Source: a virus. Taken from it: 64,000 nucleotides of DNA. The DNA is taken from the IMG/VR virus record IMGVR_UViG_3300006752_006525, positions 33,320 to 97,319 of that record, one strand, 5' to 3'. Below are positions 1 through 64,000 of the stretch, one piece after another. Made by a program: the position numbers and the translations under genes. How positions within the stretch are numbered: position 1 is the first letter of the stretch; every line of letters begins with the position of its first letter. The notes under the pieces are model-generated. The model had not been told where the DNA came from. It made no database searches and saw only the letters and a program-made list of their open reading frames with translations.

Positions 1-1728
1 TTTACAACTAACCTCAATGAAGAAGCCAAGAGCAGTAAGATTGATCCACTGATTGGTAGACATGAAGAAGTCAGCGACCTAGTACACATTCTTGCAAGAC
101 GTAAGAAAAATAATTGTGTAATGGTTGGTGAGCCTGGTACAGGTAAGACTGCTATTGCAGAAGGACTTGCTAAGAAGATTGTTGATGGAGAAGTACCTAA
201 AACTCTCAAGAACAAAGTGGTATACAGTTTAGACTTGGGTGCTATGTTAGCAGGTACTAGATACAGAGGTGACTTTGAAGAACGTATTAAAGGAGTACTT
301 AATGTACTAGAAGCAGACCCAAATGCCATATTGTTTATTGATGAGATACACATGATTATGGGAGCAGGTGCAGGTGGACAAGGTAATGTCGATGCCGCTA
401 ATTTGCTAAAGCCTGTGTTAGGCAGAGGCACAATGCTTACAATAGGTGCTACAACACCAGACGAGTTTGCAGATACTTTTGAGAAGGATAGAGCATTACT
501 TAGACGTTTTGCAAGACTAGACATTGAAGAAACTTCTGTAGAGGACACAAAACTAATTGTACTTGGATTGAAAAAGTATTACGAAGACTTCCATTGTGTT
601 ACATACAACAACGAATTATTAGAACGCAGTGTTGATTTAGTTGACAGGTATCACAAAACAAAACACTTCCCAGACAAAGCAATTGATGTTATCGATGCCG
701 CTGGAGCCGCTGTTAAGTTGCGTGATGAAACACTAGTACAGATGTCAGACTTTGTGAAAGTAATTGCTAAAGTAAGTAAAATTGGTGAAGATGTTATTGA
801 CACTGAAAGCACAAATGCATACAAAGATTTAGATGACAGAATTAAAAATACTGTTTATGGACAAAACGAGGCTGTAGATAAAATTGTAGAAGCCATTCTT
901 GTAAGTAAATCAGGATTGAGAGAACCTCACAAACCAATTGGCAGTTTCTTGTTTGTAGGTCCAACTGGCACAGGTAAAACAGAAACAGCAAGAGCACTGG
1001 CAAAAGAGTTACAGGCAAAACTGGTCAAGTTTGATATGAGTGAATATCAAGAGAGACACAGTGTTGCTAAATTGATTGGTGCTCCTCCTGGATATGTTGG
1101 ACATGCTGAAGGTAAGATGGGACAAGGACAACTTATTGCCGCAGTAGAAGATTCACCTAATTGTGTGTTGCTGTTAGACGAAGTAGAAAAAGCCGCACCA
1201 CAGGTATTGCAAGTATTGTTACAAGTAATGGACGATGGTAAACTTACTGGCAGTATGGGCAAAGAAGTAGACTTCAGTAATGTAGTATTATTAATGACTT
1301 CTAACTTAGGTGCCGCAGAAGCAGAATCTAAAAAGATTGGGTTTGGTGATCAAACAAAAACAAAAGCAGTTGACAAGGCTGTAGAAAAATTCTTTACACC
1401 AGAGTTTAGAAACAGATTGGATTCTGTTGTTAAATTTAACAAACTAGAACCTGAGCAAATGTTACTGATCGTAGATAGATTGCTCAAAGAGACAAACGAA
1501 CTACTACAAACAAACAATTCAACTGTGAGTATTTCGTTAACTGAAAGTGCTAGACAACAATTATCTTTAGATGGTTATGAACCAAGCATGGGTGCAAGAC
1601 CGTTGAAGAGAATATTTGAAGAGAAAATTAAAAAGCCTTTAAGTAAAAAGATATTGTTCGAAGACTTGGAAAATATTACTATCACAGTTGATTGGAATGA
1701 AAGTGAAACCTACTATTTCAACACATGA
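1..1728 (+). CDS. clpA: ClpA-like Clp protease ATP-binding subunit (5' truncated by window)
   Basis: Frame is open from base 1 (…IDPLIGRHEE…LARRKKNN). Two AAA+ modules: GEPGTGKT/LFIDEIH and GPTGTGKT/LLLDEVEK. DMSEY..HSVAKLIGAPPGYVG motif. IGF ClpP-docking loop (KKIGFG). No ClpB middle coiled coil. Confidence 0.92.
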   Translation, partial: FTTNLNEEAKSSKIDPLIGRHEEVSDLVHILARRKKNNCVMVGEPGTGKTAIAEGLAKKIVDGEVPKTLKNKVVYSLDLGAMLAGTRYRGDFEERIKGVLNVLEADPNAILFIDEIHMIMGAGAGGQGNVDAANLLKPVLGRGTMLTIGATTPDEFADTFEKDRALLRRFARLDIEETSVEDTKLIVLGLKKYYEDFHCVTYNNELLERSVDLVDRYHKTKHFPDKAIDVIDAAGAAVKLRDETLVQMSDFVKVIAKVSKIGEDVIDTESTNAYKDLDDRIKNTVYGQNEAVDKIVEAILVSKSGLREPHKPIGSFLFVGPTGTGKTETARALAKELQAKLVKFDMSEYQERHSVAKLIGAPPGYVGHAEGKMGQGQLIAAVEDSPNCVLLLDEVEKAAPQVLQVLLQVMDDGKLTGSMGKEVDFSNVVLLMTSNLGAAEAESKKIGFGDQTKTKAVDKAVEKFFTPEFRNRLDSVVKFNKLEPEQMLLIVDRLLKETNELLQTNNSTVSISLTESARQQLSLDGYEPSMGARPLKRIFEEKIKKPLSKKILFEDLENITITVDWNESETYYFNT

Positions 1729-2362
1729 CATTAAACTGCTTGATGAGAAAAAATACAAAAAGTTTTTATTAGTCCCAAGTTCTAGAGTTTATTACGGCAG
1801 TAAACCTTATAAAGTATCTATAAACGTACTGAAAGACTCAGACGAACTAATAGGTAACAGTCGACGATATCACTGGTGGGCATGGCAGGATTTGATCAAA
1901 GTCATGTGTCTGAATCATGATATCACTGTGAGAACACAGGGCAGATTTCCAAACATGTATCTATTCTTTTCTCATAGAGAAGGCGTAGATCTCTGTATCA
2001 AAAACTATTCTACTAGAATAAATTTTATAGAAGGGCCATTAAGTGATGATCACTTAGAAAAAATATCTGGCCGTAATGATATAATTGTTAGAAGAAATCT
2101 GTTCTACAATCAATATCCAATGAAAGTGAATTGCTGGATGCCCTGGGGTTACGGTAATTATTACAATAGACAAAACGCAGTCAATGAAGTCAGAGAGTAT
2201 GTGAAAGACAATATAGGTTCTGGTAGATTATCAAGTTCCAGATGGAAAGCATCGTTTTTTGCTTCTCCAGATGAGATAAGCGATATCATTCCATTTATTA
2301 AACTTCAGTGGCCTTCACTGAGAATAGAGTACACAGAAATCTATTATCCTGACTCTTTGTGA
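1688..2362 (+). CDS. hypothetical protein (true start probably ATG 1697)
   Basis: 224-codon ORF in gene-dense context; no recognisable motif. Confidence 0.6.
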   Translation: MIGMKVKPTISTHDIKLLDEKKYKKFLLVPSSRVYYGSKPYKVSINVLKDSDELIGNSRRYHWWAWQDLIKVMCLNHDITVRTQGRFPNMYLFFSHREGVDLCIKNYSTRINFIEGPLSDDHLEKISGRNDIIVRRNLFYNQYPMKVNCWMPWGYGNYYNRQNAVNEVREYVKDNIGSGRLSSSRWKASFFASPDEISDIIPFIKLQWPSLRIEYTEIYYPDSL

Positions 2363-2368
2363 TAAATA
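2361..2368 (+). promoter_or_regulatory. T4-like late promoter GATAAATA
   Basis: TAAATA core about 20 nt before an AGGAG RBS and ATG 2388; the motif recurs before structural genes. Confidence 0.65.
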
Positions 2369-2387
2369 GTTACACAAGGAGACACAG

Positions 2388-2552
2388 ATGGCAAAAATAG
2401 TAAGTGAAGCAGTTGTAATTGAAATTAGCAGAATTGCTAAGGAAGATGAGCATTTAGAAACTGCTATCAATGAAGAGATTACTGCTACCATTGAGCAAGT
2501 TGTACAACAACTTGTAGGTGATAGTGCAGTAGTAGAAGTTAAAAACGGATAA
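2388..2552 (+). CDS. small acidic hypothetical protein, 54 aa (MAKIVSEAVVIEIS…VEVKNG), not in ORF track
   Basis: AGGAG RBS, late promoter, fills the gap to the ORF at 2556. Confidence 0.75.
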   Translation: MAKIVSEAVVIEISRIAKEDEHLETAINEEITATIEQVVQQLVGDSAVVEVKNG

Positions 2553-2555
2553 GAT

Positions 2556-2969
2556 ATGCCTATTAATAGACGAAGTATTATACTAATGAGTGCCAGTGGC
2601 ACAGAGATGAATCAGTATTCAGACACTGTGAAAGGTGATAGTTACTATGGCTACACTGACGGATACCACACAATTCAAGTAACATACGATCAATTTATAG
2701 GTAGATTGCGAGTACAAGCAACTCTAATGCTAGAGCCAACTGACGACGATTGGTTTGATTTAGTACCTTCCGAGTCAACAGGCACTACATTTAATCCATT
2801 AGGTTACATTCAATACAACGCAAATGACCCAGCAAGTAAGTCAGAAGCATACTCCTTCAAAGGAAATTACGCCTATATACGTATCTACATGGACAGAGAG
2901 CATGTAGGTGACGGCGAAACCTACGATACCTCATACGGACAAGTTAGTCGAATAGTCTTATCTAGTTAA
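2556..2969 (+). CDS. hypothetical protein, probable virion structural (beta-rich)
   Basis: Late operon position next to large structural genes. Confidence 0.6.
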   Translation: MPINRRSIILMSASGTEMNQYSDTVKGDSYYGYTDGYHTIQVTYDQFIGRLRVQATLMLEPTDDDWFDLVPSESTGTTFNPLGYIQYNANDPASKSEAYSFKGNYAYIRIYMDREHVGDGETYDTSYGQVSRIVLSS

Positions 2970-2972
2970 AGT

Positions 2973-2980
2973 GATAAATA
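2973..2980 (+). promoter_or_regulatory. late promoter GATAAATA
   Basis: Intergenic TAAATA upstream of the 3015 fibre gene. Confidence 0.65.
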
Positions 2981-3014
2981 GTTGTAATATCACTTAAACT
3001 GAGATAGGACATAT

Positions 3015-6000
3015 ATGGCGGCTAATACATTTGTAGAATTAAACGATACCCCTTCTAATTACACTGGTTCAGGTAATAAGTTCCTTGTGGTTAAAGGCGA
3101 CGAGTCGGCTCTTAACTTTACAAACATATCATTAGAAAAAGTCAGCGATGTAAATGTTACAGGTGCATACGTTCCTGTTGGTGGCCAAGTATTACAATAT
3201 AGTTCAGCCGCTAATGAATGGCGAGCAATGGACAATGATCCTTACAGTTTTGGTGCAGGTTTATTAAAGTCAGGCGGTACCATCGATGTTATTGCAAGTG
3301 GTGGTCTAGTTTCAAATGCGTCTGGTGTATATATCCAGGACATAGCAAATGTTGCAGGAACATACGGCAACTCATCAGCAGTCCCTCAGTTTACAGTTAA
3401 TACCAAAGGTCAAATCACAGCAGTAGATTTAGTTGACATTGGTGTTCCTAGTGCAGACGAACTTACAGCAGATTATGTAGGCAACGTTGCAGGCACATCA
3501 GGGCAAATTCGTGTAACAGGTGGCACAGGTAATAATTCAAATGCCACAATAGACTTAGTAGCAACAGGTGTAACAGCCGCAGTATATGGTAATGCTACAC
3601 ATGCTCCTCAAATAACAGTTGACACTTACGGTAGAATATCAAATGTAACAGAGATTGAATTATCAGCAGGTGACGGAAATAGTGTTGCAGGGCTAGGGTA
3701 CAGCAGTATTGCAGTATCTGGACAGACAACTATTGCCGCAGACAAAGTTGAAGATGACTTAACTTTTGTTGCTGGTGATGGCATGTTGATTTCAACTGAT
3801 GCTTCAAATGATTCAATTACATTTAGTATCACAGGAAGTGTAGTAGCAGATGATATTGCACTTGGTCAAATATCAGATGTAAGTATTGGCAGTATCAGTG
3901 ACGGACAAGTTATTAAATGGGATAGTGCAAACAATCAATTTGTACCTCATACATTAGTTGACAACGGTATACTATTAACAGATTTAAGTGGCACCAATGG
4001 TGTTAGTTACGATAACACATCAGGTGAGATATCTTTAGCAACCTCTGGTGCAGTAGCAGGAACATACGGCAATTTATCAAATGTTGCTCAAGTCACAGTA
4101 AATGATAAAGGTATTGTAACAAATATAACAAACGTAAGTTTGTCCACAGGTGTTACTGCAGGTACATATGGTAATGCAACATTAACACCTTCATTTACTA
4201 TTGATGCATCAGGACGTATCACTGACATTGAAGAAGTAAGCAGTGCCAGTTATATTCAAAGTTTAAGTTGGAATACAGCCAACGATGAATTAAGTTTAAG
4301 TGGCGGTGGCAACACAGTTGATTTATCAACATTAAGAAATCCAAGTTTCAGAGGTGTAACAGGACCAGGACAACCTTTAATACTCGCAGAGAATGTAGAA
4401 GACACACTTAATTTTGAGGGTGGCACTGGTATCAGTGTTACAATTAATAGTGTAACTGACACAGTAACAATCAGTGCAACAGGCGATGCGGCTGAAGCAG
4501 ATTTAAGTAACAGCAGTATTTCAGGATTGAGTGATGTGGGTGCAATAGGTGCAATCACAGACGGACAGGCTCTTGTATGGAATGCAAGTTCAGGTGAGTT
4601 CCAGCCAGGCACAGTTGCAGGCAGTTATGGTAATGCCACAGTACAAGCATATTTAGATGCTCAAGGTTACAGCACTACTGATAACGACAGTCAAACATTA
4701 AGTTGGAATGCTGGTTCAAACTCATTGAGTATATCAGGTGGTAACAGTGTTGATCTAAGTGTATTATTAGATAACGTAGATTCACAGGCAATAAGTTTAT
4801 CAGGCAATGTAATTAGTATCACAGGCGATGCTTCAACTGTAGACTTAGGTCCATTGCTAGGCAGTGTTGACAGCAATTATGGTGACAGTAATGTATCAGC
4901 ATATTTGTCAGCACAAGGATACGCAACACAATCTACAATAGTAGCGGCAATAACTGACAGTGCTCCAAGTACGTTAGATACATTAAATGAATTAGCGGCC
5001 GCACTTGGTGACGATCCTAACTTTGCAACCACAACAACAAATGCTATTGCTCTTAAAGCAAACTCAGCAGATTTAGCCACAGTTGCTACAAGTGGTGATT
5101 ATACAGATTTAACAAATAGACCTACAATAGCATTAAGCGGTAGTGACTTATCATATGATGGTACTACATTAGACTTATCAGGTGTAGGCGCAGTAGGACC
5201 TCAGGGTAACATAGGACCAACAGGTGCTACTGGTAATGGAATAACAAACGCAACTGTTAGCAGTGGCGATTTAATTCTAACATATTCAAATACTTCAGTT
5301 CAAAACTTAGGCGACATTACTGGCCCAACTGGTGCAACAGGTCCACAGGGTATACAAGGTAATACAGGACCTACTGGTGCAACAGGACCTCAAGGTGCAA
5401 CAGGACCAGCGGGTGCAGATGGCAGTGATGGAGCAGACGGCAGTAACGGAACGGACGGTGTAGGTGTAACCAACGTAAATTTAGTTGGTGGCAACTTGAT
5501 GTTTACATATTCAAATGTAAGCACACAAGACGTTGGTAATATACAAGGTCCAACAGGTGCTCAAGGACCTGCTGGTAATGACGGAGCCGACGGAGCAGAT
5601 GGTACAAGTATCAGCAGTGGTAGTGTTACAAATGGTGTAATTACTCTCACAATGAGTGATAGCAGTACAATTAATGTATCAGGTAACGTTGAAGGAGCAG
5701 TGGGTGCTACAGGTGCTACTGGACCACAAGGTGTTCAGGGTCCTGCAGGTGCTGACGGAAGTGATGGTGCTACTGGTCCACAGGGTGCTGGCTTAAATGA
5801 TGTAAGTGTTACATCAGCAAGTGCAAGTGGTTCAGGTAGTTTAGCATACAACAGCGGTACTGGTGTATTTACATTTACTCCACCAGACCTAAGTTCATAC
5901 TTAACAAGCGAAACTGATAGTCAAACTTTAACATTAAATAGCACAGCCGGGCAACTGGCAATATCAAGTGGTAACAATGTTGATTTAAGACAAACACAGT

Positions 6001-6842
6001 TCTTATATTCAGCATTAAGTGATTTGCCAAGTGCAAGTTCATATCATGGTGCTATTGCTCATGTACATGCAGAAGGTGCAATGTACTTTGCACACGCCGG
6101 CAACTGGGTTGAACTAGCCAATGCTAGTGATTTATCAACTAACACAGATGCTCAAACATTAAGTTTATCAGGTAACACTGTCACAATCAGTGGTAGTGGT
6201 AGCTCAGTAGACTTAACGCCTATACTAGGAACAAGCGGCGGCGGAGGCGGCATAGCCTTAACAGATTTATCAGCCACAGATGGCGTAGAATATAGCAACG
6301 TAACTGGTGTATTTAATCTAACTGACACAGGTGTAAGTGCTGGCACTTACGGTAGCAGTACACTTGTACCACGAATAACAGTAGATGCCAAGGGTAGAGT
6401 CACATCGGTTACCACTCAAGCAGTAAGTGGCGGAGGTGGCGGTGGCGGATCGGGTGCCACTGTAGAAAGATTCAAATTAAACTACACATCTGCAGGCGCT
6501 CTTGACAGCATCACAGATACCACAGGAGGTATCAGCAGTGTGAGTATTGACAGTGCATCGGGTGGTGATGTCACAGTCGCATTCACAGGATATAATTTCC
6601 CTCCAGCATCTATTATGATATATGGTTATGTGTATGCAAGTAACAAATATCAAATCGCTCCTCTAGAATCATCTATGGGATTGAGAGAAGTTGCAGGCGG
6701 TGGTTCAACAGGTGCACCAAGTTTGTTTGGTGGCATGGGTGTTCCAACAACTAAACTCAGATTACGTGAAGCAGAAACAGGCGCAAGTAGAGGTTTTGGT
6801 ACAACTACACATGCTTGGGTTCAGTTTGTAATGTATGATTAA
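3015..6842 (+). CDS. long tail-fibre-like virion protein with collagen-like segments, 1275 aa
   Basis: Repeated AGTYG…P.(I/F)TVD.KGR.T units. Tail-fibre motif APSTLDTLNELAAALGDDPNFATT. G-X-Y collagen runs (GPTGATGPQG). G/S/T-rich. Confidence 0.8.
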   Translation: MAANTFVELNDTPSNYTGSGNKFLVVKGDESALNFTNISLEKVSDVNVTGAYVPVGGQVLQYSSAANEWRAMDNDPYSFGAGLLKSGGTIDVIASGGLVSNASGVYIQDIANVAGTYGNSSAVPQFTVNTKGQITAVDLVDIGVPSADELTADYVGNVAGTSGQIRVTGGTGNNSNATIDLVATGVTAAVYGNATHAPQITVDTYGRISNVTEIELSAGDGNSVAGLGYSSIAVSGQTTIAADKVEDDLTFVAGDGMLISTDASNDSITFSITGSVVADDIALGQISDVSIGSISDGQVIKWDSANNQFVPHTLVDNGILLTDLSGTNGVSYDNTSGEISLATSGAVAGTYGNLSNVAQVTVNDKGIVTNITNVSLSTGVTAGTYGNATLTPSFTIDASGRITDIEEVSSASYIQSLSWNTANDELSLSGGGNTVDLSTLRNPSFRGVTGPGQPLILAENVEDTLNFEGGTGISVTINSVTDTVTISATGDAAEADLSNSSISGLSDVGAIGAITDGQALVWNASSGEFQPGTVAGSYGNATVQAYLDAQGYSTTDNDSQTLSWNAGSNSLSISGGNSVDLSVLLDNVDSQAISLSGNVISITGDASTVDLGPLLGSVDSNYGDSNVSAYLSAQGYATQSTIVAAITDSAPSTLDTLNELAAALGDDPNFATTTTNAIALKANSADLATVATSGDYTDLTNRPTIALSGSDLSYDGTTLDLSGVGAVGPQGNIGPTGATGNGITNATVSSGDLILTYSNTSVQNLGDITGPTGATGPQGIQGNTGPTGATGPQGATGPAGADGSDGADGSNGTDGVGVTNVNLVGGNLMFTYSNVSTQDVGNIQGPTGAQGPAGNDGADGADGTSISSGSVTNGVITLTMSDSSTINVSGNVEGAVGATGATGPQGVQGPAGADGSDGATGPQGAGLNDVSVTSASASGSGSLAYNSGTGVFTFTPPDLSSYLTSETDSQTLTLNSTAGQLAISSGNNVDLRQTQFLYSALSDLPSASSYHGAIAHVHAEGAMYFAHAGNWVELANASDLSTNTDAQTLSLSGNTVTISGSGSSVDLTPILGTSGGGGGIALTDLSATDGVEYSNVTGVFNLTDTGVSAGTYGSSTLVPRITVDAKGRVTSVTTQAVSGGGGGGGSGATVERFKLNYTSAGALDSITDTTGGISSVSIDSASGGDVTVAFTGYNFPPASIMIYGYVYASNKYQIAPLESSMGLREVAGGGSTGAPSLFGGMGVPTTKLRLREAETGASRGFGTTTHAWVQFVMYD
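5188..5790 (+). repeat. interrupted collagen-like Gly-X-Y coding repeats
   Basis: Several GPQG/GATG/GADG triplet runs separated by ~25-aa beta-type spacers; boundaries approximate. Confidence 0.8.
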
Positions 6843-6854
6843 TAGGAGATTTGC

Positions 6855-8888
6855 GTGGCTTTGATTAACTACAAGTCTAGTCAAATTAAACTTAACTATC
6901 CAAATAAAGTATTGGCAGTTAATGTAACAAGCATTGCTGGTAGAGACTACTGGCAACATGCCAACGGTTCCAGCGACCCTTGGTACTCAGGTTCAAGTTC
7001 TCCAAAGTATTATCGTTGGGAAATCACATTCACTGTAACTGCACAAGGACACGGTTCTCACTTAACCAGAGATGATAGAACATACAACGGTTTAGATATT
7101 GTTGTAGGTGATTGGGTAGGCAGTGCAACAGCAGGTATTTGTTGTAAAGTAATCAGCATCACAAGTAAAACTTCCACAGAAGTAAGTTGTATTGTAGAAG
7201 ATTGGTTACGTTATAATACTTTTGCAAACTCCACAGGTAATGGTATATTTGGTTTAGGTTCAGCCGCAGTGTTCTCATTGAATGAGAATGGTGTGCCAAT
7301 GCTTGATCCTCTACCAACCACAGTATCCAGTTCATTCTATGCAACTGTGATGAGTAGATTCCAATACTTAAATCCGCAAACAAACTATGTGTTAGAACAA
7401 ACAGCACACGGTTTTGACAAAGGTGATGTTGTAGTAGTTACCAGTAGTGGATTCTCAAAAGCAAATTCAACTACATTAAGTAAAAGTATTGGTGTGGTAA
7501 CAGAGCCTGGTCCAGGACCAGATCAGTTTATGATATTACCTAACAACAGGATCATTGACTTTGAACCACGCATACCAGGAACACAAGGCCAATATGTTTA
7601 TGTAGACACTGATGGTGACTTAACAACCAGCGAAACAGATGCCCCAACATTTTTAGTTATACAACCTGCAATAGAAACTTTACTAGAAGGTGACCAAGAT
7701 GGTCCTGAGATACCTCATGGACATACTGTAACAATAAATGGTTACGACACAGTTATCAGTGCAGGAGCAGGTTCAGGTAATGCAAACGTAAGTGAAATAG
7801 TTTCAAGCATTAACAGTCACACTGCAAATCATAATGTTGTAGCAAGTACAGTTGCAACAAAGACTGTGATAAATTCAGACCCAAGTGGTACAGTGTACGG
7901 ACTCGTAGGTGGCTTTACGCCATTCAGTGCCGCAATAGATAGTGGTAGTGGTAACACAACAATTAATTTTACAACCAATGCCGCAGGTCAAGCCGCATAC
8001 AGTCAAGCAGTTGCTATTCCACAAGACATGGCAACAGACATTAATGCCGCTGGTATTGCAAACTTAACTGCTACATATAATTCAGGTACATTAACATTAA
8101 CAGAAACAAATGGTAATGCTGTTACTATAGTTAATGTAACCAATGATTCTAACAATAATCCTTATGTTGGTGCTGGTAATATATCAGGTTTGCCAGCAAG
8201 TGTAGCCGCACCTGGAACAGAACGTATTAATCTCACACGCAGTGACGGTGGTGAGATATTAATTTTTGAAAGCACAGAATTCTTTAGAGTGAACACAGGT
8301 ATTGCAAGTGGACACACAGGAATGTATCCATTAGCACTCAACGTTGAACAAGGTATCAGAGGTGGTACTGTTAAAGTGGTTGCAGATGTCAGTGCAAGAA
8401 ATGCATTGAATGCACAGGTTGGTGACCAGGCACATGTATTAAGTGCCGACGATGGTGAATGGGCACTGTACTTATATGATGGTTCAAGTTGGGTTAAGAT
8501 ATCTGACAGAGATAGCAGTACAACAGATGCTAGAACACTCACAACAACATTCACAATGCCAGTGGGTGGCTTTGGTGTTAGCACAACAAACTTACTTGGT
8601 AACATATCACCCGGTGGTAAAATTGTTAGTGTTGCTGTAGAAATTAACACAACATTCTCAGGACACAGTGGTGGTGAACCAAACATTGAAGTTGGTACAC
8701 TAGCAGACCCAGATGTGTATTGTGACTCACCAAGTAATGACTTAACTGAAAGTGCAGGTGACACTTTCTTATGTCAACCAGAGTATGTGTGGCCTTCAAC
8801 ACAGACACAAGATTTAGAAGTGAGAGCACGTTGTAATCACTACAATGCAAGTGCTGGAAGTGTCACTGTCATATTAACATACGTTTAA
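6855..8888 (+). CDS. virion structural protein, 677 aa (GTG start)
   Basis: AGGAG RBS, cotranscribed with the fibre gene, T/S/G-rich beta-type sequence. Confidence 0.7.
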   Translation: MALINYKSSQIKLNYPNKVLAVNVTSIAGRDYWQHANGSSDPWYSGSSSPKYYRWEITFTVTAQGHGSHLTRDDRTYNGLDIVVGDWVGSATAGICCKVISITSKTSTEVSCIVEDWLRYNTFANSTGNGIFGLGSAAVFSLNENGVPMLDPLPTTVSSSFYATVMSRFQYLNPQTNYVLEQTAHGFDKGDVVVVTSSGFSKANSTTLSKSIGVVTEPGPGPDQFMILPNNRIIDFEPRIPGTQGQYVYVDTDGDLTTSETDAPTFLVIQPAIETLLEGDQDGPEIPHGHTVTINGYDTVISAGAGSGNANVSEIVSSINSHTANHNVVASTVATKTVINSDPSGTVYGLVGGFTPFSAAIDSGSGNTTINFTTNAAGQAAYSQAVAIPQDMATDINAAGIANLTATYNSGTLTLTETNGNAVTIVNVTNDSNNNPYVGAGNISGLPASVAAPGTERINLTRSDGGEILIFESTEFFRVNTGIASGHTGMYPLALNVEQGIRGGTVKVVADVSARNALNAQVGDQAHVLSADDGEWALYLYDGSSWVKISDRDSSTTDARTLTTTFTMPVGGFGVSTTNLLGNISPGGKIVSVAVEINTTFSGHSGGEPNIEVGTLADPDVYCDSPSNDLTESAGDTFLCQPEYVWPSTQTQDLEVRARCNHYNASAGSVTVILTYV

Positions 8889-8906
8889 TACTTTTCCCTT
8901 AATTTA

Positions 8907-8914
8907 GATAAATA
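8907..8914 (+). promoter_or_regulatory. late promoter GATAAATA
   Basis: Intergenic TAAATA upstream of the 8989 gene. Confidence 0.6.
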
Positions 8915-8988
8915 TACATAACGTTTAGCTCTTATGGCTGGATGTTATCGATAACACGCAAAAAATACGTATTATATAGGAGATATAA

Positions 8989-11900
8989 ATGGCTGACATT
9001 AAGAACTTTGGTATAAAGGGTCTATCGTCAGACGTCCAACTCGGTAAGGGTGGCGGTAAAGTCAAATATGATTCTAGTAATAACAGATTCGACCTCACGC
9101 AGTCGGATGGTTCAACACTAGAAAATTTAAGACTTGGCGCGATCACTGCAGGTGCATGGACGGCAACAGCAATTGGTACGCAATATGGTGGTTTAGGACT
9201 TGACGGTTCCTCTTCAACTGGTATTGCAACGTTCTCATCTGGTACGGCTAGTATTGGTACAATCGATCTAAGCGATTCAGGCTTAGTTGATGCATCTTCG
9301 CAACTTCCAGTTGCACAAGGTGGTACTGGTGCAAGTACAGCAGGTGGAGCAAGAACTAACTTAGGGTTAGGTTCAATTGCAACGCAAGACTCAAACAATG
9401 TTGCTATTACAGGTGGTGCTTTAGATAGCACCGTCATCGGCGGTAGTACGGCGGCGGCAGGTAGTTTCACAACTATTAATGCTTCCGGTGCAATCACAGG
9501 TAACTTAACAGGTACAGCAGATGATGCTGATGGCCTATCAAGTGCTGTTACAGTTGGTCTTTCAGGAGACGCAACAGGTACAGCAACTTTTCAAGATGCT
9601 GGTGATACCGCAACAATTTCCACAACTTTAGCCACTGTTAACAGTGATGTAGGATCATATGGTAGTTCAACTGCTATTCCTGTACTCACAGTTAATGCTA
9701 AAGGTTTAGTTACAGCAGTAAGTACTGCTAGTATCTCAACAAGTTGGACAATTAGCGATGGCTCAAACACTTCTTCAATTGACGGTGGCGATACTTTAAC
9801 GGTATCAGGTACTGCAAACGAAGTAGATGTTGTTGTAAGCGGCGACTCATTAACAATCGGTTTACCTAACGATGTAACAATAGGTAACAACTTGACAGTA
9901 ACTGGTTCATTCCTTTCGGATGACATTACAGCGGCACAGGTAAGTGTTGCAGGTGATGCAGTTATTACAGGTAACTTAACAGTACAAGGAACTCAAACAA
10001 CAGTTAATTCGACAACAGTTGAAACTGCTGATGCAATTTTCCGTGTAAACAGTAATGGTACAACAGGTACTGACGTAGGTTTCGAAGCCAACGTTGGTGG
10101 CACTGCAAAGCAAATTGTTTATACAGGTGCTGGTAGTAAGTGGAGTGTAGGCTCCGAAACTTTTGTAGCGGCAACGTTCGAAGGTGATGTAACTGGTGAT
10201 GTAACTGGTGATGTAACAGGTAATGTTACAGGTAACTTAACTGGTGATGTAACTGGTGATGTAACTGGTGATGTAACTGGTAATGCAGATACAGCAACAA
10301 CTTTAGCGAATGCTAGAACAATAACAATAGACGGTGATGTAGATGCAACTGCTACTGCTTTTGATGGTAGTCAGAACATTACATTAACAACTACACTTGA
10401 TAACACAGGTGTTACAGCGGCTAGTTATGGTTCTGCTTCACTAGTTCCAGTATTAACTATTGATGCAAAAGGACGAGTAACATCTGCTAGTACAGCGGCT
10501 ATTACAACTTCTTTCACATTAGCAGGTGATACAGGTACGCAACTTGTTGAAGGTGGAGACACAGCAACAATAGCAGGTGGTACTAACATCACTACAGTAG
10601 CAAGTGCAACTGATACTTTAACAGTTAATCTAGATCCAAATATTAGTTTAACAAACGTTACTACATCAGGTGGCATTTTCACTGATGACATCTACGAGCA
10701 AACTACTAATGCAGGTATTACTTTTGGACATGACGTCAATGGTGGTGCGGCAACATTTAGTGGTACAGTAACTGGTGGTACATTAACTGACGGCACATTA
10801 AGTGCTTCAAGTGGTGCAATCACAGGTGCTACAACAATCACTGCAAGTGGTGCAATCACTGGTGGTAGTTTAACAGACGGTACTGCTACATTAAGTAGTG
10901 GTGCATTAACAGGTGCAACTAACGGTACATTTAGTGGTACAGTAACTGGTGGTACATTAACTGATGGCACATTAAGTGCAAGTTCAGGTGCTATTACAGG
11001 TGCTACAAATATCACAGCAAGTGGTACTGTTCAGTATGGTTCATTAAGTGATGGTTCAATCACAGTTACTGGTTTTGTCGATGAAGACAACATGGCTAGT
11101 GACAGTGCAACACTTATCCCAACGCAACAATCTGTTAAAGCATACGTCGACGCAGTTGCAACAGCGGCTGACTTAGACTTCCAAGGTGATGACGCAACTG
11201 CTTTAAGTATTGATCTTGATAGTGAAGTACTTACAATCGCAGGTGGAACTGGTCTAACAACAGCAGGTAGTGGTAACACTCTTACTGTTAACTTAGACAA
11301 CACAGCAGTAAGTGCTGGATCATATGGTAGTTCAACTGCTATTCCAACATTTACAGTTGATGCACAAGGACGTATTACAAATGCCTCTACAGCGGCAATT
11401 AGTACTTCTTGGACATTAAGTGATGGTTCCAATACACAAACTATCGATGGTGGTGATACTTTAACAGTATCAGGTACTACTGGCGAAGTTGATGTAGCGG
11501 TTAGTGCAACAGATACATTAACAATTGGTTTACCAAGCGATGTAACAATCGGTAATGACTTAACAGTTACTAACGACTTAACAGTATCAGGTACACTTAA
11601 CTCGGATGATATTACATCTGCAACAGTTAGTGTGTCAGGTGATGCAGTTATTTCTGGTAACTTAACAGTTAACGGTACACAAACTATTGTTAATTCAACA
11701 ACAGTTCAAACAGAAGATGCTATCTTCAGAACAAACAGTGGCGGTGCTAATACTGATGCTGGTTTTGAAGCAAACACAGCAAGTGGTGTAAAACAAATTC
11801 TTTACACAGCGGCTGGTACAGAATGGGACTTCGGTTCTGAGAATGTAAAAGCAAGTACGTTTGAAGGTAACTTAACAGGTGACGTAACAGGTGACACAAC

Positions 11901-12618
11901 AGGTGCTCACAATGGTACAGTTGGTGCAACAACACCAGCAACTGGTGCATTTACTACAATTAATGCTTCAGGTACAATTACTGGTGATGTAACTGGTGAT
12001 TTAACTGGTGACGTAACTGGTGATGTAACAGGTGATGTAACTGGTGATTTAACTGGTGATGTTACAGGTAGCATCAGTGGTGCAACTGGTACGTTTACAG
12101 GCGCAGTAAGTTTTGGTACATTAACAGATTCAGGTGAGAGCATTGCAATCACTAAGTTTGTTGATGAAGCAGATGGCATTGGCAACAACGACAATGACAC
12201 TACTATTCCAACTTCAGCGGCAGTTGTTGATTATGTTGCAACAAATGGTGGTGACGGACTATTACTTAGACAAGCATTGACATCAGGTAGTGCAACTATC
12301 GATACAAGTGCTATGCCTAACATTAGTAGCAGAACTTACTATGCACAAAAAATTGTAATTAAGATTGGAACAGCATTTAGTGGCGGTTCTTTCAACCATA
12401 TTCTTGTTAAAGAGAATGGTGGTAGTGGAACAGTATTAGTAGCGGCTGATGACGCAGATGCGGCAACAGCAGGTACTTACATCATCGAGTTAGATGGTGA
12501 TGCGGCACTTACAAAGAATGCGGCTGTACAAGTACAGTTCATGCAGGCAGACAGTAGCACAGCGGCTACAACTACTGCAGGTTCAGGTACAATCTCAGTA
12601 CATTACAACTATGTCTAA
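8989..12618 (+). CDS. repetitive fibre/structural protein, 1209 aa
   Basis: SYGSSTAIP..TVDA.GR.T units shared with the 3015 protein, TGDV tetrapeptide runs, internal ~190-aa duplication. Confidence 0.8.
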   Translation: MADIKNFGIKGLSSDVQLGKGGGKVKYDSSNNRFDLTQSDGSTLENLRLGAITAGAWTATAIGTQYGGLGLDGSSSTGIATFSSGTASIGTIDLSDSGLVDASSQLPVAQGGTGASTAGGARTNLGLGSIATQDSNNVAITGGALDSTVIGGSTAAAGSFTTINASGAITGNLTGTADDADGLSSAVTVGLSGDATGTATFQDAGDTATISTTLATVNSDVGSYGSSTAIPVLTVNAKGLVTAVSTASISTSWTISDGSNTSSIDGGDTLTVSGTANEVDVVVSGDSLTIGLPNDVTIGNNLTVTGSFLSDDITAAQVSVAGDAVITGNLTVQGTQTTVNSTTVETADAIFRVNSNGTTGTDVGFEANVGGTAKQIVYTGAGSKWSVGSETFVAATFEGDVTGDVTGDVTGNVTGNLTGDVTGDVTGDVTGNADTATTLANARTITIDGDVDATATAFDGSQNITLTTTLDNTGVTAASYGSASLVPVLTIDAKGRVTSASTAAITTSFTLAGDTGTQLVEGGDTATIAGGTNITTVASATDTLTVNLDPNISLTNVTTSGGIFTDDIYEQTTNAGITFGHDVNGGAATFSGTVTGGTLTDGTLSASSGAITGATTITASGAITGGSLTDGTATLSSGALTGATNGTFSGTVTGGTLTDGTLSASSGAITGATNITASGTVQYGSLSDGSITVTGFVDEDNMASDSATLIPTQQSVKAYVDAVATAADLDFQGDDATALSIDLDSEVLTIAGGTGLTTAGSGNTLTVNLDNTAVSAGSYGSSTAIPTFTVDAQGRITNASTAAISTSWTLSDGSNTQTIDGGDTLTVSGTTGEVDVAVSATDTLTIGLPSDVTIGNDLTVTNDLTVSGTLNSDDITSATVSVSGDAVISGNLTVNGTQTIVNSTTVQTEDAIFRTNSGGANTDAGFEANTASGVKQILYTAAGTEWDFGSENVKASTFEGNLTGDVTGDTTGAHNGTVGATTPATGAFTTINASGTITGDVTGDLTGDVTGDVTGDVTGDLTGDVTGSISGATGTFTGAVSFGTLTDSGESIAITKFVDEADGIGNNDNDTTIPTSAAVVDYVATNGGDGLLLRQALTSGSATIDTSAMPNISSRTYYAQKIVIKIGTAFSGGSFNHILVKENGGSGTVLVAADDADAATAGTYIIELDGDAALTKNAAVQVQFMQADSSTAATTTAGSGTISVHYNYV
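10183..10281 (+). repeat. 12-bp tandem repeat (ACTGGTGATGTA-like) encoding (TGDV)n
   Basis: About 8 near-identical units visible directly. Confidence 0.9.
11981..12068 (+). repeat. second 12-bp tandem repeat encoding (TGDV/L)n
   Basis: About 7 units visible directly. Confidence 0.9.
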
Positions 12619-12634
12619 TTAATTTTAGATAACT

Positions 12635-12664
12635 AAAAAGGGCAGTTTAACTGCCCTTTTTTTT
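12635..12664. terminator. bidirectional rho-independent terminator
   Basis: AAAAA-GGGCAG-TTTAA-CTGCCC-TTTTTTTT between convergent genes (12618 + and 12668 -). Confidence 0.88.
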
Positions 12665-12667
12665 GAC

Positions 12668-12817
12668 TTAAGGATAGAAAGGATTATCTGTGATATACTT
12701 AGGCCACTCTGTTCTTTTCTCCACAGTGGGGAAACTCAAAGTTGACACTCTTTTTACTTTCTTAAGTTGTTTTTGTACAGCACGTCGAACGAGTACTGTC
12801 TCTTGATACTTAGTCAT
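12668..12817 (-). CDS. 49-aa basic peptide under tandem glutamine riboswitch (MTKYQETVLVRRAVQKQLKKVKRVSTLSFPTVEKRTEWPKYITDNPFYP), not in ORF track
   Basis: AGGAG RBS 6 nt before ATG; open frame to TAA immediately before the terminator. Confidence 0.8.
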   Translation of the reverse strand: MTKYQETVLVRRAVQKQLKKVKRVSTLSFPTVEKRTEWPKYITDNPFYP

Positions 12818-12838
12818 GTCATTCTCCTATCGGAAAAT

Positions 12839-12887
12839 GCGTTCCTTCGGCTTCATTGCCTACTTCCGTCCTTTACAGGATGAACGT
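12839..12887 (-). promoter_or_regulatory. glnA-class (glutamine-I) riboswitch aptamer 2
   Basis: ACGUUCA-UCCU(GUAA)AGGA-CGGAAGUA-GGC(AAUGAA)GCC-GAAGGAACGC. P1 CGUUC/GAACG, P2 with GNRA loop, E-loop GGAAGUA/GAA, P3. Matches the known glnA aptamer architecture. Confidence 0.85.
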
Positions 12888-12893
12888 AACAAT

Positions 12894-12943
12894 GCGTTCC
12901 TTCGTCACTATTGACTACTTCCGCCCAATGATTGGGTGAACGT
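12894..12943 (-). promoter_or_regulatory. glnA-class (glutamine-I) riboswitch aptamer 1
   Basis: ACGUUCA-CCCAA(UCA)UUGGG-CGGAAGUA-GUCA(AUAG)UGAC-GAAGGAACGC. Junctions are identical to copy 2 while the stems covary. Confidence 0.85.
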
Positions 12944-12949
12944 ATAAAA

Positions 12950-12957
12950 TATTTATC
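12950..12957 (-). promoter_or_regulatory. late promoter GATAAATA driving the riboswitch transcript
   Basis: Reverse-strand GATAAATA ends 6 nt before the first aptamer. Confidence 0.6.
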
Positions 12958-12961
12958 ACTT

Positions 12962-13288
12962 TTAGGATTCTAATTGTACGATTTTAATGGCTTCTTCTGT
13001 GCTATATGGACTTGATTCTGCCATTGGAGGCTTAGTTTCGTAGATGTTTTCATACTTTTCTACCATGTCAGCATTGATTTGTATGAATGGCTTTTCTGCT
13101 TCTGGCACATCAATCTCATCAAATATTGCATCAACAGGACATTCTGGTACACACAATCCACAATCAATACATTCATCTGGATCTATGACCAACATATTTG
13201 GTCCTTCATAAAAACAATCAACAGGACATACTTGAACGCAATGTGTGTCCTTACAGCCGACACAAGCACTAGTTACTACAAATGCCAT
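12962..13288 (-). CDS. fdxA: 7Fe (3Fe-4S/4Fe-4S) ferredoxin, FdxA type
   Basis: [43 protein letters not shown], the classic Azotobacter-type ferredoxin pattern. Confidence 0.92.
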
Positions 13289-13289
13289 T

Positions 13290-13892
13290 TTACCCCTTTT
13301 GAAATTTTGGTTTTAAGTCTATATGATACGTGCAAGAAAATACCAGTGTTCTTTTATCTGATAAGTTTGGTGTCATGCCCCATGGAATATGACTTGGCCA
13401 AAACATTACCTTTGCTGGCTTACCTCTTTTAACAACATTGGATGGTGTCACTATAGGTGGCGTAGCCCAACGTTTGTCTCCAAAGTGTTCAAAGTAAACA
13501 CTTGAACTTTTATCTGCACTCTCATCTACATCGAGGAACACTAATGCTGAATACCATCTAAGTCTTTCAGCATTGAGTGGAAAATTATGTTTAGGATTAA
13601 TTGATATAAATTTACTATTAGCACAGGTTATATCTATTTGTGCTTGATTCAACTTATAGTAATCAAAAACTTGCTGGTGAAAAACGTTGCCAAGTATCTG
13701 TACTAGTTTCCTAGTCTTGTCAACTGTGTTGTTTTCTCCTGTGATAAATCCAAAGTTAGTTTCAATTCGAGGAAGTTTTGTATCTACCTCAGTAATAATA
13801 TCAGATATCATATTGCTATCTAATTCTAGTTGTCCATCAAAAACCAAGTCTGGAAACATAGGAGTAATATTCCACCCTAGCGATTTCCTCAT
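13290..13892 (-). CDS. 2OG-Fe(II) oxygenase-like (TIGR02466-like) protein, metal ligands apparently degenerate
   Basis: DSBH-like pattern (YSALVFL…MFWPS…[10 protein letters not shown]), but the expected His ligands are not evident. Confidence 0.5.
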
Positions 13893-13922
13893 ACTACTAT
13901 TTACCGGCTGGCTTTAATATGC

Positions 13923-13950
13923 TTGACATATAATGAATGTACTGTATAAT
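13923..13950 (+). promoter_or_regulatory. sigma70-like promoter TTGACA-N16-TATAAT
   Basis: Consensus hexamers upstream of the lipoprotein gene. Confidence 0.75.
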
Positions 13951-13977
13951 ATAGTTTTTACACATAGTAGGTATGAA

Positions 13978-15417
13978 ATGAATAAGCATTGTTTATTGTT
14001 AGGTACAATATTATTAGCCAGTTGTGGAGGCGGAGGAACATCTCCTGCTGTTGGTTTGCAACCGTTAAATCCAACACCACCTGCACCAACACCACAATTC
14101 AAAGAAGATGCAGTAGTATTATCAAATCCCAATACATATTTTACACAAAGTTGTATGGAGCCAAACGTTCAATTTGTTTTGCCTACTAAACTTAACGGTG
14201 ATGAACATGTTGATTTCATAGTACACTATTGGTGTTCTGCTGATCCATGGGGTGACTCTAAACGTGAACCCACACCAGATACACTAGTAGCATGGGCAAG
14301 TAATGGACTAGGTGGATATGATGTTGTTAACTATGAAGTGTTTAATGATTCGTATCCAAAGATAGGCTCAGCAACAAGAAAAGTTTCTGTCAAAGACATC
14401 AACAATGATGGCTTACCCGACTTTGCATTTGCTACAAACATGGAAGATGGTAGAGCAACAGGTGGTCCAGATAACCAAGAAGATGCATTGAGCAATGGTG
14501 CCTACCCTGCTATCCTATTAAGTTCTGCTGATTACAAATACACAGTCCACACTATGGGAGAAATTGATTGGGGACATGCTGTAGACTTTGCACCCAACGG
14601 TGATGCAGTTTTTGCTGGTTACTTATGGACAGCAGAGCAACAGGCATTTAGATTACAAGACAGTTCTTTTGTAGATGTATCTGATCAATATCCAGTTGTG
14701 CAAGGTAACTCGTTTAGGTTTGGTGCAGAATTGTTAGTAAACACTAACCGATTGGAAAGTGGTAATCACTCAATTGAATTATACAACGGAAAAGAACTTT
14801 TACATGTGTGGGAAAGGCCTACATTGTTTGAAGTAGATATAGACAACCAAATGTATCCAGTATCAGATATCAATGGTAGAAAAGCAGTTGGTGGAACAGT
14901 GCCTGAGATATGTGTAATGGACTACAACGGCAAAGAAACATTTGTGATGTCTGTGCTGTCTAGTCAATTAGTATCCGGTGAGGACTTACAGGAAGATTAT
15001 TACTACACCAACAGCGAATTTCTAAACGCATTACGCATTGAATTCTTCCAAGTAGAGAACAATCAATTAATAAGGATTGCAGACCCAATTGATGTAGAGT
15101 TAGACACAGCAGACTTCAACTTTATGGTGTGTGATGATATCAATGGTGACGGATTAGATGATTTGCAAATACAAAAACACAGTAATCGCATTGACAATGA
15201 CAGAGATACAGGCGGTATACCTGACGTTTTATTGCAATCTTCTAGTGGTATGAACTATGTAAACACCACAGAATGGCCACAATACAGCAGTAAAAACATG
15301 TCTACTTGGGGTATGTTACTGGATGTAAATGCTGATGGATACAGTGATCTCATGCTGTGGGAAGAAGCAGTAGACTTGGGCGATATAGAAATATATTTAG
15401 GAAACAAAGACTTATAA
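13978..15417 (+). CDS. lipoprotein with FG-GAP/VCBS-like Ca-binding repeats
   Basis: Signal peptide II with lipobox (MNKHCLLLGTILLAS-CGGGG), Pro-rich linker, DINNDGLPD/DINGDGLDD/DVNADGYSD repeats. Start reassigned to ATG 13978. Confidence 0.75.
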   Translation: MNKHCLLLGTILLASCGGGGTSPAVGLQPLNPTPPAPTPQFKEDAVVLSNPNTYFTQSCMEPNVQFVLPTKLNGDEHVDFIVHYWCSADPWGDSKREPTPDTLVAWASNGLGGYDVVNYEVFNDSYPKIGSATRKVSVKDINNDGLPDFAFATNMEDGRATGGPDNQEDALSNGAYPAILLSSADYKYTVHTMGEIDWGHAVDFAPNGDAVFAGYLWTAEQQAFRLQDSSFVDVSDQYPVVQGNSFRFGAELLVNTNRLESGNHSIELYNGKELLHVWERPTLFEVDIDNQMYPVSDINGRKAVGGTVPEICVMDYNGKETFVMSVLSSQLVSGEDLQEDYYYTNSEFLNALRIEFFQVENNQLIRIADPIDVELDTADFNFMVCDDINGDGLDDLQIQKHSNRIDNDRDTGGIPDVLLQSSSGMNYVNTTEWPQYSSKNMSTWGMLLDVNADGYSDLMLWEEAVDLGDIEIYLGNKDL

Positions 15418-15420
15418 AAA

Positions 15421-15481
15421 GGTTGACAAATATGCAAAATTTGCTATACTATATACATAGTTAGGAAATAGGAAACAGGAG
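15421..15481 (+). promoter_or_regulatory. early promoter cassette GGTTGACA-N16-TATACT plus leader ATAGTTAGGAAATAGGA
   Basis: Near-identical copies at 16761 and 41685; related copies at 42943 and 44504. Confidence 0.8.
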
Positions 15482-15487
15482 TTAAGT

Positions 15488-15799
15488 ATGTATATTTTAG
15501 AAAACAAAACAAACGGTTCGGTCTTTGGTGCAAAGAGTTATTACATCAAGTCTGAATTTTCAACAGCGGCGGCGGCTAAAGCGGCTTTAACCAGATACAC
15601 TAAGAAGTATGCTGATCATGACTACATCAACTTTGATCCAGAGAACTTCAAGGTAACTGCTTGGGCTGATTATGATGAGCCTCAAGTTACTAGAACTGCA
15701 AGGTTCCCAGGTACTGGTGAAGAGAGAACTTACACAATTGGTATCAATAGTGTTGGTACTTGTGTAGACCCAGCAACAGAAACTTACTGGAGTATGTAA
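15488..15799 (+). CDS. early hypothetical protein
   Basis: RBS and early promoter; C-terminal CVDPATETYWSM. Confidence 0.7.
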   Translation: MYILENKTNGSVFGAKSYYIKSEFSTAAAAKAALTRYTKKYADHDYINFDPENFKVTAWADYDEPQVTRTARFPGTGEERTYTIGINSVGTCVDPATETYWSM

Positions 15800-15805
15800 T
15801 CAAGA

Positions 15806-15882
15806 GCGGCTGTAGCTCAGTTGGATAGAGTATGTGGCTACGAACCACAAGGTCGGGAGTTCGAATCTTCCCAGCCGCGCCA
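15806..15882 (+). tRNA. tRNA-Arg(ACG)
   Basis: GCGGCTG/CAGCCGC acceptor stem, D arm, loop CTACGAA, TTCGAAT T-loop, encoded CCA. Confidence 0.93.
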
Positions 15883-15893
15883 AGAGGAAATGT

Positions 15894-16511
15894 ATGGTAG
15901 TTAAAAACAACAAAATTATTCTCACAGATTGTGATGGAGTCCTACTCGATTGGGAGGAGGGCTTTTCTGTTTGGATGGAACATCACGGACATGAAAAGGT
16001 AGAAGGCTATCAATACATGTATAACATTGGTGATAGGTATGGTATCACTAAAGAACAAGGTAAGAAGTCTATCAAGACATTCAATGAGAGTGCCGCCATT
16101 GGCTTCTTACCTCCCCTCAGAGATGCACAATACTATGTGAAGTTACTTGCTGAAAAACATCAGTATAGGTTTGTTGTGCTCACAAGTCTCAGTTTAGATC
16201 CTTATGCAAAAGAACTGAGAATCAGAAACCTAAACAAAATATTCGGCGACATATTCTTAGACGTCATTTGTTTAGACACAGGTGCAGACAAAGATGAAGC
16301 ACTGGACCAACTTGCTCAAAAGTACCAAGGTAACTATTGGGTTGAAGATAAACCTGAGAATGTTATGGCTGGTGTAGACAGAGGCTTTACAGGTATTCTC
16401 ATAGAGCATGGACATAACATGGGTTGGGAAGATACCTTTGTTGCTAAGAAGTGGGAAGATATCTACAATCTTGTAACAAGGAATGAAAAGCAAGAAGACT
16501 ACTCTCGGTAA
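15894..16511 (+). CDS. HAD-family 5'(3')-nucleotidase-like phosphatase
   Basis: ILTDCDGVLLDW motif I and WVEDKPEN motif IV. Start moved to 15894 because 15834 lies inside the tRNA. Confidence 0.8.
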   Translation: MVVKNNKIILTDCDGVLLDWEEGFSVWMEHHGHEKVEGYQYMYNIGDRYGITKEQGKKSIKTFNESAAIGFLPPLRDAQYYVKLLAEKHQYRFVVLTSLSLDPYAKELRIRNLNKIFGDIFLDVICLDTGADKDEALDQLAQKYQGNYWVEDKPENVMAGVDRGFTGILIEHGHNMGWEDTFVAKKWEDIYNLVTRNEKQEDYSR

Positions 16512-16740
16512 GTATCTCAAGTTTAGATTACCCACTGGAGGTGCAGGGTTGCCAGCTCAAATGCACAAGAACAAAATAGCAAAATGTGTAAGAGGTTACA
16601 CAGAACCAGTTGGTATAGATGTTAAATTTGAAACAGAAGGGTACACATTGAACGTGTATTTTGAATCAAATACGGATTTAGCACAGTTTTTATTGCTATA
16701 CAGCAACGAATACGGCAAACCCAGTGTGCTAAGTTATTGA
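16483..16740 (+). CDS. hypothetical protein
   Basis: Overlapping-operon ORF. Confidence 0.55.
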   Translation: MKSKKTTLGKYLKFRLPTGGAGLPAQMHKNKIAKCVRGYTEPVGIDVKFETEGYTLNVYFESNTDLAQFLLLYSNEYGKPSVLSY

Positions 16741-16760
16741 TTTTATTAGAGAAAAAAACC

Positions 16761-16814
16761 GGTTGACAATACACAGAAATTTGCTATACTATATGCATAG
16801 TTAGGAAATAGGAG
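16761..16814 (+). promoter_or_regulatory. early promoter cassette (TTGACA-N16-TATACT, leader ATAGTTAGGAAATAGGAG)
   Basis: Near-duplicate of the 15421 cassette. Confidence 0.8.
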
Positions 16815-16820
16815 AGCAGA

Positions 16821-17486
16821 ATGAAATTCCCAGTAATAGAAGTTATATCAACGTCTGTAGCAATACACAAAATGAATGGTGGCTTTGTAAAGACACATAA
16901 TCTTCGTGAGGAAGATGAGAGCAAAACACCAAACAGCAAATTGCTATATTCTTATTTCCTTGATTCAAAGAAGAAGCCTGATGTAACAATCACTCAGGAT
17001 GACACTAACAAGGCTATGGAGATCATTGAGTATCTCAAAGGCTTAGGCTTCAAAGCAATTGAGCGTAAGCTCACAGATTTTGAGAGCAATGTTCTCAAAT
17101 TGGTCACTGCCGAAGAGATTGGCAAAGACAAGATTGGTATTGCCGCTAGTTTACCTAAGGTATACCAAAACAAACTTGATCAAGATACTTGGTCTGTACG
17201 TGAGAACGAACTTGCTAACCAAAGTGAATTCGAGGGCGAGTTGCACAAAAGAGGTAACTTTGAACTCACAGTTGAGAACGTGAGGTACATTGCTTCAGTT
17301 GGTAGCACACTGTTCTGCACTTGCTCATCTAAGGGCAACATTGTCAAGTTCTTTAATGACAATGAACGCAAAATCAAAGTGGGCGACAAGATTCATGTTA
17401 CAGGTTACATCAAGTCTCATGAAGAAAGCAAGTATCATGGCGGTAAGGAAACTATGATCAATCGTATAAAATATTGCGATAAGTAA
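16821..17486 (+). CDS. early protein with possible C-terminal OB-fold
   Basis: C-terminal KVGDKIHVTGYIKSH…KETMINRIK resembles OB-fold strands. Confidence 0.55.
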   Translation: MKFPVIEVISTSVAIHKMNGGFVKTHNLREEDESKTPNSKLLYSYFLDSKKKPDVTITQDDTNKAMEIIEYLKGLGFKAIERKLTDFESNVLKLVTAEEIGKDKIGIAASLPKVYQNKLDQDTWSVRENELANQSEFEGELHKRGNFELTVENVRYIASVGSTLFCTCSSKGNIVKFFNDNERKIKVGDKIHVTGYIKSHEESKYHGGKETMINRIKYCDK

Positions 17487-17496
17487 AAATTTCCGG

Positions 17497-17524
17497 TTGA
17501 CACATAGTACAGTTCCTGTATAAT
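17497..17524 (+). promoter_or_regulatory. sigma70-like promoter TTGACA-N16-TATAAT
   Basis: Consensus hexamers upstream of the peptidase and tRNA array. Confidence 0.75.
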
Positions 17525-17553
17525 TAACAAATATTCACAAGAGGTATTCAACC

Positions 17554-17973
17554 TTGAACATTGGCATTGAAGGTCCACGAGGCGGTAAAGTTGATTTAGG
17601 TTTACAGGCGTATGCTACTCTGGCTGTACGCAGTTTTGCCCAGCAACTTGGCATTAGCCGTTTGAAGACAAACATTGTGGTGCGTTTGCACAACAGGATT
17701 CATGTTGGTGACTTTGGTACTGAAGGTTTATGCGAGAGCATCGACAATCGTAATTTTGTAATTGATGTTGCTCTGTTTGGCAACTGGCTGAGCATACTTG
17801 CACACGAAATGGTGCATGTAAAACAGTTTGCTCGTGATGAGATGGACGCAGGTCTTACTCGTTGGAAGAGCAACCACTATGCAGGCAACATTGATTATTG
17901 GGACCAGCCCTGGGAGAAAGAGGCTCGTAAATTGCAACACAAGATGGTTGCAGAATTTGACAAACTAGATTAA
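17554..17973 (+). CDS. small zincin-like metallopeptidase
   Basis: LAHEMVHVKQ (HExxH) and downstream PWEKEA glutamate motif; TTG start. Confidence 0.75.
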   Translation: MNIGIEGPRGGKVDLGLQAYATLAVRSFAQQLGISRLKTNIVVRLHNRIHVGDFGTEGLCESIDNRNFVIDVALFGNWLSILAHEMVHVKQFARDEMDAGLTRWKSNHYAGNIDYWDQPWEKEARKLQHKMVAEFDKLD

Positions 17974-17979
17974 GTTTAT

Positions 17980-18056
17980 GCGCCTGTAGCTCAACCGGAT
18001 AGAGCATCGGCCTTCTAAGCCGAGGGTTGCAAGTTCGAGTCTTGCCAGGCGTGCCA
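17980..18056 (+). tRNA. tRNA-Arg(TCT)
   Basis: GCGCCTG/CAGGCGT stem, loop CTTCTAA, TTCGAGT T-loop, CCA. Confidence 0.93.
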
Positions 18057-18260
18057 AAGAAGTGAGTGAGTTGAAAACAGTAGACTGCATTCACATAAAG
18101 TGTAGTAAAAGTTAAGAAGAGGGTAATAGTTAGAGGGCAAGAAAGGACGGCTAGTTGGCGGTGGCAAGAGAAGACCACAGGAGTTTAGATTTAGTCGTGA
18201 TGTGCAATAACCTATCATACAGGTTGCGGGGTCCTTTCGATTATTTTGTAAAAAGTATAT

Positions 18261-18348
18261 GCCTGAGTGGTGAAATTGGTAGACACAAGGGACTTAAAAT
18301 CCCTCGCCTGTAATGGGTGTGCCGGTTCGAGTCCGGCCTCAGGTACCA
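18261..18348 (+). tRNA. tRNA-Leu(TAA)
   Basis: Long variable arm, loop CTTAAAA, GGTTCGAGTCC, CCA. Confidence 0.93.
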
Positions 18349-18357
18349 TTTTAATTA

Positions 18358-18434
18358 GGGCCCTTAGCTCAGTTGGTTAGAGCATCCGACTCATAATCGG
18401 CAGGTCGTTGGTTCAAATCCAACAGGGCCCACCA
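18358..18434 (+). tRNA. tRNA with CAT anticodon, most likely Ile2 (lysidine) type
   Basis: GGGCCCT/AGGGCCC stem, loop CTCATAA. Body resembles bacterial tRNA-Ile2; lacks the initiator C1:A72 mismatch and GGG/CCC anticodon stem. Confidence 0.85.
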
Positions 18435-18437
18435 ACT

Positions 18438-19040
18438 TTATTTTAGTGATATGAATTCTGGATTTGCAAATGACAATTCTCTTTGCTCTTGCCATTCAGT
18501 AAAGCTCACAGGTTCAAACTCTATATCATCTTTCACAAACCAAGTTTCGAATACACCAACTTCTAAACCTTCGGGTATATATCTCACAGGTGTTACATCA
18601 TATACAGCAACTTTATAACCTCTATCAAGCAAGTAGTCCTCTACATCTTGCTTTGTGCTGTCCTCAAACCTGTAGTAATCGTGTTCAAATGTAATGCTGT
18701 CAAACGTACAGCCTGCTTCTATAATGTGCTGTAGGGCCTTGTACGTTGTTGTAGAGCCCAGTATGTCTATGCTGAGATAGCCATAATGTCCTGCATGTTG
18801 TTCAAAGTCATAGTTAAATACATCTATAAAATGTATGTTCTTTCTATTATGATATGCCCAATGTTTCCACCATTGGTCTCTGTCAATTTCAATACTGAAA
18901 CCTTGCCAGCATAATGTGTCTAATAGAAATGTATTGTTACTGATAACAGGATGGTGGCCACCTATCTCTATATAGGTATTGTGTTTGCATGTTTCTAATG
19001 CAAAGATATCTTGATAAGATTGGCTAAAACTACTGTACAT
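18438..19040 (-). CDS. FkbM-like SAM-dependent methyltransferase
   Basis: FSQSYQD, YIEIGG.HP…NNT, YLSIDI, ITFEHD pattern; own TATAAATA late promoter at 19048-19055 (-). Confidence 0.65.
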   Translation of the reverse strand: MYSSFSQSYQDIFALETCKHNTYIEIGGHHPVISNNTFLLDTLCWQGFSIEIDRDQWWKHWAYHNRKNIHFIDVFNYDFEQHAGHYGYLSIDILGSTTTYKALQHIIEAGCTFDSITFEHDYYRFEDSTKQDVEDYLLDRGYKVAVYDVTPVRYIPEGLEVGVFETWFVKDDIEFEPVSFTEWQEQRELSFANPEFISLK

Positions 19041-19047
19041 GTAATAG

Positions 19048-19075
19048 TATTTATAATCCTACTTTATGATAAATA
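19048..19075. promoter_or_regulatory. divergent late promoters (TATAAATA on -, GATAAATA on +)
   Basis: Back-to-back TAAATA motifs in a 60-bp divergent intergenic gap. Confidence 0.65.
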
Positions 19076-19100
19076 GTACAATAAGGTAGGAGATTTTATT

Positions 19101-19430
19101 ATGGCAGAGGAACAAACAGCAGACAAACACTTTCATCCAGCAGACAGCAACGGTGATGGTAAAGTCTCAAAACAAGAAGAGCAAATGTATTTGGAATTCA
19201 GACGTAAGGAGTTAGAAGACCAAGACGCAATGAGAGACGCACAAAGACAGATGGCGTGGTTCTCATTGTATGGAATGTTAGCATACCCAGTGCTAGTTAT
19301 CGGTACAAATTTTGCAGGCGTTGAAAAGGCCGCAGACATTTTAGGTGACATGGCAGGCGTATACTTCATTGCAGTTGCAGGTATTGTTGCCGCATTTTTT
19401 GGTGCCCAGGCTTGGACAGGTAAGAAGTAA
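19101..19430 (+). CDS. membrane protein with N-terminal EF-hand-like loop and 2 TM helices (holin-like?)
   Basis: DSNGDGKVSKQE EF-hand-like motif, two hydrophobic segments, late promoter. Confidence 0.55.
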   Translation: MAEEQTADKHFHPADSNGDGKVSKQEEQMYLEFRRKELEDQDAMRDAQRQMAWFSLYGMLAYPVLVIGTNFAGVEKAADILGDMAGVYFIAVAGIVAAFFGAQAWTGKK

Positions 19431-19432
19431 AG

Positions 19433-19735
19433 ATGGATTTTATCAAACACTTTTGTAGATTGATTACTAAGGAAGAACTTAGTAATGATGATGTAGTGAA
19501 CTATTTTGACATAGTTCAAAGTGTTTGTCCATCTAAAATTGTTAAAGCATACAGCAACGACGGAACACAAATAGAAGCCAACGTTACTGTATATGAAGCA
19601 GACAATGATAAACTTATCTATGAGATTGTTTTAGAACAACAACTCGACATAAACGAAGGGGAAGACATAGCAGATGAAATTGCAGAAGAATTCCCTGATT
19701 TAGATTTTGAATACGAGACCAGTTTAGAGTTTTAA
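19433..19735 (+). CDS. acidic hypothetical protein
   Basis: Operon ORF. Confidence 0.65.
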   Translation: MDFIKHFCRLITKEELSNDDVVNYFDIVQSVCPSKIVKAYSNDGTQIEANVTVYEADNDKLIYEIVLEQQLDINEGEDIADEIAEEFPDLDFEYETSLEF

Positions 19736-19736
19736 T

Positions 19737-20093
19737 ATGAGATTACAAGAACTATTTTTAACGCAAGAAGACAAAGTCAAGAAGGCAGAGCAAAAGCTCA
19801 AAGGTCTTAGACGTGCAATCGAAGATGGTGATACACCAGAGATTCACAATGCTGGTTACACTATTCAAGGACCTGCTTGGGGTGACCTAGAGAAGATGGG
19901 TTTTGCTGAGAAGCAACAAGAACCTTCAGGTGGTAACTATGTACGTGAGCGTTGGATGTACAATGGACCAGGTCCAATTAAATTGTTAACCAAGTACGCC
20001 AAGTCAACCGACAGTGGAATGCAACATGGTACAAAGGAACGTGTCATGCAACCAGGCGATGCAACTGATTGGATAGAAGTAGACTATACGTGA
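19737..20093 (+). CDS. hypothetical protein
   Basis: Operon ORF. Confidence 0.65.
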   Translation: MRLQELFLTQEDKVKKAEQKLKGLRRAIEDGDTPEIHNAGYTIQGPAWGDLEKMGFAEKQQEPSGGNYVRERWMYNGPGPIKLLTKYAKSTDSGMQHGTKERVMQPGDATDWIEVDYT

Positions 20094-20175
20094 GCGTAGG
20101 CGTTTTCTTTCTTGGAGTAATTATGATGCTACCAATGATTGCAGGTGCCATTACATTCTATCTATCAGTTAAAGA

Positions 20176-20385
20176 ATGCAAATAGAAGTATACAGAATAG
20201 GCGATATATTTGTTGCATACGATAAGCAAGGCAACAGAATTAAAGATCGCAACATCCTCGATCAAATATCATTTGATCAAATCCCAGGTCTTAAGGTACA
20301 CTACGAAATAGATTTACCGATTGACACTAGCCAAAAACCTGCTATAATTAATGCTGTGGACATAAATATTAACACAGGAAAATAA
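20176..20385 (+). CDS. hypothetical protein
   Basis: Operon ORF ending 1 nt before the next ATG. Confidence 0.55.
   Translation: MQIEVYRIGDIFVAYDKQGNRIKDRNILDQISFDQIPGLKVHYEIDLPIDTSQKPAIINAVDININTGK
20321..20348 (+). promoter_or_regulatory. sigma70-like promoter TTGACA-N16-TATAAT (inside upstream ORF)
   Basis: Consensus hexamers upstream of the DNA-binding protein and polymerase. Confidence 0.7.
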
Positions 20386-20386
20386 T

Positions 20387-20650
20387 ATGGCATTTAACAG
20401 ATCATTTAATACAGAAGAACAAGCACGTCTTAAGAAGTTAATCGACGAAGGCATGCAAGTTACGTATGAGATTGAAAATCTCAAAGAAGGTCTTCGCGAT
20501 ACAGTGAAAGCAATCGCAGAAGAAATGGACCTCAAACCAGGTGTGCTAAACAAAGCAATTCGTATTGCACACAAAGCAAGTTTCCAAGATGAGTATGACA
20601 AGTTCGATGAACTAGAAACTATCCTTGAAACTGTTGGTAGAACTCTTTAA
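20387..20650 (+). CDS. T4 DsbA/GapR-like dsDNA-binding protein
   Basis: Small helical protein, LKKLIDE…IENLKEGLRDTVKAIAEEMDLKPGVLNKAIRIAHK pattern. Confidence 0.65.
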   Translation: MAFNRSFNTEEQARLKKLIDEGMQVTYEIENLKEGLRDTVKAIAEEMDLKPGVLNKAIRIAHKASFQDEYDKFDELETILETVGRTL

Positions 20651-20680
20651 TTAGATAACTATCTTTTTTAATTTGGTATT

Positions 20681-20700
20681 GCGTCAGCCGGAAGTGATGC
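20681..20700 (+). promoter_or_regulatory. hairpin 5' of the polymerase RBS (candidate translational operator)
   Basis: GCGUCA-GCCGGAAG-UGAUGC: 6-bp stem and 8-nt loop, 2 nt before GGAG. Confidence 0.5.
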
Positions 20701-20716
20701 TCGGAGACAGACAAAT

Positions 20717-23398
20717 ATGAGTTACGTAGACGCCTTCTACGATAAGCAGAAAGATCTTATTCGCGTTGTCGAACGTATAAACGGACAACGTCTGCTAGTG
20801 GAACACAAACCCGAATACAATTTTTATGTTGCCGATCCGAGAGGTTCGCATAGAAGTATCTATGGCGAGCCAGTTGCAGAAATTCGCTGTAAGAATATCA
20901 AAGACTTTCGCAAGAATGTTGCTATCAATAAAACAAACAAAACGTTTGAAACTGATATCAAGCCTGTAAATAAAACATTAGCAAAGCATTATCTCAATGC
21001 TGATATCCCTAAACTACATACTGCATTTTTAGATATCGAGGTAGACTTTGATCCACAACGTGGATACAGTTCACCCGAAGATGCATTCATGGAGATCACA
21101 TCTATTGGTGTGTACTTACAGTGGATGGATGCTATGGTGTGTTTGGCTGTTCCGCCTAAGACACTTAGTTGGGGTCAAGCACAAAACGTTGCCAGTGAAT
21201 TGCAAGAAGTAATACTGTTTAAGACTGAGAAAGAAATGCTACAAACATTTCTCAACCTCATAGAAGATGCAGACATACTGAGTGGTTGGAACAGTGAGGG
21301 CTATGATATTCCTTATATTGTAAATAGGATTATCAAGGTACTGGGCAAAAGTGAATTACGTAAACTTTGTTTGTTTGATCAACTGCCAAAGCAGAGAACA
21401 TATGAAGCATTCGGTAGTGAGCGTGAGACATATGATTTAATTGGTCGTGTACACTTAGACTATATGCAACTGTATCGCAAATACAACTATGAGGAACGAC
21501 ACAGTTACAGGCTGGACTACATTGGTGAGATGGAAGTAGGTGAGAAGAAGGTAGCCTATGAAGGTAGTTTGGACAGGCTTTATAATCATGACTTCAAACT
21601 GTTCTTAGAATACAACATCCAAGACGTTATGCTGTTGGATAAACTAGATAAGAAACTACAGTTTATTGACTTAGCAAACACTATTGCACATGATAACACA
21701 GTGCTATTGCCAACCACAATGGGTGCTGTGGCAACAACAGAACAAGCAATTATCAATGAAGCACACAGACGTGACTACATTATTCCAGACAGAGATCGCA
21801 GTGAGCGAAAGAACACACAGGCGGCAGGTGCTTATGTTGCGTTCCCCAAGAAAGGTTTTCATGAATGGGTAGGTAGCATGGACTTAAACAGTCTGTACCC
21901 TAGTGTGTTCAGAGCATTGAATATGGCACCAGAGACTATTGTAGGGCAACTGAGACAAGACTACACTGAAGAAGAAATCATAAACAAGCAGACACTGGAA
22001 AAGAAATCATTTGCAGATGCATGGTTAGGTAAGTTTGGTAGCAATGAATATGAAATGGTCATGGGCAAAGACGTTAACCACACAATGCATTTGGATATGG
22101 AAGATGGCTCAACTGTAGAAGTTACAGGCGCCGATGTTTACAACTTAGTTTTTAATAGTGGGCAACCTTGGAATATCAGTGCTAATGGTACAATATTCAA
22201 AACAGACTTCCAAGGTATTGTTCCAGGCTTATTGGAGAGATGGTATGCAGAAAGAAAAGAGTTACAAGCAAACAAAAAGAAAGCAACCACAGATGCCGAC
22301 ATTGCATTTTGGGATAAGCGACAGTTGGTCAAGAAGATTAATCTTAATAGTTTGTATGGTGCTATTCTCAATCCTGGTTGTAGATTCTTTGACAAAAGAA
22401 TCGGTCAATCCACAACACTTACTGGACGGGCCATTACCAAACACATGGGAGCAGAAACAAACAGAATGCTTACAGGAGTGTACGATCATACTGGCGACAC
22501 TATAGTATATGGTGACACTGACTCTGTGTACTTTACTGCAACTCCAGCATTAAAAGAAGGACAGACATTAGATATGGAGAGTGCAATTAATTTGTATGAC
22601 CACATCTCAGATAGTGTTAGTTCTACTTTTCCTAAGATGCTGAAGGAACAATTTAACGTACCTTATGAACAAGGTGCAGTTATGCAGGCAGGTAGAGAAG
22701 TAGTTGGTAGGTCAGGTTTGTTCATTACCAAGAAGCGATATGCAATCAAGTGTTTAGACATTGAGGGATATCAACCTGAGGGTGGTAAACTAAAGATCAT
22801 GGGCATGGACATCAAGCGAAGTGATACGCCTGAGTTTATACAAGACTTCTTAGAAGAAGTATTAGATGATGCTCTTGATGGTAAGCCTGAAGATGAAGTA
22901 TTGGATAAGATTAGAACATTTAAGAAAGGCTTCCAAGAACTAGATCCTTGGTTAAAAGGTATGCCTAAACGTGTAAACAACTTAACAACATACAGTGAGA
23001 AACTTGCAAAGCAACGTAGAGTCGAAGCAAACAACTACAAGTTAAAACGTCTCACAGACATGGCACCAGAGAACAATATGATACCTGGACATGTTAGAGC
23101 AAGTATAAACTGGAACGAACTTAAAAATGCACACGGTGACAACTACAGTATGACTATCATGGATGGCATGAAAGTGATTGTGTGTAGGCTTAAAAATAAT
23201 CCTATGGGTTACTCAAGTATTGCATATCCCACAGATGAAATGCATATACCTGAATGGTTTAAGGATTTGCCGTTTGATACTGAAGCAATGGAGCAGGCAG
23301 TATTGGATAAGAAGATCAGCAATGTACTAGGTGCAATGAATTGGGATCTCAAACGAATTAACGAAAGTGAGGCCTTACAAGCCTTCTTTGAATTTTAA
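20717..23398 (+). CDS. family B DNA polymerase (T4 gp43-like)
   Basis: Exo motifs FLDIEV, GWNSEGYDIPY, YNIQDV. Pol motifs SMDLNSLYPS, KKINLNSLYG, YGDTDS, KKRYA. Confidence 0.97.
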   Translation: MSYVDAFYDKQKDLIRVVERINGQRLLVEHKPEYNFYVADPRGSHRSIYGEPVAEIRCKNIKDFRKNVAINKTNKTFETDIKPVNKTLAKHYLNADIPKLHTAFLDIEVDFDPQRGYSSPEDAFMEITSIGVYLQWMDAMVCLAVPPKTLSWGQAQNVASELQEVILFKTEKEMLQTFLNLIEDADILSGWNSEGYDIPYIVNRIIKVLGKSELRKLCLFDQLPKQRTYEAFGSERETYDLIGRVHLDYMQLYRKYNYEERHSYRLDYIGEMEVGEKKVAYEGSLDRLYNHDFKLFLEYNIQDVMLLDKLDKKLQFIDLANTIAHDNTVLLPTTMGAVATTEQAIINEAHRRDYIIPDRDRSERKNTQAAGAYVAFPKKGFHEWVGSMDLNSLYPSVFRALNMAPETIVGQLRQDYTEEEIINKQTLEKKSFADAWLGKFGSNEYEMVMGKDVNHTMHLDMEDGSTVEVTGADVYNLVFNSGQPWNISANGTIFKTDFQGIVPGLLERWYAERKELQANKKKATTDADIAFWDKRQLVKKINLNSLYGAILNPGCRFFDKRIGQSTTLTGRAITKHMGAETNRMLTGVYDHTGDTIVYGDTDSVYFTATPALKEGQTLDMESAINLYDHISDSVSSTFPKMLKEQFNVPYEQGAVMQAGREVVGRSGLFITKKRYAIKCLDIEGYQPEGGKLKIMGMDIKRSDTPEFIQDFLEEVLDDALDGKPEDEVLDKIRTFKKGFQELDPWLKGMPKRVNNLTTYSEKLAKQRRVEANNYKLKRLTDMAPENNMIPGHVRASINWNELKNAHGDNYSMTIMDGMKVIVCRLKNNPMGYSSIAYPTDEMHIPEWFKDLPFDTEAMEQAVLDKKISNVLGAMNWDLKRINESEALQAFFEF

Positions 23399-23422
23399 TC
23401 GAAAAAAATGGATAAATTTATC

Positions 23423-23450
23423 TTGACTTTTCTAAATAATAGTGTACAAT
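23423..23450 (+). promoter_or_regulatory. sigma70-like promoter TTGACT-N16-TACAAT with nested CTAAATA
   Basis: Near-consensus hexamers with a late motif in the spacer. Confidence 0.6.
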
Positions 23451-23457
23451 TAGACTT

Positions 23458-23706
23458 ATGCCAGAACCTAAACAAGTAAAACAAGCATTCTACGAAGCAT
23501 TAACTGATACAGGTATTGCGGCCGTAGTTAACATACCACTAAACTTTGTGTTAGTGTATTTGTGTATTGATGTATGGCAAGTAGGTACTATGTGGACTAG
23601 TGTTATTATGACAACTTTGTTCACGGCGTATGCTATTATACGTAAGACAATAGTTAGACTATATTTTGAACGTGAAGCAATTAAGAAACAAGCCAAAGTA
23701 ATTTAA
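23458..23706 (+). CDS. small 2-TM membrane protein
   Basis: Two hydrophobic helices. Confidence 0.65.
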   Translation: MPEPKQVKQAFYEALTDTGIAAVVNIPLNFVLVYLCIDVWQVGTMWTSVIMTTLFTAYAIIRKTIVRLYFEREAIKKQAKVI

Positions 23707-23715
23707 GGAGATAAT

Positions 23716-24471
23716 ATGGCAGATAATTATATCAAAGATACATTGCGAGATGTATTAAGGCATACCCATAACTTGGGTATTTTTGAAATGGTAAAGATCA
23801 AAGGCAGTGTTGAATCAACTGACATTGAAACTGTTGATGCAGAAAAGACTGTGATCTTAAAAGGTAACACAATTAATCCTGTGCCAGACTTTGTTGATGC
23901 AACAGTAGGTCTAAGCAGAATGGGTGTGTTAGATGGTTACTTGAAGTTTCCAGGCTTTGATGATGAGGCGGCCACAGTGCAAGTTGTTACACAAAATCGT
24001 AACGATGAAGATGTGCCTGTTGAAGTTGAATTTGTTAGTCCTGAAGGAACAGATGCACACTACAGATTTATGTTAGCAGATGTTGTTAACCAGCAACTAA
24101 AAGACATCAAGTTTAAGGGTGCAGAGTTCGATGTAAACATTGTGCCTAGTGCAAAGATGCTTAAAGATCTAAGTTACTTCAACAGTGTAATTGGTGCATT
24201 TGAAACTAACTTCTCGCCAAAGACTGAAGACAATAAGTTGTATTTCTACATTGGTGATGAAGGCAGTGACAGAACTAAAGTACTTGTTGCTGATGGTGTT
24301 GATGGCGACATCAAACATGACTTCCGTTGGAACTTAGATATTGTACTTAAGATTTTACGTTTAGGTGACAATTCAAATGTTGTTATGAGTTTTAATGCAC
24401 AAGGTCTATGTCAAATTGTTGTTGACAGTGGACTAGGTGTATACACTTACTTACTACCAGCAAGGAGTTAA
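23716..24471 (+). CDS. DNA sliding clamp (gp45/PCNA-like)
   Basis: 251 aa, acidic, two-domain beta/alpha pattern ending YTYLLPA, next to the polymerase. Confidence 0.7.
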   Translation: MADNYIKDTLRDVLRHTHNLGIFEMVKIKGSVESTDIETVDAEKTVILKGNTINPVPDFVDATVGLSRMGVLDGYLKFPGFDDEAATVQVVTQNRNDEDVPVEVEFVSPEGTDAHYRFMLADVVNQQLKDIKFKGAEFDVNIVPSAKMLKDLSYFNSVIGAFETNFSPKTEDNKLYFYIGDEGSDRTKVLVADGVDGDIKHDFRWNLDIVLKILRLGDNSNVVMSFNAQGLCQIVVDSGLGVYTYLLPARS

Positions 24472-24473
24472 GT

Positions 24474-26033
24474 ATGGATTTAGGCAAGAGACAGAGAGAC
24501 TATGCAGTTTATCTCCCTGCGATTAGTAGTTTCTATGTAAAACAAGTAGACAAGATTGTGAACAAAGTTCCACAAGACAGCAGAACTCCTGCAGGCTTTG
24601 AACACGGTAATGAAGGTCTTGACTTCCTAAAGCCTAAAGATACATACTATCATTATCCTTGGGGTCTATATTCTGCAGGTCATGCTCATTTAGACATTGA
24701 CAAAAGTCATGCCGATGAGCCAATGATACAAGACAGAGATAGAAATGACACATTAATTTTAGGTGACAGTGGTGGATTCCAAATTGCTACTGGTGTACTA
24801 AAACTAGATTGGGCTAACGCAAAGGATCCACTTGATCCTGCTCGAACTGCGATCTGCGAGAAGATATTGCGTTGGCTCGAACACACCGCAGATTGGAGTA
24901 TGACACTTGATATTCCAGCATTTGCCGCAGTTGAGCCTCTCAGCAGTAAAACTGGGTTGACATCTTTTGATGATACATTAGATATCAGTCTACTAAACCT
25001 GGACTACTTTGTTCGTAATCGAGTACCAGGTGCAACCAAGTTCCTTAATGTATTAAGTGGTACAGATGAGGCCACAAGTAAAACTTGGTATGAAGCAGTT
25101 AAGAGCTTCAGTCAACCGCAGTTTACTGCTGACGCATACGGTGATGCCAATAGGGCATTAGAAGGATATGCCTTTGCTGGTATTAACATGAAAGACCTTA
25201 GTTGTGTCTTGAATAGGTTACTAGACTTGCGTGAAGATGGATTACTAGAAGGCAAGGATTGGATACACTTCCTTGGTACTGGTAAACTACAATGGGCCTG
25301 TTTCCTAACCAGCATTCAGAGAATGTTACGACAGCACGATAACCCAAACATTACTTTGAGCTTTGACGCGGCATCACCGTTTGTGAATACAGCATATGGA
25401 CAAACGTATGCACATAACTTTTTTGAGCCTGGTAAGTTTGGTTACTTTATGGACAGAGCATTTGATCAACAAGAACTTGTTGGTAGTGATTTGCCTGCTC
25501 CGTTTGGCCACAGTCCTATTATGGAAAGGCTTACAATGGGAGACCTATGTTCAATGGGTCCAGGTGCTCAGGACAAGAACGGTAACTACAAGTTCAGTGA
25601 AGGACAACCACTTACAGATAAGCATGGTGAGCCTAAACTAGATGCAGAAGGCAATCAGTTGTATGCAGAACGTGACAGCACTACTTGGGACACACAAAGT
25701 TATTTGTATTACATGGCTCACAGTGTGTTCAATCACATTGACGCAGTACAAGAAGCAAACAGACTTGCTGACGTAGAACGTACAAGAGAATCAGTACACT
25801 ATACACAGTGGCGTAAACCTACAAAGAAAAGCAGTAAAGCACAAGAGGTATCACCTTACGTGCCAGTTAACTTGTTCTTCTTTGATAGTTTTGTTAAAGA
25901 TGTATTAGACCCTGCGTGTAGTGAACCGAGAAAACTAATCAAAGACTACAAGGAAATGTTAGATTCATTCAGTGTAGGCGGCGAAGCAGAAGATACTAAA
26001 GAAGAGGTGTTAAATGAGTTTTTTGAATTTTAA
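24474..26033 (+). CDS. dpdA: DpdA-like 7-deazaguanine DNA transglycosylase (TGT fold)
   Basis: TGT motifs LGDSGGFQ, MTLDIP, LNVLSG, IHFLGTG, SFDAASP; clustered with folE and queE. Confidence 0.75.
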   Translation: MDLGKRQRDYAVYLPAISSFYVKQVDKIVNKVPQDSRTPAGFEHGNEGLDFLKPKDTYYHYPWGLYSAGHAHLDIDKSHADEPMIQDRDRNDTLILGDSGGFQIATGVLKLDWANAKDPLDPARTAICEKILRWLEHTADWSMTLDIPAFAAVEPLSSKTGLTSFDDTLDISLLNLDYFVRNRVPGATKFLNVLSGTDEATSKTWYEAVKSFSQPQFTADAYGDANRALEGYAFAGINMKDLSCVLNRLLDLREDGLLEGKDWIHFLGTGKLQWACFLTSIQRMLRQHDNPNITLSFDAASPFVNTAYGQTYAHNFFEPGKFGYFMDRAFDQQELVGSDLPAPFGHSPIMERLTMGDLCSMGPGAQDKNGNYKFSEGQPLTDKHGEPKLDAEGNQLYAERDSTTWDTQSYLYYMAHSVFNHIDAVQEANRLADVERTRESVHYTQWRKPTKKSSKAQEVSPYVPVNLFFFDSFVKDVLDPACSEPRKLIKDYKEMLDSFSVGGEAEDTKEEVLNEFFEF

Positions 26034-26382
26034 GAATCCTTTTAAGAAGACTGTTAAAGTTAATGGTTTAATAAAAGGCGATGTCCAGATGTTTGATAAT
26101 GCTATTAGACAATGGCATCATGATAGAAATTTAATTGATGGTAGTACTGATAAAGATCAAGTACTTAAATTAATGCAGGAGTTAGGCGAACTGTCTGATA
26201 ATTGTTGCAAGGGTAAAGACATGCGTGATGACCTAGGTGACATGATGGTAGTAATGCTTAATATTATGGAACGCAATGGCTACTCATTAGAAGGTTGCCT
26301 TGCACAGGCATATGGTGACATCAAAGACCGTAAAGGTAAAATGGTAGATGGTATCTTTGTCAAGGAAGAAGACTATCTATGA
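26014..26382 (+). CDS. MazG-like nucleotide pyrophosphohydrolase
   Basis: QVLKLMQELGEL…DDLGDMMVV…AY..IKDRKGKMVDGIFVKE. Confidence 0.85.
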   Translation: MSFLNFKNPFKKTVKVNGLIKGDVQMFDNAIRQWHHDRNLIDGSTDKDQVLKLMQELGELSDNCCKGKDMRDDLGDMMVVMLNIMERNGYSLEGCLAQAYGDIKDRKGKMVDGIFVKEEDYL

Positions 26383-26567
26383 CTAGGATTATTGTTGGGT
26401 TGTATACCAACGAGGGACACGATGTTGTATTCGAAGAACACAGCGACAGCGAAGTGCAGGTAACAGAAACATATAATGGTAACACAATGCCAACTGTGAT
26501 TGTTAATCTTGCTGATGCTAAAGCAAAACAAGATCAACTATCAGCATTAGGTTATCAGTTGGTATGA
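26379..26567 (+). CDS. hypothetical protein
   Basis: ATGA overlap coupling. Confidence 0.6.
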   Translation: MTRIIVGLYTNEGHDVVFEEHSDSEVQVTETYNGNTMPTVIVNLADAKAKQDQLSALGYQLV

Positions 26568-26749
26568 AAACTATCAGAGCAACTATCACAGTAGAAATTC
26601 CGTACAGTAATGAACTTATGAACTATGGTGATAAGTTGAGCGATAAGTTAAAGCAAGTAATTGCAGATACAGATTTTATATCACACGAAACTCAGGCAGG
26701 TGATTTACAACCTTGTACAAGACCAGTTATAAGAGTAACAGATGAATAG
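26564..26749 (+). CDS. hypothetical protein
   Basis: ATGA overlap coupling. Confidence 0.6.
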   Translation: MKTIRATITVEIPYSNELMNYGDKLSDKLKQVIADTDFISHETQAGDLQPCTRPVIRVTDE

Positions 26750-27254
26750 AGAAGGACACACAATAGACACAAAGTTCTTTATAGGCACTGAAGTAGAGCA
26801 TAGCCCTGCTTATGGTCAGAGAACATTGTTTGTTATTGGACCACAACCTTACAAAGAAGTATTAGCAAGGGCATTGAATAATAACTGTCCTCACATATAC
26901 TTAGGTGCTAATCAAAGTTTTGACATCAGCACAGAACATGCTAAACAAGAATGGGACTTTATGTTAAACAAACTTGTAGTTGATACAGGTATTTGGGTAA
27001 CACTTGACTTTGATGTAAAACATGTTGAATGGGTACTCGATAGTGGTATGACAGAGTATAACACTTTTATACCAATGATGAGTTGTAAGTTACCATTTAT
27101 AAATCAATTAGGATACAATGCATGTCTCAAATTAGATGACATGGATTTCAAAGCAACAAACCCAGGTGTATGGACACACAGAGTACACGACTTGATGGAT
27201 AGGAAAGTATTCACCGATTGGACCAAGTACACCAAAGATGAGGTAATAGAGTAA
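26742..27254 (+). CDS. hypothetical alpha/beta protein in the deazaguanine region
   Basis: Enzyme-like motifs (GTEVEHSP, TLFV, HIYLGANQSF, ATNPGVW); family not recognised. Confidence 0.7.
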   Translation: MNREGHTIDTKFFIGTEVEHSPAYGQRTLFVIGPQPYKEVLARALNNNCPHIYLGANQSFDISTEHAKQEWDFMLNKLVVDTGIWVTLDFDVKHVEWVLDSGMTEYNTFIPMMSCKLPFINQLGYNACLKLDDMDFKATNPGVWTHRVHDLMDRKVFTDWTKYTKDEVIE

Positions 27255-27268
27255 TCGAGGAAGATACT

Positions 27269-27436
27269 ATGAAAAGAGATGAAAGAATGTATAAGTCTAC
27301 AAAAGCAAGACAAAAACGCAGACTAGTAAAAGCAATCAGAGCAAAAATTAAACGTAGTTACTATGCTCACATGCGACATCTCCGAAAGAAGTATCAAAAG
27401 ATCAGAGGAAGACATCATGATGAGGCAACAAATTGA
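27269..27436 (+). CDS. 55-aa highly basic peptide (MKRDERMYKSTKARQKRRLVKAIRAKIKR…), not in ORF track
   Basis: GAGG RBS, fills an operon gap. Confidence 0.6.
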   Translation: MKRDERMYKSTKARQKRRLVKAIRAKIKRSYYAHMRHLRKKYQKIRGRHHDEATN

Positions 27437-27675
27437 CAATAACTGATGTCATAGGATTGATAGGGGTAGCATTATTAATCTACACTTATGCAATGCTACA
27501 GTTTGATAGGATAGACCCTAAAGGATTTTGGTACAGTTTTAATAATATGGTTGTTGCCATACTGGTAACTGTGAGTTTACTCTACAGTTTTAACTTAGCA
27601 AGTATGGTTATAGAAGTATTTTGGTTTAGTCTAAGTGTGTATGGCATTTGGAATTATTATAGGAAGAAGAAATAA
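27433..27675 (+). CDS. CBU_0592-like small membrane protein
   Basis: Three TM segments, DVIGLIGVAL…Y…EVFWFSLSVYG. Confidence 0.65.
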   Translation: MTITDVIGLIGVALLIYTYAMLQFDRIDPKGFWYSFNNMVVAILVTVSLLYSFNLASMVIEVFWFSLSVYGIWNYYRKKK

Positions 27676-27833
27676 ATGGACGGTGTAATATTAGCGGCAG
27701 GTATGGTAGCAAGTTTGATTGCTATTGTGGGTTTACTATTTGGTGCAGAAGGCAGTAAAGGTATTACAGAAGAATACACCACAAAGTCGGGTGTCAAGCA
27801 CACTGCAAAAAAAGATAGAGAGGAACACTTAGT

Positions 27834-28280
27834 ATGAGAGAACTATTTGATACTTTACTGAAGCAGGACCACAAGTTACATTGGACCACAGTACTAACTG
27901 AACGTGCAATTATTGCACTGATTGGTTTGTGTACTGTTATGGCCGTAGGTGATTATGTTTATGGCATGTGGTTAATAAAGTCTGTTCAACTAGCAGACTT
28001 GTTTATGTTGTTTATTTTTGCAGAGGTAGTTGCAATGATTGGTGCGTTTTATAATACAGAACGTATTCCTGTAACATTGCCAATAATCATTGCCATTACA
28101 GCACTATGTAGATTAATAGTGTTACACAGCAAAGAAATGGAGAGTTTGGACTTGATTGCTGAGGCAGGAGCCATATTAATCTTAGCAGGTTCGGCTTACT
28201 TGATGAGCCTCAAAGATAAACTCAGTTTAGAAAAATTAAAAATTCAATCTAAGAAAGTAAAGGTTGACAAAAAGAAATAG
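27834..28280 (+). CDS. PsiE-family membrane protein
   Basis: LADLFMLFIFAEVVAM…IPVTLPIIIAITALCRLIVL signature. Confidence 0.8.
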   Translation: MRELFDTLLKQDHKLHWTTVLTERAIIALIGLCTVMAVGDYVYGMWLIKSVQLADLFMLFIFAEVVAMIGAFYNTERIPVTLPIIIAITALCRLIVLHSKEMESLDLIAEAGAILILAGSAYLMSLKDKLSLEKLKIQSKKVKVDKKK

Positions 28281-28291
28281 GTATGTATAAT
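28264..28291 (+). promoter_or_regulatory. sigma70-like promoter TTGACA-N16-TATAAT
   Basis: Consensus hexamers. Confidence 0.7.
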
Positions 28292-28574
28292 ATATAGTAT
28301 GAAGATAAATCTATCGACCAGAAAAGGCAGAACAGAAATTGCCACAGAAATTGACAGTGACTTTGAAACTGAATATGACTGGCAAGAGTTTATGTTAGGC
28401 GTGTTTGATTTTTTATTAGCGGCAGGCGTTGAACTGCCAGATGAAATAGCAGATGCTTTAGACGATTTTAATGATTGAGTTATTATTGTGGAGTCTAATA
28501 GTTATTACATGGTTAAGTTATGGAATGCATGTGATAAGAGAATACATAAGGCATCACAGTGAATAGGAGAATTT

Positions 28575-28985
28575 ATGATTGAACCACATATGAAAAAGCC
28601 ACCTTTATTTAGAAGGGCAGTAATGAATACTGTTTGGTTATGGAGACGTATAATGAGTCTCAAATATAATCCACTAGGCAAGATTCCAGACCCAAGTCTG
28701 CAGACTTACTTTATGTTAGTGCTGTTTACTATTTGGAGTGTATGGTTTGGTTTCTTAGCATCAAGTTACCTAGGCTGGTTTGGCTATAGTACTGTAGCAA
28801 GTATTATTATTCATGCCGCTATATTGGTACCATTGGCAATGACTAATGCAATCTTTATTGATGCAGAACGTGATGGTCATAAGTGGCTAAAAGAATGGAA
28901 AGAAGAACACAATAGATGGACTATTGTTACCAATAGACTCAAGACAAAGAACTTGACTATATGGGATCCGAGCAAGGAGGCGTAA
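28575..28985 (+). CDS. membrane hypothetical protein
   Basis: AGGAG RBS; two hydrophobic segments. Confidence 0.7.
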   Translation: MIEPHMKKPPLFRRAVMNTVWLWRRIMSLKYNPLGKIPDPSLQTYFMLVLFTIWSVWFGFLASSYLGWFGYSTVASIIIHAAILVPLAMTNAIFIDAERDGHKWLKEWKEEHNRWTIVTNRLKTKNLTIWDPSKEA

Positions 28986-29167
28986 TGGCAATATCAGATG
29001 AAATGAGAGAACAACTTGAACAGGTTGTTCAGTATGGTGATCAAATCAAAGCAATGTTTGCAGAACAAGACGACGTTGACTATGAGATTGGTGACTACGA
29101 TGAACCTATCACACAACTGCTAGGACACATGAATGAAGTCATGGAATCAATAGACGGAGGTTGGTAG
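28985..29167 (+). CDS. small acidic hypothetical protein
   Basis: TAATG coupling and AGGAGG RBS. Confidence 0.6.
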   Translation: MAISDEMREQLEQVVQYGDQIKAMFAEQDDVDYEIGDYDEPITQLLGHMNEVMESIDGGW

Positions 29168-29598
29168 TGAGAAGTATTTGGGTAACGTTTACTAAAGAGG
29201 GTATTCACAAGTACCCTGCCGCCTTAGATGATCCTAAGTTAGCAACAGGCGATTGGGACGATGTATCCTTTTTAGGATATCCACATAGACACACCTTTCA
29301 CTTTAAGGTGTGGCTCGAAGTGTTCCATGATGACAGAGACGTAGAATTTATACAGTTTAAGAGATGGATGGAAAGACTGTATGCACAAGACACATTGCAA
29401 TTAGATTACAAGAGTTGTGAAATGATTGCAGACGATTTAGCGAGTGAGATACAAGCAAAGTATCCTGATCGCTGGATTAAGATTTCGGTAGCCGAAGATA
29501 ATGAAAACGGTTGCGAAATGGAGTATCCAATAAATTATATGGATGGTCCAAACTTTGATGCTGATGGTATCGAAGAAGTATTTGATAGTCTAAAATAA
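29161..29598 (+). CDS. dpdL: T-fold QueD paralogue with LxxxHRHxF motif (DpdL-like CDG decarboxylase candidate)
   Basis: FLGYPHRHTFHF, DRDVEFI, SCEMIA, EDNENG. Lacks the QueD CxxxHGH motif. The DpdL motif match is recalled from the phage deazaguanine literature and needs an HMM check. Start may be GTG 29167. Confidence 0.55.
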   Translation: MVVRSIWVTFTKEGIHKYPAALDDPKLATGDWDDVSFLGYPHRHTFHFKVWLEVFHDDRDVEFIQFKRWMERLYAQDTLQLDYKSCEMIADDLASEIQAKYPDRWIKISVAEDNENGCEMEYPINYMDGPNFDADGIEEVFDSLK

Positions 29599-29608
29599 GG
29601 AGAAAACT

Positions 29609-29791
29609 ATGAGTTCAGAAATACATTTACAAATCAAAGCCGCAATGGATACTTACTTAGAGGAAAGTTCTAAGTTTGAAGACAAAGGTGTAAAGGCCGC
29701 GGCTACTAGAGCACGTGGTGCTTTGATGGAATTAACTAAACTTGCAAAAGCAAGACGTGGTGAAATCCAAGACAAAAAGAATGCAATGTAA
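29609..29791 (+). CDS. histone H1-like (Hc1-family) small basic protein
   Basis: KF..KGVKAAATRARGALMEL.KLAK..R.EIQ signature. Confidence 0.7.
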   Translation: MSSEIHLQIKAAMDTYLEESSKFEDKGVKAAATRARGALMELTKLAKARRGEIQDKKNAM

Positions 29792-29954
29792 TGACAAAGA
29801 AGAAGGCAAACACTAGCTCAACACCTAAAGTTATTAGCAAAAATGAGGCTGACAAAATGGACAACTATGTTCAAAGTCTCGAAGATGAAGTAACTCATGT
29901 TGTTGACTATGGTGACATAGCAGAACCAAAAAAGAAACGAGGTAAAAAGAAGAA

Positions 29955-31163
29955 ATGAGAAAACTGTTTTATATGGGACTTGAGTCCTACGAGGCACGAT
30001 ATACACTTCAGTTACAAGACTGGAATGAACGAGTATTCAAACGCAGAGGCATTGACTATGAGATCATTACAGGTGAAGAGCTGGATAACAGCAAGGCTAT
30101 TGTAACAGGTAGTGTGTTAGATGCACATGGGCGTTCCTATTACAGTTTGTCTCAGACTATGAACCTTGTTCAAATGATGAAGAACGGCGAACTAACAAAC
30201 GAGGATGTTATCTTTTATGAAGATATGTTTACTCCTGGTATTGAATGTTTGCCTTACATCATGGATCAGTCACCGCCAGAATACAGACCCAAAGTGTATT
30301 TGCGTTTCCTTGCACAAACTACAGACCCAGATGACTTCCTTATTAGAGAAGGAATGTTCCACTGGATGCGTAAGTATGAGGAAATGGTAGATCACGTAGT
30401 AAGTGGTATTATGGTAGCGAATGAAGAGTTTGCCGCACACTTGCGTATTGCTGGATTGTTAGCACCTATTTATGTAACTGGCTTGCCATATGGTAAAGAA
30501 GAAGTACAAGGTAGGGTTGATCACAGCACACCATTGCATAAAAGAAAGAAGCGTGTAGCCTTTGCCGCACGTTGGGATGACGAGAAGCAACCTAACTTCT
30601 ATATGGATCTTGCAGAAGCATACTACAAGATTGATCCTGAAGTAGAGTTTGCAGTATTTTGCGGACACCCAGAACTAAAGAGCAACAGGCAAGAGTATGT
30701 TGATAGGGCATTAGCCTATGAAGGTGGTCACAACAGACTCGGTGATGCAAACTTCAAAGTCTACACAGGCTTAAAGAAGAATGACTACTATAATTTACTT
30801 GCAGACAGCCAGGTGCTGTTCAATTGTGCATTGCAGGATTGGACCAGCAACACTGTAAGTGAAGCGGATACCATGGGGGCATTAACACTGTTTCCTGCTT
30901 ACAGAAGTTTCCCAGAAGTATTTGCAAATAACCATAACCACTTGTATGCTCCTTGGAGTATTGATGATGCAGTAAACAAATTGCAGAATATGTTTGCCAA
31001 CATCGAAGCCAAAGACCTCAGTGGTTATAACTTAGGAAAAATATCAGACTACCAGAATGGTACTATCGATAGAACGTTAGATATTATGATGGGCAACGGA
31101 GAGCAATATGCAAGGAACGAATGGGACTTCCGTAGACATGTTGCTATAAACAAATATGAGTGA
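29955..31163 (+). CDS. GT-B fold glycosyltransferase (GT4-like)
   Basis: FAARWDDEKQP, YYNLLADSQVLFN.ALQD…SEA…G…P…SFPEV donor-binding pattern. Confidence 0.75.
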   Translation: MRKLFYMGLESYEARYTLQLQDWNERVFKRRGIDYEIITGEELDNSKAIVTGSVLDAHGRSYYSLSQTMNLVQMMKNGELTNEDVIFYEDMFTPGIECLPYIMDQSPPEYRPKVYLRFLAQTTDPDDFLIREGMFHWMRKYEEMVDHVVSGIMVANEEFAAHLRIAGLLAPIYVTGLPYGKEEVQGRVDHSTPLHKRKKRVAFAARWDDEKQPNFYMDLAEAYYKIDPEVEFAVFCGHPELKSNRQEYVDRALAYEGGHNRLGDANFKVYTGLKKNDYYNLLADSQVLFNCALQDWTSNTVSEADTMGALTLFPAYRSFPEVFANNHNHLYAPWSIDDAVNKLQNMFANIEAKDLSGYNLGKISDYQNGTIDRTLDIMMGNGEQYARNEWDFRRHVAINKYE

Positions 31164-32124
31164 AGCAAAAACAATCTTAGTAACAGGAGGTAGCGGATAC
31201 ATTGGTGGGCAAGTTTGTCGACTACTTGTAGATGCAGGCCACAATGTTATTAACGTAGACAGGCGTAAGAGCGACATACCAGGTGTTACACTATATCCTT
31301 TCGATATAGATAACCACCAACTAAAAGGTGTTATCCAACTTACAAAGCCAGATACCATTATGCACTTTGCCGCAGACCATGAAGTTGGTCGTAGCATGAG
31401 TGAACCAGGAGTGTTCTATTGGAACAACGTGGCTAACACTATTGCATTGTTAAATCATGCAGTAGAGGCTGGTGTACAGAACTTTATCTTTAGCAGTTCA
31501 AGTTCAGTGTATGGGGATATAGATAACTTCCCAACCACAGAAGACACACCAAAGTCACCTGTTAGTTCTTATGGAATGAGCAAAAGTATTATTGAAGATA
31601 TACTACCAGACTATAAACGAGCATACGGTCTTAACTATGCCGCTCTGAGGTACTTCAATGCCGCTGGTGCAAGTCCAGACAACACACATGGTTACATGCA
31701 AGAAAAGGCTTCTCACATTGTCCCAATCATTAGCAGAAAGATACTTGCTGGTGAAGTTGTAGAAGTGTTTGGTAACGACTATAACACAGAAGATGGTACA
31801 TGCGAACGTGACTACACTCACATGTTTGACATTGCCACAGCACATTTGGCCGCTGATTACTACCTGTCTGATGGTGGAGAAGGTGGCATATTTAACATTG
31901 GTGCAGGTAACAGCATGAGTGTTTTACAAGTAATAAATGCATTTGAAAGAGTGCTAGGCAAAACTGTACACTATGAATTTGTACCAAGACGTGATGGTGA
32001 TGCACCTAAGACGTTTGCAGACAACACAAAGGCACGTGAAGCATTTGGTTGGACTCCAATGTTTGGTTTAGATGAAATAGTTGAACATTCGTTTGCATGG
32101 GAAGAGAAGAACTTTAAGAAATGA
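31156..32124 (+). CDS. galE: UDP-glucose 4-epimerase
   Basis: ILVTGGSGYIG, HFAA…VG.S, FSSS..VYG, YGMSK, LRYFNAAGA, DGTC.RDY, RRDGD. Confidence 0.92.
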   Translation: MSEAKTILVTGGSGYIGGQVCRLLVDAGHNVINVDRRKSDIPGVTLYPFDIDNHQLKGVIQLTKPDTIMHFAADHEVGRSMSEPGVFYWNNVANTIALLNHAVEAGVQNFIFSSSSSVYGDIDNFPTTEDTPKSPVSSYGMSKSIIEDILPDYKRAYGLNYAALRYFNAAGASPDNTHGYMQEKASHIVPIISRKILAGEVVEVFGNDYNTEDGTCERDYTHMFDIATAHLAADYYLSDGGEGGIFNIGAGNSMSVLQVINAFERVLGKTVHYEFVPRRDGDAPKTFADNTKAREAFGWTPMFGLDEIVEHSFAWEEKNFKK

Positions 32125-32588
32125 ATAGTTACGAATATATAAGTCAGGACTTAATGAAAACGTATTACAAATCTGTAATACAAAAGATGGCACAAAGCAA
32201 TTACAAACCAGATTTGGTTATAGGGTTACTTCGAGGTGGTGCTGAGATGGCTGTGAATTTCAGTCACTACTTTGATGTACCTTGTGAAATTATCAAGTGG
32301 CAGTTACGTGACAGCAACAAAGATATTGATAAAGAATTACTTGCTGAAATTATAAAAAGCAATTCGCATTCTAATATTTTAGTTGTAGATGATTTGTGTG
32401 ACACAGGTGCGGCATTACAAGGCGTTGATGATGTCTTCTCTGATGCACACTTCTTAGGTGATGTTTCCTATGCTGTATGTATAGAAAACATTGATAATGA
32501 TTTCAACATTGATTTTACTGCTAGACAGATTAGTAGAAATGTTGATGAACAATGGTTTGTATTTCCATGTGAGAGTTGGTGGTTATGA
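32121..32588 (+). CDS. type I phosphoribosyltransferase (xanthine/guanine PRT-like)
   Basis: VIGLLRGG, PRPP loop ILVVDDLCDTG, C-terminal WFVFP.E. Confidence 0.85.
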   Translation: MNSYEYISQDLMKTYYKSVIQKMAQSNYKPDLVIGLLRGGAEMAVNFSHYFDVPCEIIKWQLRDSNKDIDKELLAEIIKSNSHSNILVVDDLCDTGAALQGVDDVFSDAHFLGDVSYAVCIENIDNDFNIDFTARQISRNVDEQWFVFPCESWWL

Positions 32589-32782
32589 AAACAGCAGATA
32601 TAAAAAATGAAAACGGTTATGTGGTTTATTTGTATATAAACAATGACCTATTTGGTACAGTTGATGTTAGAAACAAGTCTATTCACTATGCTGAAGATGT
32701 AGTAGAGAATTGGCAGAACGGTATACTAACAGAAGACAACCAACACATTAAAAATAAAAAGACGAAATTATTCACATCATAG
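32585..32782 (+). CDS. hypothetical protein
   Basis: ATGA overlap; KSIHYAEDVVENW motif. Confidence 0.6.
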   Translation: MKTADIKNENGYVVYLYINNDLFGTVDVRNKSIHYAEDVVENWQNGILTEDNQHIKNKKTKLFTS

Positions 32783-32811
32783 TTGACTTTTTATCTAAAT
32801 ACAAGTATAAT
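32783..32811 (+). promoter_or_regulatory. sigma70-like promoter TTGACT-N17-TATAAT with nested CTAAATA
   Basis: Upstream of folE. Confidence 0.65.
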
Positions 32812-32848
32812 ATAAAGACATCCTCGTCTTAAACTCGGAGAAAACGAC

Positions 32849-33538
32849 ATGAAAAAACATGAAGAAGTAGCCAAAAGGTTACAAGAAAGTAACACTCGTT
32901 ACTGGGCCGGAGATAACATCTCACAACATCTTGAAGAAGGTGACAAACAAACATTAATAGAAGAAGCCACAGTAGCATTTGAAAATGTGCTAGACACGTT
33001 GGTTATCGATAGACACAATGACCCTAACAGCATGGGCACAGGCAAACGTCTTGCTAAAATGTATATCAATGAACTAATGGCAGGACGTTATGATCCAATA
33101 CCACCTGCAACTGCTTTCCCTAACGACAGTGCTGATAGGTATGAAGGCATGTTGGTTGTGCGTAGTGAGCTCACAAGTATGTGTTCACATCATCACCAGA
33201 TCGTTAAAGGTGTTGCATACATTGGTATCATTGCCAGTGAGAAACTAATTGGACTAAGCAAGTACACAAGGATTGCACAGTGGTGTGCAGAGCGTGGTAC
33301 ATTGCAAGAAGAACTTGCTAACGACATCGTTAGAGAGATTCAGAAAGCAACAGGCACAGAGAACTTGGGTGTATACATTCAAGCCACACACGGTTGTGTA
33401 GAGAACAGGGGTGTTAAAGCACACAGTAGTCTCACACAAACAACTGTATTAAAAGGTGCATTCAAAGATGACCCAGCAACTAAGAAAGAGTTTATGGACA
33501 ATATTAAACTACAACAATCATATGCGTGTGATAGATAA
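32849..33538 (+). CDS. folE: GTP cyclohydrolase I
   Basis: SMCSHH, GLSK..R, LQEEL, ATHGC…RGV motifs. Confidence 0.95.
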   Translation: MKKHEEVAKRLQESNTRYWAGDNISQHLEEGDKQTLIEEATVAFENVLDTLVIDRHNDPNSMGTGKRLAKMYINELMAGRYDPIPPATAFPNDSADRYEGMLVVRSELTSMCSHHHQIVKGVAYIGIIASEKLIGLSKYTRIAQWCAERGTLQEELANDIVREIQKATGTENLGVYIQATHGCVENRGVKAHSSLTQTTVLKGAFKDDPATKKEFMDNIKLQQSYACDR

Positions 33539-34071
33539 TGTCGATTAGTGCTAGAGGACCAAGAAACATATTAGTGATTGATCGTAATTGCGTTCCTATC
33601 AATGAAATTATTAATCATGTAGTTCATCACAGAGACATTGATAATGTAATGTCAAGATACAGTGTTCATGAGAGCGAAGTATTTGATGCTATCAGTTGCT
33701 GGTGTGATGTGCGTGAACCCACTGAGAATGATTTTATCAAGTTCAAGACAGAGATGAATGATACTGGTATACTTGATGTTGAGACAACAGGTATCAGTGA
33801 CTGGATGATGCTGAGTTGTATATCATTTGGTAAGGATTATCAACCTAATGAATCAGACCTATCATACCTTTATGGTTGGGGACTAGGTGAACTGTTGATA
33901 CAATCTATGACTGATATCAAAAACGATACCAAGGACTACGAAGCAAGTGTATTGCATGAAGCAATACTGTTAGCATTTGAAAGCAGTTACAAAAAAGTAA
34001 CACCAGAGAATGCTGAAGAAATGATTTACAGTATTGAATTAGAAAGAAGCAGAGATGAGGTAAGACATTGA
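33538..34071 (+). CDS. hypothetical protein
   Basis: Translationally coupled between folE and queE. Confidence 0.65.
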   Translation: MSISARGPRNILVIDRNCVPINEIINHVVHHRDIDNVMSRYSVHESEVFDAISCWCDVREPTENDFIKFKTEMNDTGILDVETTGISDWMMLSCISFGKDYQPNESDLSYLYGWGLGELLIQSMTDIKNDTKDYEASVLHEAILLAFESSYKKVTPENAEEMIYSIELERSRDEVRH

Positions 34072-34964
34072 GCAACGTACCTATTAAATATTCTGAGACA
34101 TTTTACTCAGCACAAGGTGAAGGCCAGTACATAGGCATACCCAGTTTGTGGATGCGATTCTTTTTGTGTAACTTACAATGTAATGGCTTTGGACAAGCAG
34201 ATCCTACTAATCCTGATACATATGAATTGCCATTTGAGGAGATTGATATATCTGATATAACAGATGTACGTGATCTTCCTGTGTTCGATAAAGGCTGTGA
34301 TAGTTCGTACACATGGAGTAGAAAGTACAGGCATCTTATTACTAACAGAAGTATCAAAGAAGGAGTTGATGAGCTCACAGAACTACTGCCACATGGCAAG
34401 TTCCAGAACCCTGTTACCAAACAATGGGTACACATGGTGTTTACTGGTGGTGAGCCATTACTCCATCCTACACAACCTGGTATCATTGGCGTACTAAATG
34501 AATTCAAAGAGCGTGATAACTTCCCTAACAATGTCACAGTTGAAACAAATGGTACACGTGAACTAAGTGATGATTTGTTTTACTACATACAAAACAACTT
34601 CACAGATGTAACTGGCAGAGAATGGTTTTGGTCGTTGAGTCCTAAGTTATGGAGTACTGCTGGAGAAAAGCATAAACGTGCTATTAAGCCTGAGTTTGTT
34701 GCTAAGTATGCAAAGTGTACACCACACGGTCAGTTAAAGTTTGTAGTAAACGGAAGTGAGGAGAGTTGGCGTGAAGTCGAAGAGAACACAAAAGCATTTC
34801 GTGATGCTGGTTGCGATTACCCTGTTTGGATTATGGGGGTCGGTGGCACCTTGGAAGGACTCAAGGTCACTGAAGCAGACATTGCCGATGAGGCCATCGC
34901 CAGAGGATATTATTACTCCAGCAGGGTCCACGTTCATATATACGGCAATGCTATAGGCAAGTAA
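34068..34964 (+). CDS. queE: 7-carboxy-7-deazaguanine synthase (radical SAM)
   Basis: E.FYS.QGEG..IG.PS…RF..CNLQC…CDS, FTGGEP, ETNGT, SLSPK, LKFVV, RVHVHIYGN. Confidence 0.9.
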   Translation: MSNVPIKYSETFYSAQGEGQYIGIPSLWMRFFLCNLQCNGFGQADPTNPDTYELPFEEIDISDITDVRDLPVFDKGCDSSYTWSRKYRHLITNRSIKEGVDELTELLPHGKFQNPVTKQWVHMVFTGGEPLLHPTQPGIIGVLNEFKERDNFPNNVTVETNGTRELSDDLFYYIQNNFTDVTGREWFWSLSPKLWSTAGEKHKRAIKPEFVAKYAKCTPHGQLKFVVNGSEESWREVEENTKAFRDAGCDYPVWIMGVGGTLEGLKVTEADIADEAIARGYYYSSRVHVHIYGNAIGK

Positions 34965-35515
34965 TGTTTAGATATATTGAGAATGTATTTGATGAAACAA
35001 TACTAAATCGCTTTTACAATAAGTATTTTCAAATACTTGATAGCGATCTCAATAGCCACGACATTTGGGCAGACAGTGCAACAAAGAATAAAACACTGCC
35101 CGAATGTTTTACAAGCAACCTAACAACACAAGAACGTTATGAACTCATAGAGTATTTGTACTCTACACCAACTTCACCTTTCCACCAAGACAACCGAATA
35201 CGTAATTGCGATGTAGCAATACAAAAATTGTTGCCAAATTGTAGCATACCAAAACACACAGACACTTGTATAGGCAGTATGACGGTGTTCATGAACAAAG
35301 AGTATGACACTTCTAATGGCGGACAGTTTGTTTGGTATGACCCGGAAGTAGAAAAAGTGTCATACTCTGTGATACCAAAATGGAACTGTGCCGTGTGGAG
35401 TTATAACAGCGGTATAGAGCATGAGGTTACCACAGTAAACCAACACAATAGAATCACAATGCAGTTTTTTATATGGGACAATAAAAAGGATGCGAAAGTC
35501 CAAGTCAAAAGTTGA
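34964..35515 (+). CDS. 2OG-Fe(II) oxygenase
   Basis: HTD…GG.F…HEVT.V…RITMQ (HxD…H…R). Confidence 0.8.
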   Translation: MFRYIENVFDETILNRFYNKYFQILDSDLNSHDIWADSATKNKTLPECFTSNLTTQERYELIEYLYSTPTSPFHQDNRIRNCDVAIQKLLPNCSIPKHTDTCIGSMTVFMNKEYDTSNGGQFVWYDPEVEKVSYSVIPKWNCAVWSYNSGIEHEVTTVNQHNRITMQFFIWDNKKDAKVQVKS

Positions 35516-35649
35516 AAGATATTTGAGAGTGAGGATTGACATGTTGTGTGAAGAACGTAAAAAGAACAACAACGAAGTTGCTCACATGGTCATAGATAAA
35601 TGTGTAGGCGAACTGAGTTATGTATTGGAATTGATTGAGAGAGAAAACA

Positions 35650-36258
35650 ATGCAAACAATTAAAGAAACAGTTGTATACGAAAAGACACATAATAAAACA
35701 GGTCAAAAATATGTTGGCATCAGTACCAGAGACACAGACAATTATGATGGCTCAGGTCCTAGATGGCTAGAACATTTAGAAGAACACGGTAACGATCATT
35801 CTACTGAAATTTTATTTAAGACCACTTTACAACAAGAACTCACAGACTTTTGTGAAGCATACAGCAAAGAAAAGAACATTGTAGAAAGTGACTTGTACTC
35901 AAATGTACTACCAGAGCATGGTGGATGCTTAGGTGGTGAAGCCAATCCAAATTACAAAGATGGTAAGTGGGTAGGCAGACATGATGATAAAGAATTAGAA
36001 CGTCGTGTACAAAAAGAGGCAGATGCTGTTAAATATGAAAGAGACAAAGACCTTTTTACTAAATATCAAATGAATGCCAGATACCACAAAAGCAAAGGCA
36101 ACCGTGAACAAGCACGTTATTGGTTTGATAAATGGCAAGCCGGTATAAGAGGAGAGGACAATAACGGACAGTCTTTACAAAAAACAGACACCTTTGAATT
36201 TTGGTATCAGTGTGTAGGTAGAATGAGTTGGGAGAAAAGAAAGGCATTTTATGGTTGA
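35650..36258 (+). CDS. GIY-YIG (Seg-like) homing-endonuclease-like protein
   Basis: VYEKTHNKTGQKYVG…YDGSG..W…L..HG N-terminal nuclease pattern. Confidence 0.6.
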   Translation: MQTIKETVVYEKTHNKTGQKYVGISTRDTDNYDGSGPRWLEHLEEHGNDHSTEILFKTTLQQELTDFCEAYSKEKNIVESDLYSNVLPEHGGCLGGEANPNYKDGKWVGRHDDKELERRVQKEADAVKYERDKDLFTKYQMNARYHKSKGNREQARYWFDKWQAGIRGEDNNGQSLQKTDTFEFWYQCVGRMSWEKRKAFYG

Positions 36259-36282
36259 CATTAGCCAGAAAAACTGTATAAT
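36255..36282 (+). promoter_or_regulatory. sigma70-like promoter TTGACA-N16-TATAAT
   Basis: Consensus hexamers. Confidence 0.75.
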
Positions 36283-36305
36283 ATATATTAAGACTAGGAG
36301 AACCC

Positions 36306-36746
36306 ATGGCAAAGAAATTACTACCCTTTCATATGTCGCCCAAGAGTTGGGGTAAGAAAGGCAAAGACAGAGAAGTTGCAGAAGCAGAATACACCCTTGA
36401 TGGCGACGAATTGCAATTTGAATTAAACAAAATTGAAAGCAAGTATGAAAGGCTTGAAGCAGACAAGTTAGGCGAACCTTACGTGAATGTTATTAGGATG
36501 GGTGTTGATCCTGACAATGTAGTACAAGGATACTTTGAATTAGATTGGAACGATGCATTTGTTGCAATGCTACAAGAAAAAGGTATGCAAGGTACAAGCG
36601 ATGAGGACGTTGTAAACAAATGGTTCAATGCTGTTTGTAGAACAGTTTTATTACAAGAACAAGCAGACCATGACTATGGTATGCAAACAGGACAGAGAGA
36701 CGATGTCATCAGGACAACAGACACTAGATCAGAAGGCGAAGACTAA
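36306..36746 (+). CDS. conserved-looking phage hypothetical protein
   Basis: AGGAG RBS; GEPYVNV…GYFELDWN..F…L…G. Confidence 0.7.
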   Translation: MAKKLLPFHMSPKSWGKKGKDREVAEAEYTLDGDELQFELNKIESKYERLEADKLGEPYVNVIRMGVDPDNVVQGYFELDWNDAFVAMLQEKGMQGTSDEDVVNKWFNAVCRTVLLQEQADHDYGMQTGQRDDVIRTTDTRSEGED

Positions 36747-36939
36747 ACTAGCAGTTCTAGTACAAAAACTAGATGCAGTAGTCACAGAAGCCATTGAGGA
36801 TATGGATACTAAAGAAGTATCATATATACTTGAGAACTTTAGACAACATCTTAAATATGATGTTAGCAGGAACTTTGAAGAACGTAGAGTTGAGGACTTA
36901 AAGAAGAGTCCATTTGATGACATACTAGGAGACATATGA
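36703..36939 (+). CDS. hypothetical protein
   Basis: Operon ORF; start reassigned to ATG 36703. Confidence 0.55.
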   Translation: MSSGQQTLDQKAKTKLAVLVQKLDAVVTEAIEDMDTKEVSYILENFRQHLKYDVSRNFEERRVEDLKKSPFDDILGDI

Positions 36940-37253
36940 ACACTAAAATTACTTGGGCTGAACTAGCACTTACTAAACCTAGAACACTTGCAGAAGGTCT
37001 TAACGTGTATAGTTCTAGTGTAGGTGGCATACCTGTTAAACAAATTGTAATGTCTACTATCACTAACATTACATTCACTAGTAATTGTGTTGTGTTGCCC
37101 CTACAAGCAATGGGTAGCCTAACACACAAAGATGGTAATACAATGATGTCAATGGGAGAGATGCACAGTATTGCTGAAGGCACAGTTTATACACCTAGCA
37201 TGGCTTTTTCTACTATCATTATCATAGGCGAAGGAGATATTACACATGGCTAA
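36936..37253 (+). CDS. hypothetical protein
   Basis: AGGAG RBS, ATGA overlap. Confidence 0.6.
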   Translation: MNTKITWAELALTKPRTLAEGLNVYSSSVGGIPVKQIVMSTITNITFTSNCVVLPLQAMGSLTHKDGNTMMSMGEMHSIAEGTVYTPSMAFSTIIIIGEGDITHG

Positions 37254-37393
37254 CACATATTCATATCATGAAGTTAACTACGATGGTAACAGTGGTTGGC
37301 GTGTGATTTTAACAGATAGCACTGGCAGGATTGTGGAGTCACGTTCATTCCCAACAGAAGCACAATGTATTTCATATATGGAGAAAAAACAAA

Positions 37394-38383
37394 ATGGCTA
37401 ATTATATTCTTGTAGACAGTTTGAATATGTTTATGCGAGCCAAGCACGTTGGTGGTGGCAAGGACATAGACATGCGTGTAGGTATGGCTATGCACATCAT
37501 GTTCAACAGCATTAAGAAGTGTTGGAAAGACTTTAATGCTGATCATGTTGTATTCTGTTTAGAAGGACGTAGTTGGCGTAAAGACTTTTATCCTCCATAC
37601 AAAGCAAACAGAAAAGTTACTGCTGACAAACGTAGTCCACGTGAGATTGAGGACGACGAGTTATTCTTTGAAGCATATAATGATATGATTACTTTCTTTG
37701 CAGAAAAGACTAACTGTAGTGTAATACGTGTTCCTAATGCAGAAGCAGACGATCTTATTGCAACATGGGTACAACAACACCCCAACGATAATCATGTTAT
37801 TGTTAGCACAGACAGTGACTTTTATCAGCTCATAGCACCTAATGTAACGCAGTACAACGGCACTACGGATCAGATAGTTAGTCTTGCTGGCTTTCTTAAT
37901 GCTAAAACAATGGAAAGAGTGGTAGATAAAAAGACAGGCAAAGAAAAAGAATTACCCGACCCAGAGTGGTTGCTGTTTGAGAAATGTGTTAGGGGCGATA
38001 GCAGTGATAATGTATTCAGTGCATACCCTGGTGCTAGAAAGAAAGGCAGTAAAAATAAGACTGGTATGCTAGAAGCATATGAAGATAAAGAGCGAGGCGG
38101 TTTCAACTACAACAACTTCATGTTACAGCGATGGGTCGACCATGAAGAAGTTGAGCATAGAGTGAAAGATGATTACGAACGCAATCGCACACTTATTGAT
38201 CTCACACAGCAACCTGATGATATTAAAGAAGCATGTATAAATATTGTCAATGAAGCAAAGCAATCAGAGCCCACAACAAACGTTGGTATACACTTTATGA
38301 AGTTCTGTAACAAGTGGAACTTACAAAGACTTAGTCAAGCACCAACAGAGTTTGGAGAGATATTTAGTAAACAGATTACATAG
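37394..38383 (+). CDS. 5'-3' exonuclease / T4 RNase H-like flap nuclease
   Basis: ILVDS.N, SWRK..YP.YKANR, EADDLIA, IVSTDSDFYQL, GDSSDNV. Start reassigned to 37394. Confidence 0.92.
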   Translation: MANYILVDSLNMFMRAKHVGGGKDIDMRVGMAMHIMFNSIKKCWKDFNADHVVFCLEGRSWRKDFYPPYKANRKVTADKRSPREIEDDELFFEAYNDMITFFAEKTNCSVIRVPNAEADDLIATWVQQHPNDNHVIVSTDSDFYQLIAPNVTQYNGTTDQIVSLAGFLNAKTMERVVDKKTGKEKELPDPEWLLFEKCVRGDSSDNVFSAYPGARKKGSKNKTGMLEAYEDKERGGFNYNNFMLQRWVDHEEVEHRVKDDYERNRTLIDLTQQPDDIKEACINIVNEAKQSEPTTNVGIHFMKFCNKWNLQRLSQAPTEFGEIFSKQIT

Positions 38384-38390
38384 GAATAAA

Positions 38391-38642
38391 ATGGATTTAG
38401 GAAGATGGTATCACAATTTTAAGTTTTGGGGAGTAGTACCTCCAGAGAAACAACCAGAACCAGAACAGAAGGAAACTAAAGTTATTGACGTCATGGAAGA
38501 CGATGTTGACCCAGCAGAAGTAACTTTGGAGAATGCATATAAAACGAGGTGGATATGGTATCACACAATACTAGCAATAGAGATATTAATGACGAATCTG
38601 TTATTGATAGCCATTCTAATAGTGATAGCAGTGAAGTTGTAG
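38391..38642 (+). CDS. small membrane protein
   Basis: C-terminal TM helix. Confidence 0.6.
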   Translation: MDLGRWYHNFKFWGVVPPEKQPEPEQKETKVIDVMEDDVDPAEVTLENAYKTRWIWYHTILAIEILMTNLLLIAILIVIAVKL

Positions 38643-38965
38643 AATGGAGTGATGCTGATAAAGCATTATGGATACTACAAAATGGTCAGCCCAAGTATGC
38701 TGAAATATTTGAGCGTGTAGACGATCATGTATATTCCAGACCGAGCAGTGCCCCGGAAGACATCGTACCTCCCTGGGTGAGCAGAGAAAGAAAATTAAAG
38801 TACGTAACAAAGAAAAAGAGCTATATGGAGGCACACAATGAGTTTCAAGATCAATTTACAGAACCAGCCAAGCACGGCAACAGGTTCCTTAAAGAGGACA
38901 ACCATCACCAAAGGTGGCTCACTAAGGACGAACAGCAAAGACTTAGGATTAAGAGAGATGAGTAA
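38549..38965 (+). CDS. hypothetical protein (start uncertain)
   Basis: Fills the gap to the next ORF. Confidence 0.45.
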   Translation: MDMVSHNTSNRDINDESVIDSHSNSDSSEVVEWSDADKALWILQNGQPKYAEIFERVDDHVYSRPSSAPEDIVPPWVSRERKLKYVTKKKSYMEAHNEFQDQFTEPAKHGNRFLKEDNHHQRWLTKDEQQRLRIKRDE

Positions 38966-39467
38966 GACTATGCTACAACAAATTTCAGATGTAGCATGGC
39001 TGGTACACCAGGGTGAAGAAAAATTAGGTATCTTAAATCAAGATATACAAGGACATTATACCTACATTACTGGCAGAGACTTAATTAAGTTTGACGACGA
39101 AGACGAAGTTAAAACACACTTTGGTAACATTACACTGTTCACTGAGAAGATTGGAACTCCATTACAAACAACAGAAAAGTTCTTTATCAGAGGACATGAA
39201 GTTGATTATGAAATGCCATTTGCACTAGATAAAGATCACCCTGACTATGATGAAGCCCTCCCATTATACACAAAGATAGAAGGCAGTGATGTTTACTATG
39301 CCGCAGGATTCTACTGCATCAACTTTGAAAAAGGTTGGAAACATGCACATGGTCCTAAATTGGCTACATTGACCAAGTATGGCTTTGAAGGTCCATTTAA
39401 GACTGAAGATGAAATGCGTCAACGTCTCAAAGTATTAAACAGATTAAGGAGAAAGGTTGGTGAATGA
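38958..39467 (+). CDS. hypothetical protein
   Basis: PLYTK…YYAAGFY.I.F..GW…PKL.TL.KY..EGPFKT pattern; start reassigned. Confidence 0.65.
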   Translation: MSKTMLQQISDVAWLVHQGEEKLGILNQDIQGHYTYITGRDLIKFDDEDEVKTHFGNITLFTEKIGTPLQTTEKFFIRGHEVDYEMPFALDKDHPDYDEALPLYTKIEGSDVYYAAGFYCINFEKGWKHAHGPKLATLTKYGFEGPFKTEDEMRQRLKVLNRLRRKVGE

Positions 39468-39645
39468 ATTACAGCAATTACTACTTAGGATCAAACAACT
39501 AGAAGACAGGAACATTGTGTCAGCAGAGTTTGATATTGCATTTATAAAAAAGGCATTGTCTTATGCTATTATCAACCCTAAAGCCAAGGGCAGTAGCAAA
39601 CTTGAGGTTGACGGTGGGAATTTTTCAACCAACTCAAAAGGTTGA
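39457..39645 (+). CDS. hypothetical protein
   Basis: Operon ORF. Confidence 0.5.
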   Translation: MVNELQQLLLRIKQLEDRNIVSAEFDIAFIKKALSYAIINPKAKGSSKLEVDGGNFSTNSKG

Positions 39646-39931
39646 TTTACACTTGTCTGATCGTTCTACTAAAACTACTATAGAACACAAAGGTGAATAC
39701 AGAGTAGAATTTCCATATCGTGTGTACGTGAATAACAATGCTATTCTATTGTCTGACATGTATAAAGTAGATGATATGGTTACAGGAAGGTGGGGTTGGA
39801 ACTTCAAACCTCATCCAGATATGGATGTATACAGTGAATCATGGTATGAAAAACAAGATGCATATCTGTCATTTGAAAAACAAGAAGATGCTGTTCAAGT
39901 ACAACTAGGTATGCAATTTAACAAGGATTAA
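39563..39931 (+). CDS. hypothetical protein (start uncertain)
   Basis: Operon ORF. Confidence 0.5.
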   Translation: MLLSTLKPRAVANLRLTVGIFQPTQKVDLHLSDRSTKTTIEHKGEYRVEFPYRVYVNNNAILLSDMYKVDDMVTGRWGWNFKPHPDMDVYSESWYEKQDAYLSFEKQEDAVQVQLGMQFNKD

Positions 39932-39983
39932 AACGTGTGTTAACTGCTATTTTTTGATAAATAATAGTACGGAGACAACACAC

Positions 39984-40283
39984 ATGAGCAGACCAAAACC
40001 AACAATTTTGTTAGAAGCAATTAACAAACATACTTATAAAGCAGAACAAGTACTCAGTGCAGATGCAATCTACAGTGTATTTCACGAGGGTCATCCAATC
40101 AATCTCAGAACATTAAACACACTTGTAGATTATCCAGGACCAAAGTATAAGAAGGTATCATTCAGTAATCCAGGTCATGCATTTAATTTAGCAGAAAGAC
40201 TTAACAAAATATTTAAGTCAGAGTCATTCACAGTTGTTAAATTAACAGAGGGTGTTGAAGTCAAAGAGTCTGATATAAAATAA
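39984..40283 (+). CDS. late hypothetical protein (MSRPKPTILL…GPKYKKVSFSNPGHAFNLA)
   Basis: GATAAATA at 39956 and GGAG RBS. Confidence 0.7.
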   Translation: MSRPKPTILLEAINKHTYKAEQVLSADAIYSVFHEGHPINLRTLNTLVDYPGPKYKKVSFSNPGHAFNLAERLNKIFKSESFTVVKLTEGVEVKESDIK

Positions 40284-40291
40284 ATACTTGT

Positions 40292-40696
40292 ATGCTGAAC
40301 AATTTGCATACATACATTTTAGACGAAGTAAAAGACCACCTAGTAAAATCACTTACCTCCTTGCACGGTGAAAAGAAGTACACCGATGAAGAACTATTCC
40401 GTACCTTATTCAAAAACTATCGTATGCGAGATGGTGAGCATACTGGTTTATTACTTTCATACTATGGACACAGAGTACTAGCAAAATCATTCCAGTCGTA
40501 TTCATACCAAATTAACTTTCAAGACAAAGCAAAAAAGATGAAAAAAACTAAGCATAGCACATTAATAGCACTTGACAAAAACATGAAATGGCCTTATTAT
40601 ATAGGTAAGAAATATGTCACTTTCTTCAGCGAAGATGATGCAAGTTGGTTTAGATTATCTGGTAGTGACATCAACGACTTTTCAGGATACGTGTAG
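40292..40696 (+). CDS. hypothetical protein
   Basis: ORF following TAAATA. Confidence 0.6.
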   Translation: MLNNLHTYILDEVKDHLVKSLTSLHGEKKYTDEELFRTLFKNYRMRDGEHTGLLLSYYGHRVLAKSFQSYSYQINFQDKAKKMKKTKHSTLIALDKNMKWPYYIGKKYVTFFSEDDASWFRLSGSDINDFSGYV

Positions 40697-40704
40697 GAGT
40701 TACA

Positions 40705-41208
40705 ATGGACACCTTGATGCTTAACAAAGATGCATCACCTATTAGTATCTTGCCACTGAGTGCTGTGGGCTGGCAAGATGCAATTAAGTATATGTGGTTA
40801 GATAGAGTAGCGGTATTAGAATGGTACGACGATTGGGTTGTGCGATCTCCCAGTTGGGAAACAAAAGTACCTGCGGTAATGATGGTCAAAGACTATGTGC
40901 GTAAAAGCACGTATCCTCGTTTTAGCAAGTATAACGTAACACTTAGGGATAAGTTTACGTGTCAGTATTGCACAAAGCCTGTAGCACTATCTAACGTTAC
41001 AATGGATCATGTGTACCCTGTGAGCATGGGTGGCTCTACTTGCTGGGAGAACATTGTGGCAAGTTGTATGAAATGTAATACCACCAAGGGCTCCAAACTA
41101 ATCAAACCAAGACGCGAACCTTACAAACCAACTTACTATGAGTTGGCTAACATAAGAAAGCAATTACCGTTTGATATCAAACATCCTAGTTGGGAAAACT
41201 ACATCTAA
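40705..41208 (+). CDS. HNH endonuclease
   Basis: RDKFTCQYC…TMDHV.P.S.GG…WENIV.SC..CN..KG. Confidence 0.9.
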   Translation: MDTLMLNKDASPISILPLSAVGWQDAIKYMWLDRVAVLEWYDDWVVRSPSWETKVPAVMMVKDYVRKSTYPRFSKYNVTLRDKFTCQYCTKPVALSNVTMDHVYPVSMGGSTCWENIVASCMKCNTTKGSKLIKPRREPYKPTYYELANIRKQLPFDIKHPSWENYI

Positions 41209-41216
41209 AAAAAAGG

Positions 41217-41244
41217 TTGACAATACCTAAAACTCGTGTATAAT
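41217..41244 (+). promoter_or_regulatory. sigma70-like promoter TTGACA-N16-TATAAT
   Basis: Consensus hexamers; monocistronic unit closed by the terminator at 41595. Confidence 0.78.
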
Positions 41245-41307
41245 GTGTAACATGCTTAGGAATAAACCTATGCATATTGTTAAACTAAGGTAAAATTAGG
41301 AGGTCAT

Positions 41308-41577
41308 ATGACTACAACTACTACTTTAACTAAAGAGCAAAAAGTATTAAACGCTCTACAAGAAGGAAGAACTCTTTCATCTGCACAGATGAGAGCATTC
41401 TTTGGAACTGGTAACCCACAAGCAGTGATCCAATCACTAAGATTCAAAGGATTTCCAATCTATTTGAATGTTGTGACTGACACTAAAGGAAGATCAAGAA
41501 ACGTATATCGTCTTGGTACTCCTTCAAGAGCAGTTATTGCCGCTGGATACAAAGCGATCGCAAACGGCACTGTCTAA
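41308..41577 (+). CDS. winged-HTH DNA-binding protein
   Basis: KVLNALQEG..LS..QM…FG..NP.A.I..LR..GFPIY…YRLG. Confidence 0.7.
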   Translation: MTTTTTLTKEQKVLNALQEGRTLSSAQMRAFFGTGNPQAVIQSLRFKGFPIYLNVVTDTKGRSRNVYRLGTPSRAVIAAGYKAIANGTV

Positions 41578-41594
41578 ATCCAGTTCTGGAACAG

Positions 41595-41623
41595 AAAGAG
41601 AGGGCATTCCGCCCTCTTTTTTT
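41595..41623 (+). terminator. rho-independent terminator
   Basis: GAGGGC-ATTCC-GCCCTC followed by a T7 run. Confidence 0.85.
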
Positions 41624-41684
41624 GAACTTTTTTACACTAATTTAATTTCTTTAATCAAATCAAGCACTTACAAAACATCAAAAC

Positions 41685-41743
41685 GGTTGACAATATACAA
41701 AGATTTGCTATACTATATTCATAGTTAGGAAATTAAATAGGAG
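41685..41743 (+). promoter_or_regulatory. early promoter cassette (TTGACA-N16-TATACT, leader ATAGTTAGGAAAT…AGGAG)
   Basis: Third copy of the 15421/16761 cassette. Confidence 0.8.
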
Positions 41744-41749
41744 TAAGAT

Positions 41750-42850
41750 ATGGACCTACAAGTAAAACCCAGTTCAGTTACTAATATTGTAAACAGAGCG
41801 TTTGAAGCAAAAAGACCTGTCTTTTTGTGGGGAGCACCTGGTATTGGTAAATCAGAACTTATTGAGCAAATTACTGAGTCTCTCGGTAATTCCACAATGA
41901 TAGACATGCGTTTGGCACTTATGGAGCCAACTGATTTGCGTGGCTATCCTTTCCGTAACCCAGAAACAAATACCATGGAGTGGGCTCCTCCAGCAGACTT
42001 GCCTACGCAAGAATTTGCGGCACAATACGATAATGTTGTATTGTTCTTAGACGAGCTCAACTCTGCACCACCAAGTGTACAGGCGGCGGCTTACCAACTT
42101 ATCCTAAACGGCCGAGTTGGTCAATATGAGTTGCCAAGTAACACTCTCATTATTGCGGCAGGTAACCGTGAGACAGACAGAGGTGTTACATACCGTATGC
42201 CAGCACCGTTGGCTAACAGGTTCCGTCATATTAATATGGCAGTTGACTTTGGTGATTGGCAGAAGTGGGCACTTAACAATAGCATCCACCAGGATGTAGT
42301 TGGTTACCTTTCATATGCCAAGCAGGATCTTTTTGACTTTGATCCTAAAACAAGTTCACAGGCATTTGCTACTCCTCGTTCATGGAGTTATGTAAGTGAG
42401 ATGTTGAACGTTGCTTCATTCGACGAGGCATCTATCTCAGAGCAAAAGGCTGAGATTGCAGGTGCAGTTGGTGAGGGAATGGCTGGTAAGTTTATTGAGC
42501 ACAGACGTATCTCAGGTAAACTACCCCACCCATCCGACATTATGGATGGTAAAGTCAAGAAACTTAATGAGGATATTTCCAGAGAAATCTCTGCCAAGTA
42601 TTCCTTAGTTGTCGGTCTCACCTACGAGATTGCAGAATTGCACAAAGAAAACAAAGGTGGTAAGGAGTTCCAGACTGCCTTTAACAATGCTGTAAGGTTT
42701 GCATACGATAACTTTGAGCCTGAAATGGTTATCTTATTGTTCAAGACAATCATGACAGACTACAAGATTAAGTTCAATATCCGAACAGATCTAGACAAGG
42801 ATGTGTACAAAGTGTTCTCTGAGAGATACACCAAGTACATTGTAGATTAA
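41750..42850 (+). CDS. MoxR-like AAA+ ATPase
   Basis: WGAPGIGKS, EPTDLRG.P, LFLDELN, AAGNR, PLANRF, TPRSW. Confidence 0.88.
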   Translation: MDLQVKPSSVTNIVNRAFEAKRPVFLWGAPGIGKSELIEQITESLGNSTMIDMRLALMEPTDLRGYPFRNPETNTMEWAPPADLPTQEFAAQYDNVVLFLDELNSAPPSVQAAAYQLILNGRVGQYELPSNTLIIAAGNRETDRGVTYRMPAPLANRFRHINMAVDFGDWQKWALNNSIHQDVVGYLSYAKQDLFDFDPKTSSQAFATPRSWSYVSEMLNVASFDEASISEQKAEIAGAVGEGMAGKFIEHRRISGKLPHPSDIMDGKVKKLNEDISREISAKYSLVVGLTYEIAELHKENKGGKEFQTAFNNAVRFAYDNFEPEMVILLFKTIMTDYKIKFNIRTDLDKDVYKVFSERYTKYIVD

Positions 42851-42856
42851 TCAGTT

Positions 42857-42927
42857 TTAGCACTGGGCACCTACTACTCCTCCTACCTAACTGTCTCAGT
42901 GCTAATCGACCCCTCTTCGGAGGGGTC
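42857..42927 (+). ncRNA. candidate structured RNA: long stem with 22-nt G-free anti-SD loop, then a C(UUCG)G hairpin
   Basis: UUAGCACUGGGCA/UGUCUCAGUGCUAA stem around CCUACUACUCCUCCUACCUAAC, then GACCCCUC-UUCG-GAGGGGUC. Confidence 0.55.
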
Positions 42928-42942
42928 ACCCTTTAATAAATA

Positions 42943-42990
42943 GGTTGACAAACAGGCATTATTTGCTATAATAGTTGTATTAGTTAGGAG
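42943..42990 (+). promoter_or_regulatory. early promoter TTGACA-N16-TATAAT with TAGTTAGGAG leader
   Basis: Consensus hexamers, extended -10 TG, shared leader motif. Confidence 0.8.
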
Positions 42991-42996
42991 AACTTC

Positions 42997-44289
42997 ATGA
43001 GCAAAGATATTAAAAAAGCGGCATCCGAAGTAGCAGATGTAATCATACCAGAAACTACAAAGACTTCTGCACAAATCGAAGACACACTGATCGGCTCTCG
43101 TATTAAAATGCTGATTAACCAGCCCTTTTTTGGTAACCTAGCAACTAGGTTACACTTTGTTGACGCCACTGCTTGGTGTCCCACATTGGCTACTGACGGT
43201 AGAAACTTTTATTACAACCGTAACTTTGTTGCCGCACTTAGCGACGAAGAAGTAGTGTTTGGTTTTGGTCATGAAGTTCTCCATTGTGTATATGATCACA
43301 TGAACAAGGACATGATTGGTAATAGAGATCGTAGACTTTGTAACATTGCACAGGACTATGTTATTAACGCAGACCTTATTGATGCTGGTGTTGGTGAACA
43401 GATCAAGTTAGTTCAAATATGTCATGATTGGAAGTATCGTGGAATGCACTGGATGGAAGTGTATGACGAACTGTTCCGTCAGGCTGAAGAAGAAGGTCGT
43501 GTTATTGAGGTTGGTACACTTGATATGCACATGGACGGCATGGACCAAAATGGTGGCGAAGGCAATGATGCACCAGGTGAAGGTAACAACGATGGTTCAG
43601 AAGGTCCTATTCAATACAGCGATGACGAGATGGAGACTATCAAGAACGAAATGCAAAATGCTGTGGTGAATGCCGCTAAGGTTGCAGGTGCAGGTAACTT
43701 GCCTGCAGGTGTTAAGCGAATGCTGAAAGACTTGTTGAATCCTCAGTTAGACTGGCGTGAACTACTTGCAATGCAAATCCAAAGTGTTATCAAAAGTGAT
43801 TACACATTTGGTGTCCCTTCACGTAAGGGTATGGACGCAGGCATTTGGTTACCTGGTATGGATCGTGAAACAACAATTGATGTTGCTATTGCATTAGACA
43901 TGTCAGGTTCTATTATGGACGAGATGGCACGTGACTTCCTTTCAGAAGTAAAAGGTGTTATGGATCAGTACACAGACTTCAAGATACACTTGTTCTGCTT
44001 TGACACTGAAGTACACAATCCGCAGAGTTTCACACAAAACACTATGGAAGAGTTCATGGAGTATGAACTTGCTGGTGGTGGCGGTACTGAGTTTGATTGC
44101 TGTTTCAACTACTTGAAAGACGAAGGCATTGTGCCTAAGAAGTTTATTATGTTCACAGATGGTTACCCTTGGAGTAGTTGGGGCGACGAGTCCTACTGTG
44201 ACACACTGTTTGTTGTACATGGTGGCGGCTATGGCGAGCCTCCTGTAGCACCGTTTGGTATCACTGTTCCATACACAAGAGAGGATTAA
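42997..44289 (+). CDS. metallopeptidase-like + VWA domain protein (MoxR partner)
   Basis: TLATDG…GHEVLH (HExxH) and C-terminal VWA with DMSGS, GGGGT.F, MFTDG. Confidence 0.85.
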   Translation: MSKDIKKAASEVADVIIPETTKTSAQIEDTLIGSRIKMLINQPFFGNLATRLHFVDATAWCPTLATDGRNFYYNRNFVAALSDEEVVFGFGHEVLHCVYDHMNKDMIGNRDRRLCNIAQDYVINADLIDAGVGEQIKLVQICHDWKYRGMHWMEVYDELFRQAEEEGRVIEVGTLDMHMDGMDQNGGEGNDAPGEGNNDGSEGPIQYSDDEMETIKNEMQNAVVNAAKVAGAGNLPAGVKRMLKDLLNPQLDWRELLAMQIQSVIKSDYTFGVPSRKGMDAGIWLPGMDRETTIDVAIALDMSGSIMDEMARDFLSEVKGVMDQYTDFKIHLFCFDTEVHNPQSFTQNTMEEFMEYELAGGGGTEFDCCFNYLKDEGIVPKKFIMFTDGYPWSSWGDESYCDTLFVVHGGGYGEPPVAPFGITVPYTRED

Positions 44290-44291
44290 TA

Positions 44292-44507
44292 ATGAGTAAG
44301 AAGTATGCTGTTTTAGAAGGCTATGGCAAATTGATTGTGCCTGTTAGCATGTTAGAAAAAGTTACAGAGCATTGCTATTTAGGTTCTACTAGTTGGACCA
44401 CGGAAAAGGAAGTCTTAACTGAAGTCCATGAGATTGGTAAGGTATTGCTCATTGATCAAAAGGACATTGACGATGCAAAGGTGCAGATGGCACTGTCAGG
44501 AGATTGA
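44292..44507 (+). CDS. hypothetical protein
   Basis: GAGG RBS. Confidence 0.6.
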   Translation: MSKKYAVLEGYGKLIVPVSMLEKVTEHCYLGSTSWTTEKEVLTEVHEIGKVLLIDQKDIDDAKVQMALSGD

Positions 44508-44552
44508 CAAATCTACAATTTTTGCTATAATATGTGTATAGTTAGTTAGGAG
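44504..44552 (+). promoter_or_regulatory. early promoter TTGACA-N16-TATAAT with TAGTTAGGAG leader
   Basis: Consensus hexamers and shared leader motif. Confidence 0.8.
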
Positions 44553-44559
44553 TAGATAT

Positions 44560-45834
44560 ATGCAACCTTGGGAAATAATACAAAAATTAGAATCAGATAA
44601 CAGCAGACTGTTCAAAGAATCTGTTGTTGCAGATCATATTGATGATGGCTTGTTTAAGACAGGCCTTCAGTATGCACTCGACCCACTTGTGACATTTGGT
44701 GTTCAACAAGTTCCTGTTAAGAAAGACCCCACTGGCGAAGGACTTTTGCCTGAGGATTTCTATGACATGGCTGATGCATTGATTGCCAGAGACCTCACAG
44801 GACATGCGGCCAGAGATGCTATCCTTGTTGCAATGGCTAAGGCTACACAAGAAGAATGGAACGACTGGTACAGACGTATCCTAATCAAAGACCTACGTTG
44901 CGGCGTAAGTGTTAAAACAGTGAACGGTGTAAAGAAAGATACTGTTCCTGTGTTTGGTTGTATGTTAGCACATGATGGTGCAAAACACCCTAAGAAAATT
45001 ACAGGAGAATGCTTTGTCGAATATAAGTATGATGGTGTTAGAGTTATTGCAATCGTTAAAAATGGCGATGCTACTCTTTATTCACGTAATGGTAAGTTAC
45101 TAGCAAACTTCCCTCACATCAATGAAGCACTCAGTAAGCCAGAGTTTGAAGGCTTGGTGTTTGATGGTGAAGTAATGAGTGATGATTTCCAAACACTCAT
45201 GAAGCAGGTACACAGAAAAGAAGGTGCTCAAACAGAAGATTCATATCTAGCAGTGTTTGACTTGCTCACAATAGAAGAGTTCAATGCTGGTGGTACAGAG
45301 TTAAACGCATTTCACAGACGTGAGAGATTAATCAGTTACCAACCTTTCTTTAATGTAAGGCTACAACTTGTACAGGCTGTTAAATTAGACTTAGACAGCG
45401 AAGCAGGACAACTTGCATTCAAGAACATGAACAAAGAAGCCTTAGAAGAAGGCTATGAAGGCTTAATGATCAAGCCTATACACGAAGGCTACAAGTGTAA
45501 ACGTTCACATGCTTGGTTAAAGATCAAACCTTTTATAGAAGTTACACTGAACGTTGTAGCACTAGAAGAAGGCACAGGCAAGAATGAAGGTGGGCTTGGT
45601 GCTCTTGTTGTAGAAGGTGAGGACGACGGTAAGTTCTTCCATCTCAACGTTGGTAGTGGACTTACTGATGAGAACAGAGAGCAAATTTGGGCTAACCAAG
45701 ATAGTGTTATTGGACAGTTAGTTGAGATTAGAGCTGATGCGGCAACGCAAAGCCAGGACGCAGAAGATACTTGGAGCCTTAGGTTCCCAAGGTTTAAGAC
45801 CTTTAGAGGTTTTGAACTAGGAGAGAAACTGTAA
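44560..45834 (+). CDS. ATP-dependent DNA ligase
   Basis: EYKYDGVR (motif I), FDGEV, EGLMIK, WLKIKP, VGSG, SLRFPRF. Confidence 0.95.
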   Translation: MQPWEIIQKLESDNSRLFKESVVADHIDDGLFKTGLQYALDPLVTFGVQQVPVKKDPTGEGLLPEDFYDMADALIARDLTGHAARDAILVAMAKATQEEWNDWYRRILIKDLRCGVSVKTVNGVKKDTVPVFGCMLAHDGAKHPKKITGECFVEYKYDGVRVIAIVKNGDATLYSRNGKLLANFPHINEALSKPEFEGLVFDGEVMSDDFQTLMKQVHRKEGAQTEDSYLAVFDLLTIEEFNAGGTELNAFHRRERLISYQPFFNVRLQLVQAVKLDLDSEAGQLAFKNMNKEALEEGYEGLMIKPIHEGYKCKRSHAWLKIKPFIEVTLNVVALEEGTGKNEGGLGALVVEGEDDGKFFHLNVGSGLTDENREQIWANQDSVIGQLVEIRADAATQSQDAEDTWSLRFPRFKTFRGFELGEKL

Positions 45835-45993
45835 TGAAGCGACTTGCTGAATGGTTACAGATCTGTAAAGTACACTGGAAAGAAATCTTTGCTATGAGTT
45901 TTATATTGCATTTTGTTACAGACCTATTAATTATAGGACCTCTTTTTTATGTGCTAGGTGCTGTATTTGGATTGCCTGTAGAGTGGCACGGAC

Positions 45994-46275
45994 ATGAATG
46001 AAGTCTATGTTACATTTAATAAACTAGGAGAGTTAGACTTAGAACTCCTCAAAGGATCGCCAGAATTAGTTACTATGATTAAGAATGGCGTGGTAATTAG
46101 TTGTGACAATGAAACTTTTGAAGAGCTAGAACAGTTTGTAGAAGAGACTGCCACAGGCATTTGGTATGTTAAAAAGTCGCCTTACTATCAGCATAAGTTT
46201 TATTTCTTAGAAGTAATGGACAGGGAAAATTTGATAGCAAAAATAGCACAAATAAAACTAAGCAATGGCAAATAA
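45994..46275 (+). CDS. hypothetical protein
   Basis: Operon ORF. Confidence 0.6.
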   Translation: MNEVYVTFNKLGELDLELLKGSPELVTMIKNGVVISCDNETFEELEQFVEETATGIWYVKKSPYYQHKFYFLEVMDRENLIAKIAQIKLSNGK

Positions 46276-46870
46276 CTATAAAGTATACAACAATGTTCTT
46301 AGTGAAACACAAATTAAACAATGGAAAAAGTTTTACGTAGAACAGGCTACATTTGCATATAACAGTGTTGACAGAGAACAACACGGTACAAGTTTTTTAC
46401 AGAATACTGGATGGGACTTAAAACGTTCTATTGAGATGTTTGGTATAGATGAATGGATAGAACCTTACATCAAACCAGTAGAACCAAAAGTTAAAGCAAA
46501 CGATTTTCACGATGCATATCTCAATGCATTACTATCAGGCGATGACTTTTGTGAACATCAGGACATCATAGATACTACAGATGACATGTATTATGTGAGT
46601 TGTGTATTGATGTTGAATCCTTACATGACTGAAAAAGATGCAGGGTTTGTGCTTGACGATACACTTATCCCATACGAGTTTAACAAACTAATAGTGTTCA
46701 ACGGTAAACAAACACATAAGCCGTTAGCACCCAAAGAAGGTTGGGTAAGACTTAGTTACTATTGTAGTTTTTCTAATGCATTCAAGGTTAGATACAATGC
46801 TAACAATACTAAATCAAGCAATCCGTGGCATAGAGACATAATAATTAACCAGAAATTCACTGGTCAATAA
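46265..46870 (+). CDS. 2OG-Fe(II) oxygenase-like protein
   Basis: HQD…FNG..TH…VRLS. Confidence 0.7.
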   Translation: MANNYKVYNNVLSETQIKQWKKFYVEQATFAYNSVDREQHGTSFLQNTGWDLKRSIEMFGIDEWIEPYIKPVEPKVKANDFHDAYLNALLSGDDFCEHQDIIDTTDDMYYVSCVLMLNPYMTEKDAGFVLDDTLIPYEFNKLIVFNGKQTHKPLAPKEGWVRLSYYCSFSNAFKVRYNANNTKSSNPWHRDIIINQKFTGQ

Positions 46871-46931
46871 AAGTAGATCATTAAATACTACTATAAATAA
46901 ATTTACCATTTACTATTAAGGAGCAGACAAA

Positions 46932-47222
46932 ATGGCAGAAGAAAATCAAGTAGAAGTCGAAGAGCAGGTTGAAGCACCCGCAGAAGGACAAGATGGTGTT
47001 GCTACACCTGAAAGTATCTCATTACAAGACTTACAAGTACTTGCACAGATTGTAGATCTAGCAAGTCAACGTGGGGCATTTAGAGGTGCTGAATTAACAC
47101 AAGTCGGTAGCATTTTCGACAAATTAAATGCATTTTTAGGCTTTGTTGCAGAACAACAAGCCGCTAACGCAGAAGCCGAAGAAGGTGAGGGAGAGCCTGA
47201 AGCGCCTGCAGAAGGAGAATAA
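46932..47222 (+). CDS. acidic late hypothetical protein
   Basis: TATAAATA at 46892; IVDLASQRGAFRG.EL..VG motif. Confidence 0.7.
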   Translation: MAEENQVEVEEQVEAPAEGQDGVATPESISLQDLQVLAQIVDLASQRGAFRGAELTQVGSIFDKLNAFLGFVAEQQAANAEAEEGEGEPEAPAEGE

Positions 47223-47224
47223 TC

Positions 47225-47854
47225 ATGGCAGATATTATGAAACATGTTGGAGTTTATGGAGGCAAACCTTGTGTTGTAGTCTTCCGTGAAGTTCCAAATG
47301 AACCAGAAAATTGTTTGATTGTACTTAGTGACGCACTTGAAGAAACAAAGCATGATGATCTTATGAGCATTGTGTCAAGTAACGAAGGTCAGGGTGCTAG
47401 AAACATCTCTGATGTATTAGGCAGACGTCAATATACTACAGGTGAACAAGTATTAAATGATTTACACTTTACTAAGAAATTAGTTAAAGTTCCAGTAAGT
47501 CAAGTTAGTCTTACACCTACACCCAGTCAAAATGTACCATTGAGTGAAGTCAATGCTGAAATCCGCAAGATTGATGCAGACATCAAAGATGTAAGAGACC
47601 CTGCTGTTGCAAATCAAGTTGCTGAACAACCACTTATGGAAAGTTCCGCAGACGTTGTACAAGCAGAAGCACCTGTTGCTGATGTTGCTGACCAAGACCC
47701 AAGTGATATTGCTAAAGGCTTAATTGCTCAAGCAGAACTAATGGAAGAGGACGGTAATCGTATGCTACATGATGCAGACTTAAAAAGAGAAGAAGCATAC
47801 GCACTAGACCCTAAATTAAGGGGTCCAGGAAGACCAAAAAAGATCGCTAAATAA
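47225..47854 (+). CDS. hypothetical protein with C-terminal AT-hook-like GRPKK
   Basis: AGGAG RBS; MKHVG start. Confidence 0.7.
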   Translation: MADIMKHVGVYGGKPCVVVFREVPNEPENCLIVLSDALEETKHDDLMSIVSSNEGQGARNISDVLGRRQYTTGEQVLNDLHFTKKLVKVPVSQVSLTPTPSQNVPLSEVNAEIRKIDADIKDVRDPAVANQVAEQPLMESSADVVQAEAPVADVADQDPSDIAKGLIAQAELMEEDGNRMLHDADLKREEAYALDPKLRGPGRPKKIAK

Positions 47855-47881
47855 GTGTAGTACACTATAAGGAGAACACCG

Positions 47882-48226
47882 GTGAGCAAGTCTGCCCCAC
47901 AGGTTGTATTGCTAGGAAAAGGCAAGAGCGACCACACTGATGAGATGTCTAAATTAATTGATGATATCAAACCAGAAAACATACCAGCTCAATTCTTAGA
48001 AGGTGTTTACGTTACTACACCTAGTGGTAAGAAGTATCAAATAGATCCTCGATTATATGCAGACCGTGGGTTGAATTATAAAAATGTCGGGGACTATATT
48101 GATACACTTAAACTCAACATTGACGAGAGTCCAGAAACAATCGAGGTCGTAATAGACCTCGATGCTACTAAAAAAATCCTATCTAAAAGTGTTAAGTCCT
48201 TAACAGATATTTTAGAAGGCGACTAA
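47882..48226 (+). CDS. hypothetical protein (GTG start)
   Basis: AGGAG RBS, GCTAAATA upstream. Confidence 0.65.
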   Translation: MSKSAPQVVLLGKGKSDHTDEMSKLIDDIKPENIPAQFLEGVYVTTPSGKKYQIDPRLYADRGLNYKNVGDYIDTLKLNIDESPETIEVVIDLDATKKILSKSVKSLTDILEGD

Positions 48227-48586
48227 TAACCAACACATCAATACATAAGTCGCAAAATGTGCGCCTTGATCAATACCATGCATTATCCAATACTGATGAT
48301 CATTTGGTGTTAGTGGTGGGTTAGCCGTTGCTAAACTACTGCTTTTGATGTAGTCTACGTGATAGTGTAAAAACGTATCAAGTAAAAAACCTACTGCTAG
48401 TGCAGGCCATATACCTACTCCTGCACTCCATAATACGATAAAACTGCCTATGCCATGAAGTCCTGCGTGAAGCATTCCTCCGTCGCCACCGTATATATGT
48501 TTATCTTTGAATTGATATCGAGTCTGTACAAAATAATCAAATATATAATGCTTGATCATTAGACCGATTAATAGAGCGATGTCCAT
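48212..48586 (-). CDS. DUF3307-family membrane protein
   Basis: KH..FDY..Q…H…H…HY.VDY.K…DQ..H conserved His pattern. Confidence 0.75.
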   Translation of the reverse strand: MDIALLIGLMIKHYIFDYFVQTRYQFKDKHIYGGDGGMLHAGLHGIGSFIVLWSAGVGIWPALAVGFLLDTFLHYHVDYIKSSSLATANPPLTPNDHQYWIMHGIDQGAHFATYVLMCWLLVAF

Positions 48587-48618
48587 GTGTGTTCCTCCTG
48601 TCTACTCTACTGTATTTA

Positions 48619-49284
48619 TTACTTGTACCCTATTTGCATAAAACGAGTGTACACAGGCGTTTTTAAGGCGCCTACGTAACGTGTATTGCTTAATGGGTAC
48701 TTAGATTGCATATCATCTATGCTTTGACAAGTGTTTATATGGCCATTAAAATCAGGTGAGTCGTTGGTTTGCATGACTATTAGTTGCTCGTTACTAGCAG
48801 TTTCAAACCAACTTGTATCCATGTGTTCACAACTGGTATTGATAACTACGTTTGGTGTAACTTCTATCAGTTCGCCACCTGTTTGAAACTCCATATTATC
48901 TGTGGACAGCATCGATACATCAGCAACGACACCTTTATATTTCCAAGAATTTTCGACATATCGTCTATTGAATATTTCGCTTTTGCTAACTGCAACTGGA
49001 TCTACATCAAACCCATACAATCTTTCTATGCTAAACGAATCGTGAAGCAGTGGTACCAAACTACCAATCCAACAACCTAACAATGCCCATGTGGTGTTAG
49101 ATTCAATTGGTACCACTTGTAAACAGTTCTTTAACCATATTTTGCTTGCCATTTGTCCTAGACTGAATGCGTCTTTTGGGTACAGTTGACTATTAACTAA
49201 CTCTAGATAACTAGGCTTAAAAGAACCTAATTCATCACACCAATCTCTTACTTGGTCCCATGATTCTAGATTGACATTACTCAT
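48619..49284 (-). CDS. class I SAM-dependent methyltransferase-like protein
   Basis: DAFS.GQ..SK.WL, LLGCW.G, FDVDP, VINTSCEHM. Confidence 0.7.
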   Translation of the reverse strand: MSNVNLESWDQVRDWCDELGSFKPSYLELVNSQLYPKDAFSLGQMASKIWLKNCLQVVPIESNTTWALLGCWIGSLVPLLHDSFSIERLYGFDVDPVAVSKSEIFNRRYVENSWKYKGVVADVSMLSTDNMEFQTGGELIEVTPNVVINTSCEHMDTSWFETASNEQLIVMQTNDSPDFNGHINTCQSIDDMQSKYPLSNTRYVGALKTPVYTRFMQIGYK

Positions 49285-52200
49285 TGTCTTCTTTGTAACG
49301 GTTCTCTAGCCATTCGTAGTCGTTGATTTTAGCAAGTCTTACAGGCTTATTGATATTCTCTTTTGCATACACTGTGCCTGCTTGGGCTCCTGCTCTTGCG
49401 GCTTCTTTGAACTCAGCATCTTTAGCAGGGTTCATCCATTGAGATAGTCTTTGTATGCTGTCTTGATCTGCATTCACTGTTAACTTAACACACTCTCTGA
49501 ATGCACCACGCCATGTAGAGAACTCGTCTGTGTTAAATTTAGTTGTACTTGCAACTTCAGGCATTGCTTTGAACCTACTGCTAAGTCCTGTTGTAAAGTC
49601 TAGTCCCCAACTTGTAGCATCTAATACTTGTTTGGTGTTAAACAACTTGATACCACCATAACCATATTCAGTGCCTGTGATTGGATTACGTGCAAGCCAT
49701 ACATGTACAACTTCTTGGTCGTACACATCAGGTATGTACGAGAAGTCAAACTCATCGTCAACCATGCTGTCTGCATCAACTACCCAGAACATTGAGGTAC
49801 CTACTTGCTTTGCGGCTTCTTGGTGTGCTGAGAATATTCCGTCGATGTCTCTTACCCATAGTGCATTAGGGAACCTTGCTTGTAGACGCTTATATGCGTT
49901 CTCAGCATAGGTTTCGTGGTAGGAAAGGAACACAATATCATATGATTTATACGTGCTACCCGGCTCTCTAACATACTGTAGACCACGAATCTTGTTTAAG
50001 AATATCTGATCTGTTGTTAAACTAGCATAGTCTTTGTTAGTAGGCCACAGGCGTAATCCACCATAACTGTGTGTCTTTTGTGTATGCGGATTGAGTCTTT
50101 GCCATACGTGAACTTTGTCTATGTTGTTCAATTGTGGCATAAAACTATCATCAATTACTTCTGTGTACACATCAACATCTGTGTCTGTTGTCCAAGCAAA
50201 CGAATGCCCTTGCTCTTTGTGTTCATTAATTTGTTTGACAAACTCATCTCTGTCTGTAACAGTTGCCATATCAATAATAGGAAATGCTGTTGTTGTACTT
50301 GCTACAATATCTACTTGCTTTAAGTTGGCAAAACTGTTGTTTGTTACTTCTTTTATACCTAAGCCATGCTTACCTGCAAAGGTTCCTTTAGGTACAAGTC
50401 TAACGTTTCTGTATTCATCTTGTGCTGAACGGAACACATGAACTGTTTTCTCTTCCCATTTGTTTGGTGAGAACTTATAGTTCCAGCCTGGGAATCGTTT
50501 GGTAAACGGATCAATTAGCCAGTACATACTGCTTGTACACTTCTTATCAAACTGTTCTGCCTGCTTGATGTAATCGTGTGCAGGATCAATAACACACATT
50601 TCAAATATGCGTTGTGTACTACCTACTTCTTCTAACAGCAATTGATTCTCAATCTCACTGGTACGAAGCATTTCGTCTGTGAGCTGTTTGGTAGGCTTGA
50701 AACTAGTTGGGAACAATCTTAGACCACCATAGCCGGCTACTTTACCATCCTCTTCGTTAACACGTTGCCAAACATGTACACGATCGTGATTATCAAGTTT
50801 AGGAGAATAACTGCTGTAAATTAATGCACGTTTTTCTTCTACGTCTGGATCAATAACCCAAACATAGTCTGAGCTTTTGTGTTTTTCAAGTATCTCTTTG
50901 AGCTCACCAACTGTGACATCTGTAAATCTTTCCACTGGCCATAGACTTGGTTTTACATTGATAGTGTCTAGCACTTTCAAAGGTGTAAAACTGTTGTTCG
51001 CTATATCTTCTACAGACATGTCGTTTGGATATGTCTCTTTGGGGTATAGTCGCACATAGCGATTTTGGTTTGTGGTTTCAAACACATGCACAGTTGATTT
51101 GTCCCACTGATTTGGCAAGTAATGAAGTTCTTCCTCATTGATTTCTACACCTGGATCTATCACCCAATACATGCCTGCTTCAGTCTTAACATCAAAGTCA
51201 TTTAACTGCGTAACCATTGCTTCGCTGTCAGTGATTTGATATACTGGATAAGTGTTTAACACACTGCCTGGTTCTTCTATGTAACGTTGTGATTCACAAT
51301 CACTTGTTACTAATTGTTCTGTTGTTACTTCATCTAAATCAAAGTTTGTAGGCCATAAACGCAATCCAGCATAGTTAATAATGCTGTCTTCTTTGTCTAC
51401 ACACTGCCATACATGTACTTTGGTTGGATCAATTGGCATATTAAATAACTGTGGGTTGCCGTCCGGACTATATAGTTCTCCCATAACCGTACTCTTGGCT
51501 TGAACATCCGGGTCTACACTCCATATGTATTTGTGTCCTTGTTCTTTATAACTGTTCAACAATGAACGCATTTTTTCCACAGTTACATCTTCCCACTTAG
51601 TGAACTTGTGTACCAACCAACTTTCTTGTACACTGGCAACTTGGTCTATAAGTTTAATATCAGGGAAACTGTTATAACTTACATCGTCTGCTGTAAATCC
51701 ATGTTCACCATGGAATAAGTGTGTAGGATATAGTCTTACATTTCTGTATGTTCCTGCATTAGTACGGAATACATGAACTGTGTTTATATCCCACCTTGTT
51801 GGGTAGTAATCAAACTCAAAGCCAGGTTCTAGCACTGTGAATGGATCAACTGCCCAAAACATTTCTGCTTTACATTCTCCTGCAATGTTTTCCAACTGTG
51901 TAATAATATCTGTTGACATATCCAAGTTCCAAACAGGAATAGTTTTCTGTGTACAACCTGGTTCATCCATATACTCACAGTTTTTAACATCGTTCAAACG
52001 TAATTGGTCTGTGGTAATACCACCTACATTAAAATCTGTACTCCATAGTCTAACACCGGAGTTACTGAGAACTTCTCCTTTATCGTTTACACGTTGGTAA
52101 GCAACAACTTTGCCGGAGAAGTTTGTTGTTTGTTCTTGATTAAGTGTTTGCTTAAACACTTTGGTAATTGCTTTTACATCTGGATCTACGGTCCAAACAT

Positions 52201-54343
52201 AAGGCACACTGTTGTTCTTGTGTGATGCTAATATTTTACCTAGCTCTGCAACGTTAAACTTCTCAAATTCAACAACAGGATATGTAGGTAACTTACTTGC
52301 CACTGTAGGCATTTCTTTAAGGTATTGAAAACTGTTATAGCGATAGTCTTCTTCAGAATACATGTGAATACCTGGTTCAAATGTATCCTTAGGAACAAGT
52401 CTAACGTCTCTGTATTCTTGCTTTTCGTTTTGGAATACATGAACTTTGTCTATGTCATATTGCGTAGGGTAGTAATCAAAGTTAAAGTCCTCTGCAGGTT
52501 CTACACCTGGGTCCAGCACCCAATACATTTTTGTTTGTGTTTTATCATCAAACTCTTCCAATTGACTAATAAGACCTCTGTTTGTTTTCAAATGGTATAC
52601 AGGATATTCTCTCTGCGTACTAGCAGGTGCCATAACAAATTTAGGTCTGCCCTTACTGGTTTTATTTTTAGGGCATAACATGACTCCACCGTAATCATAT
52701 TGCTTGTTTGTAACAGGATTTAGTTTTTGCCACGTGTGATTTTTACCCGAGTCATTGATGTCTGGTAACCAATCAAAATCAAATGTGTCTAATACAACAA
52801 CATCAGGATCAACTACCCAGAACCAATCATGTTTAGTACGAGCTCTACCTTCACTTTCTGTAGAGAAAATTTCATACCTCACAAACTCAATATCACTGCT
52901 ACCCAAGTTACCTTGATACTTTGCACTGCTAGGATCATACTGCTTAGGAACTAACTTGGCACCACCACAGCGATTATCACTTACATTTTTAATCTCTAAC
53001 GGATACTTGTGGCTTAACTGCCCAGGTACTTTGAATATGTTTATGTAACGTTGATCGTATATAGCAGGAACGTACTTGATAAAGTTATCTACTAACTGAT
53101 ACTCTTCATCCACTAACCAAAATGCATCTGTGTGACTTTTACGTGCATACTTCTCATAGTTTGTTAAATCTTCATGCGGCACATAAAAGATATCATATCT
53201 CACAGGCACAATGTCAGTGTGCAGTTTCTGTTGTGTGATATCAAAGTTTTTATTGACTAGATATATACCACCAACACGTTCGTCCCACAGTTCTGTTACT
53301 TCAGGATCATATCTATCTTCTAATCCCCATTTGAATACATGTATATATTCTTGCTCGTGTTCTGCAGGTACATATAAAAGTTTACCGTTGAAGTCATATG
53401 TTCTATCAACTACCCAAAACCAATCAGTACCGGCACGTTCAGCATAATGATCAAATGTATCTGCATCAAACTTTCTGTTTGTGTAAAATACATCATAGTT
53501 CTCATCTTCTATAGGACAATCTTTGTGTATCTTTACAGGTGCATTTTTCCATTGCTTTGGTACTAAACGTATACCTCCCATTGCCATAGGATACTTTTCG
53601 TTTAATTGATACGGCATACGGAAACTGTGAACCATATCACGTTCAAAAGGATTAGGTACCCAGTCAACATCACCTGGATTTACTCTGTATTCTTTGTCAA
53701 TTAACCAAACGTACTCGTCATTAAACGTATCACGTTGGCTGTAGTTGTCTACATCTTCTACATATAATACAGGATAGTCAACTACATTGTTCAAGAAGCC
53801 ATGATACTTCATGTGTGCTTTCTTGTGATCTCTTGGGAATAATTTTACACCTCCCTCACTCTCAGGATACAAATGTTCTAGTTGACCTTTCAAATGGAAA
53901 CTGTGAATAAAGTTAGGCTCAAAATTACCTGGTGCCCAATCAATATCATCTGTTAATACATACTCAGGATCTACACACCATACATGACTTGCATGTGGGT
54001 TCTGATCAAAATACTTACCAGGTGTTTTCTTACGCAACACTTCAAATGTTCTTTTACATACAACTCTGTTGACTTGTTTTGTTTCTTCTTCTGGATTTTT
54101 GCTGGGTATTAATCTAAGACCACCATAGTTACCTCTGTCCCATTTGAATACATGCTCATACTTGTGATCATAATCATTTGGTCTGAATTCAAAGATGCCA
54201 TAGTCTGTTACTTCGATACTAGGCTCTACTAACCAAAACATTTTTGTACGTGGATTAATATCTTCGAGACTTTCTACCTGCTTTGCAACAGGCAAATCCT
54301 CTTTTAATTTTTCATTTGAACCTAGGTAATAAATGTCAAACAT
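49277..54343 (-). CDS. 1688-aa protein built of ~15 tandem GT-A-like glycosyltransferase modules
   Basis: Repeating W(V/L)(V/I)D(P/A)D…(F/Y).P…VHV(F/W)…(Y)GG..L.P unit; full-length terminal domain with DAD. Confidence 0.65.
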   Translation of the reverse strand: MFDIYYLGSNEKLKEDLPVAKQVESLEDINPRTKMFWLVEPSIEVTDYGIFEFRPNDYDHKYEHVFKWDRGNYGGLRLIPSKNPEEETKQVNRVVCKRTFEVLRKKTPGKYFDQNPHASHVWCVDPEYVLTDDIDWAPGNFEPNFIHSFHLKGQLEHLYPESEGGVKLFPRDHKKAHMKYHGFLNNVVDYPVLYVEDVDNYSQRDTFNDEYVWLIDKEYRVNPGDVDWVPNPFERDMVHSFRMPYQLNEKYPMAMGGIRLVPKQWKNAPVKIHKDCPIEDENYDVFYTNRKFDADTFDHYAERAGTDWFWVVDRTYDFNGKLLYVPAEHEQEYIHVFKWGLEDRYDPEVTELWDERVGGIYLVNKNFDITQQKLHTDIVPVRYDIFYVPHEDLTNYEKYARKSHTDAFWLVDEEYQLVDNFIKYVPAIYDQRYINIFKVPGQLSHKYPLEIKNVSDNRCGGAKLVPKQYDPSSAKYQGNLGSSDIEFVRYEIFSTESEGRARTKHDWFWVVDPDVVVLDTFDFDWLPDINDSGKNHTWQKLNPVTNKQYDYGGVMLCPKNKTSKGRPKFVMAPASTQREYPVYHLKTNRGLISQLEEFDDKTQTKMYWVLDPGVEPAEDFNFDYYPTQYDIDKVHVFQNEKQEYRDVRLVPKDTFEPGIHMYSEEDYRYNSFQYLKEMPTVASKLPTYPVVEFEKFNVAELGKILASHKNNSVPYVWTVDPDVKAITKVFKQTLNQEQTTNFSGKVVAYQRVNDKGEVLSNSGVRLWSTDFNVGGITTDQLRLNDVKNCEYMDEPGCTQKTIPVWNLDMSTDIITQLENIAGECKAEMFWAVDPFTVLEPGFEFDYYPTRWDINTVHVFRTNAGTYRNVRLYPTHLFHGEHGFTADDVSYNSFPDIKLIDQVASVQESWLVHKFTKWEDVTVEKMRSLLNSYKEQGHKYIWSVDPDVQAKSTVMGELYSPDGNPQLFNMPIDPTKVHVWQCVDKEDSIINYAGLRLWPTNFDLDEVTTEQLVTSDCESQRYIEEPGSVLNTYPVYQITDSEAMVTQLNDFDVKTEAGMYWVIDPGVEINEEELHYLPNQWDKSTVHVFETTNQNRYVRLYPKETYPNDMSVEDIANNSFTPLKVLDTINVKPSLWPVERFTDVTVGELKEILEKHKSSDYVWVIDPDVEEKRALIYSSYSPKLDNHDRVHVWQRVNEEDGKVAGYGGLRLFPTSFKPTKQLTDEMLRTSEIENQLLLEEVGSTQRIFEMCVIDPAHDYIKQAEQFDKKCTSSMYWLIDPFTKRFPGWNYKFSPNKWEEKTVHVFRSAQDEYRNVRLVPKGTFAGKHGLGIKEVTNNSFANLKQVDIVASTTTAFPIIDMATVTDRDEFVKQINEHKEQGHSFAWTTDTDVDVYTEVIDDSFMPQLNNIDKVHVWQRLNPHTQKTHSYGGLRLWPTNKDYASLTTDQIFLNKIRGLQYVREPGSTYKSYDIVFLSYHETYAENAYKRLQARFPNALWVRDIDGIFSAHQEAAKQVGTSMFWVVDADSMVDDEFDFSYIPDVYDQEVVHVWLARNPITGTEYGYGGIKLFNTKQVLDATSWGLDFTTGLSSRFKAMPEVASTTKFNTDEFSTWRGAFRECVKLTVNADQDSIQRLSQWMNPAKDAEFKEAARAGAQAGTVYAKENINKPVRLAKINDYEWLENRYKEDNE

Positions 54344-54626
54344 CTTTGCTTCTCGTTTCCTGTATGTGTTTTAATTTGTCTATCCTTTCCTCAATCATGC
54401 TAAAAAGTTGTTCGTTTTCCATTTGTGTTTTGGCAACTGTCTCAACTAAATTATGTAACTTTTGCTGTTGATCGGTAATGTATTGCTTAATGTTTCTAAG
54501 TTTTCTATTTACTATATTTACTTCATATAGGCTACAATGAACCGAGTGTTCTGGCAGTACAGCACTGCATTCCAAACATCTGCCCTCTAATATTTTTTGT
54601 ACTGTGTCTAATTCTTCTTCAGTCAC
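54336..54626 (-). CDS. hypothetical protein with CxxC…HxxxC and coiled coil
   Basis: CLEC…HSVHC. Confidence 0.6.
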   Translation of the reverse strand: MTEEELDTVQKILEGRCLECSAVLPEHSVHCSLYEVNIVNRKLRNIKQYITDQQQKLHNLVETVAKTQMENEQLFSMIEERIDKLKHIQETRSKDV

Positions 54627-55329
54627 TGATCCAATTCCATAACTTCAAATCTTCTGAGCATAATTGTTCACATACTGTATTCACTGTGTTTGTTTGATGT
54701 TGTGCAGGAAAGCCTTCTGGGAAATGTTCATACTTTGTAGACTCGTTGGCCCTCACTATTTCACGTTCTTGCATACCTAAATGATCATGAATTAATTGCA
54801 CTACATCATCACCATCTCCCCACTTGGTAAATGAAAACGTATCGTCAGTCCATTCCATGTATTCCATGAAGTCGAGTACTCTAGCATTCATAACCCAATT
54901 ACGTTTACCAAACCTTTTAGTTGCTATATACTCTTTTCTAATAGGTATTTGTCCTATTTGAGGATGTATGTGAGAGTCTACTGCACTTGGTAAATGTGTA
55001 AACAATGCAACATTACTAACACTGTATCCATAATCTCTGCGAATGTTAGCAGTAAAATGATCTATTTGACTGCGGAGTCTATGGTAAGGATTTCTAAGAA
55101 AGATATGAAAATGCTGTGGTTGTGTTAAATCCTCATAATCCTTATCTGGCATCACTGCCCACTCACCTGGAATATTTCTCGATGCACTGGTACTACCGCC
55201 TTTGGCAAATGTCACCATAAAGTTGCCGTCATTGTGGTATATGTTACCCCAATATGGATCTTCATGATCAGGAAACTCCAGTTGTCTGTGTTCCCAAGCC
55301 AAATAAGAGTATGCGTCTTGCATCTTCAT
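54619..55329 (-). CDS. sulfotransferase (family 2-like)
   Basis: AKGGSTS (5'-PSB), FLRNP..RL.S (3'-PB), H..PQ. Start reassigned to the ATGA overlap at 55329. Confidence 0.6.
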   Translation of the reverse strand: MKMQDAYSYLAWEHRQLEFPDHEDPYWGNIYHNDGNFMVTFAKGGSTSASRNIPGEWAVMPDKDYEDLTQPQHFHIFLRNPYHRLRSQIDHFTANIRRDYGYSVSNVALFTHLPSAVDSHIHPQIGQIPIRKEYIATKRFGKRNWVMNARVLDFMEYMEWTDDTFSFTKWGDGDDVVQLIHDHLGMQEREIVRANESTKYEHFPEGFPAQHQTNTVNTVCEQLCSEDLKLWNWISD

Positions 55330-56108
55330 GTTGCTAACCTCCATAGTATAGTGTCTTCTTTGTAAATTGTTTGTTGACCACACCATGGTGCAAAGTCAGG
55401 TATTTCTTCAGCAACAAACGTTGTCCTATCGCCGTACCAGTTATCTTTTCTATACACATCTTTAAGAACTGTAGGATCTATACCTACACATTCTAAGAGA
55501 AAATTATTTACAGCATTATCAGTTTTCATTTTATAAAATTTATAATGATCGGGTCCTGCAAGTATACTGTCAACTACATTTAAGTCCTTGAGAATAAACT
55601 TCCAATCCACAAGTTCATGCAAAGACTGATGATGGAAGTCGCCTAGCTCTTCGCACCTAGACAGTATTGTTCTGTATAGCTCACTGTTTTTGCGGAAAGG
55701 TATTAAACAATGTTGAGGTGCAGAATGAATATTAATAACTTTATGAAAGTGTGAAAAGAATTCATGCGGTACTGGCCCTAGGCCCCACATGGTTTTTATT
55801 TCTCTGTGAGCATGGTTTATTACACTGGCAAGTCTTTCTACAGGTTCTCTGACCAATGCACAAAATGTTTGTGGTTGTTTTAAGTCACAGTCTGGATTCC
55901 TAGGAACTGAACCAAGCTCATCCATATTCAGTGTGCCTAGTATACTTGTTTGACATGCTTTTGTTATACGAACTATCCACTTATCCAGTATAGGATCTAT
56001 GTCTAGTGGTCTGTCGCTGTAAAGTATTTCTGATTCTCGCGGACTACTGCGATAATTTGATACCATGTGATAAACAGTGGTAAACTCTTGTTGCAGTTGA
56101 ACAGACAT
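55326..56108 (-). CDS. sulfotransferase (family 2-like)
   Basis: ITKACQTS, LVREPVERL.S, HSAPQ. Confidence 0.6.
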   Translation of the reverse strand: MSVQLQQEFTTVYHMVSNYRSSPRESEILYSDRPLDIDPILDKWIVRITKACQTSILGTLNMDELGSVPRNPDCDLKQPQTFCALVREPVERLASVINHAHREIKTMWGLGPVPHEFFSHFHKVINIHSAPQHCLIPFRKNSELYRTILSRCEELGDFHHQSLHELVDWKFILKDLNVVDSILAGPDHYKFYKMKTDNAVNNFLLECVGIDPTVLKDVYRKDNWYGDRTTFVAEEIPDFAPWCGQQTIYKEDTILWRLAT

Positions 56109-57629
56109 TTAATCGTCTCTGCAATGAACTGGTACTCCATAGTGTTTAGAAAAGTCAATTGCTTCTTGTTCTGTGTTCACTATAGGTTGTCCTTTGATAT
56201 TCAACGATGTGTTTACAATCATTGGACACCCAGTTGCATCATAAAAACGACTCAACAACCTAAACAACTCAGGGTGATCGAGTTGATTAACTGTTTGTAC
56301 TCTGCTGGTTCCATCAGCATGTACAATAGCAGGAAACTCATCTGGCTTTTTGCATTTAGCAGTGTATTGCATGTAAGGAGCACTCAACATGTCTCCCGGC
56401 ATTTCAAAATAATCTCTGGCATGATGTTGTAAAATCATAGGAGCAAAAGGTCTAAACTTTTGACGCTTCTTGATTACATTCATACGGTCTTTGATCTCTG
56501 CACCACGTGGGTCAGCACATAAACTTCTGTTGCCTAATGCTCTAGGTCCATACTCTGCACGACCATTAGCAATACCAAATATTTCGCCATTTAATAGACT
56601 GTTTAATGCTTTGTCTACAGGGTACTTACCTGGAATCTCTGTGCCTAAATAGGGTGTAAATCGTTCTAGTCTGCGACCTGTATGCTTGTGATAATGTAAT
56701 GCGGCGGCTCCTAAACTGCTACCTGCATCACCTGGGTTAGGCATAATGTGTACTTTATCAAAGTATTCAAACAGTCTACTGTTTGCAACACAATTTAATG
56801 CTACACCACCCATGTATACCAAGTTCTTAGAACCTGTTAACTTCTTTGCTTTCTCTGCATAAGCAAATATCTTATTCTCTACTACTGCTTGGGCACTTGC
56901 GGCTAAGTCATAGTCTAAACTGTAATGACCCCATTCATCTTTATTCTCTTGCAGATGCCTACCAGTAACTTTCTGTTCTAATCCACGTTGTAGATTGCGT
57001 TTGGTTTTGAGACTATTCTTGCCTTTGAACAATCTATTTTCTAACCTTTCTGTGTATGCGGCTTGCCCATAAGCGGCCATACCCATTAATATATACTCAT
57101 CTTCCATAGGCTTTAATCCTACGTGAGATGTCATAGCACTATAAAACAATCCTACTGAATTAGGAAACCAAACACTGTGCTTCTTCTTTAATTTATTGTT
57201 TTGCCAATGCCAAATAGTTGCTGTGTCAAACTCGCCTATGGCATCTATAACCATAACAGCACATTCGTCAAATTCGCTAGTCATAACACCAGCGGCGGCA
57301 TGTGTTTCATGATGCCAATACTCTTTGATAGGTATGCCTGCTAGTTGTGGATAGAACTCTTTGATCCACTGCTTGGTGTCTAATTCTTTTAGTGCAGACC
57401 AATTGCCTGCGTAGATGTTTCTAGCACGTTTTGCCCATGACTTTTCATGTAGTGCTATGACATCAGGTCGCCCATAACCTAATGCCTCAGAAACTATATT
57501 CTGATTGAGGAAAGCATCGTTCTTTATTCTGCTGTATCTTTCTGCATGACCTGCAAATAAAATATTACCGTTGTCTATAACACTGATCGAAGCATCATGA
57601 AACTGGCTACTAATACCAAGTACTTTCAT
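56109..57629 (-). CDS. NodU/CmcH-family carbamoyltransferase
   Basis: HDAS, ERYSRIKND, HHETHAA, DAIGE, MGMAAYG, GGVALNCVAN, GDAGSS.GAA, EYGPRALGNRS, FRPFAP, HADGTSRVQTV, NTSLN. Confidence 0.95.
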   Translation of the reverse strand: MKVLGISSQFHDASISVIDNGNILFAGHAERYSRIKNDAFLNQNIVSEALGYGRPDVIALHEKSWAKRARNIYAGNWSALKELDTKQWIKEFYPQLAGIPIKEYWHHETHAAAGVMTSEFDECAVMVIDAIGEFDTATIWHWQNNKLKKKHSVWFPNSVGLFYSAMTSHVGLKPMEDEYILMGMAAYGQAAYTERLENRLFKGKNSLKTKRNLQRGLEQKVTGRHLQENKDEWGHYSLDYDLAASAQAVVENKIFAYAEKAKKLTGSKNLVYMGGVALNCVANSRLFEYFDKVHIMPNPGDAGSSLGAAALHYHKHTGRRLERFTPYLGTEIPGKYPVDKALNSLLNGEIFGIANGRAEYGPRALGNRSLCADPRGAEIKDRMNVIKKRQKFRPFAPMILQHHARDYFEMPGDMLSAPYMQYTAKCKKPDEFPAIVHADGTSRVQTVNQLDHPELFRLLSRFYDATGCPMIVNTSLNIKGQPIVNTEQEAIDFSKHYGVPVHCRDD

Positions 57630-57632
57630 GTA

Positions 57633-57830
57633 TTACCTATATATGAAAGGATCGCGTTTACGCAATTCTTCTATTTTCTTCTTGAGTTTTTCCTCGTCTG
57701 ATAAAGGAACATCTTCCCCTGTGATAGGTTTAACTTCCTCACCATCCTCGTCTATACCGCGATTGCCATCGCCATTGAACTCAGTAAGGTCCTGTTGCTT
57801 GTGCTTATAATTCTTTTCGTCTTCAGTCAT
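57633..57830 (-). CDS. small protein ending ELRKRDPFIY
   Basis: AGGAG RBS; AATAAATA late promoter at 57850-57857 (-). Confidence 0.7.
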   Translation of the reverse strand: MTEDEKNYKHKQQDLTEFNGDGNRGIDEDGEEVKPITGEDVPLSDEEKLKKKIEELRKRDPFIYR

Positions 57831-57869
57831 TGGGCATCTCCTGTGCTAATATTTATTTGGTAATTATTC

Positions 57870-58760
57870 CTAATTATAAATAATCCGGTTGCCGGATCTT
57901 AGCATTCTTGTATATTCTTTTTGATTTTCTTCTGTAAGTGTGCCTGCATTGTATTCTGGTAATTGATATAATTGTTGTGTTTCAAAGCAATGCTCTGCTA
58001 ATTCTCCAGCGGCTCTGAACTGCGTTATGTGCCCTTGGTGCGATAGATCTCTGGCTAAAAAATTACTGATATCTATTTCATCAAGCGATACAGTTTGTAT
58101 GTTATATTTCACATAACGATTAATACTGTGATCATCAAAGTAACTCCACAACCTAACAGGTATACCCCAAGCATTAAAATGATCAACTAAACTGTTGATT
58201 GTATCTCCAAGATGTAGTTCTTGTGTTGTATCGTGTTCTGATATCTGTTGTTCTTCAGTTGTCATTGTGGTTATCCAAGTATCATGCGATACTCCCTCAA
58301 TGTCTGTGTATCCTTGTTGGAGAGTTGATGTGGTCTTGCGACTTATATCAGGTATTTGAATTACAACTATGTCAGGCTTTGCAAAATACTTACACCATTC
58401 CTTTGCTACAAGACTAACTGCTAATATGCCATGGCTTTCACAGCCTAAGTTAACAAAGTCTTTGTTGACCAAACGACCTAACTCAGCATGCCATGTGTCT
58501 TCTGCTTTAACACCTACACCATATGTGTGACTGCAACCTAATGCTAAACCAAAGTTCTTGGTATAACTTTCAAAAGGCTTTGAGCGAAAACCATGATTAT
58601 TATTAACATAACTGATGTCAGCATTTTTATAATATGAATGTAACCTGTCATAGTTTTCTTCAAATGCTTCTTTGCTGTCTGTGCTGATAAACTCTTTGGT
58701 TACATTGATCTTGTCCAGCATTTTAGGAAACTGATCAGGAAAGTATGCTAAAGTAGCCAT
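57870..58760 (-). CDS. SGNH/GDSL-like hydrolase/acyltransferase
   Basis: N.HGFRS, LGCSHTYG, NLG, ARDLSH (DxxH). Confidence 0.7.
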   Translation of the reverse strand: MATLAYFPDQFPKMLDKINVTKEFISTDSKEAFEENYDRLHSYYKNADISYVNNNHGFRSKPFESYTKNFGLALGCSHTYGVGVKAEDTWHAELGRLVNKDFVNLGCESHGILAVSLVAKEWCKYFAKPDIVVIQIPDISRKTTSTLQQGYTDIEGVSHDTWITTMTTEEQQISEHDTTQELHLGDTINSLVDHFNAWGIPVRLWSYFDDHSINRYVKYNIQTVSLDEIDISNFLARDLSHQGHITQFRAAGELAEHCFETQQLYQLPEYNAGTLTEENQKEYTRMLRSGNRIIYN

Positions 58761-59992
58761 GGTACTCCTTGACTGTTGATGTCTTCGCCAGTGATTGCTG
58801 ATTGTTGATTTGCTATCTGTTGCTTACGATACCAACTAAAGTCTGTTACAAAGTCTATTTGCCCTGCATAACCTGAGTACTCTTTGTCTTTGAATATCAA
58901 TTTACGTCCTGGCAAACCAGATTCTGGATATTTCATAATAAAGTCTGGTATAAATCCTCTTTGTTTAATAACATTCTGTATGTGATTTTTAGCAGAGTCT
59001 GTCATGTTTCTCAGCATAAACTTGCAATCTCTTTCTTTGCCTACAAATTGTTTTTCATTAAATTCGTGTAGTTGTTCACAAAGTCCTTTGACTCTGTCCT
59101 CATAATGTCTATACTGATCCCAATCAAAGTTGATAAATTGATCCAGTGGCCACCCACCCATTAACTCTTGGAAAGCGGCATTGGCATTTCTTGCACCCAA
59201 TATAACCATAGGCTTACCATAAAACACAGGACGCCACGTTTTTTCTGTGCTGAAACGTGCTCTGATAGTGCTTTCCATAACAACATCTATTAAACCATTT
59301 GTGTATTCCTGTGGCCAAACACCATATTGATCTACTGTGCCGTTACCAGCAGTGCGAACCATGTTGCTTTTGTCCCAATGCTGAAAGTTTGGATATTGTT
59401 GTTTTGTGTTGTTCAGTATTACTTTACCCAATGGCATAACACCTTGCTCTGCCATTATGTCTAATGCTCTGTGTCTGTGATACCAGCATTCACCTATCAT
59501 TGTGGTCCACAAATGTGTAGGAGTGTTGTTTGCTATATCGTTTGCTACACTGGCTTGAAATTCATTTAATTCATTATTCCTACTGACTTCTAGATAGTTG
59601 TGTGCTGTTAACCACATGAAATATGAAGGCCAACACACTACGTCTACACGAGCTATAAAGTATTCCAATTGATGTATGGTTGGTTCAGTGTCTTCCCATT
59701 TAATGGATAACCTATCCATGTCGTCAGCACCATATACATTCCTGTGAGCACCAGTAACAAATGTAATAAATGCCTGTGCTTGTTCTAATGCATCACGCAA
59801 CTCCAACACACTGTCTTCATTGATACAACTGGCAAATGTCCATTCTTCAGGACCCCAGTGAATTATATGAGTGTTGTTGAACTCACCGTTTTGTATTTGT
59901 TTGATAATATCAACAAATTCTACTTGATCATACCATTGATAGATATGAACAGTGTTAGATATATTGTTGGTATAGTGCGTGAAAGTACTCAT
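58748..59992 (-). CDS. GT-B glycosyltransferase (GT10/fucosyltransferase-like)
   Basis: VVMES…STEKTWRP…KP..ILG. Confidence 0.55.
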   Translation of the reverse strand: MSTFTHYTNNISNTVHIYQWYDQVEFVDIIKQIQNGEFNNTHIIHWGPEEWTFASCINEDSVLELRDALEQAQAFITFVTGAHRNVYGADDMDRLSIKWEDTEPTIHQLEYFIARVDVVCWPSYFMWLTAHNYLEVSRNNELNEFQASVANDIANNTPTHLWTTMIGECWYHRHRALDIMAEQGVMPLGKVILNNTKQQYPNFQHWDKSNMVRTAGNGTVDQYGVWPQEYTNGLIDVVMESTIRARFSTEKTWRPVFYGKPMVILGARNANAAFQELMGGWPLDQFINFDWDQYRHYEDRVKGLCEQLHEFNEKQFVGKERDCKFMLRNMTDSAKNHIQNVIKQRGFIPDFIMKYPESGLPGRKLIFKDKEYSGYAGQIDFVTDFSWYRKQQIANQQSAITGEDINSQGVPWLL

Positions 59993-61097
59993 GTTCCTTA
60001 ACCTTTTCCGATGTGTGTGCTACTAATCGTATGTAATGATCCATTTGATAATTGTAAATATCTTTAGGAACACTTCTCTGTTCTCGGACTATTTGTAAAA
60101 ACTTGTTGCAATTATTCCATGCCACATGACTTACTTTTCTATATAGATCGTTGAGATTCTTGTCTTCCAGTGTTCTCAAATTGTCCATAATGGCTTCTAT
60201 GCGTTTCTGTGCATCTGGTTCACTGTCAAAACTGTAATCAAAAATGTCATCATAGAGATAAAAACCCATTTCTGTTAATTTTTTATGTATGCCTGGCGCA
60301 CCTAGTATGAGGAAAGGCTTTTGTGCCATTATAGGCTCTATGGTTTTTTCTGTTATCCAAGGATGATCTAATGTGGTTTCTGTTATTACTTGACAGAATG
60401 CTTGACTGTAAATTGGGTGTACTTGATATGAATACCATGTGGTGTCGTCAATCAAGTTAGGATGAACCCTTGTTGCTGTGCCTAAATGATGATTTTTGAA
60501 GTCTGTTAACCATTTTGGAGGGGTGTTTACGTCTGGTTTAGGCAGTGGCATTGGCGTTGTTGTGTCATCGAAGTTTTCAAACTCATAGCCAGAACTCTTA
60601 TTCCATGTATAAACATTGTTATCCAAGAAGCCTTGCTCTGCTAGATTATCCATCAATTGACATCTATGTGGTCTAGGCTTACCGTTATACACAATAAAAG
60701 GATAAGTGATACCCATTTCTAAGTCTTCATATGGGAAGTCCTCGCACTCTGGTACAAGTTTTCTAGCAGTGAATCTCATTGCACTGTCATATAAAAAGTA
60801 TTCGGGCCAACTGATGATTTTAGCAAACTGAGACATTTCGTTCCACTGCTGATCAATTGTGAGTTTGTCTATACTGCTCACAATAGTCAACATGAGGTCT
60901 CTGTCGCCTAACATTTTAACTATCTCATGTACTTTGTCTACTTCGGAATCTTTGGGGAAACGCAATCCTTCATAAGCATCAATCCATATAACATGACTGC
61001 TTTGATCTATGTTAGCAAGTATTGCAATTATATCTTGTTTATATTTGATCCAGGGTGCTTCATCTGGATTTACGTAAATTATATTGTTTTTAGCCAT
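59955..61097 (-). CDS. GT-B glycosyltransferase (GT10/fucosyltransferase-like)
   Basis: RPHR, VITET…ITEKT..PI…KPFLILG…L..MGF…FDYSFD. Start reassigned to 61097. Confidence 0.6.
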   Translation of the reverse strand: MAKNNIIYVNPDEAPWIKYKQDIIAILANIDQSSHVIWIDAYEGLRFPKDSEVDKVHEIVKMLGDRDLMLTIVSSIDKLTIDQQWNEMSQFAKIISWPEYFLYDSAMRFTARKLVPECEDFPYEDLEMGITYPFIVYNGKPRPHRCQLMDNLAEQGFLDNNVYTWNKSSGYEFENFDDTTTPMPLPKPDVNTPPKWLTDFKNHHLGTATRVHPNLIDDTTWYSYQVHPIYSQAFCQVITETTLDHPWITEKTIEPIMAQKPFLILGAPGIHKKLTEMGFYLYDDIFDYSFDSEPDAQKRIEAIMDNLRTLEDKNLNDLYRKVSHVAWNNCNKFLQIVREQRSVPKDIYNYQMDHYIRLVAHTSEKVKEHEYFHALYQQYI

Positions 61098-61124
61098 ATA
61101 CTCTATCTTTTGTGTGTAATAACA

Positions 61125-61151
61125 GTTAAATAACTGTATCAACTATTTATT
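61125..61151. promoter_or_regulatory. overlapping divergent late promoters (GTTAAATA +, AATAAATA -)
   Basis: TAAATA on both strands in the gap between divergent genes. Confidence 0.5.
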
Positions 61152-61169
61152 AAAGGTCAAAAGAAAATC

Positions 61170-61793
61170 ATGAGTTTTTCCGCTGTAAATGAATTCGAAA
61201 AACAACTTGCAGACTGGTGGGGTGCTCCTTTTGCTGTAGCAACTGATTGTTGTACCCATGCTATAGAGCTGTGTTTGCGTTATAAACGTGCTACAAGCAT
61301 TCACACTGTGCCTAAACACACTTATATCAGTATTCCCATGACATTGGAAAAAGTAGACTTACCTTGGGATTGGACCGACGAAGAGTGGTTTAGTTTTTAT
61401 GAAATTGGCACCTCAGGTATCATTGACAGTGCTGTATACTGGAAAAAAGGCGGTTACATTGATTTAAGTCTACAGTGTTTGAGTTTTCAATTCAAAAAGC
61501 CTCTCAACTTAGGCAGAGGTGGTGCTATATTGTGTGGCACAGAAAAAGAATACAGTGATCTCAAAGCAATGGCATATGACGGCAGAGATCAGAACAGTAA
61601 TACATATTGGGGTGATCAACGCATCAGCACAATGGGTTATCACTATTACATGACACCCGAAACTGCTGTAATGGGCATGGAAAGACTGCCCAGCAGTCAT
61701 AAACGTGCTACCAAGCAATGGAGTTGGCAAGATTACCCAGACTGTTCACAAATGCCTGTGTTTCGCAAAAAGGGCATGATGTATTATGTCTAG
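61170..61793 (+). CDS. short DegT/DnrJ/EryC1/StrS-family PLP aminotransferase
   Basis: FE..LA…AVATDCCTHAIEL, IIDSA, SFQFKKPL..GRGGAI, GYHYYM. Confidence 0.75.
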   Translation: MSFSAVNEFEKQLADWWGAPFAVATDCCTHAIELCLRYKRATSIHTVPKHTYISIPMTLEKVDLPWDWTDEEWFSFYEIGTSGIIDSAVYWKKGGYIDLSLQCLSFQFKKPLNLGRGGAILCGTEKEYSDLKAMAYDGRDQNSNTYWGDQRISTMGYHYYMTPETAVMGMERLPSSHKRATKQWSWQDYPDCSQMPVFRKKGMMYYV

Positions 61794-62676
61794 AACCTTT
61801 ATATTTGGTTGTTCATACACACAATACATGTGGCCCACATGGGCAGATATCATACAATTATCAGAAAGAGAACGTGGCAACCAATGCTGGAACTTTGGCA
61901 TGTGTGGTGTCAGCAATTCAGGCATAGCAACCAACATAAACATTGCAGACAGTGTGTTCAACTTCACAGAAGCAGATCGCATAATGATATTGTGGACCAG
62001 TTTGCACAGAATAGACCGTTTAGAAACCTATTGGGACTGCCAGTTAGAGCGAAATGTAATGCAATGGGAGATGCGTGGCAGTATATTTGGCAACGATAAA
62101 CCTGAACACATACAGCAATGGATCAAACACGAATGGCAAATGGAAACAGACATCATGAACAACTGGACCACTATGCGTTCAATTGATCGTGCATATCAGC
62201 CTGCTTTCCAAGGACATATCCGAGAACCACTGCTAGAACGTGATGTACAGCATTTTGATCTTAATCCTGAAATTGCCATGTGGTATAGAAGTTATTATAC
62301 AAAAAATAAACACAATTTATTTGACATAGACAAGAAATCAATGTGGAACAACGGCGAACTAGATGACTATGCTGTGCGTGATCCACATCCATGCCCCGTA
62401 AGCCACCTTAAATACGCAGAAAGCACAGGTATACCCATCACTGATTCAGTAAAACAATTAATACATAATTGGCAAGATGAATTTATTGCAAAAGGCTATT
62501 CAGCAGACCAATTACAAGAAATTATTCCATGGAGAGACTGGGAGATGCCCAGAGTAAACTGTATTACCACAGAATTAAATGAAAAATGGGGAATAGAATC
62601 AGGTGCAGAAATCGAAAACTATGTGTGGCTATGGAAGCAGGTCAGCCCTAGCACCATTTTGAATAAAATCATATAA
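61786..62676 (+). CDS. SGNH-like protein
   Basis: FGCSYTQYMWPTWAD, NFG..G..N, DPHP (DxH). Confidence 0.65.
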   Translation: MSRTFIFGCSYTQYMWPTWADIIQLSERERGNQCWNFGMCGVSNSGIATNINIADSVFNFTEADRIMILWTSLHRIDRLETYWDCQLERNVMQWEMRGSIFGNDKPEHIQQWIKHEWQMETDIMNNWTTMRSIDRAYQPAFQGHIREPLLERDVQHFDLNPEIAMWYRSYYTKNKHNLFDIDKKSMWNNGELDDYAVRDPHPCPVSHLKYAESTGIPITDSVKQLIHNWQDEFIAKGYSADQLQEIIPWRDWEMPRVNCITTELNEKWGIESGAEIENYVWLWKQVSPSTILNKII

Positions 62677-63390
62677 CACATCAGCATACAGTGCATGTGG
62701 TTCTTCTGCATGATGCCAATACTTTGCCAGAGGGTTCTCATGACCCAGGTTCTTGTAGTACCAATAAAAACATTTTGAATTATTTCTAGGATAAAGATAG
62801 TTGCTCTCATCTATGTGTGCATAATCCTGTGAACAATAGTGATTAAAGCCTTCATGATTGCTGTTAGGATACATGTACATGGTGTTACAGAACGTGTAGG
62901 GTATGTTTTCCATTTTCAAATAACTCTGTAAACCCCACTGTAATGAGATTGTTTGTAACCACATCATCTTCTCTTGTCTCACTTGATAATCGTGCCAATA
63001 CTTGATAATGTGCTTCTCTTCGTCGTTAGCACCTTCCCAACCTGAATTAACCTGTAAGAAGTTGTCCATATAGCCATTATACCATGTAACAGCAGGATTC
63101 ATCTCCCCATACCACACTTTATAAGGGCTTGGCACATCTAATCTGGTTAATTCTGTGAAAGCAACCAACACACGAGCAGGTTTACCATTCTCACTAATCC
63201 ATTCTCTCACACTTCGCACAATAGCAGGGTTAGAACTGGCGCCCAGTGCAATGTTTACCGGCTCTAACCCCATTTTTTTAGCAAGTTGATTGCCAAAACT
63301 CTTGCGACGATTGTGTTTGCAGTCTTCAATGCCTGATATCTCATATCCTGCGGCATTGCTACATCCTGCTATCAATAACTGTTCACTCAC
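62629..63390 (-). CDS. SGNH-like protein
   Basis: IAGCSN..G, VNIA..ASSN..I.R, WHH.EEPH..YA. Confidence 0.65.
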   Translation of the reverse strand: MSEQLLIAGCSNAAGYEISGIEDCKHNRRKSFGNQLAKKMGLEPVNIALGASSNPAIVRSVREWISENGKPARVLVAFTELTRLDVPSPYKVWYGEMNPAVTWYNGYMDNFLQVNSGWEGANDEEKHIIKYWHDYQVRQEKMMWLQTISLQWGLQSYLKMENIPYTFCNTMYMYPNSNHEGFNHYCSQDYAHIDESNYLYPRNNSKCFYWYYKNLGHENPLAKYWHHAEEPHALYADVLYDFIQNGARADLLP

Positions 63391-64000
63391 TGCGTATTCC
63401 TTTTTTGCTTACTTTAACGTCTTGCATTTTGTGTGCATCACCGTGATCTGGTGCAAAACTTCTGCTAACCTCTTCCACATCATAACTGTGACGTGTGGCT
63501 ATTCTGCCTGTTACTGTGACATCTCGCACCAATACCTCCCAGTTGTGTCTCAGCACTTCACTCATCTCTCGATACATTATGCGTAAATCTTCTATGCTAC
63601 GATTACGTATGCTTTGTGCTACACGCAACACTTCACATAGACGTTGTGGATTATCCCGTATATTATCGTACTTTTCAGGCCACCATTCTGAAAACGTTTC
63701 AAAACCCATTTCCCGCATGTACTGTAAACTGTGTACAGGTGCTATCAGCAAGAACGGCGATGCATACAGTATGCTTTGAAACACTTTTTCTGATATGTTG
63801 CCGGTGGGTTGTGCAAAACGACTTTCTGTTACCAGATCACAAAATGAATCCATGTAGTAACTTCTCAAGCGATAGTGTATCAAATTCTCATGCACAGGGT
63901 TATGTCCGTGTGCATACAGTTCTTCCTGTATGTGTCGAGGATACACATGCCCAGCACATTCTACCAAATCAGTTGCTCGACGTGCAGGCAAGTCTACCAC
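63383..64000 (-). CDS. GT10-like glycosyltransferase, C-terminal part (5' end beyond window)
   Basis: LVTESRF…ISEKVF…PFLL…MGFETF..WW.E.YD. Confidence 0.6.
   Translation of the reverse strand: MVDLPARRATDLVECAGHVYPRHIQEELYAHGHNPVHENLIHYRLRSYYMDSFCDLVTESRFAQPTGNISEKVFQSILYASPFLLIAPVHSLQYMREMGFETFSEWWPEKYDNIRDNPQRLCEVLRVAQSIRNRSIEDLRIMYREMSEVLRHNWEVLVRDVTVTGRIATRHSYDVEEVSRSFAPDHGDAHKMQDVKVSKKGIRSE

Follow-up and report, generated by a model that had tools for sequence, protein, structure and literature searches.

What use would a virus have for a glutamine sensor whose only output is one very small peptide? The window, the 64,000-nucleotide stretch of viral DNA analysed here (positions 33,320 to 97,319 of IMG/VR record IMGVR_UViG_3300006752_006525), contains a reading frame of 49 codons behind what an earlier note, made from the letters alone, took for two glutamine aptamers. 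We found this locus to be a monocistronic unit, in which a promoter motif, tandem type-1 glutamine aptamers, a hairpin that hides the Shine-Dalgarno sequence, the gene for the 49-amino-acid peptide and a terminator follow one another. To our knowledge, riboswitches with a tiny trans-acting protein as their only output are rare, and the one studied case that we know of is cyanobacterial: a glutamine riboswitch that acts through IF17 on glutamine synthetase (GS). In the present unit, this class of sensor is joined to a peptide of unrelated sequence that is under strong constraint and is found in SAR86, an uncultured heterotroph that ranks among the most abundant in surface ocean waters, and in giant phages linked to SAR86.

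Architecture of the unit and its proposed switching

All elements that the earlier note had described, that is the stems and junctions, the ribosome-binding site, the residue counts and the terminator, were found in place on the minus strand (Table 1), and its description of a self-contained unit holds from the promoter motif through to the terminator. The arrangement is not a product of chance, because it recurs in 32 of the 33 related viral loci and in the seven bacterial loci for which upstream DNA is available.

Table 1. Elements of the riboswitch-peptide unit in the order of transcription (window coordinates)
Feature	Position	Strand	Remarks
GATAAATA, T4-type late-promoter-like motif	12950-12957	minus	7 nt before P1 of aptamer 1
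Glutamine aptamer 1 (RF01739)	12891-12944	minus	cmscan 54.5 bits, E 3.2e-9, model positions 1-53
Glutamine aptamer 2 (RF01739)	12836-12888	minus	cmscan 61.8 bits, E 3.1e-11, model positions 1-53; 2 nt after aptamer 1
Expression-platform hairpin CAUUUUCC-GAUA-GGAGAAUG	12820-12839	minus	MFE structure; followed by AC, then ATG
Ribosome-binding site AGGAG	12824-12828	minus	6 nt before ATG
49-codon ORF, MTKYQ...WPKYITDNPFYP	12668-12817	minus	ATG 12815-12817, stop TAA 12668-12670
Bidirectional intrinsic terminator hairpin	12635-12661		6 nt after stop; shared with convergent fibre gene ending at 12618

The claim of a tandem glnA-class riboswitch passed comparison with Rfam: in a cmscan search, both aptamers are full matches to the covariance model RF01739, well above its gathering score of 35 bits, and they are the sole matches to this family in the 97-kb viral record. 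Upon comparing the two copies, we noticed that their junctions (ACGUUCA / CGGAAGUA / GAAGGAACGC) are identical, whereas the stems differ in sequence yet stay paired, with CCCAA/UUGGG in P2 of one copy against UCCU/AGGA in the other, and GUCA/UGAC in P3 against GGC/GCC. Thus, the three-stem junction of RF01739 is recognizable in its conserved nucleotides (CGUUCA / CGGAAGUA / GAAGGAACG) and in its variable but paired P2 and P3 stems. The linchpin cytosine is present as C12839, which follows GAACG and is the first base of an 8-bp anti-Shine-Dalgarno arm. On these features, the riboswitch is an ordinary member of RF01739, and both of its aptamers are predicted to bind L-glutamine. The structure of a type-1 glutamine riboswitch is credited to Ren et al. 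2015, as cited in PMC6212724.

Two features of the related leaders are absent from the window. Many phage and bacterial aptamers (leaders L004-L044) have an extended P2, for example UUCACUCUAAAUGUAGCAGUGAA and CGCCACUCUAAAUGUAGAGCGACG, that is capped by a nearly invariant loop, CUCUAAAUGUAG(C); the conservation of this loop suggests an extra tertiary contact or binding site. Most related phage leaders (L003-L035) also contain an extra 5' hairpin of the GUAAC-GCAA-GUUAC type between the late-promoter motif and aptamer 1. This hairpin is missing from the window and from L010, L015, L017 and L019, in which transcripts would begin nearly at P1.

The expression platform directly adjoins the second aptamer. 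Its 5' arm begins at the C that immediately follows P1 of aptamer 2, and its 3' arm contains the Shine-Dalgarno sequence GGAG (12824-12827). The predicted fold has a free energy of -9.7 kcal/mol (z -3.8), and none of 200 shuffled sequences was equally stable. We observed an equivalent hairpin of 5-9 bp, likewise starting at the C after the proximal P1 and holding the Shine-Dalgarno sequence in its 3' arm, in all 33 unique leaders from phages and bacteria. The usual pairing among them is CAUCU(UU)/(GG)AGAUG; the window's CAUUUUCC/GGAGAAUG differs by the exchange of a C-G for a U-A pair and by additional pairs, and L017 (CAAUCU/AGAUUG) by one inserted A-U pair. Covariation in this helix is thin, amounting to that one exchange and one inserted pair among 33 leaders that are mostly close kin.

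The leader of gifB, the IF17 gene of Synechocystis, belongs to the same RNA family and also precedes the gene of a small regulatory protein (Klaehn et al. 2018, PMC6212724). In the model proposed for it, the ribosome-binding site is paired with the C after P1 and with the bases downstream of this C, and glutamine drives formation of a G23-C60 pair that melts this helix, implying a translational switch that glutamine turns on (PMC6212724). Because the window's nucleotides directly 3' of P1 are arranged in the same way, an ON switch is the best reading of its platform, which by analogy favors the glutamine-ON control suggested in the earlier note. As long as glutamine is scarce, CAUUUUCC, the eight nucleotides that adjoin P1 of aptamer 2 on its 3' side, would pair with GGAGAAUG and hide the ribosome-binding site. 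Upon binding of L-glutamine, C12839 would be pulled into the aptamer's long-range G-C 'linchpin' pair, with a G in CGGAAGUA as its partner; the short helix attached to P1 would then melt and the peptide would be translated. By the same analogy, the peptide is most likely made only when glutamine is plentiful, and the upstream aptamer probably sharpens the response. We also considered the tail of aptamer 1 as a second anti-Shine-Dalgarno element, which would create AND logic. We rejected this as a general feature, as CAUCU occurs at that place only in the bacterial and about six phage copies and not in the window.

At the upstream end of the unit lies the promoter motif. T4 late genes are preceded by promoters with the consensus TATAAATA, which lies within a few nucleotides of the transcription start, on its upstream side. 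The window motif GATAAATA agrees with this consensus at seven of eight positions and is a putative late promoter, and the peptide would then be expressed late. In each of the 26 unique phage leaders, aptamer 1 is preceded at a distance of 6-24 nt by a [GT]ATAAATA motif, often directly after a terminator; the seven bacterial leaders have sigma-70-like -10 boxes, and none of them has this motif. The same motif is found 8-75 nt upstream of five other same-strand ORF starts in the window, both fibre genes included. Across the whole window, KATAAATA is not enriched (10 found versus 8.1 expected).

At the other end, directly after the gene, a GC-rich hairpin is followed by a U run, as in intrinsic terminators; the hairpin is stable (-16.7 kcal/mol, z -4.8) and flanked by A and U runs. 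Phage and bacterial copies without exception have a GC-rich, terminator-like hairpin that begins 4-10 nt past the stop codon. Since this hairpin is found in every copy and the next gene in the window is convergent, we regard the peptide as the sole output of the riboswitch.

The peptide family and its phage and bacterial carriers

The window peptide contains 11 K/R and 4 D/E among its 49 residues and has relatives at 33 loci in IMG/VR, at 40-78% identity. In a collection of 5.8 billion proteins, we found 13 close clusters; a profile search returned 133 protein clusters and an exhaustive HMMER search 29 representatives. The family alignment starts with a conserved MTKYQ and continues into a basic helix, in which R12, A13, V14 and L18 are each conserved at 90% or more. 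A variable middle, 10-25 residues long, separates this helix from the tail, (E/D)(L/W)PxY[IV]TDNPFYP, of which PxY[IV]TDNPFYP is invariant among the aligned relatives; more distant members end in ...LPxYI(T/A)(N/K)NPWY. With the family alignment as input, AlphaFold2 predicts a helix for residues 3-25 (pLDDT 92-94) and an unstructured, flexible tail (about 60).

At the level of DNA, the invariant tail is far from fixed. In 32 distinct coding sequences, most of its positions are encoded by two to four synonymous codons, such as ACA, ACT, ACC and ACG for Thr, CCT, CCC, CCA and CCG for Pro, GAT and GAC for Asp, and TTC and TTT for Phe. Because the residues stay the same while their codons vary synonymously, the constraint acts on the protein. 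This pattern marks the uncalled ORF of the earlier note as a real, conserved gene under purifying selection. As described below, the gene is also a constant companion of the aptamers.

The earlier note had recognized no family for the peptide, and our searches agree. Pfam contains no match to the window peptide at E<=0.01 and none to 34 family members at E<=10, and searches of PHROGs, NCBIfam and PDB profiles with the peptide or its relatives were empty or at chance level. In the ESM Atlas, the best structural match scored 0.89, below the 0.9 taken as a lead. A profile match to a 1246-amino-acid protein (P0130) was spurious, as this protein is a junk translation full of repeats in which KITDNPFQ occurs by chance. 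We also looked for extended versions of the peptide and for fusions and saw none, which is weak evidence. Among 50,697 deposited phage genomes, tblastn of the peptide gave no match at E<=10, and blastn of the 401-nt unit against deposited phage genomes returned nothing.

The peptide gene and the aptamers travel together. Two RF01739 aptamers lie directly upstream of the gene in 28 of the 33 viral loci and one in four more; the remaining locus is cut 45 nt upstream of the gene, with the 3' end of an aptamer still visible. Every copy of the peptide with enough upstream DNA thus stands behind glutamine aptamers. Scanning genomes with the pattern YITDNP[FY]Y, we found one cellular copy, at a contig end in a MAG labelled 'uncultured Gammaproteobacteria', beside pssA, ilvC and ilvH. 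That MAG belongs to a SAR86-type gammaproteobacterial order, and a search of the order showed that 8 of 266 genomes carry the peptide unit in their chromosomes, in one case on a 1.62-Mb contig; a 400-genome sample of the class yielded no further carriers. All seven bacterial loci with available upstream DNA have tandem RF01739 aptamers, and the bacterial copies stand alone, with the same platform and terminator as the phage copies. One of the bacterial peptides is identical to an NCBI protein from a 'SAR86 cluster bacterium'. Over about 190 nt, the module DNA of bacterial and phage copies is 74-86% identical. The riboswitch-peptide-terminator cassette is common to phages and SAR86-type bacteria.

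We read the phage version as a host-type cassette that was placed under a T4-type late promoter, and the shared cassette is the one observation that suggests SAR86 as the phage host. The diversity among phage copies far exceeds that among the eight bacterial ones, so that transfer could also have run from phage to bacteria.

The phage itself differs from what the cyanobacterial framing of the earlier note would imply. The window encodes tail fibres, a family-B DNA polymerase, a MoxR/VWA pair, a ligase, four tRNAs, a ferredoxin and a 2OG-Fe(II) oxygenase. Its DNA polymerase is 41-42% identical to those of jumbo myoviruses of 350-490 kb (for example Atu_ph07, Serratia phage BF and Xanthomonas phage XbC2), and CheckV estimates the 97-kb record to be 27% complete. 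By these genes, the phage is an uncultured jumbo myovirus and not a cyanophage. With the cellular copies residing in SAR86-type gammaproteobacteria, the framing of a cyanophage and its host is not supported.

Nitrogen genes of the carriers and possible roles of the peptide

In the SAR86-type order, RF01739 matches score above the cut-off in 64 of 151 genomes, where they precede gltB, canonical glnA, a GS-like gene of about 330 amino acids and a porin-like outer-membrane gene; the GS-like gene follows a long leader that contains a hairpin of its own. This placement ahead of nitrogen-assimilation genes assigns the cassette to a nitrogen regulon, and the matches together outline a sizeable predicted glutamine-riboswitch regulon in a heterotroph. 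Canonical GlnA (TIGR00653 above cut-off) is limited to 7 of 266 genomes of the order, and glnA follows RF01739 in G246, G249, G250 and G251, which are among these few. Most genomes of the order encode only divergent GS-family proteins, of about 465 or about 330 amino acids. The peptide carriers have no canonical GlnA; five of the eight have a GS-family protein of 464-471 amino acids that scores about 200 bits against a cut-off of 429. In the five carrier genomes tested, GlnE adenylyltransferase was found in none and two PII genes in each.

The same clade also encodes YRG-repeat (DUF4278-like) peptides behind a variant leader that resembles a glutamine riboswitch. One such leader (L096:366-560; G226:C2:64666-64860) precedes a YRG-type peptide that starts MTTKYRGVEV... 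and matches RF01739 weakly, at 26.9 bits; a large insertion separates its junction elements. The layout recurs in G003 (L090). It appears to be a variant glutamine riboswitch that escapes standard cut-offs.

Taking these observations together, we consider it probable that the window contains a late-gene unit of a jumbo myovirus in which a tandem riboswitch turns on a trans-acting peptide, whose most likely effect would be to impose a 'nitrogen-replete' response on the host late in infection. The phage would run the shared cassette from its own late-promoter motif, and the peptide itself would be the output. Its C-terminal nine residues (YITDNPFYP), which are invariant, resemble a motif for docking on a host protein. 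We infer both the action in trans and a nitrogen-related target. Our working model is a small trans-acting regulator that would dock via its NPFYP tail on a nitrogen-related host protein, with the GS-like enzyme and PII as equal, unproven candidates. We keep this model because of the PII, GlnE and GlnA content of the carriers, and because the clade has separate YRG peptides to which the window peptide is unrelated. A search for mimicry of a host motif found DNPFYP-coding DNA in five carrier genomes only within the peptide gene.

Put more broadly, and only tentatively, the NPFYP-tailed peptides may be new glutamine-induced regulators of nitrogen assimilation in heterotrophic SAR86-type bacteria, that is functional counterparts of IF7/IF17 with unrelated sequence and possibly another target. 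A lineage of jumbo phages would have captured both sensor and effector and rewired them to a late promoter, so as to reset host nitrogen metabolism according to the glutamine level during virion production.

A narrower version holds that the peptide is a functional analogue of IF7/IF17, which is made at high glutamine and binds and inhibits the host's GS-type enzyme. The earlier note had named GS inhibition and a nitrogen-dependent infection checkpoint as possible roles, and both are speculative. The analogy is appealing, as the same riboswitch class drives gifB/IF17 in cyanobacteria (PMC6212724) and the window peptide combines small size and a basic character with a flexible tail. The absence of GlnE from the five carrier genomes tested means that a covalent off-switch of GS is missing there, as it is in cyanobacteria. 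We nevertheless think this version unlikely. The window peptide shares with the IF17-like 'YRG' peptides of DUF4278 (PF14105) the property of being a small peptide made under a glutamine riboswitch, but it has no sequence or profile similarity to them. An hhalign comparison of its family with PF14105-matching YRG peptides of the same bacterial order gave a probability of 0.2% (E 0.25), the NPFYP tail that is the hallmark of the window family is absent from DUF4278, and the earlier note's link to IF17 is thus not recognizable in the peptide. A single YRG(V/I)xY unit occurs in the variable middle of a minority of relatives, and the window peptide has none. The clade's separate YRG-type peptide is the more natural counterpart of IF17. 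Canonical GS, the target that the earlier note had in mind, is also a poor fit, because the carrier bacteria possess a divergent GS-family protein only. A complex prediction for two copies of the SAR86 GS-like protein with the cognate peptide, run without controls, returned a score of 0.01 (mark 0.32) and speaks neither for nor against binding.

Alternatively, the peptide may act like small PII-binding regulators and target another hub of nitrogen signalling, for instance AmtB, GOGAT or either of the two PII proteins. The two PII genes in all five tested carriers would provide a partner, glutamine riboswitches head gltB and the porin-like gene in the order, and a linear motif that is invariant and C-terminal would be well suited to bind in a conserved pocket. 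Against this, we found no motif or family link to known PII binders, and, taken as a specific assignment, such a target seems to us improbable.

We also weighed whether the ORF might act in cis, as a leader or ribosome-arrest peptide whose invariant NPFYP-stop stalls the ribosome and thereby governs the terminator or a gene that follows. The most conserved block is indeed formed by the last 9-11 residues and ends in Pro-stop, and the terminator hairpin starts only 4-10 nt past the stop codon. Such a device would have nothing downstream to regulate, as the next gene in the window is convergent and the bacterial copies stand alone; moreover, the N-terminal helix (MTKYQ, RAV, L18) is conserved too, and the unit already has a dedicated sensor. 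These points make stalling very unlikely.

Gene order around the cassette bears on the remaining alternative. In related contigs (L003, L005, L030-L035), a fibre gene (+) is followed by the cassette (+), a 2OG-Fe(II) oxygenase gene (-) and an orf225 homologue (+). The window cassette is inverted relative to these phages, and a gene for a 2x[4Fe-4S] ferredoxin (12962-13288) has been added between it and the oxygenase gene (13290-13892), which lies next to the module both in the window and at seven or more related loci. Synteny shared by members of a single lineage accounts for the adjacency of cassette and oxygenase in phages. That the neighbouring enzyme modifies the peptide after translation, for example by hydroxylation of Pro, Asn or Asp, is scarcely credible even though the invariant C-terminal core presumably resembles that of cofactor-type precursor peptides, because the bacterial copies have no oxygenase neighbour and the orientation differs between loci.

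Relation to known systems and further observations in the window

Several parts of this picture have precedents. The glnA RNA motif, tandem copies included, was first described by Weinberg et al. 2010 (PMC2864571), and it resembles the window element in being tandem, marine and tied to nitrogen genes. The genes associated with the motif in that work are PII, GS, GOGAT, ammonium transporters and PMT1479; the window peptide family is not among them. Phage glutamine riboswitches have been reported for cyanophage S-CREM1 and others (PMC9964418) and for the OM43 phage Melnitz and pelagimyophages (PMC9004378). As in the window, these are RF01739 elements encoded by marine myoviruses. By contrast, the controlled gene is not identified or said to be tmRNA in these reports (PMC9964418, PMC9004378), whereas the window has a defined, conserved peptide gene as the sole output. 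PMC12379486 briefly mentions RF01739 in SAR86 MAGs. From gifB, the window unit is set apart by its two aptamers, by its owners, a jumbo phage and SAR86-type bacteria rather than a cyanobacterium, by a product that is not DUF4278/IF17, and by its promoter, a phage late-type motif where gifB is NtcA-controlled. We found no paper that describes the peptide family or ties this peptide to a glutamine riboswitch. Tandem and phage-borne glutamine riboswitches are thus already published; the peptide family and the non-cyanobacterial owners are new.

Finding the partner of the peptide would tell how these streamlined bacteria, most of them without canonical GlnA and GlnE, turn off or divert nitrogen assimilation, and what a phage gains by copying their glutamine signal. 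It would also provide a compact, portable cassette for glutamine-inducible expression.

Elsewhere in the window, we noticed several other groups of genes. Four tRNA genes (Arg-ACG, Arg-TCT, Leu-TAA and Met-CAT) lie at 15806-18434, and in L011 and L029 a similar tRNA trio precedes the cassette by about 2.7 kb. The minus strand carries a long co-directional block at 49277-61142, with a 1688-amino-acid ORF, several ORFs without a family match and, at 56109-57629, a carbamoyltransferase gene (PF02543/PF16861). A MoxR-type ATPase (phrog_1297) and a DUF2201 metallopeptidase/VWA protein are encoded as a pair at 41750-44289, as reported for some cyanophages such as S-CREM1.

Follow-up and report, generated by a model that had tools for sequence, protein, structure and literature searches.

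Tandem glutamine-I aptamers in a phage leader: a linchpin-anchored hairpin predicted to control translation and a candidate relay between the two sensors

Type-1 glutamine riboswitches have a single tested member, the gifB switch of Synechocystis, which gives an ON response in vivo (PMC6212724). For gifB, Klahn et al. (2018; PMC6212724) postulated that the linchpin C and the bases following it pair with the ribosome-binding site (RBS) and that glutamine melts this pairing; in 2021 the mechanism by which glutamine-I RNAs act on expression was still called unknown (PMC8682795). The linchpin is the C that follows P1 and that enters the ligand-dependent G23-C60 pair at the foot of this helix (PMC11477058; PMC6698751), a pair which forms only with ligand (PMC11477058). 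Tandem arrangements of glutamine-I aptamers have been described (Weinberg 2010, PMC2864571), and Sherlock et al. (2022; PMC9481103) count 157 doublets and 4 triplets, classed as pseudo-cooperative. Aptamers of the glnA type are also reported in marine phages, namely the OM43 phage Melnitz, where the aptamer is linked to a tmRNA gene (PMC9004378), and the cyanophage S-CREM1 (PMC9964418); in the available portions of these two papers the treatment is of presence and context only, whereas here the expression platform of such a phage leader is analysed.

The window analysed, a stretch of 64,000 nucleotides, is part of a 97-kb IMG/VR virus record, and at least 14 DNA runs of seawater or marine origin, spread over 13 studies, contain half or more of its sampled words. 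On its minus strand, the leader of a small ORF resembles that of gifB (IF17; PMC6212724) in having an RF01739 aptamer directly upstream of a small-protein RBS, with a linchpin C and next bases that can pair with the RBS. The gifB leader has a single aptamer and a pairing model from one sequence in a supplementary figure, whereas here there are two aptamers, in a phage, and an 8-bp hairpin with comparative support; furthermore, gifB-type switches control a DUF4278 protein and the product here is not recognisably DUF4278. Likenesses to the glutamine-II (Downstream-peptide) riboswitch (PMC6698751) are a near-identical ligand pocket, a terminal long-range pair, small downstream ORFs, a (here predicted) ON direction and a proposed competition that occludes the RBS, although the architecture of glutamine-II is a pseudoknot and that of the present aptamers a P1/P3 three-way junction. 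Our analysis indicates that the leader is probably a tandem type-1 (glnA-motif) glutamine riboswitch which controls translation of a 49-aa phage protein via a hairpin formed by the tail of the second aptamer, with a proposed relay from the first. Its parts, and the Shine-Dalgarno (SD) sequence on which they converge, are as follows.

12950 to 12956, minus strand: ATAAATA, resembling a T4-type late promoter, 7 nt upstream of aptamer 1 P1; putative, by sequence.
12891 to 12944, minus strand: glutamine-I aptamer 1 (RF01739, 54.5 bits, E 3.2e-9).
12942-12938 with 12899-12895, minus strand: P1 of aptamer 1; the linchpin C is C12894.
12888 to 12894, minus strand: tail of aptamer 1 (linchpin C12894 and linker), 5' strand of the proposed relay helix.
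12836 to 12888, minus strand: glutamine-I aptamer 2 (RF01739, 61.8 bits, E 3.1e-11).
12886-12882/12844-12840, 12880-12877/12872-12869 and 12860-12858/12851-12849, minus strand: P1, P2 and P3 of aptamer 2.
12875 to 12886, minus strand: 5' arm of aptamer 2 (5' strands of P1 and P2 and two loop bases), the anti-SD of the earlier note.
12854 to 12860, minus strand: 5' strand and loop of aptamer 2 P3, 3' strand of the proposed relay helix.
12832 to 12839, minus strand: tail of aptamer 2, starting at linchpin C12839; predicted conserved anti-SD.
12828 to 12831, minus strand: GAUA loop of the SD hairpin, from folds.
12820 to 12828, minus strand: SD AGGAG (12828-12824) and 3' flank, 3' strand of the SD hairpin, with 6-nt spacing to the AUG.
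12668 to 12817, minus strand: 49-aa ORF, start AUG 12817-12815; small basic protein, conserved.
12635 to 12661, no assigned strand: two-way terminator-like hairpin of 12 pairs with T-runs on both strands.

Both aptamers score well above the cut-off of 35 bits of the RF01739 covariance model (glnA RNA motif), at 61.8 and 54.5 bits. Both junction motifs are intact in each, and C12839 and C12894 directly follow the respective P1. Across the related loci described below, the P1/P2/P3 three-way junction covaries, with 99% of cells paired, 62 both-side changes and a score of 0.250 that none of 500 shuffles reached; P1 contributes nothing to this signal because it is invariant. Neither aptamer matches the glutamine-II (Downstream-peptide) family. 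Judged by sequence these are two genuine glutamine-I aptamers, for which glutamine binding is predicted.

Of 89 single-aptamer phage loci, 48 carry a late-promoter-like TAAATA ahead of P1, at a distance of 5-13 nt (mode 6), and by this sequence pattern transcripts probably start right at the first aptamer. The terminator-like hairpin at 12635-12661 sits between the 49-aa ORF and a convergent tail-fibre-like gene. The two neighbours upstream of the leader, both on the minus strand, are of auxiliary-metabolic type, namely a 2x[4Fe-4S] ferredoxin (12962-13288; phrog_8732, E 7e-38) and a weakly matching 2OG-Fe(II) oxygenase-like protein (13290-13892). When 12400-13900 was compared by BLAST with the phage collection, the ferredoxin gene was the sole match. 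Contigs from four metatranscriptome runs (four studies) match 12801-12963 with one mismatch each (12817-12963 in X20), being contigs from RNA libraries whose presence is no proof of transcription, start, end or level. These contigs run into unrelated sequence on both sides of the match, and from this sequence pattern the leader and first codons seem to move between phages as a cassette. The real start codon of the 49-aa ORF is overlapped by a mini-ORF of two codons, AUG ACA UGA (12814-12822, minus strand). Its AUG falls within the SD hairpin, in the 3' strand, and follows the SD by 1 nt; AUG UUA UGA is often found at this position in relatives. The mini-ORF is probably a by-product of the helix sequence.

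The 49-aa protein has homologues in 13 clusters at 51-100% identity, with invariant or conserved N-terminal and C-terminal motifs. It has no PHROGs family, and neither it nor its 12 relatives match Pfam. A DUF4278 (IF17-like) identity was considered, DUF4278 being the IF17-like family tied to glutamine riboswitches in cyanobacteria. It was suggested by the YRG motif of distant homologues (P0010-P0013 have YRG.RYE where the window's protein has LSFPTVEKR), and was rejected on a profile comparison with phage DUF4278-like peptides that gave 0.5% probability and was not significant. From its sequence the protein may represent a DUF4278-derived lineage that lost the YRG motif. At ten other phage loci (L003, L023, L051, L062, L067, L089, L090, L106, L115 and L116) the small ORFs carry repeated YRGV motifs and match DUF4278; the DUF4278 matches behind phage glutamine riboswitches are two above and eight below the cut-off. 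The small basic peptides encoded at other phage loci are unrelated and have a high content of W, C and K.

Folding of the leader places the SD in a local hairpin. In both the minimum free energy (MFE) and the centroid structure, 12839-12832 pairs with 12827-12820 in 8 bp closed by the loop 12831-12828 (-9.7 kcal/mol), and the SD was in this tail hairpin in every unconstrained fold. In the ensemble of the full leader, pairing of the SD has P = 0.887 for the tail and P = 0.000 for the 5' arm. Aptamer 2 together with its platform has an energy of -11.8 kcal/mol with an open SD and -21.5 with the hairpin added, so that the hairpin and the aptamer 2 secondary structure can coexist; the best structure with the arm paired to the SD reaches -19.1, and the MFE is -22.6. 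The SD hairpin stands after aptamer 2, is the only one in the leader and is shared by both aptamers. These folds support, by way of the tail, the proposal of the earlier note that control is on translation and that the SD is hidden in ligand-free RNA.

We then drew on related loci. A search of viral contigs by sequence pattern yielded 120 loci, 100 of them with a unique aptamer-to-start sequence, and about 200 related sequences were compared overall. This comparison covers viral loci; in genome contigs searched with a 16-base tandem pattern, none of the matches listed, which were chance matches, passed the full tandem test. Over the 100 unique loci the mean per-base pairing probability of the SD is 0.515 with the tail or linker and 0.011 with the 5' arm, and the arm outscores the tail in only 6. 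A gapless helix of at least 4 bp starts exactly at the linchpin C after P1 in 73 of the 100, the partner G usually lying 3 nt before the AUG; in the remaining 27, where no helix is anchored on the linchpin, the tail or linker pairs in other ways. Both strands change from one helix class to another (for example CACCU/GGGUG, CACUU/GAGUG, CAUCU/AGAUG and CAAUCU/AGAUUG). In a register-free duplex test, tails bind the SD region of their own locus at -6.69 kcal/mol and those of other loci at -5.24, with none of 10,000 permutations as low.

Covariation points the same way. On the alignment of the 100 loci (A1), none of 500 shuffles equalled the tail helix in both-side changes (41; shuffles 22.4), in covariation score (0.195; shuffles 0.145) or in fraction of paired cells; these values rest on few sequence classes aligned with MAFFT, and the shuffles take no account of relatedness. 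Column 76 of the tail helix has column 111 as its best covarying partner. Mutual information from the MAFFT alignment backs only some of the pairs (76-111 but not 75-112), the variable loop being poorly aligned. Individual loci offer natural compensatory variants. In L352 both aptamers are identical to those of the window save one base in the aptamer 1 P3 loop, and identity resumes shortly before the AUG and extends into the first six codons; between these, the tail, loop and SD flank have changed in compensating fashion, keeping the hairpin at -6.3 while the arm-SD duplex falls to -6.5 with the arm unchanged. The L369 leader differs from the window solely in the hairpin loop, which breaks the arm-SD pair 12875/12830 and leaves the tail helix intact, and L406 combines a U at the aptamer 2 linchpin with an A at its partner in the SD flank. 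Hence we consider it very likely that the tail of aptamer 2 is the anti-SD. In some single-aptamer loci (L023, L067, L089 and L106) the tail forms a hairpin of its own (AUUGA...UCAAU) ahead of an unpaired SD, which by sequence is a different platform architecture.

The earlier note had assigned the anti-SD role to the 5' arm of aptamer 2, which in ligand-free RNA would pair with the SD region until glutamine restored P1 and P2 and freed the SD. The pairing exists exactly as described there: 12886-12875 and 12830-12820 (minus strand) form 11 pairs with A12881 bulged and two G-U pairs (12885/12821 and 12876/12829), at the cost of the 5' strands of P1 (12886-12882) and P2 (12880-12877), and the arm of aptamer 1 lacks UCCU. 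Its strength (-12.2 kcal/mol) exceeds chance for random sequence, as shuffled arms average -5.26 +/- 1.95 with 0.36% equally good, and 9 of 8,000 random 16-mers from the window match it. A precedent exists in the glutamine-II switch, which is expected to pit a ligand-stabilised helix, equivalent to P1 here, against an RBS-occluding structure (Huang et al. 2019, PMC6698751), and once the tail is blocked the arm-SD helix does become the MFE. Within the family, however, the complementarity is generic, the invariant pyrimidine-rich arm pairing about equally with any purine-rich SD region. Arms bind their own SD region at -7.15 kcal/mol and those of other loci at -6.94 (register-free duplex test, 100 loci, permutation p = 0.07), and 12 of 100 foreign arms bind the window's SD region equally well or better. 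On A1 the arm-SD helix pairs 72.2% of cells against 73.5% in shuffles, 496 of 500 being as high, and column make-up explains all of this pairing; thus it does not covary over the 100 loci while the tail helix does. Free variation of the P2 5' strands leaves the SD flank constant, and both L352, which keeps the arm and changes the SD flank and tail, and L369, with its broken pair, speak against a conserved arm-SD contact. In constrained folds of the whole leader with aptamer 1 native, the best structure holding the arm-SD helix (-30.5 kcal/mol) lies 2.4 kcal/mol above both aptamers with the hairpin (-32.9) and 5.6 above the best OFF state, relay plus hairpin (-36.1), an open SD costing most (-23.2). 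Together with the nil population of this helix in the ensemble, and the expectation that a local tail hairpin with a 4-nt loop should form first during transcription, this makes the arm a highly improbable anti-SD, and the window reads best as a clear example of the gifB model of Klahn et al. and not of a P1-strand anti-SD.

A compromise limited to the window would keep the tail hairpin as the main lock and admit the arm-SD helix as a minor OFF conformer for when the tail is engaged elsewhere. The window's arm-SD duplex is indeed an outlier, second strongest of the 100 loci against a family median of -7.0, and the structure that holds it also pairs tail bases with the aptamer core in reaching -19.1. 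The strong match arises because the SD flank, bound to match its tail, happens to resemble the P1 3' strand; since the tail that the flank must match resembles the arm, no selection is needed to explain it. With the arm-SD match missing from the near-identical L352 and a predicted population of nil, we regard the compromise as quite improbable. The tail hairpin could also work in the opposite sense, glutamine stabilising P1, the SD hairpin stacking on it and the ligand so tightening the hairpin and repressing translation. P1 and the hairpin are contiguous (G12840, C12839) and compatible in secondary structure, as such an OFF switch would need. Against it, the bound state requires the linchpin C for its G-C pair (PMC11477058) and so competes with the hairpin, whose first pair uses that C; ON is the direction of the single type-1 switch tested so far (PMC6212724); and variants with U at the linchpin have a compensating A at the position opposite it in the hairpin, which fits a base that alternates between two partners. 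An OFF switch is accordingly judged unlikely. Ligand binding and the SD hairpin compete for C12839, and therefore glutamine should weaken the hairpin and turn translation ON. This direction, which the earlier note had also predicted, is the one we think quite likely, by analogy with gifB, so far the sole type-1 switch put to the test (PMC6212724).

The role of aptamer 1 is a separate matter. The linker between the two aptamers is 7 nt long and contains neither a terminator nor an SD (RBS), and therefore aptamer 1 has no platform of its own. Its tail (C12894 through U12888) shows complementarity with aptamer 2 P3, namely with the 5' strand and loop (12860-12854). Further scans gave a set of 97 unique tandem loci, and 81 of these have a 5-7 bp helix anchored on the aptamer 1 linchpin. 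On the tandem alignment (A2), 87.1% of cells in this relay helix pair against 81.8% in shuffles, both-side changes number 31 against 11.0, and the covariation score is 0.202 against 0.123 (0 of 500 in every case), the true aptamer helices scoring 0.250. When the helix is slid to other registers, 21-78% of cells pair. At class level the duplex averages -4.21 for own and -2.66 for permuted partners (0 of 20,000). Column 71, that of C12858, has its P3 partner as best covarying partner and position 5 of tail 1 as second best, which is as expected for a base with two alternative partners, and L068 has a U at the aptamer 1 linchpin with an A at the relay partner.

Whether the covariation reflects a working relay has to be weighed against descent. 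The two aptamers may be independent (pseudo-cooperative), or aptamer 1 may only aid folding, the match of tail 1 to P3 being inherited in a few lineages. Tandem glutamine riboswitches are indeed filed as pseudo-cooperative (PMC9481103), and the covariation of the relay helix rests on three or four main classes. Moreover, the helix is absent from about 16 of the 97 tandem loci, in two classes whose tail 1 is of the type CCGAAC or CAUUGUAAAA. On the other side stand the outcome of shuffling and sliding the helix, the three-way covariation at C12858, the missing platform of aptamer 1, and the specificity of the fit: tail 1 pairs with aptamer 2 P3 at -4.91 kcal/mol and with its own P3 at -0.62, while tail 2 fits aptamer 2 P3 less well (-3.07). 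We therefore consider an arrangement without a relay possible but doubtful, and lean modestly towards a relay in which the aptamer 1 tail is wired to aptamer 2 P3 and the helix would form in vivo. In seven of the relay-less tandem loci (L056, L093, L152, L195, L370, L399 and L436) tail 1 repeats the P1 3' strand as a second GAAC copy and aptamer 2 P2 is long; by sequence, these may be coupled differently, by strand slippage.

Known tandem glutamine-I riboswitches likewise have two complete aptamers of the same class in series with no ORF in between, and a steeper response is expected of them. Pseudo-cooperativity refers to independent riboswitches, each with its own platform (PMC9481103); here the linker is too short to hold one and tail 1 pairs with aptamer 2 P3, so that in the relay view sensor 2 would act as the platform of sensor 1. 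It is this tail 1/P3 pairing, with its covariation, that is new here, and it suggests a serial relay over two independent switches. Two like aptamers served by one platform, with a sharper response as the proposed purpose, also recall the tandem glycine riboswitch. Glycine riboswitch aptamers communicate by tertiary contacts between folded domains, whereas the coupling proposed here is mutually exclusive base pairing, by strand invasion of P3. The suggestion of the earlier note that aptamer 1 may sharpen the response may thus hold, though by another route, through pairing of the aptamer 1 tail with P3 of aptamer 2.

These elements are consistent with the following model. Without glutamine, tail 1 would keep aptamer 2 unfolded and tail 2 would hold the SD, the hairpin of 12839-12832 with 12827-12820 burying it 2 nt upstream of the AUG. 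Glutamine bound to aptamer 1 would capture C12894 and so release P3 of aptamer 2, which could fold only after aptamer 1 had bound its ligand. Aptamer 2 would then fold, bind glutamine and capture C12839, which by homology with G23-C60 would pair, at the foot of P1, with the second G in the CGG motif, G12866. The SD hairpin would be weakened and translation would start (ON), and passage through two sensors in series should give a steeper response than one sensor. The last step is the weakest. Blocking C12839 costs only 3.1 kcal/mol and a 7-bp hairpin remains; in these fold models the opening of the 8-bp hairpin by ligand is not explained by nearest-neighbour energies, and steric or stacking effects beyond the capture of this one base must be assumed.

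Taken beyond this leader, the model would have tandem glutamine riboswitches act as serial relays, in which tail 1 invades P3 of sensor 2 and tail 2 hides the RBS, the second sensor serves as the platform of the first and cooperativity comes from refolding, with the linchpin-anchored tail as the general expression platform of type-1 switches. We regard the case for this generalisation as evenly balanced. The proposal made for gifB from one sequence now gains covariation support over about 100 phage loci, with natural compensatory variants identified in L352 and in the linchpin-to-U cases L406 and L068, and the comparison speaks against a P1 strand as the anti-SD, which would be the more obvious idea. 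The relay offers a concrete, mutation-testable account of why glutamine sensors are often paired, and could guide engineered glutamine sensors with tunable steepness. For marine phages and bacteria, it touches on how glutamine levels in the millimolar range are converted into sharp decisions.

Follow-up and report, generated by a model that had tools for sequence, protein, structure and literature searches.

A DpdA-like predicted DNA transglycosylase of a giant marine phage shares a tail peptide with the DNA polymerase and is predicted to dock on the sliding clamp

Genes at the locus

The window, that is, the whole 64,000-nt stretch of DNA analysed here, belongs to the 97-kb contig of an uncultured giant marine phage and encodes a DNA polymerase and a transglycosylase-type enzyme that end in a common tail peptide (Table 1). 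This order of polymerase, clamp, and transglycosylase genes was retained in ~160 related viral loci in IMG/VR, and 138 of 143 unique enzymes have a clamp ORF at their locus.

Table 1. Features of the polymerase-clamp-transglycosylase locus and its surroundings
Feature	Positions	Strand	Basis or remark
Family-B (T4 gp43-like) DNA polymerase, 893 aa	20717..23398	+	Pfam DNA_pol_B 6.4e-37; exonuclease domain 2.4e-20; phrog_262 3.4e-206
Small membrane-like protein, 82 aa, DUF7220-like, between polymerase and clamp genes	23458..23706	+	PF23858 8.9e-6 (below cut-off); phrog_4276 2e-7
Sliding clamp, two-domain PCNA/gp45-type protomer, 251 aa	23716..24471	+	AF2 fold and Foldseek
TGT-fold (DpdA-like) predicted DNA guanine transglycosylase, 519 aa	24474..26033	+	Folded core, residues 1 to ~500
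Disordered acidic linker and terminal peptide, residues 502-519, GGEAEDTKEEVLNEFFEF	25977..26030	+	Predicted clamp-docking peptide
MazG-like nucleotide pyrophosphatase	26014..26382	+	phrog_715 7.8e-34; phrog_1992 2.2e-35; first ATG overlaps last 20 nt of transglycosylase gene
DpdL homologue	29161..29598	+	BLASTP 32% identity, E 5e-16, to Cellulophaga phage phiST CGPG_00067
GTP cyclohydrolase I (FolE), first step of 7-deazaguanine synthesis	32849..33538	+	Pfam PF01227 8e-37
QueE-like radical-SAM enzyme (7-carboxy-7-deazaguanine synthase)	34152..34964	+	phrog_2076 1.1e-39; weak Pfam Radical_SAM match

The clamp protein had no Pfam match, no sequence match in the PDB, and no detectable similarity to any solved clamp, and it matched phrog_12062, which is labelled 'unknown function'. 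Its AF2 model (pLDDT, 92.3) displayed a beta-alpha-beta pattern that recurs, once in residues 1-125 and again in 140-251, and at least 500 Foldseek matches were obtained at E≤0.001, with the top matches listed all being PCNA sliding clamps (best E, 1e-11; TM, 0.60-0.72). Structure prediction therefore agreed with a sequence-only reading of this DNA, in which the gene had been called a clamp and the enzyme gene had been placed 2 nt downstream of it, a spacing that is evident from the clamp stop codon (TAA, 24469-24471) and the next ATG (24474). An AAGGAG ribosome-binding site lies within the end of the clamp gene. A clamp loader is encoded on the same contig (G000:C1:23679-24590; E, 7e-85), and clamp-loader genes were also present in three relatives. 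The homologues of the clamp in phages PA5oct and Phosso are annotated as a virion 'structural protein' from mass spectrometry, an annotation that counts against the clamp-docking explanation developed below.

The enzyme and its 7-deazaguanine neighbourhood

No family model in Pfam (including PF01702, TGT), PHROG, or NCBIfam matched the enzyme or any of 60 homologues, and its profile reached an E-value of only 0.11 against PDB TGT sequences. The TGT fold proposed in the sequence-only reading was supported by structural comparisons and by a profile alignment: a confident AF2 model (pLDDT, 92.9), Foldseek matches that, among those listed, were all tRNA-guanine transglycosylases (prob, 1.0), a VIA-align Z of 20-21.5 against TGT over ~305 residues (rmsd, 4.4), and an hhalign match to E. 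coli Tgt (prob, 89%; E, 2.4e-6). The latter alignment paired GDSGGFQ, DWSMTLD, and SFDAASP of the enzyme with LTDSGGFQ, DIVMIFD, and MFDCVMP of Tgt, placing D146 and D298 in catalytic motifs, while D98, S99, G101, D146, H265, G268, and D298 were invariant in the 60 homologues. The DSGGFQ motif, D146, and SFD298 of the enzyme line up with the catalytic residues Asp89 (DSGGFQ) and Asp143 and the nucleophile Asp264 (MFD) of E. coli Tgt. The best explanation of these data is that the protein, ~140 residues longer than bacterial Tgt (519 versus ~375 aa), belongs, as a distant member, to the tRNA-guanine-transglycosylase superfamily.

The genes for FolE, QueE, the DpdL homologue, and MazG are all located at most 10 kb from the enzyme gene; the DpdL of phiST (CGPG_00067) is a predicted 7-carboxy-7-deazaguanine decarboxylase. 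Among 84 related loci, a dpdL homologue was found in 73. For folE and queE the numbers were 39 and 30, both limited by flank length, and no QueC was found in the stretch examined. The 7-deazaguanine context assumed in the sequence-only reading is thus well founded, with the qualification that DNA, not tRNA, as the substrate and the identity of the inserted base were inferred from this context only.

It remains conceivable that the protein docks on the clamp without inserting deazaguanine into DNA: it could act in repair or proof-reading in the manner of a glycosylase, work on tRNA, or regulate the clamp as a non-catalytic protein with a TGT scaffold. The absence of a matching curated family model, the unusual length, and the nonexistence of enzyme activity data would all be compatible with such a role, as would a merely marginal tie to DpdA3 of phiST, which was aligned by hhalign over 83 columns (prob, 59%; E, 9e-5) and was not recovered when the phiST and CP220 genomes were searched with the profile of the enzyme (A2). 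The tblastn match lists were disjoint. We consider this role unlikely in view of the invariant aspartates shared with Tgt, the association of the gene with dpdL, folE, and queE, and the G-specific restriction resistance of phage PA5oct. The DNA of PA5oct resists cutting at G-containing restriction sites and behaves as G-modified (PMC12191111), which is only indirect evidence for base exchange.

The shared tail peptide and the sliding clamp

Direct reading of the translations confirmed that the polymerase and the TGT-fold protein carry the same terminal peptide, preceded in the enzyme by an acidic linker, as the sequence-only reading had reported. The polymerase ends in SEALQAFFEF, of which ALQAFFEF occupies the last 8 codons (23372-23395), and the enzyme ends in GGEAEDTKEEVLNEFFEF, closing with VLNEFFEF, so that L-x-x-F-F-E-F is common to both ends. 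The identity is one of protein sequence; in the DNA, 20 of the last 27 nt agree. Following a confidently modelled core, residues 505-519 of the enzyme had pLDDT values below 50 in the AF2 model. When stop-to-stop ORFs of at least 40 aa were scanned, the FFEF ending was found in these two proteins only, among 575 ORFs of the window and 862 of the whole 97-kb contig. The polymerase tail is presumed to be a clamp-binding peptide.

A related motif, [FYW]xx[LFMI][FWY], was present in the last 70 aa of 100 of 143 unique homologue tails, compared with 16 of 861 control windows of 70 aa taken from the folded part, which excludes a chance origin of the motif; most of the remaining tails bear a relaxed form of the polymerase-type peptide. 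Among polymerase homologues, 109 of 119 tails contained the motif in their last 14 aa. The terminal residues of the window's enzyme align with an F-x-x-L-F peptide in 76 unique homologue tails. The sequence-only reading had proposed to check homologues for a conserved terminal LxxFF; the peptide proved to be conserved, although mostly not at the terminus: in most lineages the enzyme peptide is internal and is followed downstream by a second conserved acidic motif, suggesting that the enzyme tail holds other docking sites. In three relatives (L114, L131, and L160) the old peptide site has decayed and the motif appears at the new C-terminus. The polymerase-type peptide was absent from the enzyme tails of one subgroup (L089-L091, L094, L097, L101, and L104), indicating that clamp tethering is not universal in the enzyme family.

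Structure prediction with three clamp copies and enzyme residues 470-519 placed the tail in the canonical clamp pocket, with an ipSAE of 0.67 versus 0.07 for the best control. Of 80 solved complexes 58 attained the mark, as did 2 of 110 mismatched pairs. The runs agreed in at least 85% of contacts, with a partner pLDDT of at least 57, and the modelled interface comprised clamp residues 44-47, 129-136, 203, 229-231, and 246-251 and enzyme residues 506-519. Clamp tethering, which the sequence-only reading had inferred, is accordingly backed by a controlled prediction and by no binding measurement. Of the three conditions which that reading had named as refuting it, namely a tail not conserved in homologues, no clamp binding, and no clamp fold, none turned against the idea, the second being judged by prediction alone. 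The prediction relied on alignments of our own making and on three clamp copies, unlike the calibration of the tool, and the score may be inflated by memorisation because the model resembles many solved PCNA-peptide complexes.

In the modelled complex, clamp residue 231 contacts F516, the variable position of the peptide. Residue 231 is Leu in all 8 loci where the polymerase and the enzyme both have F-F; in 69 loci it is Ala, and there every known polymerase tail has L-F while the enzyme carries L-F, M-F, or a comparable pair, L015 being the only exception. On the enzyme-core tree, the triple change of residue 231, polymerase tail, and enzyme tail arose twice, once in the clade of the window and once in L013, which has Ala/LF/LF sisters in L054 and L057; the covariation therefore rests on two independent events only. 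Coevolution of the peptide with the clamp was observed, as were the conservation of the peptide, the sequences, folds, and catalytic motifs, and the gene context.

The peptide might instead dock on another partner common to the polymerase and the enzyme, such as a single-strand-binding protein, a helicase/primase, or a replication-compartment scaffold. This option draws on the fact that the link between peptide and clamp rests on prediction only, on the second acidic motif of most homologues, and on the discussion of T4 tails in connection with more than one gp45 site and with other partners (PMC2988020). We regard it as quite improbable, given that the peptide is of the kind seen in the T4/RB69 clamp-binding tails, that the clamp gene lies between the two client genes in ~138 of 143 loci, that the canonical pocket receives the peptide in the model while no control exceeds 0.07, and that the predicted contact residue 231 covaries with both peptides. 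The idea that the likeness of the two tails is a coincidence or by-product, arising from low-complexity acidic/aromatic ends, from constraint by the overlapping MazG start, or from recent gene conversion, is scarcely tenable: it can appeal to only four to five identical residues, to the overlap with the first MazG ATG, and to the 20 of the last 27 nt that are the same in both genes, but on sequence comparison it is refuted in practice by the conservation data, namely the restriction of the ending to two of 862 ORFs, the ~37-fold enrichment of the motif in homologue tails over the folded part, its homologous position in 76 unique sequences, its move to a new C-terminus where the old site decays, and its encoding by different codons, since in relative L025 the 9-mer NTFGSLFSF is identical in both genes but uses different serine codon families (AGT/AGC versus TCA/AGT), which excludes recent DNA copying of the peptide.

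Proposed mechanism and comparison with known systems

Taken as a whole, we find it reasonably likely that a deazaguanine DNA transglycosylase docks via a polymerase-type tail peptide on the phage's PCNA-like clamp. The tail feature is real and would add a further client to a docking system that is already known, with binding, DNA substrate, and replication coupling being inferred. The enzyme is proposed to exchange guanine in DNA for a deazaguanine base, serving the phage's 7-deazaguanine DNA-modification pathway. From its folded core a disordered acidic linker leads to the L-x-x-F-F-E-F peptide, the same as at the end of the phage's T4-type polymerase, and the peptide is predicted to insert into a hydrophobic pocket of the phage's own clamp, built from the interdomain connector loop, the clamp C-terminal tail, and the second domain, as the C-termini of gp43, gp55, and gp33 do on gp45. 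A trimeric clamp has three such pockets, and the enzyme could therefore ride the polymerase's ring or rings left on the newly made duplex and so become concentrated on freshly replicated DNA. The enzyme thus probably uses the clamp as its dock and carries out the modification as replication proceeds, the binding being predicted and not measured. Physical binding, a DNA rather than tRNA substrate, timing relative to the fork, and the terms 'processively' and 'nascent DNA' used in the sequence-only reading are inferences only.

A bolder proposal, which we offer tentatively and with some doubt, is that 7-deazaguanine insertion is built into the replisome in a large group of jumbo phages, with the enzyme on one clamp pocket and the polymerase on another, or the enzyme on clamps left on nascent duplex. 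The second acidic motif of most lineages might then dock a further replisome partner, and base exchange would be co-replicative, not 'post-replicative'. If true, co-replicative insertion could explain the very high or complete guanine replacement in some phages.

A clamp-docking peptide offers a concrete and testable mechanism, recruitment by the replication clamp to newly replicated DNA, for the question of how a transglycosylase finds and converts a large share of the guanines of a 300-kb genome within one infection cycle; parallels for such recruitment are DNMT1 and UNG2 with PCNA and, in T4, late transcription with gp45. In addition, the analysis assigns clamp and transglycosylase identities to two proteins of PA5oct-like jumbo phages that now bear 'structural' or 'hypothetical' annotations. 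Because PA5oct is cultured, the peptide can be mutated there, and the three-way covariation of clamp residue 231, polymerase tail, and enzyme tail names a specific contact that can be tested.

The known DpdA DNA guanine transglycosylases comprise bDpdA and DpdA1-4, with DpdA3 in Cellulophaga phage phiST and Campylobacter phage CP220, and deazaguanine insertion has been described as post-replicative without mention of a clamp (PMC6884629, PMC10516641). In line with the sequence-only reading, which was aware of no such description, we found no paper linking DpdA enzymes to a sliding clamp in a search limited to an open-access library. The window's enzyme resembles DpdA in its TGT-superfamily fold and catalytic aspartates, and its locus resembles that of phiST in the gene set beside the enzyme (FolE, QueD/QueE, DpdL, and MazG), the adjoining polymerase gene, and the lack of a QueC in the stretch examined, whereas the enzyme is twice as long as phiST DpdA3 (CGPG_00065; 519 versus 259 aa). 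The nearest cultured relatives are PA5oct gp316 (QCG76197.1, 'hypothetical protein') and gp314 (QCG76195.1, 'structural protein'), which share 50.6% (enzyme) and 42% (clamp) identity with their counterparts in the window. PA5oct shares the polymerase-clamp-enzyme order and a nearby QueE but differs in that its peptide, FNSLF, is internal, lying 35 residues from the end and followed by an acidic LTELEQGL motif; a homing endonuclease splits its polymerase, whose end reads SLFGW.

The hydrophobic-acidic C-termini of T4 gp43, gp55, and gp33 bind gp45, are interchangeable, and function when made internal (PMC2988020), and an RB69 clamp-peptide co-crystal is cited in the same review. As with these gp45 clients, the polymerase and a non-polymerase protein have in common a short hydrophobic-acidic peptide, which follows a flexible linker and is predicted to bind a hydrophobic pocket on the clamp's C-face, the clamp being of the trimeric two-domain type. 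Unlike T4 and RB69, however, the predicted client in the window is a DNA base-exchange (hypermodification) enzyme rather than one that polymerises DNA or serves in transcription, no sequence similarity could be detected between its clamp and those with solved structures, and the LxxFFEF peptide of the window's clade is close to the eukaryotic PIP-box core. PCNA PIP-box clients that modify or edit DNA behind the fork, such as DNMT1 and UNG2, likewise have an L-x-x-F-F core and a shared geometry of the pocket. In both settings a DNA-modifying or base-excising enzyme is, or would be, tethered to the replication clamp such that new DNA is processed at once, but DNMT1 and UNG2 are eukaryotic host enzymes performing methyl transfer or uracil excision, whereas the phage case would be one of viral counter-restriction through exchange of an entire base.

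A terminal peptide shared by polymerase and enzyme

The DpdA-like enzyme and the family-B polymerase of this phage end in the same peptide. The sequence-only reading, which had noted this together with the start of the enzyme gene just past the clamp gene, was correct as written: the ORF ends are as read, 2 nt separate the clamp stop from the enzyme start (with an AAGGAG ribosome-binding site within the 3′ end of the clamp gene), and an FFEF terminus is found on only these two of the 862 ORFs of the contig. The contig (97 kb, about 27% complete by CheckV estimate, the window being its last 64 kb) comes from a large group of mostly marine jumbo phages, the nearest cultured kin being Pseudomonas PA5oct-like (enzyme identity, 50.6%), and megablast gave no match of the region to GenBank phages.

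Features of the replication and modification region (window positions)
Feature	Position	Strand	C-terminus
Polymerase, family-B, T4 gp43-like	20717-23398	+	...SEALQAFFEF
82-aa membrane-like protein	between polymerase and 251-aa ORF	+	
251-aa ORF (clamp)	23716-24471	+	
519-aa ORF (enzyme)	24474-26033	+	...GGEAEDTKEEVLNEFFEF
MazG-like pyrophosphatase	downstream of enzyme gene	+	
170-aa ORF	26742-27254		
402-aa ORF, epimerase, phosphoribosyltransferase and oxygenase genes	29955-32588 and 34964-35515		
RNase H/FEN	37394-38383		FGEIFSKQIT

The RNase H/FEN protein was considered as a third carrier of the peptide and rejected, since its homologues end in YAEPLNARY instead and its tail is therefore not the shared motif; a looser C-terminal pattern revealed no further credible clamp client among the other contig ORFs. 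Counted from its first ATG, the MazG-like ORF shares positions 26014-26033 with the enzyme codons for the terminal LNEFFEF. This start, and hence the overlap, is uncertain because the PHROG match begins only at ORF residue 29 and the ORF has another Met at residue 26. In PA5oct, the polymerase gene (L001, 1-4831) is interrupted by a gene for a Hef-like homing endonuclease, and the polymerase also occupies two ORFs in several IMG/VR relatives (L008, L021, L038).

Clamp, transglycosylase and deazaguanine genes

Searches of Pfam and PDB sequences gave no match for the 251-aa protein, which belongs only to an unnamed PHROG family. Its structural model (pLDDT, 92.3; alignment of 34 homologues) had at least 500 Foldseek matches at E ≤ 0.001, and the top ones listed were all PCNA-type sliding clamps (best E, 1e-11; TM, 0.60-0.72), bearing out the earlier assignment of this gene. 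A clamp-loader gene is present on the same contig (E, 7e-85), as well as in PA5oct and two near-complete relatives. By its predicted fold, the product is the replicative sliding clamp of the phage. Clamp homologues of PA5oct (L001:4912-5658) and Sinorhizobium phage Phosso (L002:5205-5927) carry the annotation 'structural protein', which in PA5oct derives from virion mass spectrometry; the label reflects either carry-over of an abundant protein or genuine packaging of the clamp.

The enzyme had no family match in Pfam, PHROGs or NCBIfam. All Foldseek matches listed for its model (pLDDT, 92.9; 60 homologues; final 15 residues disordered) were tRNA-guanine transglycosylases (prob, 1.0), to which VIA-align superposed about 305 residues (Z, 21; rmsd, 4.4), in agreement with the TGT fold that had been proposed. 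Profile-profile alignment with E. coli Tgt (prob, 89%; E, 2.4e-6) paired the enzyme motifs GDSGGFQ, DWSMTLD and SFDAASP with DSGGFQ, DIVMIFD and MFDCVMP, which we take to hold Asp89, Asp143 and the nucleophile Asp264 of Tgt, and the matching enzyme residues D98, D146 and D298 do not vary among 60 homologues at identities down to 27%. The enzyme is far from the described DpdA subfamilies: against DpdA3 of Cellulophaga phage phiST, the hhalign probability was only 59%, and an HMM profile of enzyme homologues found no match in the phiST or CP220 genomes. With phiST DpdA3 as the query, no homologue was found in the T4-like phage CP220.

The 7-deazaguanine context implied by the sequence-only reading was also recovered. 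Within 10 kb downstream of the enzyme gene, besides MazG, lie genes for GTP cyclohydrolase I (FolE), QueE, a DpdL homologue (32% identity, E 5e-16, to phiST DpdL), a sugar-nucleotide (GalE-like) epimerase, a phosphoribosyltransferase and a 2OG-Fe(II) oxygenase, and a dpdL homologue accompanies the TGT-fold gene in 73 of 84 related loci. QueC was not found in the stretch examined; because the contig is only part of the genome, neither QueC nor QueD can be called missing from it. This set of FolE, QueE, DpdL and MazG beside the polymerase, with no QueC found here in that stretch, matches the layout reported for phiST, in which DpdL is a predicted CDG decarboxylase and guanine is fully replaced by 7-deazaguanine in the DNA (PMC10516641). 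At several restriction sites that contain G, PA5oct DNA is resistant, and modification of its G has been reported (PMC12191111); a deazaguanine synthesis and incorporation system has been noted computationally in this phage (PMC7824862). Given the gene context, the co-occurrence of dpdL and the reported guanine modification of PA5oct, the enzyme is most readily interpreted as a DpdA-kind DNA guanine transglycosylase, an activity that is inferred; in the absence of biochemistry, a TGT-fold protein that binds the clamp but has some other activity is not ruled out.

The 170-aa ORF, for which no family match was found, has homologues in 75 of the 84 related loci, as often as dpdL, and could belong to the modification module as a component not yet characterised. 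Inside the deazaguanine block, a 402-aa ORF without a confident family match accompanies the epimerase, phosphoribosyltransferase and oxygenase genes, a hint that the base may be elaborated further, possibly by glycosylation.

Predicted docking and conservation of the tail

Complex prediction with three clamp copies and enzyme residues 470-519 scored 0.67 versus 0.00, 0.01 and 0.07 for three controls, a mark reached by 58 of 80 solved complexes and by 2 of 110 mismatched pairs; runs agreed in at least 85% of contacts, with a partner pLDDT of at least 57. Peptide 506-519 was modelled against clamp residues 44-47, 203 and 229-231, the interdomain connector (129-136) and the C-terminus (246-251), a site that in the model is the canonical PIP/gp43-peptide pocket. 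The proposed binding of the tail to the clamp is supported here by prediction only, and because many such complexes have been solved, the high score may owe something to memorisation of known structures by the predictor. Five of the 19 interface residues (F133, G135, G230, P248, A249) were at least 90% conserved versus about 18% of all columns; since enrichment was unclear, pocket conservation is not counted as evidence.

Covariation at clamp residue 231, which contacts enzyme F516 (the F/L position) in the model, is independent of the complex score; the contact itself comes from the model. This residue is Leu in nine loci of the F-F type, where polymerase and enzyme are both F-F in all eight with a readable polymerase tail, and Ala in 69 loci of the L-F type, with one enzyme exception. 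A tree built from the enzyme core without its tail shows two origins of the triple change, one in the window's clade (sister L007, Ala/LF/LF) and the other in L013, which falls within Ala/LF/LF sequences and is separated from L054 and L057 by very short branches. Without a shared interface, it is difficult to account for three proteins changing in concert at a predicted contact; two events are few. A different partner common to polymerase and enzyme remains possible, but it is disfavoured by the gene order, the complex model and this covariation.

Docking on the clamp is the preferred reading. Conservation of the tail was followed across relatives in two IMG/VR scans; these yielded some 160 loci, with 143 unique enzyme tails, at identities between 91% and about 30%. 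When distant representatives were the queries, single-protein scans returned no locus (P0279, P0265) or one (P0264), and an alignment-based scan succeeded. The polymerase-clamp-enzyme order is kept, with a clamp ORF in the locus for 138 of the 143 enzymes. Polymerase termini are T4-like, typically NTF(G/N)xLF(S/D)F(E/D), and 109 of 119 tails contain [FYW]xx[LFMI][FWY]. A polymerase-type peptide occupies the homologous position in the enzyme tails, directly after the last helix; the strict motif occurs within the last 70 residues of 100/143 enzyme tails versus 16/861 equal windows of the folded part, and most other tails, including the LxxFF of the window, have a relaxed form. In L025, NTFGSLFSF is identical over nine residues in both proteins and encoded by different codons. 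Chance and gene conversion are excluded as sources of the likeness by these counts, the homologous position, the different codons and the rarity of FFEF among the contig ORFs.

The expected conservation of the tail held, except for its terminal position, which is confined to some clades, the window's included. The majority of lineages have the peptide at an internal site, and after it comes an acidic extension of 25-40 residues that bears a second conserved motif; in T4, such peptides remain functional when internal (PMC2988020). Many distant enzymes from a library of 1.8 billion proteins end in LFEF, LFDY, MFAFN, LFG and similar.

The second motif, amphipathic and within the last 25-40 residues of L016-L083 and L092-L167 (e.g., D[LF]xNPDDDxLRxLEE, PWTDDREDxELDKLE, LDxLExE), may be a further docking peptide of unknown partner; the window enzyme is without it, its subclade having lost the motif. 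Enzymes of L089, L090, L091, L094, L097, L101 and L104 carry no L-F peptide and have GMDADNxxxMDFxDF-like ends, and the polymerases of this subgroup still end in NSFNDLFSF. In L114, L131 and L160 the usual site is degenerate, and the motif appears to have relocated to a new hydrophobic peptide at the extreme C-terminus (EDLWENN, NSLWEI, NDSLFEF). In Vibrio phage 2.275.O (L003), a distant relative (35% identity), the polymerase (1303-4302) ends in NNTDLFDW and the enzyme (5908-7698) in NNNDLFGW, a form of the shared terminal peptide that is particular to this lineage, with QueF, QueC and GTP cyclohydrolase genes adjoining. The 'TGT domain-containing protein' of Vibrio phage GR7B was no useful comparison, as its tail is lysine-rich and no homologue of the window polymerase was found in that genome.

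Proposed mechanism and comparison with known systems

In the mechanism that we infer, the tail would hold the enzyme on the trimeric clamp, next to the polymerase or on clamps that have stayed behind. The enzyme would thereby be enriched on freshly synthesised duplex DNA and could there exchange guanine for the deazaguanine base supplied by the neighbouring pathway. Binding and base exchange are both part of this inference; what has been shown comprises the sequences and their motifs, the two folds, the gene context, and the conservation and covariation. A processive reaction, as the sequence-only reading had envisaged, or a strictly co-replicative one would go beyond the data here.

The docking system itself is the known one of the T4/RB69 gp45 clients, and the enzyme itself is of the known DpdA kind. 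The DpdA literature describes deazaguanine insertion as post-replicative (PMC6884629, PMC10516641), and no paper joining a DpdA-kind enzyme with clamp docking was found in the open-access literature searched. On these grounds we rate the combination of a known docking system with a known kind of enzyme as new within that literature.

Follow-up and report, generated by a model that had tools for sequence, protein, structure and literature searches.

The C/U-rich, G-poor hairpin loops of RNAIII, a stand-alone, multi-target RNA with UCCC motifs, pair with Shine-Dalgarno (SD) sequences. In the RNA phage MS2, the Min Jou interaction masks a ribosome binding site (RBS) with a distant segment, and this pairing is melted by translating and terminating ribosomes, such that the upstream cistron unmasks the downstream gene. 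RsaE of Firmicutes, a stand-alone small RNA (sRNA) with multiple targets and UCCC motifs, pairs with SD sequences through G-poor, C-rich loops (PMC6158497). The icaR mRNA of Staphylococcus aureus carries in its 3' untranslated region (3'UTR) a pyrimidine-rich anti-SD sequence (UCCCCUG) that is complementary to its own SD region (PMC3868564). In the hbs mRNA of Bacillus subtilis, pairing of the 5'UTR with the 3'UTR shields an RNase Y site and thereby links the stability of the mRNA to its translation (PMC5737220). The OppZ and CarZ RNAs of Vibrio cholerae are processed and bind Hfq; they target an internal cistron in trans, and termination there depends on Rho (PMC7398697). Very few bacterial mRNAs, including icaR and hbs, are known to pair their own 5' and 3'UTRs, and each was discovered through experiments on one species. 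In the present case, this logic is backed by natural covariation in the genomes of dozens of uncultured phages, and in one of the solutions the stop codon itself would be put into a duplex with the SD region.

The element described here lies at the 3' end of a phage gene for a MoxR-like ATPase and shares features with each of these systems. As in icaR, an anti-SD in the 3'UTR faces the SD of the same mRNA, and blocked initiation would be expected. However, the two have no homology in sequence or structure (the MoxR loop has an ACUCC core and CCUAC boxes), which makes the likeness one of analogy only. In addition, the MoxR anti-SD is located in a hairpin loop just past the stop codon, beside a terminator-like hairpin, in a 3'UTR of about 80 nt of a phage gene, and the case is built on covariation in many lineages rather than on experiment. 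Like OppZ and CarZ, the element would be a regulatory RNA at the 3' end of an mRNA, would end at the terminator of this mRNA (canonical in most relatives, with a weak T tract in the window) and would pair with the RBS region of its source transcript for gene-specific negative feedback; unlike them, it has variants overlapping the stop codon, which argue for action in cis. As in hbs, the two ends of one bacterial mRNA would pair over a long range, but the paired segment is the SD region. In contrast to RNAIII and RsaE, the MoxR loop is tied to one gene, has an invariant core (ACUCC) with CCUAC boxes, and tracks the flanks of the SD. As in MS2, an RBS would be masked from a distance, but the masking segment is the gene's own stop-codon/3'UTR region. 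Full-text literature searches retrieved no phage element of this kind. While 5'/3'UTR pairing itself was already known, its proposed use by a phage, the two architectures (hairpin loop and stop codon) and the wide reach of the natural covariation are new here.

Organization of the MoxR transcription unit

The window, that is, the whole stretch of 64,000 nt that was analysed, belongs to a 97-kb IMG/VR fragment of a jumbo phage, estimated to be 27% complete. The nearest cultured relatives are PA5oct-like and Rak2-like phages, with likeness at the protein level only. The MoxR gene forms its own transcription unit, which is followed by the separate promoter and leader of a DUF2201_N/VWA-like (vWA) gene (Table 1; all transcription starts and transcript ends are predicted). 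Directly upstream of the MoxR unit is a gene for a small winged-helix protein (HTH_39, window 41308-41577) with a promoter at 41217, and the end of this gene precedes the strong terminator.

Table 1. Coordinates of the features of the MoxR unit and of the leaders predicted to pair with the loop (window numbering)
Feature	Position	Strand	Description
103-aa gene leader	15459..15487	+	Top predicted partner of the loop, -20.9 kcal/mol
221-aa gene leader	16799..16820	+	Second predicted partner, -17.7 kcal/mol
Strong terminator upstream of the MoxR unit	41592-41624		
MoxR promoter	41687..41714	+	TTGACA-16-TATACT with TG extension; one of five paralogous promoter-leader cassettes
5' box AGTTAGG, predicted 5' end of the MoxR mRNA	41723..41729	+	Complement of CCTAACT at the 3' end of the loop
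MoxR SD region AGGAGTA	41739..41745	+	ATG 4 nt further on; complement of loop TACTCCT
MoxR-like AAA+ ATPase gene	41750..42850	+	366 aa; Pfam AAA_5 and AAA_3
Hairpin 1	42857..42905	+	13-bp stem with one bulge; displays the anti-leader loop
22-nt G-free loop CCTACTACTCCTCCTACCTAAC	42870..42891	+	Anti-SD TACTCCT at 42875-42881; anti-5'-box CCTAACT at 42886-42892
Hairpin 2	42908..42927	+	GC-rich 8-bp stem, TTCG loop; terminator-like, weak T tract
Separate promoter and leader AGTTAGGAG of the DUF2201_N/VWA-like gene	42945..42996	+	Perfect TTGACA-16-TATAAT promoter at 42945-42972, 3' of hairpin 2; leader at 42982; ATG at 42997
ATP-dependent DNA ligase leader	44544..44559	+	Fourth predicted partner, -16.2 kcal/mol

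Two hairpins follow the MoxR stop codon. The 13-bp bulged stem, the 22-nt G-free loop and the 8-bp UUCG hairpin given in a preliminary description of this locus are all present in the sequence and in the predicted fold, which has an energy of -32.7 kcal/mol (z = -3.76) that was equalled by one of 200 dinucleotide shuffles. G-free runs of at least 22 nt are common and are no evidence taken alone. A terminator scan of the window gave no intrinsic-terminator call for hairpin 2 because its T tract is weak; its counterparts carry a canonical T run in most relatives. Searches of Rfam 15 found no family overlapping the element, either in the window at E-values up to 10 or in six relatives at E-values up to 1. 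An antisense open reading frame in the loop (AGGAGGAG, then GTG) was rejected, having only seven codons and no conservation.

Conservation and covariation of the two hairpins

Protein-guided scans of metagenomes and IMG/VR provided 160 loci, in each of which MoxR was located and the sequence after its stop codon was read; the ORFs of the relatives are simple calls made for this analysis. About 30 metagenomic contigs of related phages carry the element directly 3' of the MoxR stop codon. The same architecture was observed in every relative with a MoxR identity of at least ~62% and in four more distant ones (L100, L106, L114 and L032), and consists of a hairpin with a 13-40-nt G-poor loop, a GC-rich hairpin immediately after it and, in most cases, a T run. 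In a loose hairpin scan of 890 kb, 30 of the 66 matches lay no more than 40 nt past a MoxR stop codon. The element is kept behind MoxR also where the vWA gene is not next to it (L015, L016, L019, L027, L091, L093 and L098), and is therefore part of the MoxR 3'UTR. Thus, its earlier placement between the MoxR and vWA genes is correct as a position, but not as a feature of the spacer between the two, since in the relatives it tracks the 3' end of MoxR.

The conservation within the element is distributed unevenly. The loop has an invariant CTCC (ACTCC in nearly all relatives) together with CCTAC boxes, and the stems are rewritten throughout the relatives. In an anchored count of 26 distinct stems, 97% of the pairs are canonical, with all four Watson-Crick types at each position; when the 3' arms were shuffled among the 26 stems, 46% were paired. 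MAFFT did not align the element in structural register, and its alignments were set aside for the counting of pairs in favour of a covariance model built from five consistent type-A seeds; this model misses the short-loop type C (as in record G001). In the covariance-model alignment, 94.2% of the cells are paired versus 61.8% after shuffling (none of 500 shuffles was as good), and all 21 pairs of the two helices show changes on both sides, with 37-48% in slid controls. Such an alignment leans towards its model, and the independent anchored count agrees with it.

The covariance model found a single hit in the window (42857-42935). Across 571 kb of related loci, all 20 hits with E-values below 0.01 lie behind MoxR. 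Among 14 weaker hits (E-values of 0.02-0.8), four or five are off-site, namely three on the minus strand over the same region, L098:5446 and L029:321. No hits were obtained in 495 kb of distant loci, in the PA5oct region or in record G001. These results, with the loop sequence conserved and the stems covarying in related phages, show that the element is a real conserved structured RNA with two covarying stems.

A collection of cultured phages contained no close relative; the top MoxR match, from PA5oct (47% identity), has only a plain terminator after the gene. The type-B loop word had no match in a set of one genome per prokaryote species. A search of viral contigs with an 18-nt loop word gave four matches, two of which are chance occurrences in coding regions and were discarded. 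In most type-B relatives (L012, L014, L015, L017, L028, L035 and L093), GGGAG(A/G)GG is present right after the MoxR stop codon, within the first 12 nt. By its complementarity to CUCCC of the loop, it could serve as an internal decoy under the terminating ribosome and possibly form a translation-sensitive switch.

Covariation of the loop with the MoxR leader

The leaders extracted from each locus showed that the reverse complement of the loop recurs between the SD and the AUG of MoxR and changes with the loop in numerous uncultured phages of marine origin. Exact matches of 7-12 nt between loop and leader are present in 24 distinct loci. In the leader sense, the shared words are GGAGTGATGTA in L018/L094 (11-12 nt, with loop TACATCACTCC), AGGAGAGAGA in L032, GGAGTAACAT in L035/L091 and GTAGGAGTAA in L027/L100 (10 nt each), AAGGTAGGT in L095, the SD of which lacks GGAG, and AGGTAGGAG in L020 (9 nt each), TAGGAGGA in L010 (8 nt), and AGGAGTA plus AGTTAGG in the window (7 + 7 nt). 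Cognate pairs exceed permuted loop-leader pairs in both exact match length and duplex energy (p < 1e-4, 24 distinct pairs, with related loci treated as independent). At 19 of the 23 loci, the loop performs better than its own composition-preserving shuffles at p < 0.05. On the MoxR protein tree, at least six switches of the paired word can be counted. The signal rests on several sequence switches that are clearly independent, though the permutation tests ignore kinship.

The predicted pairing favours the gene's own leader in most loci. When the leaders of ~6 kb around each of 22 loci were ranked, that of MoxR was the top-pairing one in 14 versus 2.7 expected; another leader pairs clearly better in five. 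In record G001 (122 kb), which holds L094, the MoxR leader is the top partner among 124 (-17.8 versus -12.7 for the next; mean -5.3, s.d. 2.5, z = -5), and the 9-mer GGAGTGATG occurs once forward, in the MoxR RBS, once in reverse, in the loop, and nowhere else. Over all genes of G000 and G001, cognate matches between leader and 3'UTR are not enriched, and MoxR is the sole genuine outlier in G001; the complementarity is thus a property of MoxR among the genes of the two records, and a general 5'/3' complementarity of phage genes was looked for and not found. G001 also contains, at C1:65722-66021 (L176), two near-identical terminator-like palindromes (AAAAAGCCAGTTACC...GTAACTGGCTTTTT) around a short spurious ORF.

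The net interaction energies, after subtraction of the opening costs, are -5 to -16 kcal/mol. A bipartite duplex that comprises the 5' end of the mRNA and the SD is predicted for many loci. In type C, an 11-bp duplex would have to form within a 14-nt loop and would be sterically strained unless the stem breathes.

Stop-codon and loop variants in distant MoxR clades

The feature is not universal: in most of the 78 loci with a more divergent MoxR (48-55% identity), the gene is followed by a plain terminator only. Several distant clades, however, show complementarity between the leader and the 3' region with unrelated sequences. In clade X, the anti-SD starts with the stop codon itself and is outside any hairpin. 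The leader GCGAGGTCTTA faces the anti-SD TAAGACCTCGC in L145/L074; a compensatory substitution distinguishes L108 (ACGAGGTCTTA versus TAAGACCTCGT) from L145, and in L138/L101 a one-base deletion on both sides is combined with a TAA-to-TAG change (AGGTCTA versus TAGACCT). L105 and L110 show the same pattern. Together with the word switches on the tree, the L108 substitution pair and the L138 indel pair indicate compensatory changes that keep the loop or anti-SD complementary to the leader.

Matches overlapping the stop codon were also found in L052 (12 nt), L047 (9 nt) and L057 (8 nt), and an 8-nt match in L070 starts 7 nt past the stop codon. In clade Y (L054, L081 and L087), a large 3'UTR loop matches the 5' end of the leader over 9-12 nt. 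Exact matches of at least 10 nt are present in 14 of the 102 distinct loci versus 0.8 expected from non-cognate pairs. The proposed closure would take three forms across the clades: a loop-displayed anti-leader, a stop-overlapping anti-SD, and a loop against the 5' box. As judged from these sequences, the same complementarity is shown to have been re-invented independently in distant MoxR clades, with at least three unrelated sequence solutions for one gene. Seven loci (L145, L074, L108, L110, L138, L101 and L112) have a distinct conserved hairpin with the loop CTTCTCAG after the stop-codon anti-SD, and this loop is complementary to a CTGAGAA box in the leaders of some members.

Probable pairing between the two ends of the MoxR mRNA

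The covariation between the SD region and the 3' region, the display of the loop on a covarying stem, the re-invention in distant clades and the gene specificity together point to end-to-end pairing of the MoxR mRNA. We consider it probable, though well short of certain, that the 3'UTR loop pairs with the leader of its own mRNA and gates the initiation of translation, in the manner of the icaR 5'/3'UTR pairing. A cis element looping back to its own leader was one of the options offered at the outset, and it is the one favoured by the covariation with the MoxR SD region.

The duplex would extend from the SD region to a few nucleotides before the AUG and, in the phage of the window, would also include the AGUUAGG box at the 5' end. 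Since the spacer between SD and AUG is always covered, the most likely effect is that the 30S subunit loses access to its binding site as soon as the 3' end is made; the sequence by itself would be compatible with repression, stabilisation or re-initiation. The completed mRNA would then close on itself and initiation would stop, while ribosomes loaded during transcription, before the 3' end exists, would keep translating. The duplex could be opened again for a short time by ribosomes that terminate 3-22 nt before the hairpin or on the anti-SD itself. In this way, the element would cap or time the output of MoxR per transcript, and the duplex may be a substrate of RNase III, as in icaR.

The main rival of cis pairing is an autoregulatory sRNA derived from the 3'UTR. 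Hairpin 1 and the terminator hairpin (about 75 nt) would accumulate as a stable 3' fragment and pair in trans with the RBS of new MoxR mRNAs, and so exert negative feedback. An accessible loop that carries the seed, with a GC-rich hairpin and a T run behind it, is the typical layout of an sRNA at an mRNA 3' end; the covariation of the loop with the MoxR SD fits equally well, and OppZ and CarZ of Vibrio cholerae provide a precedent (PMC7398697). However, the anti-SD of the distant clades overlaps the stop codon outside any hairpin, which suits an intact mRNA better. Action in cis on the intact mRNA is favoured because such an anti-SD is the end of a coding region rather than an sRNA-like hairpin, and we regard the sRNA as rather unlikely.

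Predicted pairing with the early leaders of the window

The predicted pairing of the loop is less exclusive in the phage of the window. AGTTAGG is located at 15459, 16799, 41723, 42982 and 44544, each time just 3' of one of five paralogous promoters. The matches that had been pointed out previously, namely CCUAACU as the exact complement of AGUUAGG in five early leaders, UACUCCU with AGGAGUA of the MoxR RBS (TACTCCT/AGGAGTA) and the loop with the ligase RBS (CTACTCCT/AGGAGTAG), were all recovered. The AGTTAGG word is not enriched over the window (13 found versus 7.9 expected) and is not evidence alone. Duplex energies of the loop were calculated with the leader (positions -30 to +3) of each of the 135 genes called in the 97-kb record. 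AGTTAGG leaders rank 1, 2, 4 and 6 among the 135 (background mean -7.8, s.d. 3.5), with MoxR in sixth place (-14.9 kcal/mol) behind three other AGTTAGG leaders; the vWA leader ranks 17th. The match to MoxR is modest in this phage (7 + 7 bp, with about -7 kcal/mol left once the opening costs are subtracted), and it beats 99.6% of the loop's own composition-preserving shuffles. By both the ranks and the shuffles, the complementarity of the loop to leaders exceeds the background.

Since the loop is predicted to pair with the other AGTTAGG leaders at least as well as with that of MoxR, it may have a multi-target role in the phage of the window. The loop could then act as an anti-leader against early genes as a class, pairing with every AGUUAGG...AGGAG leader and shutting the genes off as it accumulates. 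This would agree with the ranks given above, with type-B loops in which several modules (CCUACCU, GUUACUCC) match the SD flavours of neighbouring early genes, and with a second leader nearly equal to that of MoxR in several loci. However, the loop of G001 matches the MoxR leader only, the unique loop and SD sequences of L018, L032 and L095 track MoxR alone, and the element is always at the 3' end of MoxR. Moreover, the shared leaders come from paralogous promoter cassettes, and cross-matches among them are therefore expected as a by-product. We regard such a class-wide role as improbable. The proposal that early genes at large, or host mRNAs, are shut off finds no support in the G001 loop or in the distant anti-SDs, which lie over the MoxR stop codon with no sRNA-like loop; shut-off of the early regulon is possible for the window's phage only, and the comparative data give no support to it as the conserved function.

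The window has two classes of sigma-70-like promoters. Class 1 (13923, 17497, 20321, 28264, 36255 and 41217) has TGTATAAT and unrelated leaders. In class 2 (15427, 16767, 41687, 42945 and 44504), the promoter reads GGTTGACAA...TTTGCTATAMT and the AGTTAGG box comes after it, where transcription is predicted to start; this cassette is conserved among related metagenomic phages. The leader of the 103-aa gene (15488) lies in a purine-rich loop of 27 nt on top of a 9-bp stem (ATATACATA/TATGTATAT; window 15451-15495). This arrangement would allow a kissing (loop-loop) contact with the G-free loop.

Stability, ribosome re-use and DNA-level alternatives

Pairing of the two ends could also act on the stability of the mRNA, by hiding the 5' terminus from 5'-end-dependent RNases, or on the re-use of ribosomes, by bringing the terminating ribosome near the start. 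The bipartite duplexes, which are predicted to take in the very 5' end in many loci, and the stop codon of clade X, which would lie within the duplex beside the SD, are in line with these functions, and the hbs 5'/3'-UTR interaction is a precedent (PMC5737220). However, the covarying part in every clade is the segment from SD to AUG, where occlusion is expected to block initiation, and the match to the 5' box is not universal, being absent in L018, L021 and L100. A function of this kind is quite improbable. The complementarity is also a 7-12 bp inverted repeat around one gene and might act at the DNA level (in recombination, inversion or as a protein-binding site) with an incidental RNA hairpin, but this is very improbable because one of the copies invariably coincides with the SD region while its counterpart is presented by a loop on a covarying stem, and gene order and orientation are constant across the relatives; the repeats are, moreover, short with a shifting register, and the locus has no recombinase and no conserved antisense ORF or promoter.

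Returning to end-to-end pairing that gates initiation, a wider reading of it is tentative and should be taken as conjecture. A closed-loop mRNA may have evolved several times in one phage gene, with the stop-codon/3'UTR region pairing with its own RBS and so coupling termination to initiation. Such a self-closing mRNA would be served only by the train of ribosomes loaded during transcription, and the longer loop of the window's phage may silence other mRNAs with the same cassette.

If the pairing is true, the phage MoxR ATPase is singled out as a protein with its dose under unusually strong control. With about 80 nt and a 30-nt leader, the element is a small and portable test of whether end-to-end closure meters translation, and it equally suits the question of how termination and initiation communicate on one mRNA. 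In addition, the regulatory repertoire of jumbo phages gains an RNA motif that had not been described.

Metatranscriptome contigs from salt marsh

Metatranscriptome assemblies from salt marsh contain short contigs that are identical or nearly identical to MoxR. One of them spans 42745-42895 and runs from the end of the coding region into hairpin 1. These contigs are weak evidence that the MoxR-hairpin region is transcribed in nature, as they carry no ends, strand or level and carry-over of DNA is possible. In two of the metatranscriptome runs, a contig with a depth of about 33 matches MoxR on both sides of window 42399-42583, where 165 other letters replace 183 nt. This contig probably represents an abundant related phage with a divergent middle part of MoxR.
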